A stretch of 38,460 nt of DNA from a virus. The notes below the pieces were generated by a model, which had not been told where the DNA came from, made no database searches, and was given only the letters and a program-made list of their open reading frames with translations. Shown here in pieces: positions 1 through 38,460 of the stretch. The stretch lies in IMG/VR virus record IMGVR_UViG_3300024432_000008. One strand, 5' to 3'. The position numbers and the translations under genes are program-made. How positions within the stretch are numbered: position 1 is the stretch's first letter; the number at the start of each line of letters is the position of its first letter.

Positions 1-78
1 GCACCTGCACCTGCACCTGCACCTGCACCTGCACCTGCACCTGCACCTGCACCTGCACCTGCACCTGCACCTGCACCT
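1..78 (+). repeat. (GCACCT)x13 perfect hexanucleotide tandem repeat, coding (Ala-Pro)n
   Basis: 13 uninterrupted GCACCT units from base 1. The same repeat fills 38371..38460. Confidence 0.95.
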
Positions 79-207
79 GCTTTTACTATGACAGAATTGG
101 CTAATGGTTTAACTCGTGAGCAATATCATAAAGCTGGGTGGACTGATGAAATGCTCATAAATGTCAAATACATGAATGCTCCAAAGCATGAAGGCATCTT
201 AAGTTAA
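1..207 (+). CDS. 3' end of an ORF open at the window start: (AP)n linker plus a C-terminal tail. Probably continues 37639..38460 on a circular or permuted genome.
   Basis: Frame 1 is open from base 1 to TAA at 205..207 and reads APAP...AFTMTELANGLTREQYHKAGWTDEMLINVKYMNAPKHEGILS*. The ORF at the window end stops inside the same repeat with no stop codon. Confidence 0.55.
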   Translation, partial: APAPAPAPAPAPAPAPAPAPAPAPAPAFTMTELANGLTREQYHKAGWTDEMLINVKYMNAPKHEGILS

Positions 208-242
208 TTTAAGGTCGAATCATCATCACAAGGATTTGTAAA

Positions 243-2204
243 ATGGCTGACATTATTTATGATATAGAATGCTATCCAAATATTTGGACTTTAATGGCGT
301 CTCCTTGTGATGATGACAACATGCATTATCTATTTGAAATCTCACCACGGGCAAATGATATTCATCGACTATTTGAATTTATAAGGTGGTGCAAATTCAA
401 CATGCATAGAATGGTTGGGTTTAATAATGTCGGTTATGATTATCCATTACTGCATTGGATGTTAAATGTTGATCCTAACAGATTTTCTCAATCTCAATTG
501 AACGAAATTATTTATGATAAATCAAACAGTATAATAACTACGCCATGGGAGAATCGTTTTTCAAATGTGATCTATGCTAACAAACAAATTGTTCCGCAAG
601 TAGATTTATTTAAAATTCATCATTTTGATAATACAAATAGACGAACCAGTTTGAAGCTATTAGAAATAAATATGCGACTTAGGTCTGTTCAAGATTTACC
701 ATTTCCACCAGGAACAGTATTAGACTTAGAACAAATGCAAGTTCTCGTTAATTACAATAAACATGATATTTATGCGACAAAAATGTTTTATTATAAATCT
801 TTAGATAAGATAAATTTTAGAGATGGGCTAACGAAAAAATATAATCGAGATTTTACCAATCATAATGATACTAAGATTGGTAAAGATTTTTTAGTAATGG
901 AGTTAGAAAAACGTCTTGGTCCAAATTGTTGTTATACCAAACCTGCGTTTAAACCTCGAAAAACAAACCAAACAATCTACGATAAACTTAAATTAGGTGA
1001 ATTAATCTTTCCAATAATTAAATTCAGAACAAAACAATTTAATGAAATTCTGGATTTCTTTAAAAGAACGGAGACAGCCGAAACTAAAGGCGCATTCGAA
1101 AAACTTTCATGTACTTTTCCCAGTGGTTTAGAATGTGTATTTGGTATGGGAGGAATCCATGCATTTAATAAACCAATGCATGCACAAAGTTGCAAAGAAT
1201 ATGCAATCATTGATCTAGATGCCAAGAGTTATTACCCTAGCTTAGGAATTGTAAATCGTTTATTTCCTGCGCATCTTTCTGAAGTTTTTTGTGATATTAT
1301 GTCAGAATTAAAAATCCAACGAGAACAATATGAGAAAGGAACATCTGAAAATAAAATGCTTAAATTAAGTTTAACCGGTTCATGGGGTTCGACTAACGAC
1401 TCGTGGAGTCCATTTTACGATAAAAAATACGCAATGCAGATCACTATCAATGGTCAGTTGCTTCTTTGTATGTTGGCCGAAATGATCATGTTGATACCTG
1501 ATACAATGATACTACAAATGAATACTGATGGTTTAACCGTCAAAATACCGAGAACACTTGAACCCATGTTAAAAGGGTATAAAAAAGAGTGGGAAAAGCT
1601 CACAGGTTTAATTTTGGAATCGCAATATTATAGTGATATGTATTTAAAGAATGTCAATGGTTATTTAGCTGTAGATGTTTTGGGCAATATTAAAAGGAAG
1701 AAGGATTATAACTATATTCGTGATTGGCATCAGAATCATTCAAAACTAGTCGTGCCTAAAGCTGCTGAAGCGCATTTAATAAGAGGTGTTGACATTGAGA
1801 CATTTTTATTAAATCATAAAGATGATTTTGATTTTTGTTTAAGTATAAGAATGACAAAACCTTGGATACTTAGATGGGGAGATATTCAAGTACAAGGAAC
1901 AAGTCGTTATTATATTTCAAAAACAGGTAAATCACTTGTCAGAACCGGTCCAGAATTATCGCGAATAACCAGAAAAAAACAAGAAATTTTAAAGAGTGAG
2001 ATTGAACAAGGTAGGAATGGGGAAGGATTATTTAAATTGACAAAATCAGGTGATCCCCAACCATTAACACCAGTTCCAAGAAAAATAAGATCGAATGTTA
2101 ACTGGAAGACAACAATTTGTAATGACGGTGTAATCGATAGATCGAATATTGATTATGATTTCTATATTGCAGAAGTTAGAAAATTAACTGACGGTGTAAA
2201 ATAA
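243..2204 (+). CDS. DNA polymerase with N-terminal 3'-5' exonuclease, family-B-like motif order
   Basis: Exo I YDIECYPN, Exo II GFNNVGYDYPLL, Exo III YNKHDIYAT. Motif A-like DLDAKSYYPS, motif B-like KLSLTGSWG, motif C-like QMNTDGLTV. Confidence 0.75.
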   Translation: MADIIYDIECYPNIWTLMASPCDDDNMHYLFEISPRANDIHRLFEFIRWCKFNMHRMVGFNNVGYDYPLLHWMLNVDPNRFSQSQLNEIIYDKSNSIITTPWENRFSNVIYANKQIVPQVDLFKIHHFDNTNRRTSLKLLEINMRLRSVQDLPFPPGTVLDLEQMQVLVNYNKHDIYATKMFYYKSLDKINFRDGLTKKYNRDFTNHNDTKIGKDFLVMELEKRLGPNCCYTKPAFKPRKTNQTIYDKLKLGELIFPIIKFRTKQFNEILDFFKRTETAETKGAFEKLSCTFPSGLECVFGMGGIHAFNKPMHAQSCKEYAIIDLDAKSYYPSLGIVNRLFPAHLSEVFCDIMSELKIQREQYEKGTSENKMLKLSLTGSWGSTNDSWSPFYDKKYAMQITINGQLLLCMLAEMIMLIPDTMILQMNTDGLTVKIPRTLEPMLKGYKKEWEKLTGLILESQYYSDMYLKNVNGYLAVDVLGNIKRKKDYNYIRDWHQNHSKLVVPKAAEAHLIRGVDIETFLLNHKDDFDFCLSIRMTKPWILRWGDIQVQGTSRYYISKTGKSLVRTGPELSRITRKKQEILKSEIEQGRNGEGLFKLTKSGDPQPLTPVPRKIRSNVNWKTTICNDGVIDRSNIDYDFYIAEVRKLTDGVK

Positions 2205-2569
2205 TGCCGTTAACATGTGGTTGTGATATGGATTCACCAGAACCAGGGCAAATATATTTTGATGATGGCCCTTCAGATTTTTCAGTCCTCAATACAATAC
2301 GAAGTCGAAAATGTTGTAATTGTGACATCAAGATCAAACCCGGTGTTATTGTAACAGAACATGTGCGGTATAAGGTGCCAAAATCCGATGTGGAAATTGC
2401 TATTTATGGTGAAGATGGTGAAATAGCCTGTGCATCTAAATTTTTATGTGAAAATTGTTCAGATATGTATTTTAATCTCAAAGATCGTGGGTATGATTGC
2501 ATCGGGCCTTGGGAAGTAACCGAATGCCTTAATGACTATATTGATATAACATATACAAGGAGAGGGTAA
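2204..2569 (+). CDS. Cys-rich hypothetical protein (possible zinc-binding)
   Basis: 121-aa ORF whose ATG overlaps the polymerase stop (ATAATG). Multiple CxC/CxxC pairs (CGC, CCNC, CENC). Confidence 0.55.
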   Translation: MPLTCGCDMDSPEPGQIYFDDGPSDFSVLNTIRSRKCCNCDIKIKPGVIVTEHVRYKVPKSDVEIAIYGEDGEIACASKFLCENCSDMYFNLKDRGYDCIGPWEVTECLNDYIDITYTRRG

Positions 2570-2575
2570 TATAAA

Positions 2576-2665
2576 ATGAATATAGACGAATTGAGTCAAA
2601 TACTTAGTCATGATGCGCAGATTAAATATGGTGTAGATCTAGGAAAATATGTAAGATTGAAATGA
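2576..2665 (+). CDS. possible 29-aa small ORF
   Basis: ATG at 2576 preceded by GGAGAGGG (2559..2567). Reads MNIDELSQILSHDAQIKYGVDLGKYVRLK*. Below the ORF-track cutoff. Confidence 0.3.
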   Translation: MNIDELSQILSHDAQIKYGVDLGKYVRLK

Positions 2666-2755
2666 TATGTTTAAATATTTGTATATGGGTGTATATTTTA
2701 TGTTTCATGTGTATTTATTTGTGTGGTTAATATTAAAACTTATCTAGGGGTGTTT

Positions 2756-2986
2756 ATGAGTAAAAAATTTGAAACGATATTCCATACTGATGATTCAGTA
2801 GGTTCTTCCATATCTCTTGTTGAGTTGGAAGGTGATACAAAGTTTTGGGCATGGGCAGTTTATTTAAATCGTCTTGATTTGTGTATAAAAGGTAAGAAAA
2901 CAGAGTATTATTTTAAAACTCGTGAAAATGCCATGAATTTTTTTAAGGAGGTGAAGCACAAGGCTCTTCTTTCCAATGTAAAATAG
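2756..2986 (+). CDS. hypothetical protein
   Basis: Track ORF 2723..2986. The internal ATG at 2756 (MSKKFETIF...) is preceded by AGGGG. Confidence 0.5.
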   Translation: MSKKFETIFHTDDSVGSSISLVELEGDTKFWAWAVYLNRLDLCIKGKKTEYYFKTRENAMNFFKEVKHKALLSNVK

Positions 2987-3041
2987 AAGCAAAGAGTGGA
3001 GTTAGGTGTACTACAGATTAAATTATCTAAGGGTTAAAATT

Positions 3042-3332
3042 ATGCAAACATATCTTCAAGTTCATAAGACATGTCAACAAAATTTAGTTGGATGTGGAAT
3101 AGATGTTTATGTTGCGACAATGTCAAATCCAGATGAACTTTATTTTGGTAAGTATAAAGATAGGAGTTTGGAAACTTTTAAAGGTAGAAAAGGATATTGG
3201 ATTGTATGGGATGATGGGGAAATGAATGCAGCTAGGTTGGTAATAGATGAGAATGGGAAACCTGCTGGTTTCATTCCTAGAATGTTTTCTGATGGATCCG
3301 TTTATGGATATATTAAAAATGAGGGTATATAA
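3042..3332 (+). CDS. hypothetical protein
   Basis: Track ORF 3006..3332. ATG at 3042 (MQTYLQV...) is preceded by AAGGG. Confidence 0.5.
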   Translation: MQTYLQVHKTCQQNLVGCGIDVYVATMSNPDELYFGKYKDRSLETFKGRKGYWIVWDDGEMNAARLVIDENGKPAGFIPRMFSDGSVYGYIKNEGI

Positions 3333-3333
3333 T

Positions 3334-3552
3334 ATGAATGAGAGATTCGGAATGATAACGTTAAAAGATTCCCCTGCACAAGATAGGGGAGGTTGTGATC
3401 AATGTAGATGGGCAGGTGATATTAGTAGTTGCCAAATAAAACGAGAAGGTAGTTTGGAAGAAGGTTATTATGATGTGTATTTATGTCCTGTATGCTTAGA
3501 TACTTCCCTTACTGATTATTGGTATTCCAATGAAGAGATTTTGTTTTGGTAA
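3334..3552 (+). CDS. small zinc-ribbon-like protein, paralog A
   Basis: ATG at 3334 lies 8 nt after GAGGG. Contains CDQCRW...SC...YLCPVCL...DYWYSNEE. Paralogous to 3574..3837. Confidence 0.6.
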   Translation: MNERFGMITLKDSPAQDRGGCDQCRWAGDISSCQIKREGSLEEGYYDVYLCPVCLDTSLTDYWYSNEEILFW

Positions 3553-3573
3553 ATTCAAGGGTATTGGACTGTA

Positions 3574-3837
3574 TTGCAAGATGGGAAAATAAGTTCCACT
3601 AAATTAGTAATAAATGAAATGGGGTTTGTAATAGGAATGATAGAATTAAAATACTTACCTGGATTTGATAAAGGTGATTGTGATCAATGTGGATGGGTAG
3701 GGGAACTTAATAGTTGTCGAATGGAACAAGAAGGTGATTTTGAAAAAGATTCTCATAATTTTTATAATGTGTATAAATGTCCATCATGTTTAGCGGCTCT
3801 TAGTAATTATTGGTATTCTAATAAAGAGGATATATGA
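3574..3837 (+). CDS. small zinc-ribbon-like protein, paralog B (start may be ATG 3619)
   Basis: Contains CDQCGW...SC...YKCPSCL...NYWYSNKED. Alignment with paralog A favours the MGFVIGMIELKY start at 3619. Confidence 0.6.
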   Translation: MQDGKISSTKLVINEMGFVIGMIELKYLPGFDKGDCDQCGWVGELNSCRMEQEGDFEKDSHNFYNVYKCPSCLAALSNYWYSNKEDI

Positions 3838-3838
3838 T

Positions 3839-4234
3839 ATGAACATCAAGAATCTTGAAAAACAAGCTATAGTTATTAATGAGAATATAGGTATAATTAA
3901 AAAATTCCTATTAAGTGAATTATATTTGATAGAAAAAATAATAATAATGATAGCTGTAGCAATGATAATAATGATACTAGGTTTTGTCTCAGAAAATCAA
4001 GAATCATTTGTAATATTGTTGTCATTATCATTATTCAGTTCATTATATTATTTTTCGTTGAAAGCAAGTCACCGGAAATGTGCTAATACTATTCGAAAAT
4101 GTGACAGTTTACTATACGACATCATGATATATATAACTGTTGAATTGCATAATAATGAAGTTGAAATATTGTCAGAGGAAAGATTAGTTGAATTTCAAGA
4201 TCGGGTAGATGAATTGCAATGGGGTGTTAAATAA
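3839..4234 (+). CDS. membrane protein, two predicted TM segments
   Basis: Hydrophobic runs IIIMIAVAMIIMILGFV and FVILLSLSLFSSLYYFSL. Start overlaps the upstream stop (TGATATG). Confidence 0.55.
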   Translation: MNIKNLEKQAIVINENIGIIKKFLLSELYLIEKIIIMIAVAMIIMILGFVSENQESFVILLSLSLFSSLYYFSLKASHRKCANTIRKCDSLLYDIMIYITVELHNNEVEILSEERLVEFQDRVDELQWGVK

Positions 4235-4494
4235 TGGATATTCAAACATTTAAAAACAAAGTTAAAGACATTAGTAAGGATATAAACGCAAATCGACAAT
4301 TAATGTTAATTAGAGTGCATCAACAAGTTAAAATACTTGAAAAGCAGGAATCTTTGTTAAGTGATCTTGATAATTTCGCGACAATTTTATTGATTTTCGA
4401 AAGTGAAGATGTATCAATACTGGAAAAACAATTGCTAAATCTCCAAGCACGTGCTGACAATATACATGACTTAGTAATAAAGGATAATGAATAA
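4234..4494 (+). CDS. hypothetical protein
   Basis: 86-aa ORF. Start and stop overlap on both sides (ATAATG junctions), suggesting translational coupling. Confidence 0.5.
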   Translation: MDIQTFKNKVKDISKDINANRQLMLIRVHQQVKILEKQESLLSDLDNFATILLIFESEDVSILEKQLLNLQARADNIHDLVIKDNE

Positions 4495-4832
4495 TGAACA
4501 TTAAGACTGGGGATGAGATATTTTTAACGGAATGGGTATACATAGGTTTTTCTCAAAGGTTGTCTTGGAAAAAAGCAGTTGTAACTAGAATAACGAAAAC
4601 ATTAATTTTTGTTGAGGATATTAAATTTCGAAAATGTAGTCTGGGAGTAGATTTATTTGAAATAAATGATGAGACTTTGTGCAGAGCAACAGAAGATAAC
4701 AGCCTTTTAAGGCGTAAAGAACTCCAAATTAAATTTAGTGTTTATAAATGGCAACATATCGAGTTAGAAACACTTGAAGACATTAACAATATTTTACTAT
4801 TGGCAGAAATCACAACAAGGAACAATAAATGA
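4494..4832 (+). CDS. hypothetical protein
   Basis: 112-aa ORF, coupled to its neighbours by overlapping stop and start codons. Confidence 0.5.
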   Translation: MNIKTGDEIFLTEWVYIGFSQRLSWKKAVVTRITKTLIFVEDIKFRKCSLGVDLFEINDETLCRATEDNSLLRRKELQIKFSVYKWQHIELETLEDINNILLLAEITTRNNK

Positions 4833-5293
4833 ATCATCAAGATGATGGGTCCAAAATTGTTCAAGAGCACAAATTCAATTTCATTTGTCGCATTGAGTTG
4901 GAACTTAGGTCTGATGGTTCGATCCTTAAAGAAGAACCATGTGGAGGAAATACACAGGTTATGCATAGATATGGTAAAGGGCCATTTTCAAGATTCAAAA
5001 TTCCTACTGATATTCGTGATGAAGGCGTGCATATATTAATGAGCAATAACACCATCAAATATATAGGCGGAAGTACAAATTTTGCACGGAGTTATAACTC
5101 TGGATTTGGGAGAATAGCTATTAGATCAGCCCCGTTCATAGGTGGTAACGAAACGTATTGCCGAATCAATACATTAACATTAAATCAGATAGAATCGGGT
5201 TCAATTGTTGAGTTATGGTTTAAAAAAACCGCACAGTATCACAGGGTGAAATCTCGATTAATTCACAGGCTAAATCCTGGATGGAATCGTTAA
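4829..5293 (+). CDS. GIY-YIG-like nuclease domain protein (tentative)
   Basis: GVHILMSNNTIKYIGGSTNFARS resembles the GIY-(~10 aa)-YIG-...-R motif. The C-terminal LIHRLNPGWN resembles the LI..l.P.WN ending of the family. Confidence 0.4.
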   Translation: MNHQDDGSKIVQEHKFNFICRIELELRSDGSILKEEPCGGNTQVMHRYGKGPFSRFKIPTDIRDEGVHILMSNNTIKYIGGSTNFARSYNSGFGRIAIRSAPFIGGNETYCRINTLTLNQIESGSIVELWFKKTAQYHRVKSRLIHRLNPGWNR

Positions 5294-6690
5294 GTATGTG
5301 CAATCCCCCATACTGTAAACCTTCCAGATGTTATATTGCCGCTACTGAATAATACTTGAACTCTATCTAGTGTAATCGCAGCCAATCTTATTCCTCGAAA
5401 AGGTCCACCATGGTAAGCGGCACTAGCATTTTTATGGATAAAATCCCCTGTTATGGTTGGACCTTCTGAATCTGAGGGGATTATATCCCCTGTACCACCT
5501 ATTCCGTCAGCTGTAGTTACATTTAATGCAATTCCTATGTTTGAGGTGCCTGCATTTACCGAAGCTGCATATGCAGCTGAGGCTACTGTTACATTTGTGC
5601 TATGGTATGCGTAATCGGTGGCCCCACTGTCAATTCCTCCAGCATCGCCAACTCTCATCTGAAATGAAACATTATTTGATGAGGGTATCATTTTGACCCA
5701 TGCAAAAGCAAACCTATCGTATATAGTAGTATCAAGACCTGTTATTGTAAGTGAAGGGCTAGCAGAAGCTACCTTTGAATCTATTACTACCCATGAACCT
5801 TTAGCGCCATCAGCTTTGTTGATCGTACCAACGACAACATTTGCAGCAACTGATTGAAAATCGATAATGTCACCGGGAGCAGTAGTAAAATTGCTACCCC
5901 CATTATTCAAAGTTATACCCGCTCCTACTGTGATAGCTAATACACCGTCAAATTGAAGTTGAAAACGTCTATTTGTAGCAACGGTTATAGTTGCAAAACC
6001 CGTCGTTCCGGTCACATTGAAATAGTCACCATCAATACCTAAGATTAGAGGTGACGCTGAGGCCAGATCCCCACCTTTTGTTGAACCCACATAATTGTCG
6101 TTAGGATCGAGGAAGCCACCAAGCTGTGGTGATGTGTCATCGACAAGATTAATGGCCACAGGGGTGCCATTTGCCCTAGTGATGGCAACAATTCGAACAG
6201 TATTCGCAGCTGTAGAAAAACATTGGAATTGATCACCCGGACTGGTTGTGAAATTTGCACCACCTGGAATCACAATTGATGCACCATGGGTAACAACTAG
6301 TGCCCCATCGAATTGCAAAATGAAAAACCTATTTGCAGCAACTGTCATAACTGCAAACCCAGTCGTACCAGTCACATCAAAATAGTCACCATCAATACCT
6401 AAGACAAGAGGTGACGCTGAGGCCAGATCCCCACCTTTGTCCATACCGATAAAATTATCATTAGGATCCAGAAATCCTCCGAGTTGGGGTGATGTATCAT
6501 CAACAACGGCAGTTAGAGTACCGGGTGGTCCTTGCGGTCCTACATCACCTTTCAGTGTATTTCCACCTGTGGTAGATCCATCACCAACAAAAGCCTCATC
6601 TAAATCTTCATCATAAATATGTTCACCTTCTATCGGTGTATATCCAGTACGTTCTGCTGTAGTCACTAAAGGAATTGTATATAGTGCCAT
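5290..6690 (-). CDS. tail fibre protein with a short collagen-like stretch and a tandemly duplicated ~120-aa domain
   Basis: ATG at 6690 lies 10 nt after GGAGG. Fibre-type N-terminus ALYTIPLVTTAERTGYTPIEGEHIYDEDLDEAFVGDGSTTGG, then GPQGPPG. Two copies of VDDTSPQLGGFLDPNDN...GGDLASASPL.LGIDGDYF.VTGTTGF. Confidence 0.75.
   Translation of the reverse strand: MALYTIPLVTTAERTGYTPIEGEHIYDEDLDEAFVGDGSTTGGNTLKGDVGPQGPPGTLTAVVDDTSPQLGGFLDPNDNFIGMDKGGDLASASPLVLGIDGDYFDVTGTTGFAVMTVAANRFFILQFDGALVVTHGASIVIPGGANFTTSPGDQFQCFSTAANTVRIVAITRANGTPVAINLVDDTSPQLGGFLDPNDNYVGSTKGGDLASASPLILGIDGDYFNVTGTTGFATITVATNRRFQLQFDGVLAITVGAGITLNNGGSNFTTAPGDIIDFQSVAANVVVGTINKADGAKGSWVVIDSKVASASPSLTITGLDTTIYDRFAFAWVKMIPSSNNVSFQMRVGDAGGIDSGATDYAYHSTNVTVASAAYAASVNAGTSNIGIALNVTTADGIGGTGDIIPSDSEGPTITGDFIHKNASAAYHGGPFRGIRLAAITLDRVQVLFSSGNITSGRFTVWGIAHT
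5796..6506 (-). repeat. 360-bp (120-aa) tandem domain duplication inside the tail fibre gene
   Basis: AAATAGTCACCATCAATACCTAAGA occurs at 6020..6044 and 6380..6404. GAGGTGACGCTGAGGCCAGATCCCCACCTTT occurs at 6048..6078 and 6408..6438. The flanks are diverged. Confidence 0.85.
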
Positions 6691-6691
6691 G

Positions 6692-7459
6692 TTAAAATCT
6701 CCTCCCACCAATAAAAGATGCTGTTCCAGTAAAACGTCTACCTAAATTCATAACGGTTCCAGATCCTGCGGAACCAACTAATCCTGTCACTGCAGTACGA
6801 TCTAAACCAGTTTGTATAGCGTCTGCTGAAGCTTCAGCAGCACTTATTGCCGCTTCAGCTGCGCTAGCTTCAGCATCAGCGGCAAATGATTCTGATACTG
6901 TGACATTCTTACTTGTGATAATAACGACGTTATCCGAGATCCCAGAAGGGGGAGGTGTCGTGAATGTTACAGTATCGACAAGTAAAGACCATAAACTGGG
7001 AGAGTTGTATACGCCATCTACAAAAATTTGCAGGTTGTCGTCTCCAGATGGTATTTCAGAAAGTGTAAAGTTTGTTTCGATACCATCACCAGCAAATGTA
7101 TCAACTATGCTATCTGCTGTTGCTACAGCTAAGGGTTGCCAATTTGCAGTAGTAAAGCTACTCCCAGTTGTAAATGGTACTGGGACTTTTGCAACATAAA
7201 AATCTCCAGTTCCTGCCGGGAACCTATAAACCTGTATATTGCTAGTTACACTAGTGATGGCAGTCCAATCAATAGCTGGGATTTGAAAACCAAGTTTTGA
7301 TAATTGTCCTTGGACTGTGTTTATTGTGCTACCAAGACGTGTTGTGGCTTCATCGATAGGAGCACCAGAGACTTCTCCTTCAATTCGACTGTTTGCAATT
7401 TCAGCAAGAGTAATTGCATCAGTTTGAGCATTGTCAAGATCTTGAACCGTAAGAGCCAT
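6692..7459 (-). CDS. tail fibre / tail-tip associated structural protein
   Basis: 255 aa, lying between the J-like protein and the distal fibre. Ala-rich C-terminal stretch AADAEASAAEAAISAAEASADA. Confidence 0.5.
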   Translation of the reverse strand: MALTVQDLDNAQTDAITLAEIANSRIEGEVSGAPIDEATTRLGSTINTVQGQLSKLGFQIPAIDWTAITSVTSNIQVYRFPAGTGDFYVAKVPVPFTTGSSFTTANWQPLAVATADSIVDTFAGDGIETNFTLSEIPSGDDNLQIFVDGVYNSPSLWSLLVDTVTFTTPPPSGISDNVVIITSKNVTVSESFAADAEASAAEAAISAAEASADAIQTGLDRTAVTGLVGSAGSGTVMNLGRRFTGTASFIGGRRF

Positions 7460-7468
7460 TATTTAACC

Positions 7469-7627
7469 CTAGTTTGTTGGATTTTGTGGTGGTGTACCGA
7501 TGTTTTCTTTTTTAGACTCATTCCAGAAATATACTGAAAACATAGATATGAGAGCTACAATGTTACAAGGTATACCCATTATCATCAATGTTATCATTAG
7601 TAGCACAAAGATGGACTTGTTCAACAT
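7469..7627 (-). CDS. possible 52-aa membrane protein (not in ORF track)
   Basis: Minus-strand ATG at 7627 to TAG at 7469. Reads MLNKSIFVLLMITLMIMGIPCNIVALISMFSVYFWNESKKENIGTPPQNPTN. It fills the otherwise empty 7460..7720 gap in the operon direction. The Shine-Dalgarno sequence is weak. Confidence 0.3.
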   Translation of the reverse strand: MLNKSIFVLLMITLMIMGIPCNIVALISMFSVYFWNESKKENIGTPPQNPTN

Positions 7628-7720
7628 AACTACTCTTAAAAATATTTATAAATCAAAAAGAAAATATAAGCTAGATGAGCTAATGAAATCAAAAAGATCC
7701 CTGACAAAGTTTTATTAGAA

Positions 7721-10009
7721 TCAAGAAAATCCTTCACTAAATCCAGTCGAATGCGCACGTGTTAAAGGGTCCAATATATCGAATGTATAGTACCGATCAT
7801 CATAATTGACACCTGTTACCCTGACATACTGTTTTTCAGTCGGATCTATTGTCAGCGGTAAGATTCTTTGCCCGTTAAGCCTTGCTTCAGGACCGAATGA
7901 AAATTCTGTCTTCAAAGCACTATTTGCAGTATATATAGTTTCTTCTGGAACTTCAAGCAGAACAACGTGTGTATTATCTACACCTGCAATAACTGGGATT
8001 GACTGTATATCTCCGTCACGTTTTTTTAAAATGATAAAATGATCATCACCTTGAATGAATTCAACTGCTTGTGATAATTCAATTTCTAAGCCATCAACAG
8101 ATCTTATGTAGCCATCGAAAGTAGCTACACGAGTACCTTTTACTACTGAAATCATCCTAGATGGGCGTATAAATCTCCCTTCTGCTGTCACAGTAAAATC
8201 AACAGCTATCCTGCCGTATCGAAGCCTTTGAAATTCACGCCAAGTACGCCATTGTGCTTGTCTAAAATTAGCAATACCAGGAATTTCATATATTTTAGGG
8301 TTAGTTGCGCTACGGTCAGCAGGAAAAAAAATCAATTCTTGTGTATTTGTCTCTCGATTTTGCCATTTGAAAACAACCCCATCATTTTCTGTTGAATTAT
8401 TAAATCTTCGTGACCATATTTCAACACCGGGTTTTTTAGATCTGTGAGTGAAAACCATTTCCGGCCCAAGTTGTGGCTGTTCAAATTCAACAAATAAAAC
8501 TTTTGCTACGCGATAAGGTACAGAGAACACAGCGTTTGTGATAGTATAAAATATTTCTTGTGGGGTGATCCGAGTGCTATCAAATGTATAATTAAATTCT
8601 CCCGCTTGTGCCTCACCAAAATATGTTTCTATATCTTCTTGAGTTTGCAACAGCTGATCTAAATCCAGTTCTGATACATCTCGACCGCCTATTTTTGGAT
8701 CGAGTGCCATTCTAATTAACGTCTGCATGGCTTGGGTGTTAGACGTAAGAGTTCCGGCAAATTCACCACTACCGATATATTTATCGACTTTTTCTGTAGC
8801 TAAACAAGATAAGACAGGGACTGTAATTGATGCGCTTTGCTCATTTCTTATTCTCCGGGTATGAATAGTCGTAACATCACCAAAATCAGTTAGTGAAACA
8901 TCTTGTGAGCCATATAGATCTCTCCATTGAATTTCATCGACCACAGTCCCTTCAAATTCAAAATCTTTCAACGTATCTCGTTTAACTCTAACTCTCACAT
9001 ATGATCTTGAACCCATCTCGATTTCAACAGTTGTTCCTTTTTGATCTGTATCATTACCAGATACAGCACCTGAAATTGATGATATTGATCCAACGGGGTC
9101 TCTATCATCATTAAGAAATTGCCATTGAGTAGTAAAATCAACAATAGCTGAAGATTTTACTACACCATCATCTTTAAACATCCCTCTAGGGGCAATTGTG
9201 TTAACCCAAAAACGATCAACTTTTAAAGTTGAAAATGAGAACCAACTTGTAAAACCTCCGGCGGGTGTTTCGTTGCTTGCCCTGAGTATTAAACCTCCAA
9301 CTTCAACAGAACGACGAACTGTAGATATTAAATCATTGATTACTGGACCTATCTGTATTTCTGGGGAATCCCCACTATTCGGACTAGTGAATGGCCCATA
9401 AACAGCAGCACTAGCATCTGTTATATCAGATACCAATGTATCACCATCTTTAATTTCTTCGATTACTAATTCTTTTCGTCCGACGCAATAATAGGCAATT
9501 TCTTCTTCTACATTATTAAGAAATTTACGATAATTTCCCATAATAATATCAGGTATAGAATTTACTTGGCCACCAATATCAGGAATGCGTTCATTAATCC
9601 TTACAAAATTTGATCTATTAGTAAGTGCATTATTAGGTGATTCTTGCTGTCTATTTACATTCTTAAGAGCTACTGGCTTGGGAATATTCGGATTGCCTAT
9701 TCCACCGGGTGTATCAGGCAATGATGAAATTACTACAACGGCTGATACTATTGCTACTACAGCACTGATTATTAATAACGCTGTTGCACTAATACCGGGA
9801 GTTTCAACGACAGAGAATTTCCCCTCATGAGCTAAAATCTTAACAAAATTATTTGTAATATCGTTATCAGATGATGGGTTAAATCCTTCATGTACACTGA
9901 AAGGTGTTTTCCTTGCTCTAAATTGTTTTAAACAAAAGTGAGCGGGACTTTTATCTTGAAATTCTTCTACTCTCCCATCAAGATAATAATATTTTATATT
10001 TACCGCCAA
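7721..10009 (-). CDS. host-specificity / central tail tip protein (lambda J-like) with an N-terminal lambda I-like segment
   Basis: 762 aa, directly after the NlpC/P60-like gene as in the lambda K-I-J order. The N-terminal ~100 aa end in VETPG followed by the hydrophobic run ISATALLIISAVVAIVSAVVVISSL, as in tail assembly protein I. Confidence 0.7.
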   Translation of the reverse strand: MAVNIKYYYLDGRVEEFQDKSPAHFCLKQFRARKTPFSVHEGFNPSSDNDITNNFVKILAHEGKFSVVETPGISATALLIISAVVAIVSAVVVISSLPDTPGGIGNPNIPKPVALKNVNRQQESPNNALTNRSNFVRINERIPDIGGQVNSIPDIIMGNYRKFLNNVEEEIAYYCVGRKELVIEEIKDGDTLVSDITDASAAVYGPFTSPNSGDSPEIQIGPVINDLISTVRRSVEVGGLILRASNETPAGGFTSWFSFSTLKVDRFWVNTIAPRGMFKDDGVVKSSAIVDFTTQWQFLNDDRDPVGSISSISGAVSGNDTDQKGTTVEIEMGSRSYVRVRVKRDTLKDFEFEGTVVDEIQWRDLYGSQDVSLTDFGDVTTIHTRRIRNEQSASITVPVLSCLATEKVDKYIGSGEFAGTLTSNTQAMQTLIRMALDPKIGGRDVSELDLDQLLQTQEDIETYFGEAQAGEFNYTFDSTRITPQEIFYTITNAVFSVPYRVAKVLFVEFEQPQLGPEMVFTHRSKKPGVEIWSRRFNNSTENDGVVFKWQNRETNTQELIFFPADRSATNPKIYEIPGIANFRQAQWRTWREFQRLRYGRIAVDFTVTAEGRFIRPSRMISVVKGTRVATFDGYIRSVDGLEIELSQAVEFIQGDDHFIILKKRDGDIQSIPVIAGVDNTHVVLLEVPEETIYTANSALKTEFSFGPEARLNGQRILPLTIDPTEKQYVRVTGVNYDDRYYTFDILDPLTRAHSTGFSEGFS

Positions 10010-10377
10010 AATTCAATACTCCGTCTATTTTTGATAGCATTTCTTAATGGTTCGAGTATAACTTGCCCTACTGCATTACAACAATGCGAGATATATTTAT
10101 TATAATATATCCCAGCATGATGAAAATCTGTTCCAGCCATTGATCTAACAAAAATAATAATATCATAATTCTGTGGGTTAGTTACTAAGGTCAGTCCATG
10201 TTCATTTCCACTTCGCACTTCATTAAAATTTGAGGCTATAATTTCACTTGCCATTGATGCAACAGTATACATTTTTGTTTTTATACCTGCATCTCTTCTA
10301 ACACAAACTATATGTTGCCAACAATTATATTTCATAAACCCATATCGTTTGCCAGTATAAGAATTTATATCAATCAA
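10000..10377 (-). CDS. NlpC/P60-type peptidase-like tail protein (lambda K / GTA g14 position)
   Basis: Candidate catalytic Cys in YNCWQHIV and His in DFHHAGIYYN. Lies between the L-like and J-like genes. Confidence 0.6.
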   Translation of the reverse strand: MIDINSYTGKRYGFMKYNCWQHIVCVRRDAGIKTKMYTVASMASEIIASNFNEVRSGNEHGLTLVTNPQNYDIIIFVRSMAGTDFHHAGIYYNKYISHCCNAVGQVILEPLRNAIKNRRSIEFWR

Positions 10378-10871
10378 AATGCTCTCAACATAGGAAAATC
10401 TGTAAAATTGTAAGTTTCCCCTGTTTCCCTACTATTCAATCGTGGTATTCCAGATCGGATGGTGAAAATGCCCTTGCTTTGTGCAATCGATTCAAGATCA
10501 TAAACAAACGGACCTTCTGCAATTTCGTTGAGATTTGTAGAAATATATATTCTGTATGTAATTGTAGGGTTAGTTTGATCTCCTACATCAATCCTATCCA
10601 TCTCATCATCTAAAACATTTTCAATATCTGGTAAATTAAAACTTGCTAGTTGATCTAAATCATCTAATATTTTTGTATTATCACTCGCAAAGTTGATCGG
10701 TGTATAAGTTTGAGGAATATTATTCTCATCCCTTGCAATCAGTTCTTTAGTATCACGAACGAATCTAAACACTTGTGATAACGCTGGATGTTCTATTGTA
10801 ATGGTTTCAAAGACTCGCTCTTCTTCAGGTTGTGAATTTAAGAAAACTTTATAGTCTTCTAAAATAGTCAT
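10374..10871 (-). CDS. minor tail protein (lambda L-like position)
   Basis: Assigned by gene order only: downstream of the tape measure and M-like genes, upstream of the K-like gene. Start and stop overlap the neighbours. Confidence 0.45.
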   Translation of the reverse strand: MTILEDYKVFLNSQPEEERVFETITIEHPALSQVFRFVRDTKELIARDENNIPQTYTPINFASDNTKILDDLDQLASFNLPDIENVLDDEMDRIDVGDQTNPTITYRIYISTNLNEIAEGPFVYDLESIAQSKGIFTIRSGIPRLNSRETGETYNFTDFPMLRAF

Positions 10872-11083
10872 TTAACTGGACCAACATGATAGTCATGCTC
10901 TCCACAATCACAAGAAATTTCAATTCCTACTTCACAGTTAAAAAATGGACCTGGATAATCTGGAAATTTATTGCATGGGGCAAAATCATCATTAAGCAGA
11001 CAACCACAATCTTGGATAGGATTATATAATCCGTCCACATTATTAGCTACTAATTGCCTTATAATCATTTTAAGTACATTCAT
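10868..11083 (-). CDS. small Cys-rich protein
   Basis: 71 aa containing DCGC, PC, NC and SCDCGEH. Sits inside the tail-tip gene block. Confidence 0.45.
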   Translation of the reverse strand: MNVLKMIIRQLVANNVDGLYNPIQDCGCLLNDDFAPCNKFPDYPGPFFNCEVGIEISCDCGEHDYHVGPVK

Positions 11084-11095
11084 GTTTCACCGTAA

Positions 11096-11584
11096 TTATT
11101 TTAATACCAAAAAATCAACATTAACAAGTTTAGCCAACCTATCGATAACAGGCTGAAGATTTTCACCATAAACTTCGATTAATGGCCACAAAGAACCTCC
11201 AAACGGGTTATCTTGTGACGGTGTTGTTTCTACTACCAACGTACACGTTACACGCCAATTGATTCCCTCCCTTGTAGTTACATTGATAGTCCCAGGTTTA
11301 AACAACGCTTGATGGTTCTGTAATCCATCAGTATCAGTTTCAAGAGGGATATTAAAACTGTTTGCCCCATGATTTATTGTGAAATCATACCAATCAAAGA
11401 ATGCAGCTTTCTCGATATTTGTAAAAGCAAATATAACATTTATTTCGACAGCTTCCAAAGAATAATCTAATACTGTTCTGAAAATACCCCCCGCAACAGG
11501 TGTACGAACTATATTTGTGCCTCGATTAAATCTATACCCTTGTGCGAGAGGTATAATAAAACTAGGTATTGACGAATCACCCAC
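11096..11584 (-). CDS. minor / distal tail protein (lambda M-like position)
   Basis: Immediately follows the tape measure gene, sharing base 11584. 162 aa. Confidence 0.45.
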   Translation of the reverse strand: MGDSSIPSFIIPLAQGYRFNRGTNIVRTPVAGGIFRTVLDYSLEAVEINVIFAFTNIEKAAFFDWYDFTINHGANSFNIPLETDTDGLQNHQALFKPGTINVTTREGINWRVTCTLVVETTPSQDNPFGGSLWPLIEVYGENLQPVIDRLAKLVNVDFLVLK

Positions 11585-13890
11585 TAAAATTGCCTTGACG
11601 TTGTAGTATTACGATTTAACGATTTTGAAACCCTAGAGTTGGGATTTTCTATATCTGAAGAAACTGTATTTCTTATGAGAATGATGATTCTTTGCTCCTC
11701 ATCAATATTTACATCTGGTTGTGCTATCTCCTCAGAAGTTTGATTTATTATGATAATTTCTGGTGCAGAAGGTTTATCACCTGCTATTTTTTTTGTTTCT
11801 TGCGCACTAGCGATCCTACCACCAGCTCCAAACTCCACTAGTTCTGGACCCTGCTCCCCAACGAGCAACTGTTGCCCAGCCTGAAACTGTCCTCCCTGCT
11901 GTCTTGTAGATGGTGGGGAGGCTGATGCTATAGTAGCAAATTGGGCGGCTCCAGCAGCAGCGGCTGCTGCCGCTAAAAAGAAACTAAGTGGTGGAGCAGC
12001 AGCAGATAAGGCTTTGGATACTGCAGATGCAGTCTCGACAACTGCATTGGCCAATGCTGCAGCTTGGCCAATCCTGAAAAGTTCTTTGTTACTAGATTGT
12101 ATTAAACCAGAAATTGCACTGAGAGATTCTCTAACCACTTGCTCTTTAGTTTCAGCACTAGCTGCATCAATTACAGCGTTAGCTACAGCTGTAACCTGAT
12201 TAATCGCAATAATCTTTTTGTTACTAGATTGCACTAAACCAGAAATTCTACTAAAAGATGCCTTAAGCTCTTTCTCTTTAGTTTCTCGTGATTTTCTATC
12301 TAATTCCGCTTCTGCAGCATCTGCATTTTTATCAATTTCTATTTTCGCTGCTCTAAAATCACTAAGTGAAATCAATTCTTTCTCTAGATCCACCTCCAAA
12401 GATTCTAATCGATCCGTTCGTATTCTCTCAATTGCCTCACGTTCAGTCTCATTTAACGCCAATATTAATTCTAATCTTCTTCGTGCAAATCCACGTTCAA
12501 GAGCTAATTCTTTTTCTTTCTGTTCTTGTTCCCTCATTTGTTTAGCAGCAAAACGTTCTAATTCATTTAGCACCTTTTGTTCTTCAGCTTCTCGTTTAGC
12601 TTCTATTTTATCTTGTTCTGTTTTGCGAATCTTTTCAACTTCTTCAGCTCTGCGTGCTACTCCTCTTGCTGCTCTTTCTTCTTCTTTTCTTTCTTGTTCT
12701 CTAACTGCTGTAAGCCGAATTATAGCTCCTTGCAACCCAAACATTTTAAGAGTTAATTCGTCGATTTCTTCTGCGTTGTTAGAGAAAAAATCTTCTTCAC
12801 TTTGCTTCTGTAACAACGCTATCTTAGCATTTACTGATGCAAGACTTGTATTTGCCTCTTCGAGTGTCCCTACAAAATCAGCAGTGCCAAATATAAACTC
12901 CGCTAAAACACCTTTAGTCTTGGTGAATATATTAGTGACAGTAACTTCTATTTCTGACAATTGTTTATTTGCAATCCGTAATGCTTCTACTTCACTTTCG
13001 GTTAGTAATAATCCCTTTTCCTCAATCGCTAATGAAATTTCTTTAAGAGCTTGACCATTATCATTTAACAATGGTACTAAAAGTGTTGCATCATTTGCCA
13101 AAGCTTCCAATATGAACGTGGTTTCTTGTCCATTAGCTCCAATCGTTTCCAATCCCTCAGCAACTAATAACAAAATACCTTCAGGACCAAGTTTTGTCAA
13201 CTCCTCCCTAGTCTTACCCAAGGGTTTTATTACTTTCTCAAAAATAGTTTTAAATTCACCACCACCCGTTAAAACAAAATCACCAACTTTATCATTGACA
13301 TCTTTTAAAATGTCAGCAGTTTTATCCATGTCAATATTTAATGTTTTAAATGCTGACGATATTCTTTGAAATTCTGGCACAGATGTATTTGATAGATCAG
13401 CAAGCCTTACTAATTCTGACCTGAATGACCCAGCATTTGTAAGTAATGCAAGTAATCCAGCAGCAGCAAGACCAAAAGCTGTACCAAGACTAGGGAGGAA
13501 ACTAATAAGATTCGACGTTGCACCACTCAACCCTCGCATTGAGCTACTTAATCGTTGCGATCCTGTTTCTAATTGACCAACAGCAGTATTAGTCTGATTA
13601 GCTTGATTTTCAAGGTTTCTGAATTGATCACTTGTAGAACTAATCCCACTCGGTCGTAATTGTATTGTTTCTAATTGACCAACAGCAATCTCAGTCTGAT
13701 TAGCTTGATTTTCAAGGTTTCTGAATTGATCACTTGTAGAACTAATCCCACTCGGTCGTAACTGTATTGTTTCTAATTGACCAACAGCAATCTCAGTCTG
13801 ATTAGCTTGATTTTCAAGATCTTCTAAATCATTAGTTGCAGAATCAACCCCTTGTGACTGTACTTGAAGTGTTAATGATGCTGTTGCCAT
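11584..13890 (-). CDS. tape measure protein
   Basis: 768 aa, downstream of the G/GT chaperones. Long coiled-coil E/K/R-rich centre, hydrophobic Ala/Gly-rich segments, internal tandem repeats. Confidence 0.85.
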   Translation of the reverse strand: MATASLTLQVQSQGVDSATNDLEDLENQANQTEIAVGQLETIQLRPSGISSTSDQFRNLENQANQTEIAVGQLETIQLRPSGISSTSDQFRNLENQANQTNTAVGQLETGSQRLSSSMRGLSGATSNLISFLPSLGTAFGLAAAGLLALLTNAGSFRSELVRLADLSNTSVPEFQRISSAFKTLNIDMDKTADILKDVNDKVGDFVLTGGGEFKTIFEKVIKPLGKTREELTKLGPEGILLLVAEGLETIGANGQETTFILEALANDATLLVPLLNDNGQALKEISLAIEEKGLLLTESEVEALRIANKQLSEIEVTVTNIFTKTKGVLAEFIFGTADFVGTLEEANTSLASVNAKIALLQKQSEEDFFSNNAEEIDELTLKMFGLQGAIIRLTAVREQERKEEERAARGVARRAEEVEKIRKTEQDKIEAKREAEEQKVLNELERFAAKQMREQEQKEKELALERGFARRRLELILALNETEREAIERIRTDRLESLEVDLEKELISLSDFRAAKIEIDKNADAAEAELDRKSRETKEKELKASFSRISGLVQSSNKKIIAINQVTAVANAVIDAASAETKEQVVRESLSAISGLIQSSNKELFRIGQAAALANAVVETASAVSKALSAAAPPLSFFLAAAAAAAGAAQFATIASASPPSTRQQGGQFQAGQQLLVGEQGPELVEFGAGGRIASAQETKKIAGDKPSAPEIIIINQTSEEIAQPDVNIDEEQRIIILIRNTVSSDIENPNSRVSKSLNRNTTTSRQF
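13560..13826 (-). repeat. 102-bp (34-aa) tandem repeat, about 2.6 copies, at the tape measure N-terminus
   Basis: 13609..13710 and 13711..13812 match except for a single mismatch (13660 T versus 13762 C). Peptide unit is NLENQANQTEIAVGQLETIQLRPSGISSTSDQFR. Confidence 0.9.
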
Positions 13891-14562
13891 ATTTAAGATT
13901 CCAATAAATATTATCTATTTGAATTATTATTTCAACTTCCCACGGTTCAAGATTGATCTGCATGATCTTTTGAAAATAAAATAATTCTTGATATGTAATT
14001 ACCCCATCTCGATGGCATTGCAACCAATAAGTTTTCAAATATTCTAATTCTTCCGGTGCCGATACCGAACTACTTTTTGGTACTGGTGCGCCCATCTTTT
14101 TTAAAGCATCAAGATGTTGTTTCTGTGTTACACCTTTTGAATCTTTCTTATTATTTTTTAACCAGTCCTCACAATGTCTTAAAAATTCTGTTACTTTTTT
14201 CTAAAAAAATTACCTCTATTAGATATGAACGTATCTAAATCATCCATAATATATGGTGTATTATAAAGCAGATCCTGTACTGCTTTTTGACTGAATGCTT
14301 TTGTGAAACTCCAATCTGCAACTACTTGCGATAGTAAATAAGCTGTGTCCCTATCTTTATCTTTATTCTCATCTTCAGGTATTGTTCCACTCAAAGATTG
14401 AGTAAGTCGCAATGCCATTCTCTCTTGTCTATTTCTACGCCATGGTGTAGACTCGATTCCACCAACCATCAACCATTGCCCAGAATCTTTACCATGTATA
14501 TCTTTTAGGATAAATTTAACAAGAGTACCAGACCTAGTGTAAAAATCTTCAGGATCCATCAC
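13844..14562 (-). CDS. tail assembly chaperone, -1 frameshifted long form (lambda GT-like)
   Basis: Hand translation after a -1 slip at A_AAA_AAG gives ...KK VTEFLRHCEDWLKNNKKDSKGVTQKQHLDALKKMGAPVPKSS... This runs without a stop into track ORF 13844..14095. Confidence 0.75.
14191..14562 (-). CDS. tail assembly chaperone, short form (lambda G-like)
   Basis: 123 aa, lying between the tail tube and tape measure genes. Ends ...NFFRKK* with a slippery heptamer immediately before the stop. Confidence 0.75.
   Translation of the reverse strand: MMDPEDFYTRSGTLVKFILKDIHGKDSGQWLMVGGIESTPWRRNRQERMALRLTQSLSGTIPEDENKDKDRDTAYLLSQVVADWSFTKAFSQKAVQDLLYNTPYIMDDLDTFISNRGNFFRKK
14194..14200 (-). promoter_or_regulatory. 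-1 programmed ribosomal frameshift slippery heptamer A_AAA_AAG
   Basis: The minus strand reads AGA AAA AAG TAA, so the X_XXY_YYZ heptamer is in the correct zero-frame phase directly before the stop. Confidence 0.75.
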
Positions 14563-15734
14563 GAAAGTCTCCTTATAATCAAACTAGAATTGTCTATATT
14601 GCCAGTAGCTTGTGCTTCTAAACTTTGCACAATTGCTGTTTCTCCAGCTACTTCAGGGGAACCTGATGTATATTTAACTGTAGGAAAATCAAACATTATC
14701 GAACCACTGATACCTTCAAGAATCGCTATTAACTGAACTTCTGTTTCATCAATGAATTTTTGTAATAAATCAATACTACTAAAAAAAGTAGATATTGACA
14801 AAGTGTTATTAGCACGACCTTTTTCAATAAAAGCTACTGCAGCACTACCAATTTCAAATTGTGCAGATTGATTGTTATCGTTTGTTATACCTAAAGAACT
14901 GAAGAAACCAATAATAACACCATCTTGAAGAATTCTACTATCAAGAGAAGAAAATGCCTCAGTAGTTATTGCTGGGTCAAATGTTGAACCCGTCGGTGGA
15001 GTAGCACCTAACAACGTTAAATCTCTCCCCAATGTTGGAATTGTACCAGTAACCAAAGCATTAACAGCAATATCAAAAGTGAAACCTGTAGTTTCAACTC
15101 CAGTAACCAATTGATAATCCGCTGTACCATCACCATCAGGAAAATTACTTAAGACTGACATTGTACGCCTAATAGTACCAATTTCTAAAGTATCACCCAC
15201 CACTATGTCAGTAGTTACTGTCGATTCATCTACTAAAATATCATCGGCAATACCCGAAGCCGTTATTACTGTTGCAGTAACCGCAGTTACTCTAAATGTT
15301 CCAGAATTATTCCCAGTCAAACTGGGAAACTTTATCATGTCACCAATCACAATAGATGTAGGTGACGTGGTAAAATCACCTGCCGACCTAGTAAACGTTT
15401 TACCTGCTGCAACCACAGTAATACTTAACGCAGATTCCCCTGTCCTAACAACCCACGTGCCACCTAGGGCAGCTTCTAAAAGATCATCATAGCTATCAGG
15501 CGACAACTCAACTGAAATTTCCCCGGCAACCTGTTTTGAACCTAAACGAACGCTTGTTGTATCCCTACCTCCATCTAATTCAGTTGAAACCAAAGCATCC
15601 CGTGTCAATTGAAGATTGCCCGATGTAAATCTAAACGGTAACCACGTTGGACTTGTAGGGGTAACATTACAGGTAGTTTCAAAAATATACCAATGAGTTA
15701 CTACCGATCCCGTTTTGGGTTGCACACATGCCAT
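14559..15734 (-). CDS. major tail (tube) protein with a C-terminal extension
   Basis: 391 aa, directly upstream of the chaperone pair and downstream of the tail terminator. Thr/Ser/Gly/Val-rich beta-type composition. Confidence 0.65.
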   Translation of the reverse strand: MACVQPKTGSVVTHWYIFETTCNVTPTSPTWLPFRFTSGNLQLTRDALVSTELDGGRDTTSVRLGSKQVAGEISVELSPDSYDDLLEAALGGTWVVRTGESALSITVVAAGKTFTRSAGDFTTSPTSIVIGDMIKFPSLTGNNSGTFRVTAVTATVITASGIADDILVDESTVTTDIVVGDTLEIGTIRRTMSVLSNFPDGDGTADYQLVTGVETTGFTFDIAVNALVTGTIPTLGRDLTLLGATPPTGSTFDPAITTEAFSSLDSRILQDGVIIGFFSSLGITNDNNQSAQFEIGSAAVAFIEKGRANNTLSISTFFSSIDLLQKFIDETEVQLIAILEGISGSIMFDFPTVKYTSGSPEVAGETAIVQSLEAQATGNIDNSSLIIRRLS

Positions 15735-15736
15735 AT

Positions 15737-16153
15737 CTAAGGTACCCTATTAATATAACTAGACCAATCCACACTCAAATCTAAAATAGCCCAACCCTTA
15801 TTTATTCGCAATGGACCACGACCGATATTACTAATTCTTACACAGGTGTCATTCCACTCAAAATTAACACCAGGTTTAAAAATCAAAGCTATTTCATCAG
15901 CTTTCCTGTTCAAAACAGCACTACCACTATCTTGTGGATAATACACACTTATTTGATAAATCCCCTCATGCAAAAATGTTCCTTCTGGACCTAGTTCTGA
16001 TTGTATAGGTTGAATAGGTAAAATTGTACCAGCAAGAAACGGAGTTGAAATATCAGGCTCACCTGCCGTATTTTCAAGAAAAACCGGCAATCCACCAAAA
16101 TCAGACATTTTCAACGGTACATCAAGAGCCTTTTGTATTTCCTCAAAACTCAT
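15737..16153 (-). CDS. tail terminator-like protein (start revised to MSFEEIQ...)
   Basis: The track ORF starts at GTG 16195. ATG 16153 overlaps the stop of the upstream small ORF (TAATG). GIYQISVYYPQDSGSAVLNRKADEIALIFKPG resembles gpU/DUF4128-type terminators. Confidence 0.5.
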   Translation of the reverse strand: MSFEEIQKALDVPLKMSDFGGLPVFLENTAGEPDISTPFLAGTILPIQPIQSELGPEGTFLHEGIYQISVYYPQDSGSAVLNRKADEIALIFKPGVNFEWNDTCVRISNIGRGPLRINKGWAILDLSVDWSSYINRVP

Positions 16154-16308
16154 TATCTTTCGATCATCTTCGTAATCATATGATGTATCCACCACGCTAC
16201 TAGTCCAACAAAAATCACCAATGGTACAAATTCAACTGGTATATTTTCAGTATGATTACGATGAAGATAAAAAAGGAATCCCGTAAGGGCAAAAAACATG
16301 AAGATCAT
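16153..16308 (-). CDS. 51-aa two-TM membrane protein (not in ORF track)
   Basis: Reads MIFMFFALTGFLFYLHRNHTENIPVEFVPLVIFVGLVAWWIHHMITKMIER. The start overlaps the upstream stop (ATGA) and the stop overlaps the downstream start (TAATG). Confidence 0.4.
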   Translation of the reverse strand: MIFMFFALTGFLFYLHRNHTENIPVEFVPLVIFVGLVAWWIHHMITKMIER

Positions 16309-16649
16309 GGGGCGGCTACTTCAGAACCTAATACCTGCTCTGACTTAAATACTATCATTTCTAAAAACTCAAATGAAAATTGATGTCTATAAATAGATGG
16401 CATCTCAAATATACACCCTTTGAAATTAATCACCTCTTTTACTCCAGACATGATAATAATACTGAACGGGCGAGGACCACTCATCATCTTATACATTACA
16501 TCAATAATCGGTGAATTATGCTTCAAATTAAATGTTAAAATTCTCACCTTCTCACCAATTACTACATAATCACCTACAATGAACTCCTCCGTCGATAACC
16601 CCTCAACTATCAACGTGTGCTGACCCTCACCCTGCATGCTTATGTGCAT
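16305..16649 (-). CDS. hypothetical protein (start moved to MHISMQGEG...)
   Basis: The track start at 16784 lies inside a terminator-like hairpin, and the first 45 codons cover a G+C-rich helix-rich stretch. ATG 16649 is the first start downstream of these. Confidence 0.4.
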   Translation of the reverse strand: MHISMQGEGQHTLIVEGLSTEEFIVGDYVVIGEKVRILTFNLKHNSPIIDVMYKMMSGPRPFSIIIMSGVKEVINFKGCIFEMPSIYRHQFSFEFLEMIVFKSEQVLGSEVAAP

Positions 16650-16745
16650 TGTAATCCCTCGCTTGTGCGAGAACCGCAAAGAGTCCAGACCCTGCGATCC
16701 TCGCATCCTCCATGTAAACCCATAATACATAGAGGATACTACCTG

Positions 16746-16785
16746 AAAATAGAGTTGCTGCTGTTCGTACACGTGCAGCAGCAAC
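16746..16785 (-). terminator. intrinsic terminator candidate downstream of the autotransporter gene
   Basis: Perfect 10-bp stem GTTGCTGCTG (16754..16763) / CAGCAGCAAC (16776..16785) with a 12-nt loop, followed on the minus strand by TCTATTTT. A second perfect 9-bp hairpin lies just upstream (16791..16799 / 16824..16832). Confidence 0.5.
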
Positions 16786-16981
16786 CTACACCACTATGTA
16801 CAGAAGGAGTTCCGATCCATGGCACATAGTGGTATCCCTATTTTAGAAATAATACCAGCGAACATCTCAAATTTTACTATCTATACCGGTCAAAGCAAAT
16901 TATTACTGACTTCGTATTTCGATCACAATCATAACATTTTCTTATCCTCTCTATCATCCAATTTTGGCAATATATATCTGC

Positions 16982-19774
16982 TTAGAAATTCATTCTAAAT
17001 TGCGCACTTGCTGCATGAGAAACAAAATCCGACCGAGTGCTCAAATCATAATCAAAACTGAGAACGTAGACACCATCATCAGTTGAATAATCAATACCAG
17101 CTCCGATGATTCCACCTAACGCAGCTGGCTCCGGTCCACTCGTTGGGGCGACAGTAGTTCCTGTGCTCACCCAAGAAGAATTCACCTGTGCCTTCTCTTG
17201 CAAAACATCCCAATCAGCAATTAAACGGAGCTTCGGCGACAAAGTACCACCATCAAAAACCAACTTCTTGTTCAGTGTAACACCAGCTTTGATACCAAAC
17301 AAGTCCATACTTTCAGGACTAACATTCAAAGCTCCGAACCCAGTTTCGGTGTACTCATCTGGATTTATATGCGAATATGCCAAAGTCACCTGAGGAGTGA
17401 TCGCATACAATTCCATATCAATCGGCATCCCAGCTCCAACACTAGCTGAATACGTGCTGGTGTCATACTCGCCCGTCACCGGAACACCAAATCCAGTACG
17501 CTCTGTAGCACTAGATGAATGGGCATAAGCCATAGAGCCGTTTATGAAAAAATCATTCATATACAAGGTTCCGTACAAAGTACCTTGTATCTGGTCGGTG
17601 TCTGTTATCGATCTTGCTGTACTCTTCCCTTCAACATCAATATCAGCAAAACTTAGGGCTATTCCAACCATGAAATCGCTACTAACAATCTGGTCAATTC
17701 CTATCACGATACCATGAGCATCCGCATCATATCCAGCAACTCCATCGCGCATGTCCATCTCAGAATCAGATCCAAATGCTTTCAGCCATACACCCATGTT
17801 GAGAGAGGGATTGCCGGCATTGACACCAGAATGTTTCGACAATCCGTATTTCCCAGAACTGGCAACAATGGTGTTCTGATGGCTGGTTATCGTATTATTA
17901 ACGACTGTTACCCCAGACATAGCTCCAGATAACGCAACACCAACATCAGGGTTTATCTTCTCATTAAAATGTTTGATGGACATTTTACCGTTATTAACGG
18001 CTTCTATGGCATCAACTACTTTCAGATTGATGCTTATTGCGTTATTGATTTTTGCAGTAGCTGATTCCAAAGCTTTACTGGCTGCTTTGATAGCCTTGTC
18101 ATCACTATTTTTTATAGCCTCAATCAAATCAGCCTCAGCAGCTTCCATAGCCTCAATAGCCGTCTCAACACCAGCCATCTCACTTACAAAAGTTTTAGCA
18201 GCATCAAATTCAGCTTGAGTCAATACGTTGATGATACCTGCTTTTTTCAAAGCTTTTGCATCAGCCATCATCTCATCTGTTACTTCAGTCCGAGCTGCTG
18301 TGACAATGGCATCAAGAACATTTTGATCTGTTGCTACGTCCCGAGCTGCTGTGACAATGGCGGCATCGATCTCTTCTTGAGTGATTGAGCCATCATTGAC
18401 TATCTGCTGATTTTCGTAAACTTCAACGACTTTCTGTGCTTGTGCCTCGGTGACCAAAATACTTTTTATATAAGCCTCAGCCCAATCAGTATCATTATTA
18501 TCAATCAGAGCCGAAGCTTCGATTGCATTCTCTTCATTAATATTAACTCCCGTAACGAGGTTTTCATTAACTGTTAATAATTTCAGAATATTTGCACCAT
18601 CACCGTTACCAAAATCATTGACGGAGACATTGTCCTCAACAGTAACTACAACAATCTCATTAATAAAATTGTCAGCATCCTCAAACTGTTTAACAGTTAC
18701 CACGTCACGTTTAGCGGTATTTGCAGCAGCATCAATCTGAATCTGGTTTATTGCACCAGCAAAAACCAAATCCGAAGCAGCATCAATATCAACTTGACTT
18801 ATCACATCAGCAGAAATCAAAGCCTCAGCCTTGGCAATATCGGCCAGTGTGACGTCTACGATGGGCCCAGCATCCCGTAGTGCTTCAGCAGCTGTAATGC
18901 GGTCAGAGGTGATCTCTTCGCCGTTGTTGCCATCTGGATCATCGTAGAATGCTATCTTGGTGTTTGCTTTGTGAGCTGCTTTAATGGCCTCGACCTGTGC
19001 CAATGTAAGATGCACAGCTGGACTATCCTCATACAAAGCACCTTCGGCGTAAGCCTCACTATTAAAACTCCGCTTCAGATTACCTACAACTTCTGCAGTG
19101 ACAGGAACATCTACAGAATCAATCCCAAGAATCGCATCAATATTCTCATCAGGAATCGCATCAATACCCTCATCTGTTGACGCCACAGTCTCAACAGCCA
19201 ACAATTCAGTCGCTGCATAATCGAAACCTGTTCCAAGGTCCACCAGATAAGAGGCCGCATCAACTTGAATCTGAGTAACTCCCTCAACATCAGCTTGAGT
19301 AAAGATTCTCTCACTACCAAGAACATCAACACTTGTCTTGAAATTAGACAAGACTTCTCGGAGTCGCTCAACTTCCGTAGTGGCAAGATCGACACTGGAG
19401 AAGGTAGCGGAACTGGTCCAATCATCCCTGGTGTCCAAAGACGTGTTGTACGCAGCAAGAGCATTTTTATACTCAGAAACTGCTGCATTGATGGAATCAT
19501 CAACTGTATCGATTGTGATACCATCAACAGCACTTACGTACGCATCAAACGTTATCTCTGTCTTACCTTCAATAACACTCATCTCGTGGTTAGCTGCAAT
19601 CGCCTTATCAAAAGCAATATCGGCCGTATTCAAGTGCTCGTTAACGGTGCTAAATTGAGCAGCAAAAGCAGCCGAAACATCACTGAAATCATCTCCAGCT
19701 ATAGCAACAGTCACACCAGAACTCATAGACAACACACACGCGAGAAATAAAACCGACTTTTTCATAGTATTCAT
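16982..19774 (-). CDS. type Va autotransporter: signal peptide, ~640-aa acidic passenger, C-terminal beta-barrel translocator
   Basis: MNTMKKSVLFLACVLSMSSGVTVAIA/GDD is a Sec signal. The C-terminal ~280 aa (NMGVWLKAFGSDSEMD...GIVIGIDQ...) show alternating beta-strand patterns. The protein ends SAQFRMNF, an outer-membrane-protein beta-signal with terminal Phe. Confidence 0.85.
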   Translation of the reverse strand: MNTMKKSVLFLACVLSMSSGVTVAIAGDDFSDVSAAFAAQFSTVNEHLNTADIAFDKAIAANHEMSVIEGKTEITFDAYVSAVDGITIDTVDDSINAAVSEYKNALAAYNTSLDTRDDWTSSATFSSVDLATTEVERLREVLSNFKTSVDVLGSERIFTQADVEGVTQIQVDAASYLVDLGTGFDYAATELLAVETVASTDEGIDAIPDENIDAILGIDSVDVPVTAEVVGNLKRSFNSEAYAEGALYEDSPAVHLTLAQVEAIKAAHKANTKIAFYDDPDGNNGEEITSDRITAAEALRDAGPIVDVTLADIAKAEALISADVISQVDIDAASDLVFAGAINQIQIDAAANTAKRDVVTVKQFEDADNFINEIVVVTVEDNVSVNDFGNGDGANILKLLTVNENLVTGVNINEENAIEASALIDNNDTDWAEAYIKSILVTEAQAQKVVEVYENQQIVNDGSITQEEIDAAIVTAARDVATDQNVLDAIVTAARTEVTDEMMADAKALKKAGIINVLTQAEFDAAKTFVSEMAGVETAIEAMEAAEADLIEAIKNSDDKAIKAASKALESATAKINNAISINLKVVDAIEAVNNGKMSIKHFNEKINPDVGVALSGAMSGVTVVNNTITSHQNTIVASSGKYGLSKHSGVNAGNPSLNMGVWLKAFGSDSEMDMRDGVAGYDADAHGIVIGIDQIVSSDFMVGIALSFADIDVEGKSTARSITDTDQIQGTLYGTLYMNDFFINGSMAYAHSSSATERTGFGVPVTGEYDTSTYSASVGAGMPIDMELYAITPQVTLAYSHINPDEYTETGFGALNVSPESMDLFGIKAGVTLNKKLVFDGGTLSPKLRLIADWDVLQEKAQVNSSWVSTGTTVAPTSGPEPAALGGIIGAGIDYSTDDGVYVLSFDYDLSTRSDFVSHAASAQFRMNF

Positions 19775-19829
19775 ATAGTTACAATCTCTCATTTTCACTA
19801 GTAAAATTAACAACATCATGACTGTTGCT

Positions 19830-19858
19830 ATAATACCATATATGTATCTGAGATGCAA
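19830..19858 (-). promoter_or_regulatory. sigma70-like promoter for the autotransporter gene
   Basis: The minus strand reads TTGCAT (19858..19853), 17-nt spacer, TATTAT (19835..19830). It lies in the 95-bp spacer between the gp10-like stop (19870) and ATG 19774. Confidence 0.5.
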
Positions 19859-19869
19859 CATGATTAAAC

Positions 19870-20322
19870 TCACAACCTATTCAACCTAGCAGCATTCTCA
19901 TTGAAAATCCTGGAAAAGTTCCTTTCGGTAATTCTTACAACTCCTTGCGGAGCCTGTCGGGAAAAACCACCTACCGTCTTCGGGCCATCCCGATACCCAC
20001 CAAATTCTATGGTCTCAGCATATGGAAGATTATTTGTTAACCAAAAAATACGTGCATTAGCTGCTTGATTAACTGTTTGCTCAATCTCCCGATTTACTTG
20101 ATTCAATGGCCTAATAGCAGTTGTAACTTGTGTGGATGGAATTCCTATCGTCACAAACCAATTACCTCTAAACCTACCACCAGTAGCTGGTGATTCTTGT
20201 ACTGGGGACGCACGTACTACTTGTCCAAAAATTTTAATAACAGTAATCCTGTAAGTCTCATCAGACAAATTAGTGAAATCAATTCTAAAATCTCTGATTT
20301 GACTTGCAAAACTAGCCATCAA
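19870..20322 (-). CDS. HK97 gp10-family head-tail joining / tail completion protein
   Basis: VRASPV...TGGRFRGNWFV and NNLPYAETIEFGGY are typical of the family. Confidence 0.7.
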   Translation of the reverse strand: MMASFASQIRDFRIDFTNLSDETYRITVIKIFGQVVRASPVQESPATGGRFRGNWFVTIGIPSTQVTTAIRPLNQVNREIEQTVNQAANARIFWLTNNLPYAETIEFGGYRDGPKTVGGFSRQAPQGVVRITERNFSRIFNENAARLNRL

Positions 20323-20615
20323 GGTAACCGACTTCGATTGCTCGGTCTCTTTTTTAATCTATCCCATGACCTATTCCTGACTCCAAAATTGTCCCCATAA
20401 GAACTAGGGTTGCGTGTATCAATCTTCCCTGTGTAAGGATTAACATTACCTTGAGTACTCCAATTATTATTAATAGTACTATCCGAAGAAGATCGATAAT
20501 GTCCCGGCACATAGGTACCATTCGATTTCATGTAACCATTCACCCAGGTATCAGCATGAGCAAAACTAGAAAACATTGTCAATGCCGACAATAAGAACAT
20601 CCCAATAAATTTCAT
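20319..20615 (-). CDS. small exported protein (signal peptide plus Asn/Ser/Gly-rich mature part)
   Basis: MKFIGMFLLSALTMFSSFAHA/DT signal. The mature part is WVNGYMKSNGTYVPGHYRSSSDSTINNNWSTQGNVNPYTGK. Confidence 0.65.
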   Translation of the reverse strand: MKFIGMFLLSALTMFSSFAHADTWVNGYMKSNGTYVPGHYRSSSDSTINNNWSTQGNVNPYTGKIDTRNPSSYGDNFGVRNRSWDRLKKRPSNRSRLP

Positions 20616-20618
20616 AAA

Positions 20619-21002
20619 TCAACGCCTCAAATGTACAATATATAAAATCGTTCGATTTGTATAACGTGACAGATTAATACTAACAATTGAATATTTCAGC
20701 CCATCCAACAATACTTTATCACCCATTTTTGGCTCTATCGTACTATCTACTTTCAACAGTTGATCACCAGCTTGTATCACATTACCATTCGTACTAATTG
20801 CATTGGTATATTTCCTGCTAAAAGCAACTACAACACCCACTAAATTAAAAAATACTGCCGTTCCAGGTTCATTTTCACCAGTAGTAGGATTGAAACTAAC
20901 AGAAATTTGCTCTAATTGAATGGAATCAACACCAACTGTTCGTTCATCAAACTTTGCCAAAAGCTTAAATGCTAAATTCTGAAATTTTAAAGCTAAACTC
21001 AA
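20619..21002 (-). CDS. head closure / head-tail joining protein (tentative)
   Basis: 127 aa between the adaptor and gp10-like genes. C-terminal GDKVLLDGLKYSIVSI resembles head-closure proteins. Confidence 0.45.
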   Translation of the reverse strand: MSLALKFQNLAFKLLAKFDERTVGVDSIQLEQISVSFNPTTGENEPGTAVFFNLVGVVVAFSRKYTNAISTNGNVIQAGDQLLKVDSTIEPKMGDKVLLDGLKYSIVSINLSRYTNRTILYIVHLRR

Positions 21003-21502
21003 CCTCTCATCCCTCGCATCACAAATCCTGCCGTTTCAAACAATGGATTTAGAGAATCGAGAACCCTAATGAGATTAAATGATCCTTCCATAGCCCTTGT
21101 ATTAAAATATGAAACTTTTACAGCTCCTACGACTTCCTCTGATTGGACTACCTGACCGCTTACAGTTGGTTGTAACACTACACCAGTTGAAAATTCATAT
21201 GCTGCAAATACTTGAGCATCAATAAGCTCTTGAGGAATCACATCAGTATCAAGTACAAAATCATCAATACAAACCCCTATACGCGGCCATTGCAAAGGTT
21301 GATTCCGTTCTGTTTTTTGACCTTTGTATTTTGCTCTAAATGCCTCAATATAAGTCATGCTATTTAATAATTGTTGTTCTGCAGTGACATCGTTAGCATC
21401 TAAATCTTGACCTAGAAAATTCAATATTACCCGTGCATCAATCACCGATACATAACTATTCGCATTTGGAATATTTGATCCATCCTCAACTATAATACTC
21501 AT
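20999..21502 (-). CDS. head-tail adaptor (gp6-like / DnaT-like N-terminus)
   Basis: The N-terminus IVEDGSNIPNANSYVSVIDARVIL is typical of gp6-type connectors. Lies downstream of the coat region. Confidence 0.6.
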   Translation of the reverse strand: MSIIVEDGSNIPNANSYVSVIDARVILNFLGQDLDANDVTAEQQLLNSMTYIEAFRAKYKGQKTERNQPLQWPRIGVCIDDFVLDTDVIPQELIDAQVFAAYEFSTGVVLQPTVSGQVVQSEEVVGAVKVSYFNTRAMEGSFNLIRVLDSLNPLFETAGFVMRGMRG

Positions 21503-22242
21503 GAATAAAAATCCGGTTCTTTATTTAAAGTAGAATCTCGATCAACTTTAAAATGTGCATCAAGATTTAGACCAAACGCATTACCAGTGAATGTGTCATT
21601 AGCATGCGCCGCATCCCGAAAAACTCTAGCAAGTATCAGCATATCTGGTTCTGCATTAGGTACAGTTACCCCAGGATCCGAAAATTCAGCTAACATATGC
21701 TGATGAATGATACCAGGCGCAACTTGCTCAATAAATATAGTTGTTGTATTTGGAAACGCATCTTGACCATGCCCACGTGAAGCAGAAAACTCAATGCCCC
21801 ATCGCACAGTACCAGTATCTGTATTATCTGGAGCCCAATGGACATGTGGAAAAAATGCTGTCCCTATAGCATAATCATGATTGATATGAAAAGACGTCCA
21901 TAATTCATTTAAAGTAGATGGGGCAAAAGAAAACGCATAAACTCCGCTTGAACTAGCACCATCATTAACAACCATAGTCCAGGTTGGTTGATTAGGACCA
22001 GTAACTCTAGCATTGGAAAAACTACCTAATATATCTCGCCAACCTGGAGAATGTTTAAATAACTGACCCGTAGTTTCAAGATTACTATTGATCGTTTGAT
22101 CAATAGTTTCTACAGTGTTAAGATTCGAATCAATAGCATTCGTTGACACAATTCTTCGATCTGCAGGTGTTATTTCACCTGTAGTATTATCAGGATTCAA
22201 ATCATTTATCTGAGAGATACTGTCTGCTTTGTTAAGTGCCAT
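21499..22242 (-). CDS. hypothetical virion-module protein
   Basis: 247-aa ORF, coupled to its neighbours by overlapping codons. No motif recognised. Confidence 0.5.
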   Translation of the reverse strand: MALNKADSISQINDLNPDNTTGEITPADRRIVSTNAIDSNLNTVETIDQTINSNLETTGQLFKHSPGWRDILGSFSNARVTGPNQPTWTMVVNDGASSSGVYAFSFAPSTLNELWTSFHINHDYAIGTAFFPHVHWAPDNTDTGTVRWGIEFSASRGHGQDAFPNTTTIFIEQVAPGIIHQHMLAEFSDPGVTVPNAEPDMLILARVFRDAAHANDTFTGNAFGLNLDAHFKVDRDSTLNKEPDFYS

Positions 22243-22471
22243 TAGGTTTTTGCATCATTAGTGGTGGTGGTGGAACCGAGACCAACTGTGAAGCATGAAT
22301 CCCAGGTGATAACACTTTATTTAATTCCCTTGGCACATGCAGTTGTTCTGCTTGAATCACAGTCTCAGGATTATAATCAACCCATACAGTCATAATGTCA
22401 GCATTAAAATCAGTTACATTAATTATGACCTTTTGACCTTTGACATTTACTTCCATCGTTGGACATTTCAT
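22232..22471 (-). CDS. hypothetical protein
   Basis: 79-aa ORF directly downstream of the coat gene, in the operon orientation. Confidence 0.45.
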   Translation of the reverse strand: MKCPTMEVNVKGQKVIINVTDFNADIMTVWVDYNPETVIQAEQLHVPRELNKVLSPGIHASQLVSVPPPPLMMQKPNGT

Positions 22472-22476
22472 GATGA

Positions 22477-23625
22477 TTATCCTAATAGTGTACCAGTATG
22501 TTCAGGTTTAATATTTTTAACTCCCCATGCTGTAGCAATTTCCCATTGCACCATCTTGTAACCTAAATACAACGCAACTTCAAAAACCAATCCATTTCGA
22601 GGATCTGTAACTGTCATCCGATCCACAGCTAGATCTTGGCCACCTACCAAAGCAGGCAAACGATTCAACAAAATCACAGCAGAACGACTAAAAAACGAAT
22701 TTTGAACCCCAGTTGCACCAACTGTCAACGCTACCGCAGAAGTTGGTAATGCAATACGTAATCCAGGAGCAGCAATAGTCAATACCCCAGGAGCAGCAAG
22801 GCCAGTAGTAACAATATATTTGTTTGTATCACCAGCAAAGGTTACAGCATCACCAGTAACAATCGTATCCGCTCCAGTAATCAAAGTGATATCCGTTTCT
22901 CCAATAGCGTATCCAGAGGCATCACTTGTATAACTAGTACCTGTACCCTTGGTAGTTTCCTGAACTCCAGCCGATTCTCGAATAGCAAAACCATTCAGAT
23001 CCAACAACGTACCACTACGCAAAGTCTCAGTTGTACCAGCCTCGTTAGCCTTCGTCAGTTGAGTATTCTTGCGTATTTGAGCCCCCGCCGTTGAATCAAT
23101 GACCATTTGTAAGTCAGTCAAAGGAGCCCCATTGTCAATCATAATCTTACGAGAATCAGCAGACTCATCAATTTTGTTGTTAAATGGAGTAGTACCCGCA
23201 ACACCACTAGCGCGACTTGCAGTATCTTTTATCTCAACTGCCAAATCAACATCTATCTCATTGCGGAGTGTCCGCATAGCTTGCAATACTTCATCATCCA
23301 GAATTGATTGCTGGCCTATCCCTGGAGGATCTAATGACAATGTTTCTTCACCTCGCCAAGGCAATTTCACCGCGCGAGACTTAGTAATCGTCATGTTAAC
23401 AGGGTCCATCACAATCCCTGCTGCCTCCGTAACGGTCATTGCGGGTACAATGTCAACAGCAGAAATAGTTGGAGTTCGGTTGACTGTAACCGTTTGACCC
23501 AAAGCTACCCTTGACGCTCTAGCATCACGTGAAACAGCTGGAGCATATCCAACCGCTTCTGCTGAAATTACATCAAGAGCACGATATATTACCGGGATTA
23601 ACCCAGTGAGTGTATTTGCAGACAT
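22477..23625 (-). CDS. major capsid protein (P22 coat-like)
   Basis: 382 aa following the scaffold gene. The N-terminus LTGLIPVIYRALDVISAEAVGYAPAVSRD...GQTVTV resembles the P22 gp5 coat family. Confidence 0.75.
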   Translation of the reverse strand: MSANTLTGLIPVIYRALDVISAEAVGYAPAVSRDARASRVALGQTVTVNRTPTISAVDIVPAMTVTEAAGIVMDPVNMTITKSRAVKLPWRGEETLSLDPPGIGQQSILDDEVLQAMRTLRNEIDVDLAVEIKDTASRASGVAGTTPFNNKIDESADSRKIMIDNGAPLTDLQMVIDSTAGAQIRKNTQLTKANEAGTTETLRSGTLLDLNGFAIRESAGVQETTKGTGTSYTSDASGYAIGETDITLITGADTIVTGDAVTFAGDTNKYIVTTGLAAPGVLTIAAPGLRIALPTSAVALTVGATGVQNSFFSRSAVILLNRLPALVGGQDLAVDRMTVTDPRNGLVFEVALYLGYKMVQWEIATAWGVKNIKPEHTGTLLG

Positions 23626-23634
23626 AATAACCCT

Positions 23635-24324
23635 CTAATTTTGATCGACAAAACCACCACCATCACGAACAAATTTTGCAACTTCTACTGGTGCCATGGA
23701 TTTAAATTGTTCTCGACTTTTTGTTTTTCCTGTAGCTTCACCATGGTTACCAATACTACCAGGGGAACCACCGCCACTAGCTCTATTTGCAACCAAATGA
23801 TTGCTATAACCTTTATCAAGTCTTATCTCATCCAAAACTTGAAGGCCTGTTTTCCCTGTCAATTCAGAACCATCAATCTCAACAATGTTATTATTTCTAA
23901 CAGTCAAACGAGACGCTATTTTGGCTGTTATAGCATCTCGCACCAAAGAATCAGGGACAACCTGCTTATTAACAAATTCAGTAACAAAGCTACTAACAAT
24001 TTGTGCCTGTTCAGCCTCAAACCGAGTTTTCTCATCATTAAGGATTCGTTGCTCTAAATCCTGAGTCTTTTTATCCCGGTCAGCCAAAAGCTTTTTCATT
24101 CCATCAAGATTAGTTACGTTGTTAAGCTCAATCTCATCTTTATCTTTCTGACTTTTTTTTATCGCATCTGCTCTTTCTTTTTTCATCTTGTCTTGTCCAA
24201 TCAACAAATCATCACGATCCTTTGTTAACTTGGAAACAGCATCATCATGATGTTTTTTGATTCGTGTTCTTTGCTCATCTGTTAATCCTTCAACACTTGA
24301 AAAAGTCAAATCAATACTCCTCAT
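23635..24324 (-). CDS. scaffolding protein
   Basis: 229 aa, highly charged K/E/D-rich helical sequence, immediately upstream of the coat gene. Confidence 0.65.
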   Translation of the reverse strand: MRSIDLTFSSVEGLTDEQRTRIKKHHDDAVSKLTKDRDDLLIGQDKMKKERADAIKKSQKDKDEIELNNVTNLDGMKKLLADRDKKTQDLEQRILNDEKTRFEAEQAQIVSSFVTEFVNKQVVPDSLVRDAITAKIASRLTVRNNNIVEIDGSELTGKTGLQVLDEIRLDKGYSNHLVANRASGGGSPGSIGNHGEATGKTKSREQFKSMAPVEVAKFVRDGGGFVDQN

Positions 24325-24586
24325 TGTAAATATTCAATACTTCTTCTTCTTCAAATTCAATATTTTTAACTCGCTTAAGTTTCCCGCCGTCATTCACATC
24401 ATTTGCATAAAAATCACCATTCACTACAAAATCGTCACAATTAAAATCCGAAATCCACAATTTTGCAATTGTTCTATCATTTGGCAAAACAACTATTTCT
24501 AATTTAGCAATACCATCAATAGTCTCACCGTTATGGGTAATTTTTGCATCCGCACCTGTCAAACCAATTTTAATGTCTATATTCAT
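24311..24586 (-). CDS. hypothetical protein
   Basis: 91-aa ORF overlapping the scaffold start. Confidence 0.45.
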   Translation of the reverse strand: MNIDIKIGLTGADAKITHNGETIDGIAKLEIVVLPNDRTIAKLWISDFNCDDFVVNGDFYANDVNDGGKLKRVKNIEFEEEEVLNIYNEEY

Positions 24587-24613
24587 ATTTGCTCACTTCA
24601 TAAATATTAAAAT

Positions 24614-24792
24614 GATTAGTCTTGCAACGTATATTTTTCATAGAGATGGTAAAAGACACACCTGTAAAGCGACAAACCCTAATGAAATGCAAGACTAACC
24701 ATTTGAATATTTAGAGATGGTCCCACCAGAGGTAAAATGTCATGAGCAACCGGTCGAGTAGCAACTTGACGATAGAACCTTCTCTAAATATT
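24614..24792 (-). other. two adjacent long imperfect hairpins in a 311-bp intergenic gap (structured RNA or regulatory element candidate)
   Basis: Stem I pairs 24614..24626 with 24688..24700. Stem II pairs 24706..24720 with 24778..24792. TAGAGATGGT is repeated at 24641 and 24712. Confidence 0.4.
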
Positions 24793-24897
24793 TAAAGTAT
24801 GTGAGAAAGTAAAATTAGAGATTCCTCCTTATATAGAAAGTTACTAACCTACAAGCTATTTCTAAAATTAAAAAGAAAAATCTCCAACTTTACTTTC

Positions 24898-25980
24898 TCA
24901 AACATTCGCTTGTTCAAACACTTCAGGACGTTTTGCCCGCATTTCATCAAGCGTCAAAGGCTTGAAATTCTTATCCAGACTCAATCGAGCAAATTCATCA
25001 ACTGTTAAACCCCCGTTTCTTAACAATTTTCCCCTAGTTGGGCCAATTACAGAATTCTGAAAAGCAGCGGATTGCGTTTTTAACCACTGGTAGTATGTCA
25101 TATCCGCAGATACTTGTCCAATCTTTTCCTCACCAACTGCTGGACGCTTCGCATCCACATCTAAAAAATCAAATCGCTCATCCAGGACAGCAACCGTTGT
25201 TGATCTACAATTTACATGTATAGGAGGCAATGGACCTTTCCCAATCTTAAATTCTTGACCGTCCAATCCTCTGCATTGTGAAGTTGTGCGACTATCTAAT
25301 GTAGAAACCCACTCATACCCTTTCACCACATCATCATTTTCTTTCATTACATCAGTACGCGCAACACTAGCCACATGTTGGACAGCCGTACGAACAATGG
25401 CCGCATTATCACGATTTATTCTTACTAATTCCCCATTTTTAAATTTTTGCTGTTTAGTACCTCTAATGGCTATAACCATTTGATTTGTAGTTCTACCCTG
25501 TGCAAATCCTTGCTGAACTATGTTGTTCACACGATTAATACTCGTTTCGGCCCAATCTTTAATAAAAGGCTGTAACAAAGATTTACCTGTTAGCCCTTGC
25601 ACCGACAAGGGTACTACCCTGGCAGATACTAGTAGCTGAGATGATGCAGGTATGACTGATTCAAAATTTCTAACTGTTTTATCCAACGCCTCAGATTCAA
25701 ACTCAGCTTGATCAATAGTGATCTCTTCTAAATCAGATCTTAATAAATCAACATATTCTAGATAAATAACATTTTGAATCTTTGTTAAATCAGAAATTAA
25801 AATTTGCAATCTGCGCTTACTAATAATTGTCTCACCTTCGAATCTCAATCTATTAGTAACATCAACAGATAATTCTCGCAAAAATTTTGCAAACTTCTTA
25901 TGTTCACCTTGTTTTAATCCTTCAAGCAGAACTTGATTTCTAATTTCAATGTTTTTTAATTGTTCCTGTACAATTGCCAT
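24898..25980 (-). CDS. minor head protein, Mu F / SPP1 gp7-like
   Basis: WVSTLDSRTTSQCRGLDGQEF and PPIHVNCRST are typical of the Mu F-like domain. Lies downstream of the portal gene. Confidence 0.8.
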   Translation of the reverse strand: MAIVQEQLKNIEIRNQVLLEGLKQGEHKKFAKFLRELSVDVTNRLRFEGETIISKRRLQILISDLTKIQNVIYLEYVDLLRSDLEEITIDQAEFESEALDKTVRNFESVIPASSQLLVSARVVPLSVQGLTGKSLLQPFIKDWAETSINRVNNIVQQGFAQGRTTNQMVIAIRGTKQQKFKNGELVRINRDNAAIVRTAVQHVASVARTDVMKENDDVVKGYEWVSTLDSRTTSQCRGLDGQEFKIGKGPLPPIHVNCRSTTVAVLDERFDFLDVDAKRPAVGEEKIGQVSADMTYYQWLKTQSAAFQNSVIGPTRGKLLRNGGLTVDEFARLSLDKNFKPLTLDEMRAKRPEVFEQANV

Positions 25981-25993
25981 TAACCATGCCCAC

Positions 25994-26227
25994 CTAAAAA
26001 ATATATGAAGACATCACATCAACAAGATCAACAAGATCACTATGATCCATATGTGTTGATCTCAACAATACATTATATTCATAAAACATCCAAAAAATCA
26101 ATATACCAATCAAAACAAACACCAACCTATTTTTTCGACCTTTATAATACCCTGAAGCCATTAGCATTATCAACATCAAAGTTATCAAACTAACTATACT
26201 ATAAATTAATATATCCATTATACTCAT
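25994..26227 (-). CDS. small membrane protein (two TM segments)
   Basis: Hydrophobic runs ILIYSIVSLITLMLIMLMA and LVFVLIGILIFWMFY, with an acidic C-terminus. Confidence 0.5.
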   Translation of the reverse strand: MSIMDILIYSIVSLITLMLIMLMASGYYKGRKNRLVFVLIGILIFWMFYEYNVLLRSTHMDHSDLVDLVDVMSSYIF

Positions 26228-26307
26228 CTCATCATCACCAAAAGAAAGGACTAACTATAACCCAGCATAATTCAAATAAAATAATATACCAAATAAACTT
26301 CTTTATA

Positions 26308-27756
26308 CTACACCACATCAGCTAAATCAATAGTAGATAATTCACCATTAACTTCTTCTTGCAATTCATCTAACTTTTCATCAATTGAAATCACTTTAGA
26401 TATTTGTAATTGTTCTCTCGCAATTCTAGCAGGATATAACCCAGATTGCCATTCCACAATTATCTGCTGTCTCTCTTGAGGAGATAATTTGATGTCAAAG
26501 AAATTACTATTTAACTGATACTCCCCATCAAAATCAACATTCAAAAATCTAGCTACCCAATTCAACGATTTAGTATACCCATTGGAAACATTTGTTCCAA
26601 TGACCGCCAACATTGATGTATCCGCTGCCCTTTTGGTTCTAACCGCTTCTGCTGTCTCCGTACCTCCAGAATCCGAAATCAATTGTGCCCCAAGTGCTAT
26701 CATTTGTTGTTCTTTGTTTTTAGCTAAATCATTCGCTAATACATTCGGACTAGGTTGTACAAATTCAAACTTGCCACCCGTCCCTGTTACTATAATTGAT
26801 GATTCCCCAAACTTCTGAACTGTCGAAGTTTTGTTATTTGGATTAGCTAATACATTTTTATAATTATCATCAGCTATATGAGGTGTTGCAGCAGACAATT
26901 GAAATGAACTATGCTCTAAATCTGCACCATTTCTATAATGTCCAATATTGATCCTAGCTACAGATTCCAACGGCAACGGATCTACTGATAAATCATTATT
27001 CTCTGAACCAATGACCACGAATGGAATTTCATCGAAGACATTTCCTGCACCATCCAAAATTTCAAATTCTTCTTCCGGTTCATCTTCACCCTCAATCCAT
27101 AACTGTTGAGTATATTTATTATCCGTTAAACGTAAAATTCTAAAACGTTTCTTAATCTCTTTTTTAATCCTCATTTCATCAACAAAATGTGTAAATGTTT
27201 CCGTTAATACTATTAAATTGGGTTTGGTTAACCCATTGATAGCTGATTCATCCCAATCAATAATATCTAATACTCTATATCGCTTAACAAATGGCCTTAA
27301 ACCATTGGAGACATCAGCAACCGTCGTAACACCACCACCTTCTTTAATCGGCATGTCAGTCAACAACCCATGTCGCCCAACCTGAATCACTTCTGAAGAC
27401 ACAGCATGTGATTGTTGATTTATCCCCATACCATTTCCATCAATATCAATTTCAACATATTCCATCATACTCGGTAATTCTGGGATAATCGGATCTATTC
27501 GATATAACATACCCAGAAGACCAACTAATGTTCTGCCCGTTGCATTATAAAATACTGCTGATTTACGATAACTCGCATTCAATCGCCTATTATATTCTGA
27601 TGTGTCAAGAGAATTAATAACTCTTAAATATGTTCCTGGCTTTTCATTATCTCTTTTTTTCAGTAAAAATTCTCCGCCAACCACATCATATACCAATTGT
27701 ACACGGGGGAGATTTTCCTGATATTCTTCATTTGGTGTGATTTCGTGCCATTTCAT
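26308..27756 (-). CDS. portal protein
   Basis: 482 aa directly downstream of the large terminase and upstream of the MuF-like gene. Confidence 0.75.
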   Translation of the reverse strand: MKWHEITPNEEYQENLPRVQLVYDVVGGEFLLKKRDNEKPGTYLRVINSLDTSEYNRRLNASYRKSAVFYNATGRTLVGLLGMLYRIDPIIPELPSMMEYVEIDIDGNGMGINQQSHAVSSEVIQVGRHGLLTDMPIKEGGGVTTVADVSNGLRPFVKRYRVLDIIDWDESAINGLTKPNLIVLTETFTHFVDEMRIKKEIKKRFRILRLTDNKYTQQLWIEGEDEPEEEFEILDGAGNVFDEIPFVVIGSENNDLSVDPLPLESVARINIGHYRNGADLEHSSFQLSAATPHIADDNYKNVLANPNNKTSTVQKFGESSIIVTGTGGKFEFVQPSPNVLANDLAKNKEQQMIALGAQLISDSGGTETAEAVRTKRAADTSMLAVIGTNVSNGYTKSLNWVARFLNVDFDGEYQLNSNFFDIKLSPQERQQIIVEWQSGLYPARIAREQLQISKVISIDEKLDELQEEVNGELSTIDLADVV

Positions 27757-27765
27757 TTCAAACTC

Positions 27766-29052
27766 CTAAATTGACAACTGGTAACCTATAATTGTCTTTG
27801 GTTTATTAATTGGATACATTTGATTAATAAAATATCCTCCAGCATCAAGCATATGATCATTACCACTTGTTTTATCTGGTAATCCTGACTTATCATAATT
27901 TTGTTGTTCAAGGTTCTTTGTATATTCTGGACATTTAATAGTATTAACCTTATATCGACGTTTGCCATCAACTGTTAAAAACAATCTATTCATTGCTTGC
28001 ACACGATCTTTAATACGAGGATTCAAACTATCATAGACACAAGCATAACCCGCCATATCTATTTCTGCAATATCCGAAATAGAAGCATTAACACTTTTTC
28101 TACTTGTACCCGATGCATCAGGATAAACAGATATTCTATAGCCTTGATAACGCTCTTTTAAAATAGCTATCATAGCTGGGGTATCATAAGCTCCAACTAT
28201 CTCATCCACTGCTACAGGATTATTATTATCTCCAACCACGTGAACTACCGCAGACATATTTGTAACATTGAAATCCATTCCAATATGCAAATGTTGATTA
28301 GGTTGAATAATCACATTAGAATGATTCAATATCCTATCAAACATATTATAAACAGACCCACTTGTCAAATTAACAAACTGACCATTTATATAGGCGTTAA
28401 CTAACTCAGGTGAATATGTTTCCTCTAATGTTGAAATGTAATCACCTGGTAAATACTTAGCATTCTCATAAGTACTAGCCTGAACCATTGAATATGATTT
28501 CGTTGGATTATCAGCAAATAAATTATAAACATGCTTGAAACCTTCTGGTGTTGTCGTAACCCCTATAACTGTTTTATGTTCAATAGACCCACGTCTTCTA
28601 GCTATTATCTTATTCCAAACCTTACTTTGTTTTTCTATATTAGGTAACAAATCAATTTCATCAACAAGAGCCCGTGAAAATTTAAAACCTACAATGGAAC
28701 TAGGATTATCCATAGATCTACAAATGATACTACCATAATAATATGGGCCTCTAAATAAATCAACCTCTCTATTTGCCACCTTAATATTGCACGTAAATCC
28801 CAAGATTCTTCCCGCCTCCTCAATCGTCGGATAAAAGACATCCCTTATATTGCCATATGTAGGTCCAAAGTAGGCCATAATCACACGTGGGTGGACTGAA
28901 GCGAAGTTCAGAAGATCCAGACAACCAACAAACGTCTTACCGCTCCCATATCCACCTACATAAGCTTTAAACGGTGTAGTTAATTCAGTCAAGTAGATAC
29001 TCTGAGGATAACTCACAGAGGGATTAATTATATCAAAAATTGAACTACCCAT
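27766..29052 (-). CDS. terL: terminase large subunit
   Basis: Walker A GGYGSGKTF, Walker B ALVDEIDL, and a C-terminal nuclease-like HIGMDFNV. Confidence 0.9.
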   Translation of the reverse strand: MGSSIFDIINPSVSYPQSIYLTELTTPFKAYVGGYGSGKTFVGCLDLLNFASVHPRVIMAYFGPTYGNIRDVFYPTIEEAGRILGFTCNIKVANREVDLFRGPYYYGSIICRSMDNPSSIVGFKFSRALVDEIDLLPNIEKQSKVWNKIIARRRGSIEHKTVIGVTTTPEGFKHVYNLFADNPTKSYSMVQASTYENAKYLPGDYISTLEETYSPELVNAYINGQFVNLTSGSVYNMFDRILNHSNVIIQPNQHLHIGMDFNVTNMSAVVHVVGDNNNPVAVDEIVGAYDTPAMIAILKERYQGYRISVYPDASGTSRKSVNASISDIAEIDMAGYACVYDSLNPRIKDRVQAMNRLFLTVDGKRRYKVNTIKCPEYTKNLEQQNYDKSGLPDKTSGNDHMLDAGGYFINQMYPINKPKTIIGYQLSI

Positions 29053-29054
29053 TT

Positions 29055-29561
29055 CTATTCACCAATTGTCATCTTGACATCTTTAACAGGCGGAGCTACA
29101 ACGTAGCTAATGCTCAAAGATGGTGCCGGTGCTGCATCGTCATGCTTCCCCTTCACCAACTCCGCCTCTGGCTTCCACTCATCAGGTCTTCTATTATACA
29201 ACCATAGCTTAATAGCTGCAACATTCGGAGCTACCTTTTTTTTAGTTCTAATAATCCTAACATTGTCATATTCATCAACATTTTTAGTTCTAGTCCTCTC
29301 AGTATAACCTGTTGCTACCTGATACAACGAACGGACTACATTTGAATCATATTCATCTTTAGTAAAATCAAGTGCATCTGAAAAATCTGGATACATAGTC
29401 TTCCAAAGATAAAGCGAACTTACATTAATTTCGTAGAATTTCGCAACTTCTTCATGGGTATAGCCCATGATGATCAAATTGCGTGTCTGTTCAATCATCG
29501 ACTTCTTATAGAGAGTCGGTCTACCTTTCTTCTTGTGCTTCCTTCTCAATTTTGGGCTCAT
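29055..29561 (-). CDS. terS: terminase small subunit (HTH)
   Basis: Basic N-terminus KLRRKHKKKGRPT followed by an HTH-like GYTHEEVAKFYEINVSSLYLW. First gene of the late arm, upstream of TerL. Confidence 0.7.
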   Translation of the reverse strand: MSPKLRRKHKKKGRPTLYKKSMIEQTRNLIIMGYTHEEVAKFYEINVSSLYLWKTMYPDFSDALDFTKDEYDSNVVRSLYQVATGYTERTRTKNVDEYDNVRIIRTKKKVAPNVAAIKLWLYNRRPDEWKPEAELVKGKHDDAAPAPSLSISYVVAPPVKDVKMTIGE

Positions 29562-29573
29562 TATCTTAACCTC

Positions 29574-29591
29574 TAATATGAATTCATATTA
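29574..29591. promoter_or_regulatory. 18-bp perfect palindrome TAATATGAATTCATATTA between the late promoter candidate and the TerS RBS
   Basis: Perfect dyad centred on GAATTC. Lies between the -10 element (29604..29609) and the RBS GAGGT (29572..29568). Confidence 0.5.
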
Positions 29592-29603
29592 TATTTAGAG
29601 ATC

Positions 29604-29632
29604 AATATAAATCAAACAAAATAGAATGTAAA
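29604..29632 (-). promoter_or_regulatory. sigma70-like late-arm promoter candidate
   Basis: The minus strand reads TTTACA (29632..29627), 17-nt spacer, TATATT (29609..29604). Confidence 0.4.
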
Positions 29633-29718
29633 GTTTAATCACATTGGATATATACAATAGGTATGTTGCGAGGTGGCTATCAGAATTCCTGAATGTCTAA
29701 CATCCGTTAACACCTAAA

Positions 29719-29767
29719 CATTAGCACTCCTTAACATTTAGACAATTAAGCATTAGCACTCCTTAAC
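29719..29767 (+). repeat. 17-bp exact direct repeat CATTAGCACTCCTTAAC x2, 32-bp period
   Basis: Copies at 29719..29735 and 29751..29767. Confidence 0.9.
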
Positions 29768-29804
29768 GTTGATTCCACAGCATCAAGGTTGATCTCATAG
29801 CATC
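29768..29804 (+). repeat. 17-bp direct repeat GTTGATnnCAnAGCATC x2, 20-bp period
   Basis: Copies at 29768..29784 and 29788..29804, 14 of 17 positions identical. Confidence 0.75.
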
Positions 29805-29838
29805 GAAACAGGTTAAAAACTCAAGAACGGCATAGGTT

Positions 29839-29882
29839 GCCACAGGTTTGCCACAGGTTTGCCACAGGTTTGCCACAGGTTT
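29839..29882 (+). repeat. 4 head-to-tail 11-bp iterons GCCACAGGTTT
   Basis: Exact copies at 29839, 29850, 29861 and 29872. Confidence 0.95.
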
Positions 29883-30154
29883 TGTGAAAATCTAAAATCC
29901 CAAAATTCCCACAAAAATCAATGACTTGGACGCTTCTTTTTTTAAATGCCACAGGTGCCACAGGTTTTTTTTGTACCTTTTCTTATAAAAAAAGACAAAA
30001 AAATAAAAGATAGTAAGTTATAGTAAATTATAATAAGTAGTAGATGTATATATAGGAAAGGTAGGAAAAACCTGTGGCACCTGTGGCATTGATATTTTCT
30101 TCAAGTTTAAGATGTTGTAATTATTGGAATTTTGTCGCCACAGGTTTGGAAATC

Positions 30155-30198
30155 AAACCTGTGGCAAACCTGTGGCAAACCTGTGGCAAACCTGTGGC
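30155..30198 (-). repeat. 4 head-to-tail 11-bp iterons in inverted orientation (AAACCTGTGGC)
   Basis: Exact copies at 30155, 30166, 30177 and 30188. Confidence 0.95.
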
Positions 30199-30247
30199 AG
30201 TCGATTTTGGCTACAATCAAGATACATATGTGAAAGAATTCTTTACG

Positions 30248-30276
30248 TTGACATAAACCTTCATTCAAGGTAAGAT
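30248..30276 (+). promoter_or_regulatory. sigma70 consensus-like early promoter
   Basis: TTGACA (30248..30253), 17-nt spacer, TAAGAT (30271..30276). The RBS AGAGG precedes ATG 30313. Confidence 0.55.
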
Positions 30277-30312
30277 GGTGTCAATTTAATTCACCAAACT
30301 TTAGAGGTACTT

Positions 30313-30501
30313 ATGAACATTTTAGATTCACAGATAACCAGTAGGGTAAACAAGGAAATATTGAGTAAATTCAGACACATAGCGTCGGAATTGGACAAGA
30401 GACCGCAGCAACTACTCAGAGAATTAATTGCAGCGGTCGTAGACGATAGGATCAAGATAGCTCCGACAAAACATAAATATCACAAGAACATATATTCTTG
30501 A
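30313..30501 (+). CDS. small DNA-binding protein, ribbon-helix-helix-like (tentative)
   Basis: 62 aa, first gene after the early promoter and origin. TSRVNKEILSKFRHIASELDKRPQQLLRELIAAVV fits a beta-strand/helix/helix pattern. Confidence 0.45.
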   Translation: MNILDSQITSRVNKEILSKFRHIASELDKRPQQLLRELIAAVVDDRIKIAPTKHKYHKNIYS

Positions 30502-30563
30502 TAACATGTTGCAATCGTTGAGATTTAGGCGTAATAATTCCAACATAATCAAGGTTGAAACCA

Positions 30564-32843
30564 ATGCAGACGATGGCCCAGATTCGAGCAGCGGGGTTGG
30601 TATGTTTTCCCTGTAATGCAGATAAGAGTCCACGAGTGAAAAATTGGAAGGATTCAAGTACTTACATAGGGAGAGCAGATACGCAGATCGGAGGGTTAGC
30701 GGTACCGCCAAATGTGGTAATCATTGATTTAGATTTGCATAAGGGTATTACGCGAGCGGATGCAGCCAAGATACTAGGATGCACGATACCTTGGGACGAG
30801 ACGTTGATACAGCGCACGAAGAATGGAGGTGAGCATCATGCGTTTAGGATTAATTTTGAGACATCACAAAGATCTGGAGATCCTATAAAAGGATTTGACA
30901 CCAGGGTTGGAGGTAAGGGGTACATATGTTTTGGGCAAGGCTATACCCCTGATGGGGAAGGCATTTTGAGGTTAGCTGATGTTGCTTCGTTGCCTGAGTT
31001 GCCAGTGGAGGCACGTGCGGTACTGGAGGATAAGAAGGTTGGACCTATCAAGAAGTTTAGCGGTCCAGATATTGAGATTGACGACAAGAACCTGATTAGC
31101 GCGTTGAAGAGCATAGATCCGCATGATGGTCGTACCACCTGGATACAGGTTGGAATGGGCTTACAGGCGGAATTTGGGGACACTAAGAGTGCATTTGAGT
31201 TATTTGATAGGTGGAGTCGAGGTGATTTGTGGGAGACGGTAGGGATTCCGAAGAATTACAAGGAGTCTACGCAACACCAGCAGTGGCAGTCGTTCTCATC
31301 TACTGGGAACACGAAGATAGGAACGATATATCATCTGGCGAAGAATGCAGGATGGAAGTGGGTGAAAGAACCGCTGAAGATTGAGAAAATTTCAGAAGGG
31401 CTTGGTCCTTCGGTTCCGTTGCCACGATCAAAGTTTGATTTTGGTATTGAGATTATCCATGTGGATAAGATTCCGATAAGTGAGATACCTCCGTGTCCTG
31501 ATGGTTCTGATGGTAAGCCCCGGACATATTCACAGGATGCGGCGGCATGTTTGATATTGGGAGGTAAGTATCGCGGTCGAATTATGGACATTAACAATAG
31601 TATAAGATGGTGGTCGGGTCGGGAATGGGAGCCGATGAGTGAGCAGAATTTAAGATATTTCATAATAAAGTCGTTACCACCTGGAAAATACCGTAATCGT
31701 GCTTATTATTCTGGAGTTTATGAGATATTATTAGTCAATTTGCCACCTTCACGGGAGGGTAGGTATGATAAGCATGTATATTTTAGGAATGGATATGTAG
31801 ATTTATCAAAAAACGAATTCAAACCACATAGGATGGAGAATTTAAATCTAGGTACTCTTGCGGTAGATTATGATGAACAGTCGAACCTCAACACGCCTGA
31901 GTGGGAGAAGTTTTTAGTATCGATATTTGGATCATTGACTGATGAGAGGGTGGTATTGTTACAGGAGGTATTTGGATGGTTGATGATCATACATAATTTA
32001 GGTATTGAGAAGTATATCGCGCTAACAGGGGTAACCAGGGCAGGTAAGGGGGTGGTATTAAGGATTTTGATGGCGATACTTGGTAGGATTTTTTGTGGAC
32101 CTATCAATTTTAGTTTGTTGGGAACGGTACAGGGGCATTCTACATTGTGGAGGTATAATGTAGTTTGTGATTCGGAGGCGAAGATGCCTAAGAGAGATGA
32201 ACGTATGCAGGCGTTAGATACGTTGCAGAAGGTGACATCGAATGAGGTGTTGAGTTCGCGGCGATATTATGAAAATGACAATTTGGAAGGTATGGTAAAT
32301 ACCAAGTTAATTTTGGCGTGCAATAGATTCCCTGTGTTCTCAGATGACAGTGGAGCATCTGCGAGCCGCGTTGTACCGATAGTGTTTGATAGAAGTTTTT
32401 TAGGTAAGGAAGATACGCATTTGGTAGAGAGGTTGAAGAAGGAGATAGTCGGAATTTCGCATTGGTCACTTGCAGGGTTGCGTAGATTGTTGTTGAACGG
32501 TGGGAAGTTTACGCTACCGGAATCGACTATGCAAGCGGTAGATGATTTACTAATGTCAACAAAGATATTGAGTGGTTATGTTGAGGATGAAGTTGTATTT
32601 CATCCAGATGCTATGGTTTTTATTGCAGATTTATATAAAGTGCATGGGGTTCATTGTGAAAAGACGGGTGCTAAGAAAATGAGTCAGATTGTATTCAGTA
32701 AAGCGTTGAAAGATACGTTACTTGGTCGTGGTCTTAAATGGACAACAATTCGTATTGGTAAAATCAAAAAGCGTGGGGTTGTTGGAATTAGATTGAGGAA
32801 TCCAATAGGGATGGATATACCGGCATCACCAATACCTATGTAG
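30564..32843 (+). CDS. bifunctional AEP primase-polymerase / SF3 (D5/P4-like) helicase
   Basis: AEP motifs VVIIDLDLH (DxD), GGEHHAF (sxH) and GFDTRVGGKGYI. Walker A GVTRAGKGV, Walker B VVCDSE. ATG 30564 lies 9 nt after AAGG (the track start is TTG 30555). Confidence 0.85.
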   Translation: MQTMAQIRAAGLVCFPCNADKSPRVKNWKDSSTYIGRADTQIGGLAVPPNVVIIDLDLHKGITRADAAKILGCTIPWDETLIQRTKNGGEHHAFRINFETSQRSGDPIKGFDTRVGGKGYICFGQGYTPDGEGILRLADVASLPELPVEARAVLEDKKVGPIKKFSGPDIEIDDKNLISALKSIDPHDGRTTWIQVGMGLQAEFGDTKSAFELFDRWSRGDLWETVGIPKNYKESTQHQQWQSFSSTGNTKIGTIYHLAKNAGWKWVKEPLKIEKISEGLGPSVPLPRSKFDFGIEIIHVDKIPISEIPPCPDGSDGKPRTYSQDAAACLILGGKYRGRIMDINNSIRWWSGREWEPMSEQNLRYFIIKSLPPGKYRNRAYYSGVYEILLVNLPPSREGRYDKHVYFRNGYVDLSKNEFKPHRMENLNLGTLAVDYDEQSNLNTPEWEKFLVSIFGSLTDERVVLLQEVFGWLMIIHNLGIEKYIALTGVTRAGKGVVLRILMAILGRIFCGPINFSLLGTVQGHSTLWRYNVVCDSEAKMPKRDERMQALDTLQKVTSNEVLSSRRYYENDNLEGMVNTKLILACNRFPVFSDDSGASASRVVPIVFDRSFLGKEDTHLVERLKKEIVGISHWSLAGLRRLLLNGGKFTLPESTMQAVDDLLMSTKILSGYVEDEVVFHPDAMVFIADLYKVHGVHCEKTGAKKMSQIVFSKALKDTLLGRGLKWTTIRIGKIKKRGVVGIRLRNPIGMDIPASPIPM

Positions 32844-32850
32844 ATGCCGG
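32820..32850. terminator. hairpin between convergent genes (weak bidirectional terminator candidate)
   Basis: CCGGCATC (32820..32827) pairs with GATGCCGG (32843..32850) across a 15-nt loop that spans the primase stop. There is no clear U-tract. Confidence 0.3.
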
Positions 32851-32858
32851 TATAAATA

Positions 32859-33116
32859 TCAATTCAGAATATCTGTAATGGGTGTATTTAGAATTTTCTT
32901 GTTATTAGTCTTTTTGGCGAATGTAATAACAAGTTCCCGAATCTTCATAATTCCGCCAAAGTGATGTTTAACAAGTGATTTACTACAGTTTGCCTCTCTA
33001 GCTATATCAATAAGAGTCATTCTAAACAATCCTTTTTCATGGACACAGCGAAGAATACAAGCGAAAAGCAAATCACGGCGTTCGTGTTGAGACATATACT
33101 TATTTTCTGTAAACAT
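32859..33116 (-). CDS. small TetR-type HTH-only DNA-binding protein
   Basis: RRDLLFACILRCVHEKGLFRMTLIDIAREANCSKSLVKHHFGG matches the TetR N-terminal HTH pattern. ATG 33116 is preceded by AGAGGA. Confidence 0.55.
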   Translation of the reverse strand: MFTENKYMSQHERRDLLFACILRCVHEKGLFRMTLIDIAREANCSKSLVKHHFGGIMKIRELVITFAKKTNNKKILNTPITDILN

Positions 33117-33483
33117 TATGGAATTCCTCTTGATTTTTAACAAAACTACCTATCCCTGAGTTTTGTTTAACAATATTGATGAAATTTTGTTGGGCTTGGT
33201 CATTTTTATTTTTGAAATCAAATTTCCAATCAGGGTTTTTAATTTCAAGGGCTGTAAACACACCATAGGTATGACCACATGGGCACTTTATAGGTGTTAT
33301 ACCTATTAGATCGGAACTTTTAAATACGGTATTGATTTGATGTGAATCATTACCGAGTCCAAAACGTATGGGTGTTCCAGTAGTTGGATTTGGTAGCGTT
33401 CCTGAATTATTTCGCATAAGAAAAGAGTTAAATTTGGATAAGGAATGAATTCTTATCCATGATAGTAGCTGTCGTTCTGTCAT
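33100..33483 (-). CDS. VRR-NUC (PD-(D/E)xK) nuclease
   Basis: SSDLIGITP...GVFTALEIKNPD fits the D...E.K core. Lies directly downstream of an SF2 helicase, as is typical of phage VRR-NUC genes. Confidence 0.6.
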   Translation of the reverse strand: MTERQLLSWIRIHSLSKFNSFLMRNNSGTLPNPTTGTPIRFGLGNDSHQINTVFKSSDLIGITPIKCPCGHTYGVFTALEIKNPDWKFDFKNKNDQAQQNFINIVKQNSGIGSFVKNQEEFHNVYRK

Positions 33484-35093
33484 GATGTCACCTTTTGTAA
33501 CTTCGTAATTATTTGATCCAATTTATTACCACCTAATGATTGAGCTTCTAAAATACTAACACCTGTGAGAGTATAGAAAATCCTATAAATCTGACTATCT
33601 GAATTACCTATGAATTTTAGATTGCCCGCCCATTGAGTAATCATATCACGTAGTATATTTTGTTTGTCTCTTCGAACCCTTTGTTTTTTCAAAGCTGATA
33701 ATCTTATTATTTCTCCTTTGTTTCTTGGTGGTGGAGGTGGATTGTCAATTCTTTGTCTTTTTTTTCTTAATTCTTTTATTGAATCGATATGTAATTCTGT
33801 TAAATCCCCTTGTATTTGTTTAATTGTGGGCCTAGTATCCTTTGTTTTAGTAGCACCGCAATATGGGCATTCAGATAATTGAGAATCATATGGGGAGAAA
33901 CACTCCATACATATGGTTATTCCTAGGAAAAGATCATGATTTGTTTTTTTTCTTTTTGATTCGAGACTCCATTGTCTAAACATATCTGGAAGTCCATGTC
34001 GCATAACATTTCCAACATGATCGAGAATTATTGCATTTTTTTTATTTTCTGCAATTCGTAAACCTCGACCAAATTGTTGCATATAGAGATTTAATGATGC
34101 GGTCGGTCTTAAAAAACTAATACATCCGACACTAGGTAAGTCGTATCCTTCACCAAAAACATCAACATTTACTAATTGGAGTAAATTTCCTGATTTTAAT
34201 CTTTTTGATGCATTTACCCTATCTCTAATGGGTGTTTTTGCAGTGACCAACATTGCAGGTATACCTGCACTATTATATTTTTTAGTTGCAATTTTTGCTG
34301 ATTCTACATTAGCACAAAATGTTAACCCTCTTCTACCATCGGCATATCTTAGGTAATGTTTAATTGCGTCCCCTGTGATTGTTGATTGTTCAATAGCTTT
34401 TGCTAATTGTGCCCTTATAAAATCTCCAGAATTGGTAAGAGCAACCTTTGATAAATCTAGATTTGATGGTGGGCAAAAAATTCTATATGGTGTCAAAAAT
34501 CCCATATCGGTTAAGTCTACCAATGATGGTCCAATAAGCATAGTATTGAAAAGACCATCATTGGTAGATCCAAGACCATATTTGTCTTGTCTAGTTGGTG
34601 TAGCAGTAACGCCAAGTCCATTGGCATTAGAAAATGATTGGAGTACTTTACCCCATTTATTTTTCTTCAATACATGATGAGCTTCGTCAATGATCCACAT
34701 TTTAATTTTTTTAGCCCATTGTTGATAGTCAACTTTGTCAAGACGCCTTAATAAAGTATCGACACCTGCGATAGTTGTTGTTGAATAAGGATCGATATAT
34801 GATTTTTGAAAATTTTCGATTTGAAGTGTTGAGAATTCTTTAATGAGACTATTGGATGTGAGTATGTTGTGTCCTATCCCTATTGCTGCAAGGCTGAGAG
34901 AGATTTGACCGATTAATTCTTGTCGATGAGCAATAATGACTTGATGTTGAGTTGTATTATCAGCAATGATTGATGATAATACAATAGTTTTGCCGCCTCC
35001 CGTTGGCAATACGTACAGTACAGCTTTATTTCCTGAGTGCCAAGACTGATAAATCCTATGTTTATCATTAAGTTGGAACGATCTTAATTTCAT
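33480..35093 (-). CDS. SF2 DEAD/DEAH-box helicase with a C-terminal zinc ribbon
   Basis: Walker A LPTGGGKT, DEAH box IIDEAHH, motif III VTATP, motif VI QQFGRGLR, and CMEC...CPYC. Confidence 0.85.
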   Translation of the reverse strand: MKLRSFQLNDKHRIYQSWHSGNKAVLYVLPTGGGKTIVLSSIIADNTTQHQVIIAHRQELIGQISLSLAAIGIGHNILTSNSLIKEFSTLQIENFQKSYIDPYSTTTIAGVDTLLRRLDKVDYQQWAKKIKMWIIDEAHHVLKKNKWGKVLQSFSNANGLGVTATPTRQDKYGLGSTNDGLFNTMLIGPSLVDLTDMGFLTPYRIFCPPSNLDLSKVALTNSGDFIRAQLAKAIEQSTITGDAIKHYLRYADGRRGLTFCANVESAKIATKKYNSAGIPAMLVTAKTPIRDRVNASKRLKSGNLLQLVNVDVFGEGYDLPSVGCISFLRPTASLNLYMQQFGRGLRIAENKKNAIILDHVGNVMRHGLPDMFRQWSLESKRKKTNHDLFLGITICMECFSPYDSQLSECPYCGATKTKDTRPTIKQIQGDLTELHIDSIKELRKKRQRIDNPPPPPRNKGEIIRLSALKKQRVRRDKQNILRDMITQWAGNLKFIGNSDSQIYRIFYTLTGVSILEAQSLGGNKLDQIITKLQKVTS

Positions 35094-35157
35094 AATTTAT
35101 AAAAATCCTCTGTTTAAATTATTTTTTCTTGACTTGAAGAACAATATAAGCTAAAAC

Positions 35158-35509
35158 TTAAACCCAGTCAAGAGGGATTCTTGGAAAAGTCACTTGATTG
35201 GGTTTAAATAGCACGGGGAAGTGCGGAGTGGCCGCACGGTGTATCCGCAACTGCATACCGCCAACCTTTCTAACACAGTATAGGCTAGGGCGCGGACTGG
35301 AAAGCATTGCAATGGCGGGGATCACATCCCGCTCCCTGGTTTAAGCCTTTGGATGAGTAGATTGATATGGAGGGCCTTGTGGACGGTATCACCGTGACAC
35401 ATTTAAGTTCCCGGTCTACTCATCCTCTCCTCGTATTGCTAGATATTGGAAGGTAGACCATAGTGAAAGAGGGAAACACTTGTGATTAGACATTTCGAAG
35501 GGGTCCCCT
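35158..35509 (+). ncRNA. candidate structured RNA or long structured 5' leader of unknown class (G+C-rich, ORF-free island)
   Basis: No ORF of 60 aa or more in any frame. Hand count gives 34/60 and 37/60 G+C in 35221..35340, versus 15/60 in 35041..35100. Four helices, three with G.U pairs, only work on the plus strand (details in findings). Confidence 0.4.
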
Positions 35510-35791
35510 GTGATTTCGAAGGCGCGTTGTTTTATCGTGTCAGGTACAATCTTGGAAGGGGTGTTTTTGGGGATGGATTGTATCTGTATGCACAAGGATC
35601 TAGTGGTTTTTTGTATCGGTTTTGTTGAGCACAGAGGGGAGAAAAGACCTTGGCGAGTTTATCTTGGGCCTTTTCATAAGAAGGGTCAGAAAGACACTCG
35701 TTATTTCAAGAGTTTTAGAAGTGCTGCGAGATATTTTCGGGAGTTGGGGCGAAAGGCTTTGTTTTCTTCAAGAGTAAAGACATATTTATAA
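35510..35791 (+). CDS. hypothetical basic protein (possibly AP2-like DNA-binding; start uncertain, GTG 35510 or an internal ATG)
   Basis: GFVEHRGEKRPWRVYLGPFHKKGQKDTRYFKSFRSAARYFRELG loosely fits a three-strand-plus-helix AP2/Arm pattern. G-rich composition makes a noncoding alternative possible. Confidence 0.35.
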   Translation: MISKARCFIVSGTILEGVFLGMDCICMHKDLVVFCIGFVEHRGEKRPWRVYLGPFHKKGQKDTRYFKSFRSAARYFRELGRKALFSSRVKTYL

Positions 35792-35808
35792 TTTTAAAGG
35801 GAAAAGAA

Positions 35809-36474
35809 ATGAAAATCACATTTGATCCATCCAACTTAGATGATTGGTTAGCTGTACAAGAGATTATGGAGTTAACATCAGTACTTGAATCAGTACCTAC
35901 AGCTGCATCAGCAATGCAACCACCTACAGCTGCATCAGCAATGCAAGTTGTTGTACCGATACAGACGGCAGTACCAATGGTGCCATGTGATGCTAGTGGT
36001 GCGCCATGGAATCCACGATTTCACACAGATAGCAAAAACAAGACTAATAAAGGATTTTGGAAAAGAAGGAAAGGGGCATCTGTAGAAGAATATGATGCGT
36101 TTGCGAAATCATTTACAACTATAACAATACCGGCTCCACCTGCATCCATAGCTCCACCTGCATCCATAGCTCCACCTGCATCCATAGCTCCACCTGCATC
36201 CATAGCTCCACCTGCATCCATAGCTCCACCTGCATCCATAGCTCCACCTGCATCCATAGCTCCACCTGCAGTGCCACCTTTTATAGATGAGGATATGTTA
36301 ACAAAAATTGATGATTTATTTGCCGATATACAAGAGAAAGGTATAGTAGGTGATTTTGGGAACTGGTCGGTACAGATGTTGAACTGGTGTAAACCTGGAG
36401 CTAAAACAATATTAGATCTAACGGGAGATATACCTGCACAAGAGCAACTATTCAACCATTTGAGTTCTCTTTAA
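35809..36474 (+). CDS. two-domain protein with a (PPASIA)7 linker, function unknown
   Basis: RBS AAAGGGAAAAG lies before ATG 35809. Contains a PTAASAMQ x2 repeat, CDASGAPWNPRFHTDSKNKTNKGFWKRRKG, and then 7 perfect PPASIA units. Confidence 0.65.
   Translation: MKITFDPSNLDDWLAVQEIMELTSVLESVPTAASAMQPPTAASAMQVVVPIQTAVPMVPCDASGAPWNPRFHTDSKNKTNKGFWKRRKGASVEEYDAFAKSFTTITIPAPPASIAPPASIAPPASIAPPASIAPPASIAPPASIAPPASIAPPAVPPFIDEDMLTKIDDLFADIQEKGIVGDFGNWSVQMLNWCKPGAKTILDLTGDIPAQEQLFNHLSSL
36133..36270 (+). repeat. 18-bp perfect tandem repeat GCTCCACCTGCATCCATA x7 plus a 12-bp partial copy
   Basis: Seven identical units run 36133..36258, with a partial unit at 36259..36270. In frame (APPASI). Confidence 0.95.
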
Positions 36475-36530
36475 CAATGCACAACTGTACAGATTCAAAT
36501 TTGTTGAGTTTGTACAGTTGGAGGTGAATA

Positions 36531-37649
36531 ATGTTCACAGATATTTCACCAAGTAAAATGAATAGAATTGTAAATTGTCCTGGTTCTGTTCAATTGTGTA
36601 GAAAATTTCCCAAAACATTGAATAATGGCAATCAGTCAGTTAACCAAAGTGCCTTGGCTCATTGGTTAGTAAAGCAAAAAGTTGTCAATGGACTTGATTT
36701 TTGGCGATTTCTTGGTAAAAGTCCTATAAATGATCAAATAGTTGATGGGGAAATGATTACCCATGTCTCGAATTATTATAAACTTATTGAAAGAGTTTCT
36801 TTTGCTGGATTTGGAGGAATCCCTGATTTAAAAATATCACAACAATATAAAATCGAAACAGGTAATTTTGCTGGATTTGGAGGAACCCCTGATTTTCTTC
36901 ATTACAATGAAAGAACGGAAGAACTAACAATCATTAATTTGAAATATGGTTTTCTTCCCGTTACACCTTACAATAATTATCAACTGTTGACTTATGCATG
37001 GTTATTTTATAAAATTCACGATAGCATACCGATACAATCTGTGGTATTAGGTATTTATCAACCGAGAATACCTAATAGACAAGGTACTTATAAAACATGC
37101 AAACTATCGTTAAAAGATATAATTAATTATCATATTTCTAAAATTGAGAAAGCTTTACGTGATTGTCAATTAGAAACATCGATAACAAGGCCAGGTGATC
37201 ATTGTCATTATTGTAGTGCGATGCTACAATGTAATAGTAATCTTGAAACTTGCTTAAGGATTGTAAATCTTGGCGGTGTACAACATGGGAAAGATCCAAC
37301 AAGTCAACAACTCGGTAGTCAATTGAGACTATTTGAATTTGCATCAAAAATGCTAACACAAAGATTGAAAATTATAGAAGCTGCTGCAGAATATAGATTG
37401 AAAAAAGGTGAATCAGTAGAAGGTTATCATTTACAATCATATAATGGTAATCGTTATTGGAATATTAGTGATGATAGAGCAAAGTTACTAGGTATACCTG
37501 TAATATCTAAATTGATGAGTCCAACACAAGCAGAGAAAAGTGGATTTCCACAAGTTTTGGTTGATAAATACACCAGAGCTAAGAATATGGTCAAATTAAC
37601 AGAGATTAATATTGATCAAGTTAATGAAAGGTTGAAAAATGAGTATTAA
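36531..37649 (+). CDS. Cas4/RecB-like PD-(D/E)xK exonuclease (DUF2800-type) with a Cys cluster
   Basis: N-terminal SPSKMNRIVNCPGS, catalytic-like GGTPDF...INLKYG, and C-terminal CHYCSAMLQC (C-x2-C-x5-C, with the N-terminal Cys as a possible fourth ligand). Confidence 0.65.
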   Translation: MFTDISPSKMNRIVNCPGSVQLCRKFPKTLNNGNQSVNQSALAHWLVKQKVVNGLDFWRFLGKSPINDQIVDGEMITHVSNYYKLIERVSFAGFGGIPDLKISQQYKIETGNFAGFGGTPDFLHYNERTEELTIINLKYGFLPVTPYNNYQLLTYAWLFYKIHDSIPIQSVVLGIYQPRIPNRQGTYKTCKLSLKDIINYHISKIEKALRDCQLETSITRPGDHCHYCSAMLQCNSNLETCLRIVNLGGVQHGKDPTSQQLGSQLRLFEFASKMLTQRLKIIEAAAEYRLKKGESVEGYHLQSYNGNRYWNISDDRAKLLGIPVISKLMSPTQAEKSGFPQVLVDKYTRAKNMVKLTEINIDQVNERLKNEY

Positions 37650-38460
37650 AGATGTTATTACGTTCCCCCCTGGACGCGTTATCTCTGGTAATTTAACAGA
37701 ATTGCAACCAATCATAAAATATTCTGAAGATCCAAAGGTTAAAGAACCTGAATTACATGGTGATGGTTCACCAAAATTGGGGTATTGGTTTAGAATTGCT
37801 ATTCCAAAAAGTTCACCTGAACTTTTTGGTGGTGCTAATGGTGATGGAATTTTAACATTGTTAGCGAGTATAGCTAAAAGACCTTGGCCGACAGATTTAA
37901 ATAATGATAGTTTTTCATGGAAGATAAAGGATGGGGATGGTTTCCAGGATAATAATCAACTATATTCAGAATATTGCAGAGGATGCTTTTTGTTTACAGT
38001 ACGAAGCAGTTGGGTCCCGACATTAGTCGAACCAGATAATAATGGTGGCTGGCAACAAATGCTTGACATATCCAAGTTATATGTTGGGTGTCATGTTAGG
38101 GTTGGGATTTCTAGTGTTAACAATATGAATAGGTCTAAACCTGGGATCTATTTAAATCCTGAATTTGTAGCATTGATTAAACAAGATGATCCAATAACAC
38201 CGAATCAAATTCCAATTAGTGATGTTTCTAATTATCTGGGAATATCAATGAAATTATCAACAGTTCCATATCCGGGAATATCTCAGGCTTCGCAGGCTGT
38301 CGTACCACCTGTAGCGATGCAGCAGAGACCTGACGATGTGCCATTTGAAACATCTATATTGACGCAATCACCTGCACCTGCACCTGCACCTGCACCTGCA
38401 CCTGCACCTGCACCTGCACCTGCACCTGAACCTGCACCTGCACCTGCACCTGCACCTGCA
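37639..38460 (+). CDS. gp2.5 / DUF2815-type ssDNA-binding-like protein, open at the window end inside the (PA)n linker
   Basis: ATG 37639 overlaps the upstream ORF's end. 274 codons reach base 38460 with no stop (absent from the ORF track). Contains GRVISGNLTELQP...YWFRIAIPKSSPE and lies after the DUF2800-type nuclease. Confidence 0.55.
   Translation, partial: MSIKDVITFPPGRVISGNLTELQPIIKYSEDPKVKEPELHGDGSPKLGYWFRIAIPKSSPELFGGANGDGILTLLASIAKRPWPTDLNNDSFSWKIKDGDGFQDNNQLYSEYCRGCFLFTVRSSWVPTLVEPDNNGGWQQMLDISKLYVGCHVRVGISSVNNMNRSKPGIYLNPEFVALIKQDDPITPNQIPISDVSNYLGISMKLSTVPYPGISQASQAVVPPVAMQQRPDDVPFETSILTQSPAPAPAPAPAPAPAPAPAPEPAPAPAPAPA
38371..38460 (+). repeat. (CCTGCA)x15 hexanucleotide repeat with one variant unit (CCTGAA, 38425..38430)
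   Basis: In-frame (Pro-Ala)n that runs to the last base of the window. Confidence 0.95.

Follow-up and report, generated by a model that had tools for sequence, protein, structure and literature searches.

A mobile autotransporter cassette with a fast-evolving acidic passenger in a deep-sea siphovirus lineage: an in silico analysis

Classical type Va autotransporters such as EstA, NalP, EspP, Hbp, BrkA, AIDA-I and AaaA combine a signal peptide, a passenger, a linker helix and a 12-strand PF03797 barrel that ends in an aromatic beta-signal, and they are encoded on bacterial chromosomes or plasmids. The protein described here has the same parts and the same terminal signal, and its modelled fold matches the solved translocators. 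Unlike them, it is encoded by a phage, on a stretch of 38,460 nucleotides (IMG/VR record IMGVR_UViG_3300024432_000008) referred to below as the window. No beta-helix, autochaperone, protease or lipase domain is detectable in its passenger, and none of the cellular proteins found exceeds about 40% identity to its barrel. Ag43 (flu) sits on the cryptic prophage CP4-44 of E. coli K-12, a defective integrative chromosomal element, and has a beta-helical, repeat-rich passenger, allelic diversity and regulated expression. Our locus likewise places an autotransporter with a repeat-rich passenger and allelic diversity on a phage-related element; it differs in having an unrelated passenger and, as its carrier, a phage genome that appears complete and able to replicate. 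A 'prophage-encoded autotransporter' has also been mentioned in passing in the literature.

How does such a gene compare with other membrane proteins encoded by phages? Lom of lambda is an 8-strand barrel of the Ail/Lom type, Bor a lipoprotein. Their expression was characterised in repressed prophages, whereas the window phage has no recognisable lysogeny genes. Like these morons, and as in the HK97 gp15 concept, the cassette is additional DNA by comparison with close relatives; it splits a run of coupled virion genes, brings promoter-like and terminator elements of its own and is richer in GC than its neighbours (definition in PMC3594210). It departs from Lom and Bor in encoding a 930-aa autotransporter and in carrying a conserved structured RNA. 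Llp of T5 and Cor of T1, phi80 and N15 alter the susceptibility of the cell to phages during infection, T5 and T1 being virulent and the others temperate (PMC9586334). Here too, a siphovirus gene would put a protein in the host outer membrane. Llp and Cor are lipoproteins of about 60-80 aa that jam FhuA from the periplasmic side, and llp adjoins the receptor-binding gene; the autotransporter has neither lipobox nor cysteine, is predicted to be displayed on the cell surface and shows no coupling to the tail-tip protein. The two are not homologous, and the analogy is one of logic, not of mechanism or ancestry.

Phage-associated autotransporter barrels are already present in databases. The first-pass annotation of the window had considered such a protein unusual in a phage of this kind, which overstates its rarity: BFVD contains three full-length phage entries with an autotransporter beta-domain (A0A6J5KUW0, A0A6J5R861 and A0A6J5L9T3, from uncultured Caudovirales) and one short partial entry. 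The three predicted barrels match ours by Foldseek (E 2e-10 to 1.5e-7) but are just 11-14% identical to the window protein. These BFVD entries are automatic annotations on uncultured contigs, and a literature search turned up no work on where they sit, how conserved they are or what they do. A scan of 50,697 deposited phage records gave only four weak barrel matches, all in unannotated fragments below 10 kb. Phage autotransporter cassettes have hardly been studied so far.

The ORF spans 16982..19873 on the minus strand, and its 930-aa product runs from the ATG at 19774 to 16982. By profile and fold, this product is a classical type Va autotransporter, and the four parts assigned to it at first pass (signal peptide, acidic passenger, linker helix and barrel) are borne out. 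The predicted Sec signal peptide (aa 1-26; 19697..19774, minus strand) consists of the n-region MNTMKK, the hydrophobic core SVLFLACVLSMSSGVTV and the cleavage motif A-I-A / G. A hydropathy maximum of 2.2 and the VAxA motif, whose residues V23, A24 and A26 never vary across homologs, uphold this assignment; the start was misplaced, as the product begins MNTMKKS and MKKS lies three residues downstream. After the passenger, a predicted linker helix (aa 613-639; 17858..17938, minus strand) directly precedes the barrel. It corresponds to residues 73-99 of an AlphaFold2 model covering aa 541-930 and lies in a region alignable with solved autotransporter translocator units. The barrel itself (aa 660-930; 16985..17797, minus strand) is defined by profiles, model and Foldseek. 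PF03797, the profile suggested at first pass, matches aa 662-904 with E=2.1e-42, and TIGR01414 matches aa 650-930 with E=2.8e-27. The 12-strand barrel anticipated there is likewise seen as 12 long strands in the AlphaFold2 model (pTM 0.68). The 18 best Foldseek matches in the PDB are without exception autotransporter beta-domains, with AaaA, EstA, Hbp, NalP, EspP, BrkA and AIDA-I at the top (E 1e-13 to 4e-9). The C-terminus forms the outer-membrane protein beta-signal already proposed, ...FRMNF, in which F926, R927, N929 and F930 are invariant among homologs. No PHROG family matched the 930-aa protein.

The window is a real siphovirus genome; its 27-nt terminal overlap is a (GCACCT)n repeat and therefore weak evidence for genome completeness. 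The autotransporter sits within a TerS-TerL-portal-MCP-adaptor-tube-TMP virion module, in the head-tail joining region as previously placed, with the Neck1/tail completion gene (19870-20322) on one side and the tail terminator gene (15737-16195) on the other. Could the gene be host DNA misassembled into the contig, or a hitch-hiker that no longer functions and is decaying? Its GC content (0.432, against 0.374 for the window) might hint at this, but MCP (0.44) and g473 (0.43) are equally GC-rich. The arrangement recurs, with an intact ORF throughout, in at least seven related phage contigs that were assembled independently (JGI, ENA, NCBI and SRA-derived), which rules out the chimeric contig that the first-pass annotation had considered. 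The barrel is under strong purifying selection (dN/dS 0.08-0.14), and the nearest cellular protein, from a Magnetococcales MAG, is 40% identical across 28% of the query. The comparative data have already refuted artefact and decay, and we assign this explanation a negligible probability.

The slot flanked by Neck1 and the tail terminator is likewise filled in L002/L003, L004, L006, L007, L008/L009, L010/L011, L013 and L014. In the close relative L012, which shares the virion module yet lacks the autotransporter, the slot is seamlessly empty, with ATGA and TAATG gene overlaps. L001 carries the gene, the upstream motif and the 3' hairpins at another genome position and has a different virion module. 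The empty site and the relocated copy with its flanking signals support the earlier reading of an inserted cassette. In silico, the autotransporter is established as a mobile accessory cassette, composed of regulatory motif, leader, ORF and two-hairpin 3' RNA/terminator, that occupies a fixed Neck1/tail-terminator hotspot in a deep-sea siphovirus lineage.

Two extra small genes separate the cassette from the tail terminator. The accessory ORF g114 (16305-16649, minus strand) belongs to the same insertion; homologs occur in L002, L006, L007 and L010 (51-70% identity), none was found in L012, L004 or L008, and searches of Pfam, NCBIfam, PHROG and PADLOC gave no match. The second, g51 (16153-16308, minus strand), is a 51-aa ORF with two hydrophobic segments, recognised from sequence and hydropathy. 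It is translationally coupled through an ATGA overlap with g114 and a TAATG overlap with the tail terminator, and has homologs in L004, L006 and L007 (64-65% identity). Beyond Neck1 lies a 98-aa ORF (20319..20615, minus strand; phrog_29674), predicted to be secreted by means of a signal peptide. It is missing from L012 and represents a second insertion relative to that genome. Its mature module recurs as the 'head' at the N-terminus of passengers in type-B autotransporters (P0008 N-terminus: 59% identity over 49 aa, E=1e-20), and its family comprises 57 small metagenomic hypothetical proteins.

Upstream of the gene, a promoter-like and possibly operator-like motif, TG-TTGCAT-N17-TATTAT, can be read at 19830..19860 (minus strand), with a CACA..TGTG-like palindrome in its spacer and a TG ahead of the -10-like hexamer. 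The form TGTTGC(A/G)N...TGGTAT is conserved at eight type-A/B loci, L001 among them, and the motif occurs once in the window (chance expectation 0.03 matches). The two hexamers had been described as a near-consensus promoter. They are present (19858-19830), but 'near-consensus' does not hold: the -35 hexamer agrees at three of six positions, and a sigma-70 consensus scan made no promoter call there. Among homologs, the -10 hexamer is not kept as a sigma-70 box. Assignment to sigma-70 is thus uncertain, and so is early or independent expression of the autotransporter. Between motif and start codon lies a conserved leader (5' UTR; 19775..19829, minus strand); positions 19845-19754 are 93.5% identical in nucleotides to L004, while the passengers of the two lack nucleotide similarity.

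Downstream, RNAalifold analysis of eight loci defines a two-hairpin 3' RNA element (16744..16838, minus strand). Hairpin 1 has a 13-bp stem and the conserved apical loop UGGAUCGGAACUCCUUC; hairpin 2 has a terminator-like 12-bp stem followed by CUCUAUUUU. The consensus fold reaches -40.2 kcal/mol, with compensatory double changes in 16 of 29 pairs. Pairing is satisfied in 98.7% of cells, compared to 84.6% in shuffles (0 of 500 as high), and falls to 33-52% when the partners are slid. Its G-U pairs fix the strand as autotransporter-sense. Covariance-model matches are located solely 3' of autotransporter genes, no Rfam family matched, and the element is previously undescribed. The hairpin and T-tract noticed at first pass exist (about 16795-16745), but lie some 190-240 nt past the stop codon and form the second of two conserved hairpins. 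The minimum-free-energy fold of the 346-nt spacer has z = -5.8. Two further hairpins, with loops UUAUGGGUU and GGGUCUGGACUCUUU, are predicted in the g114 leader (approximately 16662..16743, minus strand), their covariation assessed by eye. An alignment shows this block to be conserved across the window, L002, L007 and L010; in L006, its start comes after the terminator.

The passenger repeat array (aa 27-612; 17939..19696, minus strand) is acidic, Cys-free and Pro-poor, and contains about eight degenerate units of ~20 aa with the form (G)x(V/I)T(Q)xx(I/V)DAAxxLVxxG. Counted over aa 27-650 (624 aa), the passenger has a net charge of -69, zero Cys and a composition of A 15.7%, V 10.3%, D 9.6%, I 8.5% and E 7.7%. 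A repeat HMM finds eight units in the window protein and 14-18 in type-B alleles, to which its seed sequences P0005, P0008 and P0010 belong; its best score on two control autotransporters was only E=1.8. The five Q-x-x-[IVF]-D-A-A motifs listed at first pass are all present, as is the exact 21-nt repeat (18290-18310 and 18341-18361), compared to at most 15 nt in shuffles (n=200). The latter is included in a 51-nt (17-aa) tandem duplication (18258..18359, minus strand), and a second one is found at 18725..18826 (minus strand), with copies 73-76% identical. A search of 1.84 billion representative proteins returned only five passenger matches. Pfam, PHROG, PADLOC and PDB sequences gave none; no adhesin family, beta-helix, autochaperone, protease, lipase or other enzyme domain was detected, and structure prediction reached a pLDDT of only 33, yielding no fold. 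Judged from its sequence, the passenger is an orphan, made up of degenerate ~20-aa repeats in an acidic array.

It evolves much faster than the barrel: passenger dN/dS is 0.44-0.72, at near-saturated dS, versus the barrel values given above. Whole passenger alleles are exchanged between phage backbones, independently of the backbone. Nor does allele type follow the tail-tip protein: L007 is 97% identical in the tail tip and just 59% in the barrel, while L002 is 88% and 86% identical, respectively. Type-B passengers have a distinct N-terminal module, the one also found as a stand-alone secreted protein.

Might the cassette serve lysogenic conversion? The phage would then have an unrecognised temperate, plasmid-like or carrier state, in which the gene, under its own promoter, would benefit the host by serum, grazer or stress resistance or by colonisation, like lambda Lom and Bor. 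The classic moron layout, defined for prophage expression (PMC3594210), fits this idea, as do the operator-like palindrome in the upstream motif, the small TetR-like and RHH-like regulators encoded in the window and its many ORFs without assignment. Yet no ORF of integrase, recombinase, partition or protelomerase size is left unassigned in the window, in agreement with the lack of lysogeny functions noted at first pass. Moreover, the phage supplies a DNA polymerase, a primase and a helicase of its own. Similar polymerases occur in Sashavirus-like phages and in Yersinia phage fEV-1, which we take to be virulent siphoviruses; for phages of that kind, such a replication set-up is typical. Relatives of the portal protein and the autotransporter family are both missing from 185,579 species-representative genomes. 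We consider lysogenic conversion improbable.

More improbable still is an accessory role in lysis, by which massive late barrel insertion would destabilise the outer membrane and replace a spanin. The gene lies in the late operon, where read-through from upstream would also occur, and the tested window ORFs matched no endolysin, holin or spanin family. Since no lysis family at all was matched, the missing spanin is uninformative, and the argument drawn from it at first pass carries no weight. Membrane damage would not need a hypervariable passenger of 624 aa whose alleles are swapped, a conserved regulatory motif belongs to the cassette itself, and L012 lacks the autotransporter despite having the same virion module.

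What could the passenger do instead? From established type Va biology, host machinery would synthesise the autotransporter during infection, Sec would export it, BAM would insert the barrel in the outer membrane and the passenger would thread through to the cell surface; such a route implies a diderm host. Once displayed, the passenger may act via bulk properties: long, strongly negative and non-enzymatic, it would coat the infected cell and remodel or shield its surface. Competing phages would adsorb less, and so would the phage's own progeny on meeting infected cells or lysis debris. In favor of the bulk-property reading we counted the charge, the lack of Cys and of an enzyme or known adhesin domain, the 8 to 18 repeats and the decoupling from the tail tip. 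A shielding, 'lytic conversion' or superinfection-exclusion role would follow the logic of T5 Llp and T1 Cor, and we propose it tentatively, at somewhat under an even chance. Outer-membrane-level exclusion proteins exist in virulent siphoviruses, T5 Llp and T1 Cor being examples (PMC9586334), and tail-operon morons can confer exclusion (PMC3594210). The known exclusion proteins of this type are, however, small receptor-specific lipoproteins adjoining the receptor-binding gene, and the autotransporter is neither. Passenger dN/dS would also fit diversifying selection on a specific binding interface, and a Sec/BAM-dependent 930-aa protein would be a costly shield within one lytic cycle. Furthermore, characterised non-enzymatic autotransporter passengers are mostly adhesins.

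Adhesion or aggregation is thus to be weighed against shielding. The passenger might bind host surfaces, particles, animal or biofilm substrates, or itself, so that infected cells stay attached to susceptible neighbours or recruit them and progeny are freed beside new hosts. AIDA-I, Ag43, TibA and pertactin, with non-enzymatic repeat passengers, are adhesins. For type-B alleles, this reading would make the N-terminal module a binding head carried on a stalk of repeats; this head, stalk and barrel architecture, and the stand-alone secreted form of the head, speak for adhesion, and fast divergence with allele swapping resembles receptor-binding or antigenic proteins. Cold seeps offer many surfaces and invertebrate-associated communities. 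L001 was sampled from a cold seep (PMC9357000). On the other hand, the passenger has no adhesin-family, beta-helix or autochaperone match, and its strong negative charge speaks against non-specific sticking to cells that are themselves negatively charged. Uninfected cells, lacking the autotransporter, could not be recruited by self-association. We know of no virulent phage that encodes a cell-cell adhesin. Adhesion is possible, if on the unlikely side.

Surface remodelling or shielding is the most likely role of the cassette, with adhesion as a close rival. The infected cell most likely presents an acidic, rapidly evolving repeat protein to its surroundings.

The autotransporter gene is a single long ORF on the minus strand (16982..19873), and its product counts 930 aa from the ATG at 19774. 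The N-terminus of this product reads MNTMKKSVLFLACVLSMSSGVTVAIA/GDD. Judged by manual criteria it is a Sec-type signal peptide, with a basic n-region (KK), a 17-residue hydrophobic core of mean hydropathy up to 2.2 and an A-I-A/G cleavage site of the AxA type; its VAxA motif shows no variation across five homologs. The first-pass annotation had proposed this signal peptide, an autotransporter barrel and a C-terminal beta-signal from the sequence alone, and all three hold. PF03797 (Pfam) matches aa 662-904 with 146 bits (cut-off 26, E=2.1e-42) and TIGR01414 matches aa 650-930 with 95.8 bits (cut-off 16, E=2.8e-27), so that barrel and passenger form one polypeptide with the beta-domain at its C-terminus. 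The chain ends in ...SAQFRMNF, an aromatic-ended beta-signal for recognition by BAM, in which F926, R927, N929 and F930 are invariant in homologs.

The structural check suggested by the same annotation succeeded for the barrel and failed for the passenger. AlphaFold2, applied to aa 541-930 with an alignment that took in 10 more diverse family members, returned a model of moderate confidence (pTM 0.68; barrel blocks mostly at pLDDT 70-89) in which a helix (aa 613-639) precedes the barrel and its 12 long strands. In a Foldseek comparison of this model with the PDB, all 18 of the 18 top matches were classical autotransporter translocators (AaaA, EstA, Hbp, NalP, EspP, BrkA and AIDA-I; E 1.7e-13 to 4e-9), with TM-scores on the target of up to 0.84. 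The full-length model, built from a 5-sequence alignment, reached a mean pLDDT of 33 and is unusable in its passenger part; at this low confidence it suggests mainly helices. The defining features of a classical type Va autotransporter that can be tested in silico are all present in the protein.

Where do its relatives lie? Autotransporter homologs with 45-60% identity are found on contigs of about 36-39 kb. Scans for barrel motifs in 185,579 species-representative genomes and in IMG/VR, run as a test for host capture, gave no close relative, and no PHROG family matches the autotransporter. Sequence searches of the PDB with barrel and passenger, as single sequences and as profiles, returned nothing meaningful. 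A scan of JGI metagenomes yielded a 394-aa barrel-only homolog without signal peptide as its sole find. Barrel-only homologs with a short helical N-terminus and no signal peptide are represented by L005 138-1322 (Ga0209977_10009648; 394 aa) and P0009 (406 aa); the barrel of L005 shares 50-51% of its residues with that of the window, and the surroundings of this locus do not look phage-like.

The passenger (residues 27-650) is rich in Ala, Val, Asp, Ile and Glu, carries a net charge of -69 and contains no Cys. The QxxxDAA motifs listed in the first-pass annotation are all there, and the exact 21-nt repeat it described (18290-18310 and 18341-18361) is genuine, the longest repeat across 200 shuffles being 15 nt. 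This repeat is part of a tandem duplication of 51 nt, and the ORF holds another of the same length at 18725-18826. Passengers of type-B relatives, another allele type of the family, contain regular tandem units of about 20-21 aa with the form GVxEEVTQxxIDxAQxIVDxG. An HMM of these units detects some 8 degenerate copies in the window protein, which is of type A, and 14-18 in type-B alleles (16-18 in three seeds); on two control autotransporters it produced no unit better than E=1.8.

Beyond its own family the passenger is an orphan. A remote-homology search of 1.84 billion representative proteins gave five matches, every one a family member, and Pfam, PHROG, PADLOC and the PDB gave none. No Pfam passenger or autochaperone family matched at E<=0.1, so a beta-helix with autochaperone was undetected. 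Such a passenger is typical of classical autotransporters, not defining for them, and EstA-type members lack one. Between pairs of type-A alleles the barrel keeps 82-88% amino-acid identity (dN/dS 0.08-0.14), the linker region 69-77% (0.17-0.38) and the passenger 24-54% (0.44-0.72); these ratios are indicative only, because dS is 0.6-1.6 and thus near saturation. A module shared between passenger and tail tip was considered and rejected. The similarity between 19519-19671 of the autotransporter gene (aa 39-89) and the tail-tip protein encoded at 7721-10009 (aa 585-644) amounts to 33% over 60 aa and 33 bits, with a maximum of 28.5 bits over 300 shuffles, and is probably due to chance; it is weaker in the related protein P0002 (23.5 bits, E=0.17), and nothing comparable is seen in P0003 or P0004.

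The gene sits within a virion operon. PHROG profiles identify, all on the minus strand, TerS, TerL, portal, a MuF-like head morphogenesis protein, major capsid protein (MCP), adaptor Ad1, head closure Hc1, tube, chaperone, tape measure and tail tip, and place Neck1/tail completion (19870-20322, minus) and the tail terminator (15737-16195, minus) on either side of the cassette. Homologs of the tail terminator align from residue 15, which puts its true start near 16153. Could the autotransporter have come to lie here through faulty assembly? The autotransporter occupies the same position between Neck1 and tail terminator in L002/L003, L004, L006, L007, L008/L009, L010/L011, L013 and L014, related loci drawn from SRA-derived, NCBI, ENA and IMG/VR sources. 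An identical slot in independently sourced loci excludes a chimeric contig, the outcome that the first-pass annotation had named as fatal to its claim, and we regard an artefact of any kind as next to impossible.

That the cassette was inserted into the head-tail joining run, as claimed in that annotation, is borne out by the close relative L012, whose tube protein is 80% identical to the window's. There, no insert separates Neck1 from the tail terminator, which share an ATGA overlap, and Hc1 runs into Neck1 with a TAATG overlap. Measured against this relative, the window holds two insertions. One, on the minus strand, is a small secreted ORF (20319-20615); the other is a 3.7-kb block comprising the autotransporter cassette, the accessory ORF g114 (16305-16649) and a 51-aa ORF with two transmembrane segments (16153-16308). 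The 114-aa product of g114 and the 51-aa ORF (minus strand), whose two hydrophobic segments give it a holin-like size and topology, are translationally coupled to the tail terminator, and both are missing from L012.

A second context comes from L001, a phage in a South China Sea cold-seep metagenome (PMC9357000). It carries the same type-A gene, with a barrel 85% identical at the nucleotide level, together with the upstream motif and the 3' RNA. In L001 the cassette comes after a virion/lysis module of another kind (amidase, internal virion protein), and early genes matching window 2200-3319 come next. Allele type and phage backbone are also incongruent, as judged from pairwise identities. L007 resembles the window in its tail tip (97%) and tube (93%), but its barrel is only 59% identical and the passengers can hardly be aligned; L002 agrees in 88% of the tail tip, 68% of Neck1 and 86% of the barrel. 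The position in L001 and this incongruence indicate that the cassette is horizontally mobile between phage genomes. L013 and L014 hold a third allele type, with a barrel at 44-51% identity and a passenger of V-rich repeats; these type-C autotransporters measure 1220-1260 aa and their repeats 17-24 aa. Directly upstream of the autotransporter, the same hotspot in these two loci contains a 789-aa protein (L014 843-3212; L013 62-2431) with beta-propeller-like repeats of about 42 aa, weak matches to YncE/PQQ propellers and no signal peptide. The GC content of the window's autotransporter is 0.432, that of its neighbours 0.34-0.40 and that of the window 0.374; MCP, g473 and the primase region are as GC-rich as the autotransporter.

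The small secreted ORF encodes 98 aa (phrog_29674) and is wedged between Hc1 and Neck1, its start and stop codons overlapping theirs. A WVxGYxKxNGTxVxGHxRS..NWSTxGNVNPxTG module of this protein recurs, fused N-terminally, in type-B passengers, where it is 59% identical to the window's small protein (E=1e-20). Neither this ORF nor the autotransporter is present in L012, the relative with the empty site. The module has no Pfam or NCBIfam match, and its family consists of unnamed small metagenomic proteins only.

Upstream of the gene, an element composed of TGTTGC(A/G)N, a CACA..TGTG-like palindrome and TGGTAT is kept in 8/8 type-A/B loci, including L001, and occurs once in the window. The leader is 93.5% identical to that of L004, where the coding sequences are beyond nucleotide similarity. 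The first-pass annotation read a near-consensus promoter here. Near-consensus it is not: viewed as a sigma-70 promoter, the -35 hexamer fits at 3/6 positions, the -10-like hexamer varies (TATTAT, TATCAG, TATCAC) and a consensus scan made no call. It is mediocre as a sigma-70 promoter, and we speak of a conserved regulatory motif here, not of a proven promoter.

A two-hairpin RNA element of 94 nt lies 3' of the autotransporter gene (window 16744-16838, minus), with counterparts at L001 10865-10960, L002 12909-13003, L006 13742-13836, L007 13063-13155 and L010 8618-8710, and as tandem duplicates at L004 13572-13664 and 13667-13762 and at L008 7491-7583 and 7591-7688. RNAalifold folds the eight loci at -40.2 kcal/mol, with compensatory changes on both sides in 16 of 29 pairs. 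Pairing is possible in 98.7% of cells, compared with 84.6% in shuffles (0/500 as high) and 33-52% after sliding the 3' partners. G-U pairs are frequent and assign the RNA to the autotransporter-sense strand. Hairpin 1 exposes a conserved loop, UGGAUCGGAACUCCUUC, with an anti-Shine-Dalgarno-like CUCCUU; hairpin 2 is a 12-bp, terminator-like stem with 8 covarying pairs, followed by the U-tract CUCUAUUUU. The hairpin and T-tract reported in the first-pass annotation are thus recovered with covariation, and their conservation 3' of the gene in 8 loci makes them a predicted terminator of the cassette's own. All matches of a covariance model lie 3' of autotransporter genes, those in L004 and L008 as tandem pairs. 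Scanning IMG/VR with the 15-mer loop gave 79 exact matches, 0/79 of which passed the covariance model, and Rfam holds no family for it; the two-hairpin element is previously undescribed. An opposite-strand ORF at 16819-16998 (GAAGGAG-N9-ATG) was rejected, since L002 does not preserve its ATG and the conserved structure is tied to the autotransporter-sense strand by its G-U pairs.

The terminator-like hairpin (16745-16795) falls midway through the virion operon and precedes the genes for tail terminator, tube and tape measure, whose expression would need read-through, antitermination or a restart promoter. The sole candidate seen for the last is a weak TTTTCA-N16-TATTAT (16749-16722). Two further predicted hairpins (16662-16743, minus; covariation judged only by eye) lie ahead of the ribosome-binding site of g114. 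The loop of the second, GGGUCUGGACUCUUU, resembles that of hairpin 1 in a common GGNUCNGGA(A)CUCYUU, a likeness that hints at a common trans-acting factor.

Is the carrier a virulent phage? The rest of the window encodes a DNA polymerase, primase, SNF2 helicase and DUF2800 nuclease, and neither a tRNA nor any Rfam match was found in it. Sashavirus-like phages and Yersinia phage fEV-1, which are virulent siphoviruses, have polymerases with 43-45% identity to the window's; the closest cultured phages, from diverse hosts, reach an MCP identity of <=53%. In line with the earlier view, no lysogeny functions are recognisable: no unassigned ORF of integrase size is left in the window, and the portal protein, scanned against 185,579 species-representative genomes in a search for prophages and hosts, had no relative. 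A role as conversion factor in an unseen carrier or lysogenic state consequently seems unlikely to us. Less probable still, by a clear margin, is that the protein serves as a lysis accessory. In window 1-5300 and 29500-38460 no tested ORF matched endolysin, holin or spanin families (Pfam, PHROGs, NCBIfam). The only candidate regulators in these two regions are a TetR-like HTH ORF (32859-33143, minus) and an RHH-like ORF (30313-30501, plus). A 221-aa ORF at 35809-36474 (plus) holds seven perfect PPASIA repeats and a duplicated PTAASAMQ motif. The contig ends share an exact 27-nt overlap (1-27 / 38434-38460) that consists of hexamer repeats, (GCACCT)n; it is probably within this tandem repeat that the contig closes on itself, which lends weak support to completeness of the genome.

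How unusual is such a gene? Morons by which phages place proteins in the host envelope are known; most of these proteins are small lipoproteins or 8-strand barrels, and most of the work on them has been done in temperate coliphages. Full-text searches of the literature returned no study on a phage-encoded autotransporter. Labels of this kind in lytic phages typically reflect weak passenger-like matches in tail fibres (PMC8778798). Among 50,697 deposited phage records there were just four weak barrel matches, all in unannotated fragments <10 kb. The first-pass claim of unusualness is tempered by BFVD, which already contains three full-length entries named 'Autotransporter beta-domain containing protein' from uncultured Caudovirales phages, besides a short, partial one called 'outer membrane autotransporter barrel' and numerous other OMP barrels; the databases thus already had phage contigs with an autotransporter barrel. 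The new elements are a hotspot shared across the lineage, the exchange of cassette alleles and the orphan repeat passenger, as well as the fusion link to a small secreted module and the covarying 3' RNA element.

What might the passenger do? The gene and its domains are shown, as are the conservation, insertion and mobility of the cassette and the non-coding elements private to it. By established type Va biology, Sec would export the protein, BAM would insert the barrel in the outer membrane, the passenger would be displayed on the surface of the infected cell, and the host would be a diderm. Our preferred reading, held tentatively and by analogy, is that the passenger may shield or remodel the infected-cell surface so that rival phages and the phage's own progeny adsorb to it less. 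A function through bulk properties is favoured by the lack of an enzyme or known adhesin domain, the extreme negative charge and the variable number of repeats, and further by relaxed, rapid passenger evolution and an allele exchange decoupled from the tail tip. The logic resembles that of T5 Llp and T1 Cor (PMC9586334) and of exclusion morons (PMC3594210). The analogy is functional only, and the window protein is not a member of the Llp/Cor group: those are small lipoproteins with a lipobox Cys, whereas this protein has 930 aa, an AIA/G site of the signal-peptidase-I type and a Cys-free passenger.

Nearly as likely as the shield, though somewhat more doubtful, is a role as adhesin or in host capture. 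The self-associating autotransporters Ag43, AIDA-I and TibA have a beta-helical passenger of ~19-aa AIDA-type repeats; the window's unit, (V/I)TQxx(I/V)DAAxxLVxxG, differs, and no Pfam passenger repeat family matches the window passenger. A bolder and more speculative proposal is that a probably virulent deep-sea phage lineage displays, by type V secretion, an allele-specific and rapidly exchanged 'virocell surface tag'. The tag would either capture uninfected hosts or specific substrates, aiding transmission, or exclude rival phages in an allele-specific manner, and the two-hairpin RNA, which has the CUCCUU loop, would act in cis or in trans as a new regulator coupling autotransporter expression to tail-gene read-through.

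As a compact, self-contained unit of putative promoter, autotransporter and predicted terminator, the cassette is directly testable by heterologous expression and possibly useful for surface display. For the phages themselves, the finding is that an apparently virulent marine lineage has a complete type Va secretion substrate among its conserved accessory genes, at a defined hotspot and in several exchangeable alleles. If the protein is displayed, its host must be a diderm with Sec and BAM, which has consequences for host prediction. Display during infection would mean that large secreted proteins allow lytic phages to remake the exterior of the cells they infect, with consequences for phage-phage competition, aggregation and particle association in deep-sea communities.

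Follow-up and report, generated by a model that had tools for sequence, protein, structure and literature searches.

A candidate cis-acting early-leader RNA: a four-helix module found after promoters in metagenomic contigs and carried as an accessory element

Several structured RNAs are known from the early leaders of phages and related elements. The put RNAs of HK022 and the nut sites of lambdoid phages, which consist of boxA and a boxB hairpin, are cis-acting antitermination signals in early phage leaders; put RNAs are about 70 nt long and boxB hairpins 15 nt, the sites come in pairs (nutL/nutR, putL/putR), one per early operon, and in lambda the order is PL, nutL, N. The c4 RNAs of P1 and P7 and the CI RNA of P4 (Rfam C4, RF01695) sit within the leader of the operon that they control, have paired ends and a closed tRNA-like fold, belong to temperate or plasmid-like elements and show allelic variants between related elements. 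The species 1 and 2 RNAs of T4 are tRNA-like stable phage RNAs, and riboswitches and candidate motifs from G+C-rich intergenic regions of A+T-rich genomes are G+C-rich structured 5' leaders with multi-helix junctions, conserved joining strands and a variable stem. We analyzed a 38,460-nt stretch of viral DNA (IMG/VR record IMGVR_UViG_3300024432_000008, here called the window) in which a module of about 130 nt on the plus strand, at 35213-35340, lies upstream of the replication and recombination genes, at a hypervariable locus of small early ORFs.

Covariance model R1 and pair counts define four helices in this module, P1 to P4. The closing helix P1 (35214-35219 with 35333-35338) pairs CGGGGA with UCCCUG and is present in every instance, with equivalents of differing sequence or register in the other contigs (ACGGGG/CCUCGU in L004, CAGGG/CCCUG in L015, and AUUGAGG/CCUCAAU and CCAUAG/CUAUGG in the two copies of L012, L012A and L012B). 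P2 (35221-35237) is the hairpin GUGCGG-AGUGG-CCGCAC and shows compensatory changes, since the same columns read GCAUG/CAUGC in L003, with three pairs changed on both sides; in L029 it has one G.U. The P3 arm (35247-35310) is built on a near-invariant clamp, CCGC/GCGG (35258-35261 with 35292-35295), which is unchanged except for one G.U, and carries an inner hairpin (35265-35290) that varies in length and sequence and falls into three families unrelated in sequence, all of them able to fold. P3 lengths differ between copies by 4-10 nt, L004 has an additional GGGC-GAGA-GCCC tip, and the inner hairpins of L003 and L029 differ by a U-A to C-G change. The basal helix of this arm, P3a (35247-35254 with 35304-35310), is tentative: its pairs do not covary, and four of its cells are unpaired in the six full copies. 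P4 (35315-35332), GCGGG-GAUCACAU-CCCGC, is the most conserved piece: its loop follows the consensus G-(A/U)-U-(C/G)-A-C-(A/G)-U in all variants, including a half-copy in L007 and both L012 copies, and L003 shows a compensatory change from C-G to A-U. Because P4 is contiguous with the 3' strand of P1, a coaxial stack of 11-12 bp is possible. P2 and P4 had been noticed in the initial annotation as helices (b) and (c), and our recount agrees (6 bp each, the second with one G.T); the closing helix, the long variable arm and the accessory, exchanged nature of the module had been overlooked. Neither a pseudoknot linking the P4 loop to the P2-P3 joining strand nor alternative pairings of P2 proved conserved when L003 and L029 were inspected by eye.

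Among the described systems, put and nut resemble the module in several respects. As there, a structured RNA stands immediately after an early promoter and before the early genes, a short conserved linear motif (AAGCAUUGCAAU) is followed by a hairpin with a conserved loop (P4), and specificity-like alleles have been swapped between phages. A small basic (Arg/Lys-rich) protein adjoins the element in L015, L029 and L012, and in L015 and L029 its gene follows the module, which recalls the order PL, nutL, N. The module differs, however, in having four helices and about 130 nt, in being present once in the window instead of at two sites and in lacking a boxA-like sequence, and the window phage has neither the basic protein nor a predicted terminator downstream. 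With the c4 and CI RNAs it shares the position in a leader, the paired ends of a closed tRNA-like fold and the allelic variation, and L029 carries an integrase and a KfrA-like gene, in keeping with temperate or plasmid-like elements; on the other hand, the module is longer, is missed by the RF01695 model even with E raised to 10 and has no complementary target boxes nearby. A search for complementary targets of at least 9 nt, a floor above boxes of 6-8 nt, in the 600 nt downstream and 150 nt upstream found none in five of six copies, the match in L029 being probably due to chance. Target duplex energies were uninformative, with z from -0.1 to +0.7 in five of the six copies and a value for the window (z = -2.7) that reflects window-specific downstream pairing. 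The search for c4-like cis targets yielded nothing convincing.

Likeness to tRNA and tRNA-like phage RNAs lies in the four-way junction topology, in a 3' hairpin that abuts the closing stem like a T-arm on an acceptor stem, in a GG in the P2 loop and in a related mini-copy beside a tRNA-like gene in L012. Nevertheless, ARAGORN and the Rfam tRNA model were negative, the P4 loop lacks the UUCRA pattern of a T-loop, there is no CCA end, P2 has 6 bp and a 5-nt loop, and the arm in the "anticodon" position is variable, with 40-60 nt. Riboswitches and candidate motifs resemble the module in the G+C-rich structured leader, the junction with its conserved joining strands and the variable stem, but the genes downstream of the module are so inconsistent that no ligand can be suggested, no expression platform (terminator or ribosome-binding-site hairpin) is conserved and very few copies are known. 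No known family was recognized in our searches, in agreement with the earlier statement that the region could not be matched to tRNA, tmRNA, RNase P, 6S, SRP or a familiar riboswitch class. Rfam 15 (4227 models) gave no match at gathering score over the whole window and only noise at E up to 10 over 34900-36000 and 35150-35480, its sole match in the loci with other copies was a tRNA in L012 outside the element, and ARAGORN found no tRNA or tmRNA in the window and 10 loci. BLASTN found no match for the gap among INPHARED phages or for the core among PLSDB plasmids, and nothing relevant was found in literature on the hairpin sequence or in surveys of phage structured RNAs. An attP site or host-derived tRNA fragment was also considered and rejected, with no integrase among the Pfam-scanned ORFs and no genome match. 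A weak likeness of the module to a CRISPR repeat, as in an RNA anti-CRISPR, was dropped.

The surroundings of the module in the window had been described as a single G+C-rich, ORF-free and helix-rich island (35158-35509). Its composition is indeed exceptional: the G+C content of 35211-35340 is 59%, where the window averages 37% (sd 6%), a value among the highest of the window and the sole such peak outside coding repeats, and the earlier block counts (34/60 and 37/60 within the island versus 15/60 outside) were exact. The helices exist as well, helix (a) having 15 bp with one G.T and helix (d) 14 bp with two T.G pairs and ACGGT/ACCGT inside. Compared with shuffles, the whole 381-nt segment folds with z = -3.1 on the plus strand and -2.25 on the minus strand, helix (a) with -4.4 and -4.1, and helix (d) with -3.7 and -2.3. 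The conserved core alone is thermodynamically ordinary (z about 0); its support is comparative, not energetic. Taken together with the relatives, the island consists of four separate parts (35129-35207, 35213-35340, 35351-35481 and 35482-35791) and not one RNA, so that a plus-strand structured RNA of no known class is upheld for 35213-35340 and abandoned for the 352-nt island as a whole.

The first part holds two sigma-70 promoters and helix (a). A rightward early promoter, TTGACT-N17-TAAAAC (35129-35157, plus strand), which the initial annotation had picked out as a weak match, is a conserved promoter upstream of the module: L003, L004, L007 and L008 have the same hexamers or almost the same, with a spacer that differs at 6-7 positions, and distant relatives keep TTGACT-N17-TAnAnn immediately ahead of the first gene. 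The plus-strand operon has no other candidate promoter. The scan tool left this one uncalled because position 6 of its -10 hexamer is C. Back-to-back with it and overlapping it lies the helicase promoter, TTGACT-N17-TATATT (35143-35171, minus strand; 10/12 sigma-70 consensus positions), which was called at the same site in L007 and L003. Helix (a) (inverted repeat I1, 35158-35207, plus strand) is a hairpin with a 20-nt loop located at or near the 5' end of the predicted rightward transcript. The helix is an inverted duplication of promoter DNA: its 3' arm repeats, in inverted orientation, the -35 hexamer and spacer of the helicase promoter. It is kept in three of four close relatives (L003, L004, L008), with pair-preserving changes (G.U to G-C, and CC/GG to UU/AG in L008), and has lost its 3' arm in L007.

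On the other side of the module, helix (d) (inverted repeat I3, 35351-35425, plus strand), a stem enclosing a small hairpin, has no counterpart in L003, L004, L007, L008, L015 or L029, nor upstream of the homologous gene in L018, and was rejected as a part of the module family. It is followed by a predicted hairpin (35426-35481, plus strand) in which, in the MFE and centroid folds of 35341-35481, CUCUCCUC would pair with the AGAGGGA ribosome-binding site of the next gene; this pairing is a prediction from a single-sequence fold. The gene itself (35482-35791, plus strand) encodes 102 aa once corrected for a 1-nt frameshift, one extra T in a T6 run at 35607-35612; its homologue P0122 is 60% identical over 80 aa in an alignment that crosses the frameshift, and a paralogue lies at 2780-2977. 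The ORF at 35510 that had been taken as the next gene is therefore only its second half. The claim that the gap is free of ORFs holds insofar as no ORF of at least 60 aa lies within it, but fails for this homologue-supported gene, which begins with GTG at 35482. Likewise, a direct repeat that had been counted among the RNA features (true start 35481) encodes RHFEG and CDFEG within the gene. Helix (d), the ribosome-binding-site hairpin and the repeat are part of a separate gene cassette (35341-35791), carried by this genome only.

Comparison with other contigs carries the case for the module. It recurs in five other metagenomic contigs, with two unrelated contexts among them, and is conserved beyond this genome; R1 scored 120-163 bits in the window, L003, L004, L007, L015 and L029 and 61 bits in L008, in which half of the module is deleted, and found nothing comparable in 15 other related loci. 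Across the copies 93.8% of cells are paired, compared with 32-54% when the partners are slid, and six pairs are changed on both sides (three in P2 and one in P4 among them), a number matched in 3/500 shuffles; these covariation statistics are weak because the lineages are few (about four independent), most of the covariation comes from one divergent copy (L003) and the structure was derived from these same sequences. The earlier suggestion that the structure is specific to the plus strand was borne out by 11 G.U versus 2 A.C cells. No reading frame is conserved across the core: translation in six frames meets stops, the frame changes from copy to copy, and the differences in P3 length, none a multiple of three, shift it. 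A small coding frame spanning the island, which had been named as an argument against a structured RNA, is therefore absent from the core and present only at 35482-35791.

The same comparison indicates that the module is accessory and that its variants have been swapped between phages. Relatives with 61-63% identical helicases have a gap of 107-137 nt with two promoters only and no element, and IMG/VR relatives of the L015 SNF2 helicase also lack it. In L004 and L007 the helicase DNA is 84-85% identical to that of the window, yet 48/49 element positions are identical, whereas L003, with a helicase identity of 95.8%, has a different allele with the fold kept. The near-identity in L004 and L007 points to selection or transfer, and could reflect recent transfer instead of selection. 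One copy is present in the window and two in L012 and in L007, on the same strand both times. The window group, L015 (TTGACA-N17-TATAGT, 11/12 consensus, ending 15 nt before P1), L029 (TTGATA-N17-TATAGT) and L012A (TTGACA-N17-TATGAT, 11/12 consensus) have a called or conserved promoter 12-50 nt before the module. Pattern searches with the module added little: exact and degenerate DNA patterns gave no match or random matches in G+C-rich contigs in IMG/VR, a three-block pattern found one true copy (L015) and one random match in JGI metagenomes and a random match only in GTDB genomes, and a chimeric six-frame "peptide" of the element, used as a protein query to pick up copies miscalled as ORFs, had no scoring match.

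We tentatively favor, at a little under an even chance, an accessory, horizontally exchanged, cis-acting early-leader RNA domain of about 130 nt on the plus strand. Its conservation, pairing, strand, closeness to a promoter and lack of a match among known families are shown by the data; its transcription, cis action and mechanism are what we infer from sequence. According to this reading, the module would be the earliest structured segment in the transcript of the rightward early operon, started at TTGACT-N17-TAAAAC, in this genome preceded by the promoter-derived hairpin (a), and would act in cis on its own transcript. The genes downstream of the element have no plus-strand promoter of their own in between, and read-through is needed. 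The most likely effect would be on the level of transcription or stable mRNA continuing into the variable small early genes and then the replication genes. A link to termination comes from the L007 half-copy (P4 and a T-run), which was called as an intrinsic terminator. The conserved P4 loop and the A-rich AAGCAUUGCAAU strand could be presented to a protein or to RNA polymerase; the outcome could be attenuation or antitermination of the nut/put type or, alternatively, a processing or stability signal. A dedicated regulator of the replication operon, as had been proposed, is probably not what we see, because the first genes 3' of the module are unrelated and differ in every genome (the frameshifted 102-aa gene; 52-, 58- and 66-aa ORFs; a 188-aa ORF; a basic 88-aa ORF; a 109-aa ORF). 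Several observations count against a leader: the ordinary folding energy of the core and the lack of covariation in P3a, the single copy in the window genome, unlike paired nutL/nutR or putL/putR, the lack of a terminator after the element in the window (none was called over 34900-36000), a U-rich tail that is strong in only 3/7 lineages and the lack of a partner protein common to all module-bearing genomes.

The best surviving alternative, though unlikely, is an independent small RNA gene, that is, a promoter, an RNA of 130-190 nt and a leaky terminator, acting in trans and leaving the downstream genes to read-through. Two forms are conceivable: an immunity or antisense RNA of the kind known from P1 c4 and P4 CI, and an RNA that imitates the tRNA acceptor/T-arm, undergoes RNase P processing and serves as a decoy for a host enzyme or a defence system. 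It would account for P1 beginning 12-15 nt past the -10 box in L015, L029 and L012A, for the fact that the mini-variants L012B and L008 keep nothing but the P1-P4 stack and its 7-8-nt capping loop, and for the position of L012B directly beside the tRNA-like gene. A U-rich tail comes after P1 in L003, L004 and the L015/L029/L007 group; the exchange of alleles between phages and plasmid-like contigs at a hypervariable small-ORF locus also fits. Against it, no terminator was called after the element in L003 or L029 any more than in the window, the complementarity search came up with the one probable chance match, the C4 and tRNA models and ARAGORN were silent, the P4 loop is not a canonical T-loop and the CCA end is missing. 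A more speculative form, which we regard as improbable, would make the module a new class of promoter-proximal, self-contained RNA cassette around an acceptor/T-arm minihelix mimic, its alleles traded by the phages and plasmid-like elements of one community, and serving as a trans-acting immunity or anti-defence decoy or excised by RNase P to control its own operon.

Equally improbable in our judgement is that the module has no current function, being what is left of a decaying gene, perhaps for a tRNA-like or another structured RNA, or else a G+C-rich selfish insert. Recombination would have spread it recently, and only the youth of the copies would make it look conserved. The near-identity of the type-A copies is what recent transfer would produce, and the patchy distribution with the L008 deletion and the L007 half-copy, the ordinary core energy and the rarity of the module (one JGI match, none in IMG/VR, GTDB genomes, INPHARED or PLSDB) all agree with it. 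Decay, however, is contrary to the behavior of the diverged alleles (L003, P3 of L029, L012A and L012B), which keep the helices and the P4 loop consensus, and its fixed location behind strong promoters in four contexts would be an unlikely coincidence.

An element acting as DNA is very unlikely, be it an origin of replication, a signal for single-strand priming, a set of operators made of GCGG/CCGC motifs or a recombination linker at module boundaries. The site does lie at the divergence of helicase/primase and exonuclease/polymerase genes, as a G+C-rich island within an A+T-rich genome; several GCGG/CCGC motifs can be read in it and it is found at recombination joints, with its duplicated 3' half flanking an inserted ORF in L007 and a common 3' flank in L007, L015 and L029. 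Yet the relatives with the short, element-free gap show that it cannot be an essential origin, L008 survives the half-deletion, the flanking genes are co-directional in L015 and L012, and the double changes in P2 and P4, a hairpin whose length varies and the preponderance of G.U cells over A.C cells point to single-stranded plus-strand RNA. Finally, the initial model of one RNA over all of 35158-35509, for example a riboswitch-like leader of the replication operon formed by helices (a) to (d) and the direct repeat, can draw on the better-than-shuffled folding and on the reality of each helix but is already contradicted by the comparative data and hardly tenable, as helix (d) and all sequence 3' of 35341 are missing from every relative, the repeat is coding, L007 shows helix (a) to be dispensable and a gene-specific riboswitch does not agree with the changing downstream genes.

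If it were only a young hitchhiking insert, the module would be of minor interest. Its discordant phylogeny marks a recombination boundary at which early gene cassettes are shuffled, and so bears on how mosaic phage genomes are assembled. The module is small and modular and comes with natural alleles and deletion variants, which makes it easy to test with reporters or by in vitro transcription. The early control region is where phages decide the course of transcription and where anti-defence genes cluster, and the module, if functional, would be a new RNA family in this region.

The metagenomic phage contig (38.4 kb, 37% G+C; ENA ERZ27251131, k141_447307) carries structural genes (portal, terminase and head) and a replication module consisting of an SF2 helicase (33480-35093, minus strand), a D5/PriCT-type primase, a DUF2800 nuclease and a family-A polymerase with less than 45% identity to the nearest cultured phages. 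The RNA element described here is located in the 715 nt that separate the start of the helicase gene from a rightward gene beginning at 35809, the first long one in that direction, which encodes a 221-aa protein with PPASIA repeats. Relatives were found through helicase homologues, whose protein identity to the window is 95% in contig L003, 84% in L004, 81% in L007, 80% in L008 and 60-63% in L009, L011, L012 and L013. About eight tandem PPASIA repeats are present in the window (36119-36277) and only two in L003 (about 2190-2240, minus strand) despite its 95% identical helicase, so the peptide repeat varies in copy number. Additionally, hexanucleotide repeats reading VQVQVQ occur at both window ends (38354-38455 and 1-120), where the outermost 27 nt match exactly, as would be expected if the assembly were circular or terminally redundant and broken within a repeat.

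The initial annotation took 35158-35509 as one ORF-free, G+C-rich, plus-strand structured RNA. All its counts and pairings were exact on recount, its helices (a) (35158-35207) and (d) (35351-35425) were recovered as inverted repeats by search, and the G+C-rich island is evident at 35211-35340 (59% G+C, about 3.5 sd over the window mean). The structured RNA is a real candidate and is absent from Rfam, but its borders were misplaced, the conserved part being 35213-35340, and the island does not hold together as one unit. The sequence 3' of 35341 is common to no close relative, each genome having a different small ORF there, and helix (d) occurs in the window genome only. Helix (a), whose 3' arm repeats in inverted orientation a 20-nt stretch of the helicase promoter, TTGACTGGGTTTAAGTTTTA, is kept in three of four close relatives, with pairing-preserving changes in L003 and L008, and has this arm replaced in L007; it is a promoter-derived, dispensable hairpin. 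Folding z-scores on the plus and minus strands were -4.4 and -4.1 for helix (a), -3.7 and -2.3 for helix (d) and -3.1 and -2.25 for the whole 381 nt (35150-35530); the core (35208-35350), run on the plus strand only, gave about 0.

Helix (d) belongs to the cassette of a frameshifted gene, together with a predicted plus-strand hairpin (35426-35481) in which CUCUCCUC pairs with the ribosome-binding site of that gene. This hairpin, predicted from one sequence and likewise confined to the window genome, may act in translational control. When the 93-aa ORF served as query, an exhaustive profile search led to a 101-aa homologue, P0122, whose N-terminal half matches another window frame (ORF 35482-35628). 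With one T taken out of the T6 run at 35607-35612, the sequence reads as an uninterrupted 102-aa protein whose alignment with P0122 spans the frameshift junction (60% identity over 80 aa, E = 3e-33), so the gene, of an uncharacterised family, starts at GTG 35482 and extends to 35791 on the plus strand. The single-base frameshift could be due to assembly error, pseudogene formation or programmed slippage. Thus, although no ORF of at least 60 aa lies inside the gap that the annotation had considered, calling it ORF-free up to 35510 is misleading, and the direct repeat reported around 35482-35522 is coding sequence (...RHFEG..CDFEG...) within this gene. The 1799-aa protein P0121 contains up to 10 repeated units that resemble the product of this gene, and the window has a paralogue (35% identity) at 2780-2977, close to the polymerase gene.

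The conserved module consists of four plus-strand helices. P1 (35214-19 with 35333-38) closes the fold and is found in every copy with differing sequence and register. P2 (35221-26 with 35232-37) and P4 (35315-20 with 35327-32) correspond to helices (b) and (c) of the annotation, and the 3' strand of P4 is continuous with that of P1. P3 is a long arm formed by a CCGC/GCGG clamp (35258-61 with 35292-95) around a hairpin, with a possible basal helix, P3a (35247-54 with 35304-10), that lacks covariation. The P4 loop, G-(A/U)-U-(C/G)-A-C-(A/G)-U, is conserved across diverged alleles, and a conserved A-rich strand precedes P4.

The G+C-rich block corresponding to window 35213-35340 is shared by the close relatives. 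A degenerate three-block pattern found another copy in an unrelated context, 3' of a SNF2 helicase and 5' of a small basic protein, on JGI metagenome contig L015, and tracing that protein led to L029, where a tyrosine integrase and an early operon flank the module. The covariance model derived from the alignment scored the six full copies (window, L003, L004, L007, L015 and L029) at 120-163 bits and an internal-deletion variant in L008 at 61 bits; a half-copy in L007 and two P4-centred copies in L012 reached E of about 1e-3, and 15 other loci gave no match. Among the full copies, standard pairs made up 93.8% of pair cells versus 32-54% with partners slid 1-3 columns, the structure having been derived from these same sequences. 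Double-sided changes occurred at six pairs, a number reached in 3 of 500 column shuffles, with only about four independent lineages and most covariation coming from L003. This contig supplied all three in P2 (GUGCG/CGCAC versus GCAUG/CAUGC) and one in P4 (C-G to A-U). The inner P3 hairpin falls into three unrelated sequence families, every one of which folds, with a U-A to C-G change between L003 and L029 and an additional GAGA-capped stem in L004. G.U cells exceeded A.C cells by 11 to 2, which identifies the plus strand as the one that folds, as the annotation had proposed. No conserved reading frame was found across the copies. In L012A, one of the two L012 copies, a tandem repeat (ACATACGG) x5 at 1186-1226 (plus strand) stands in place of the P3 arm.

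The element and its flanks have conflicting histories. In L003 the helicase gene is 95.8% identical, yet the element allele is strongly diverged (14/49 and 30/48 positions shared), and L004 and L007, with helicase genes 84-85% identical, keep the element almost unchanged (48/49). Furthermore, the 3' flank TGGTTTGATTTTYAGA is common to L007, L015 and L029, and L007 carries a second, partial copy (3' half; 526-600, minus strand), called as an intrinsic terminator, after an inserted 66-aa ORF homologous to an 80-aa ORF 5' of the module in L015. The module is thus accessory, is exchanged horizontally and sits at cassette boundaries. Adjoining it in L015 (2739-3056 and 5228-5491), L012 (854-1009) and L029 (3215-3451) are small proteins of one Arg/Lys-rich family (RGxDKxKRKxRxY...LKL...WV...SKFI), which the window phage lacks. 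The absence of a Pfam integrase domain from the scanned window ORFs and of a match in GTDB genomes argues against derivation from attP or a host gene.

A strong sigma-70 promoter ends 12-50 nt 5' of P1 in four independent contexts: TTGACA-N17-TATAGT in L015 and TTGACA-N17-TATGAT in L012A (both 11/12 consensus positions), TTGATA-N17-TATAGT in L029, and TTGACT-N17-TAAAAC in the window group, where the hexamers are kept and the spacer varies. The helicase promoter common to the window and close relatives, TTGACT-N17-TATATT, matches 10/12 consensus positions. No other rightward promoter was predicted between the element and the downstream genes of the window, so their transcription must traverse the element. 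In L009, L011 and L013 the gap is only 107-137 nt and holds no more than two back-to-back TTGACT promoters, followed directly by an MxITFDP gene. This pair forms a near-perfect palindrome, TTCTTGACTTGTATTT...AAATACAAGTCAAGAA (L013 175-245, L011 180-235, L009 2925-2985, minus-strand reads), which suggests a common operator or a symmetric promoter pair.

The position directly 3' of early promoters, the P1-closed fold, the conserved P4 loop, the A-rich strand 5' of P4, the heterogeneous downstream genes and a U-rich tail in several lineages suggest a transcribed leader domain that a protein or RNA polymerase would recognise. The most likely reading, if a tentative one, is cis-acting control of the nut/put kind over elongation, termination or transcript stability. 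Its main rival, a small RNA resembling c4/CI or a tRNA-minihelix mimic that would act in trans or be processed by RNase P, would fit the P1-P4 stack of 11-12 bp, which persists even in mini-variants, and the tRNA-like gene adjoining one of these in L012 (2339-2417, plus strand; scored at 37.6 bits by the Rfam tRNA model, missed by ARAGORN). That gene folds as a clean cloverleaf whose D stem has 7 bp, with an anticodon loop GAUUUAA reading UUU (Lys-like) and A at position 33, and a P4-like hairpin lies immediately 5' of it. However, the Rfam C4 and tRNA models did not match the element and no complementary targets were found nearby, which speaks against a small RNA. A young insert without function is a still less probable account. 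DNA-level roles are unlikely, since relatives without the element exist and its changes are compensatory and strand-specific. The module represents a plausible new phage leader-RNA motif, of few copies and moderate interest.
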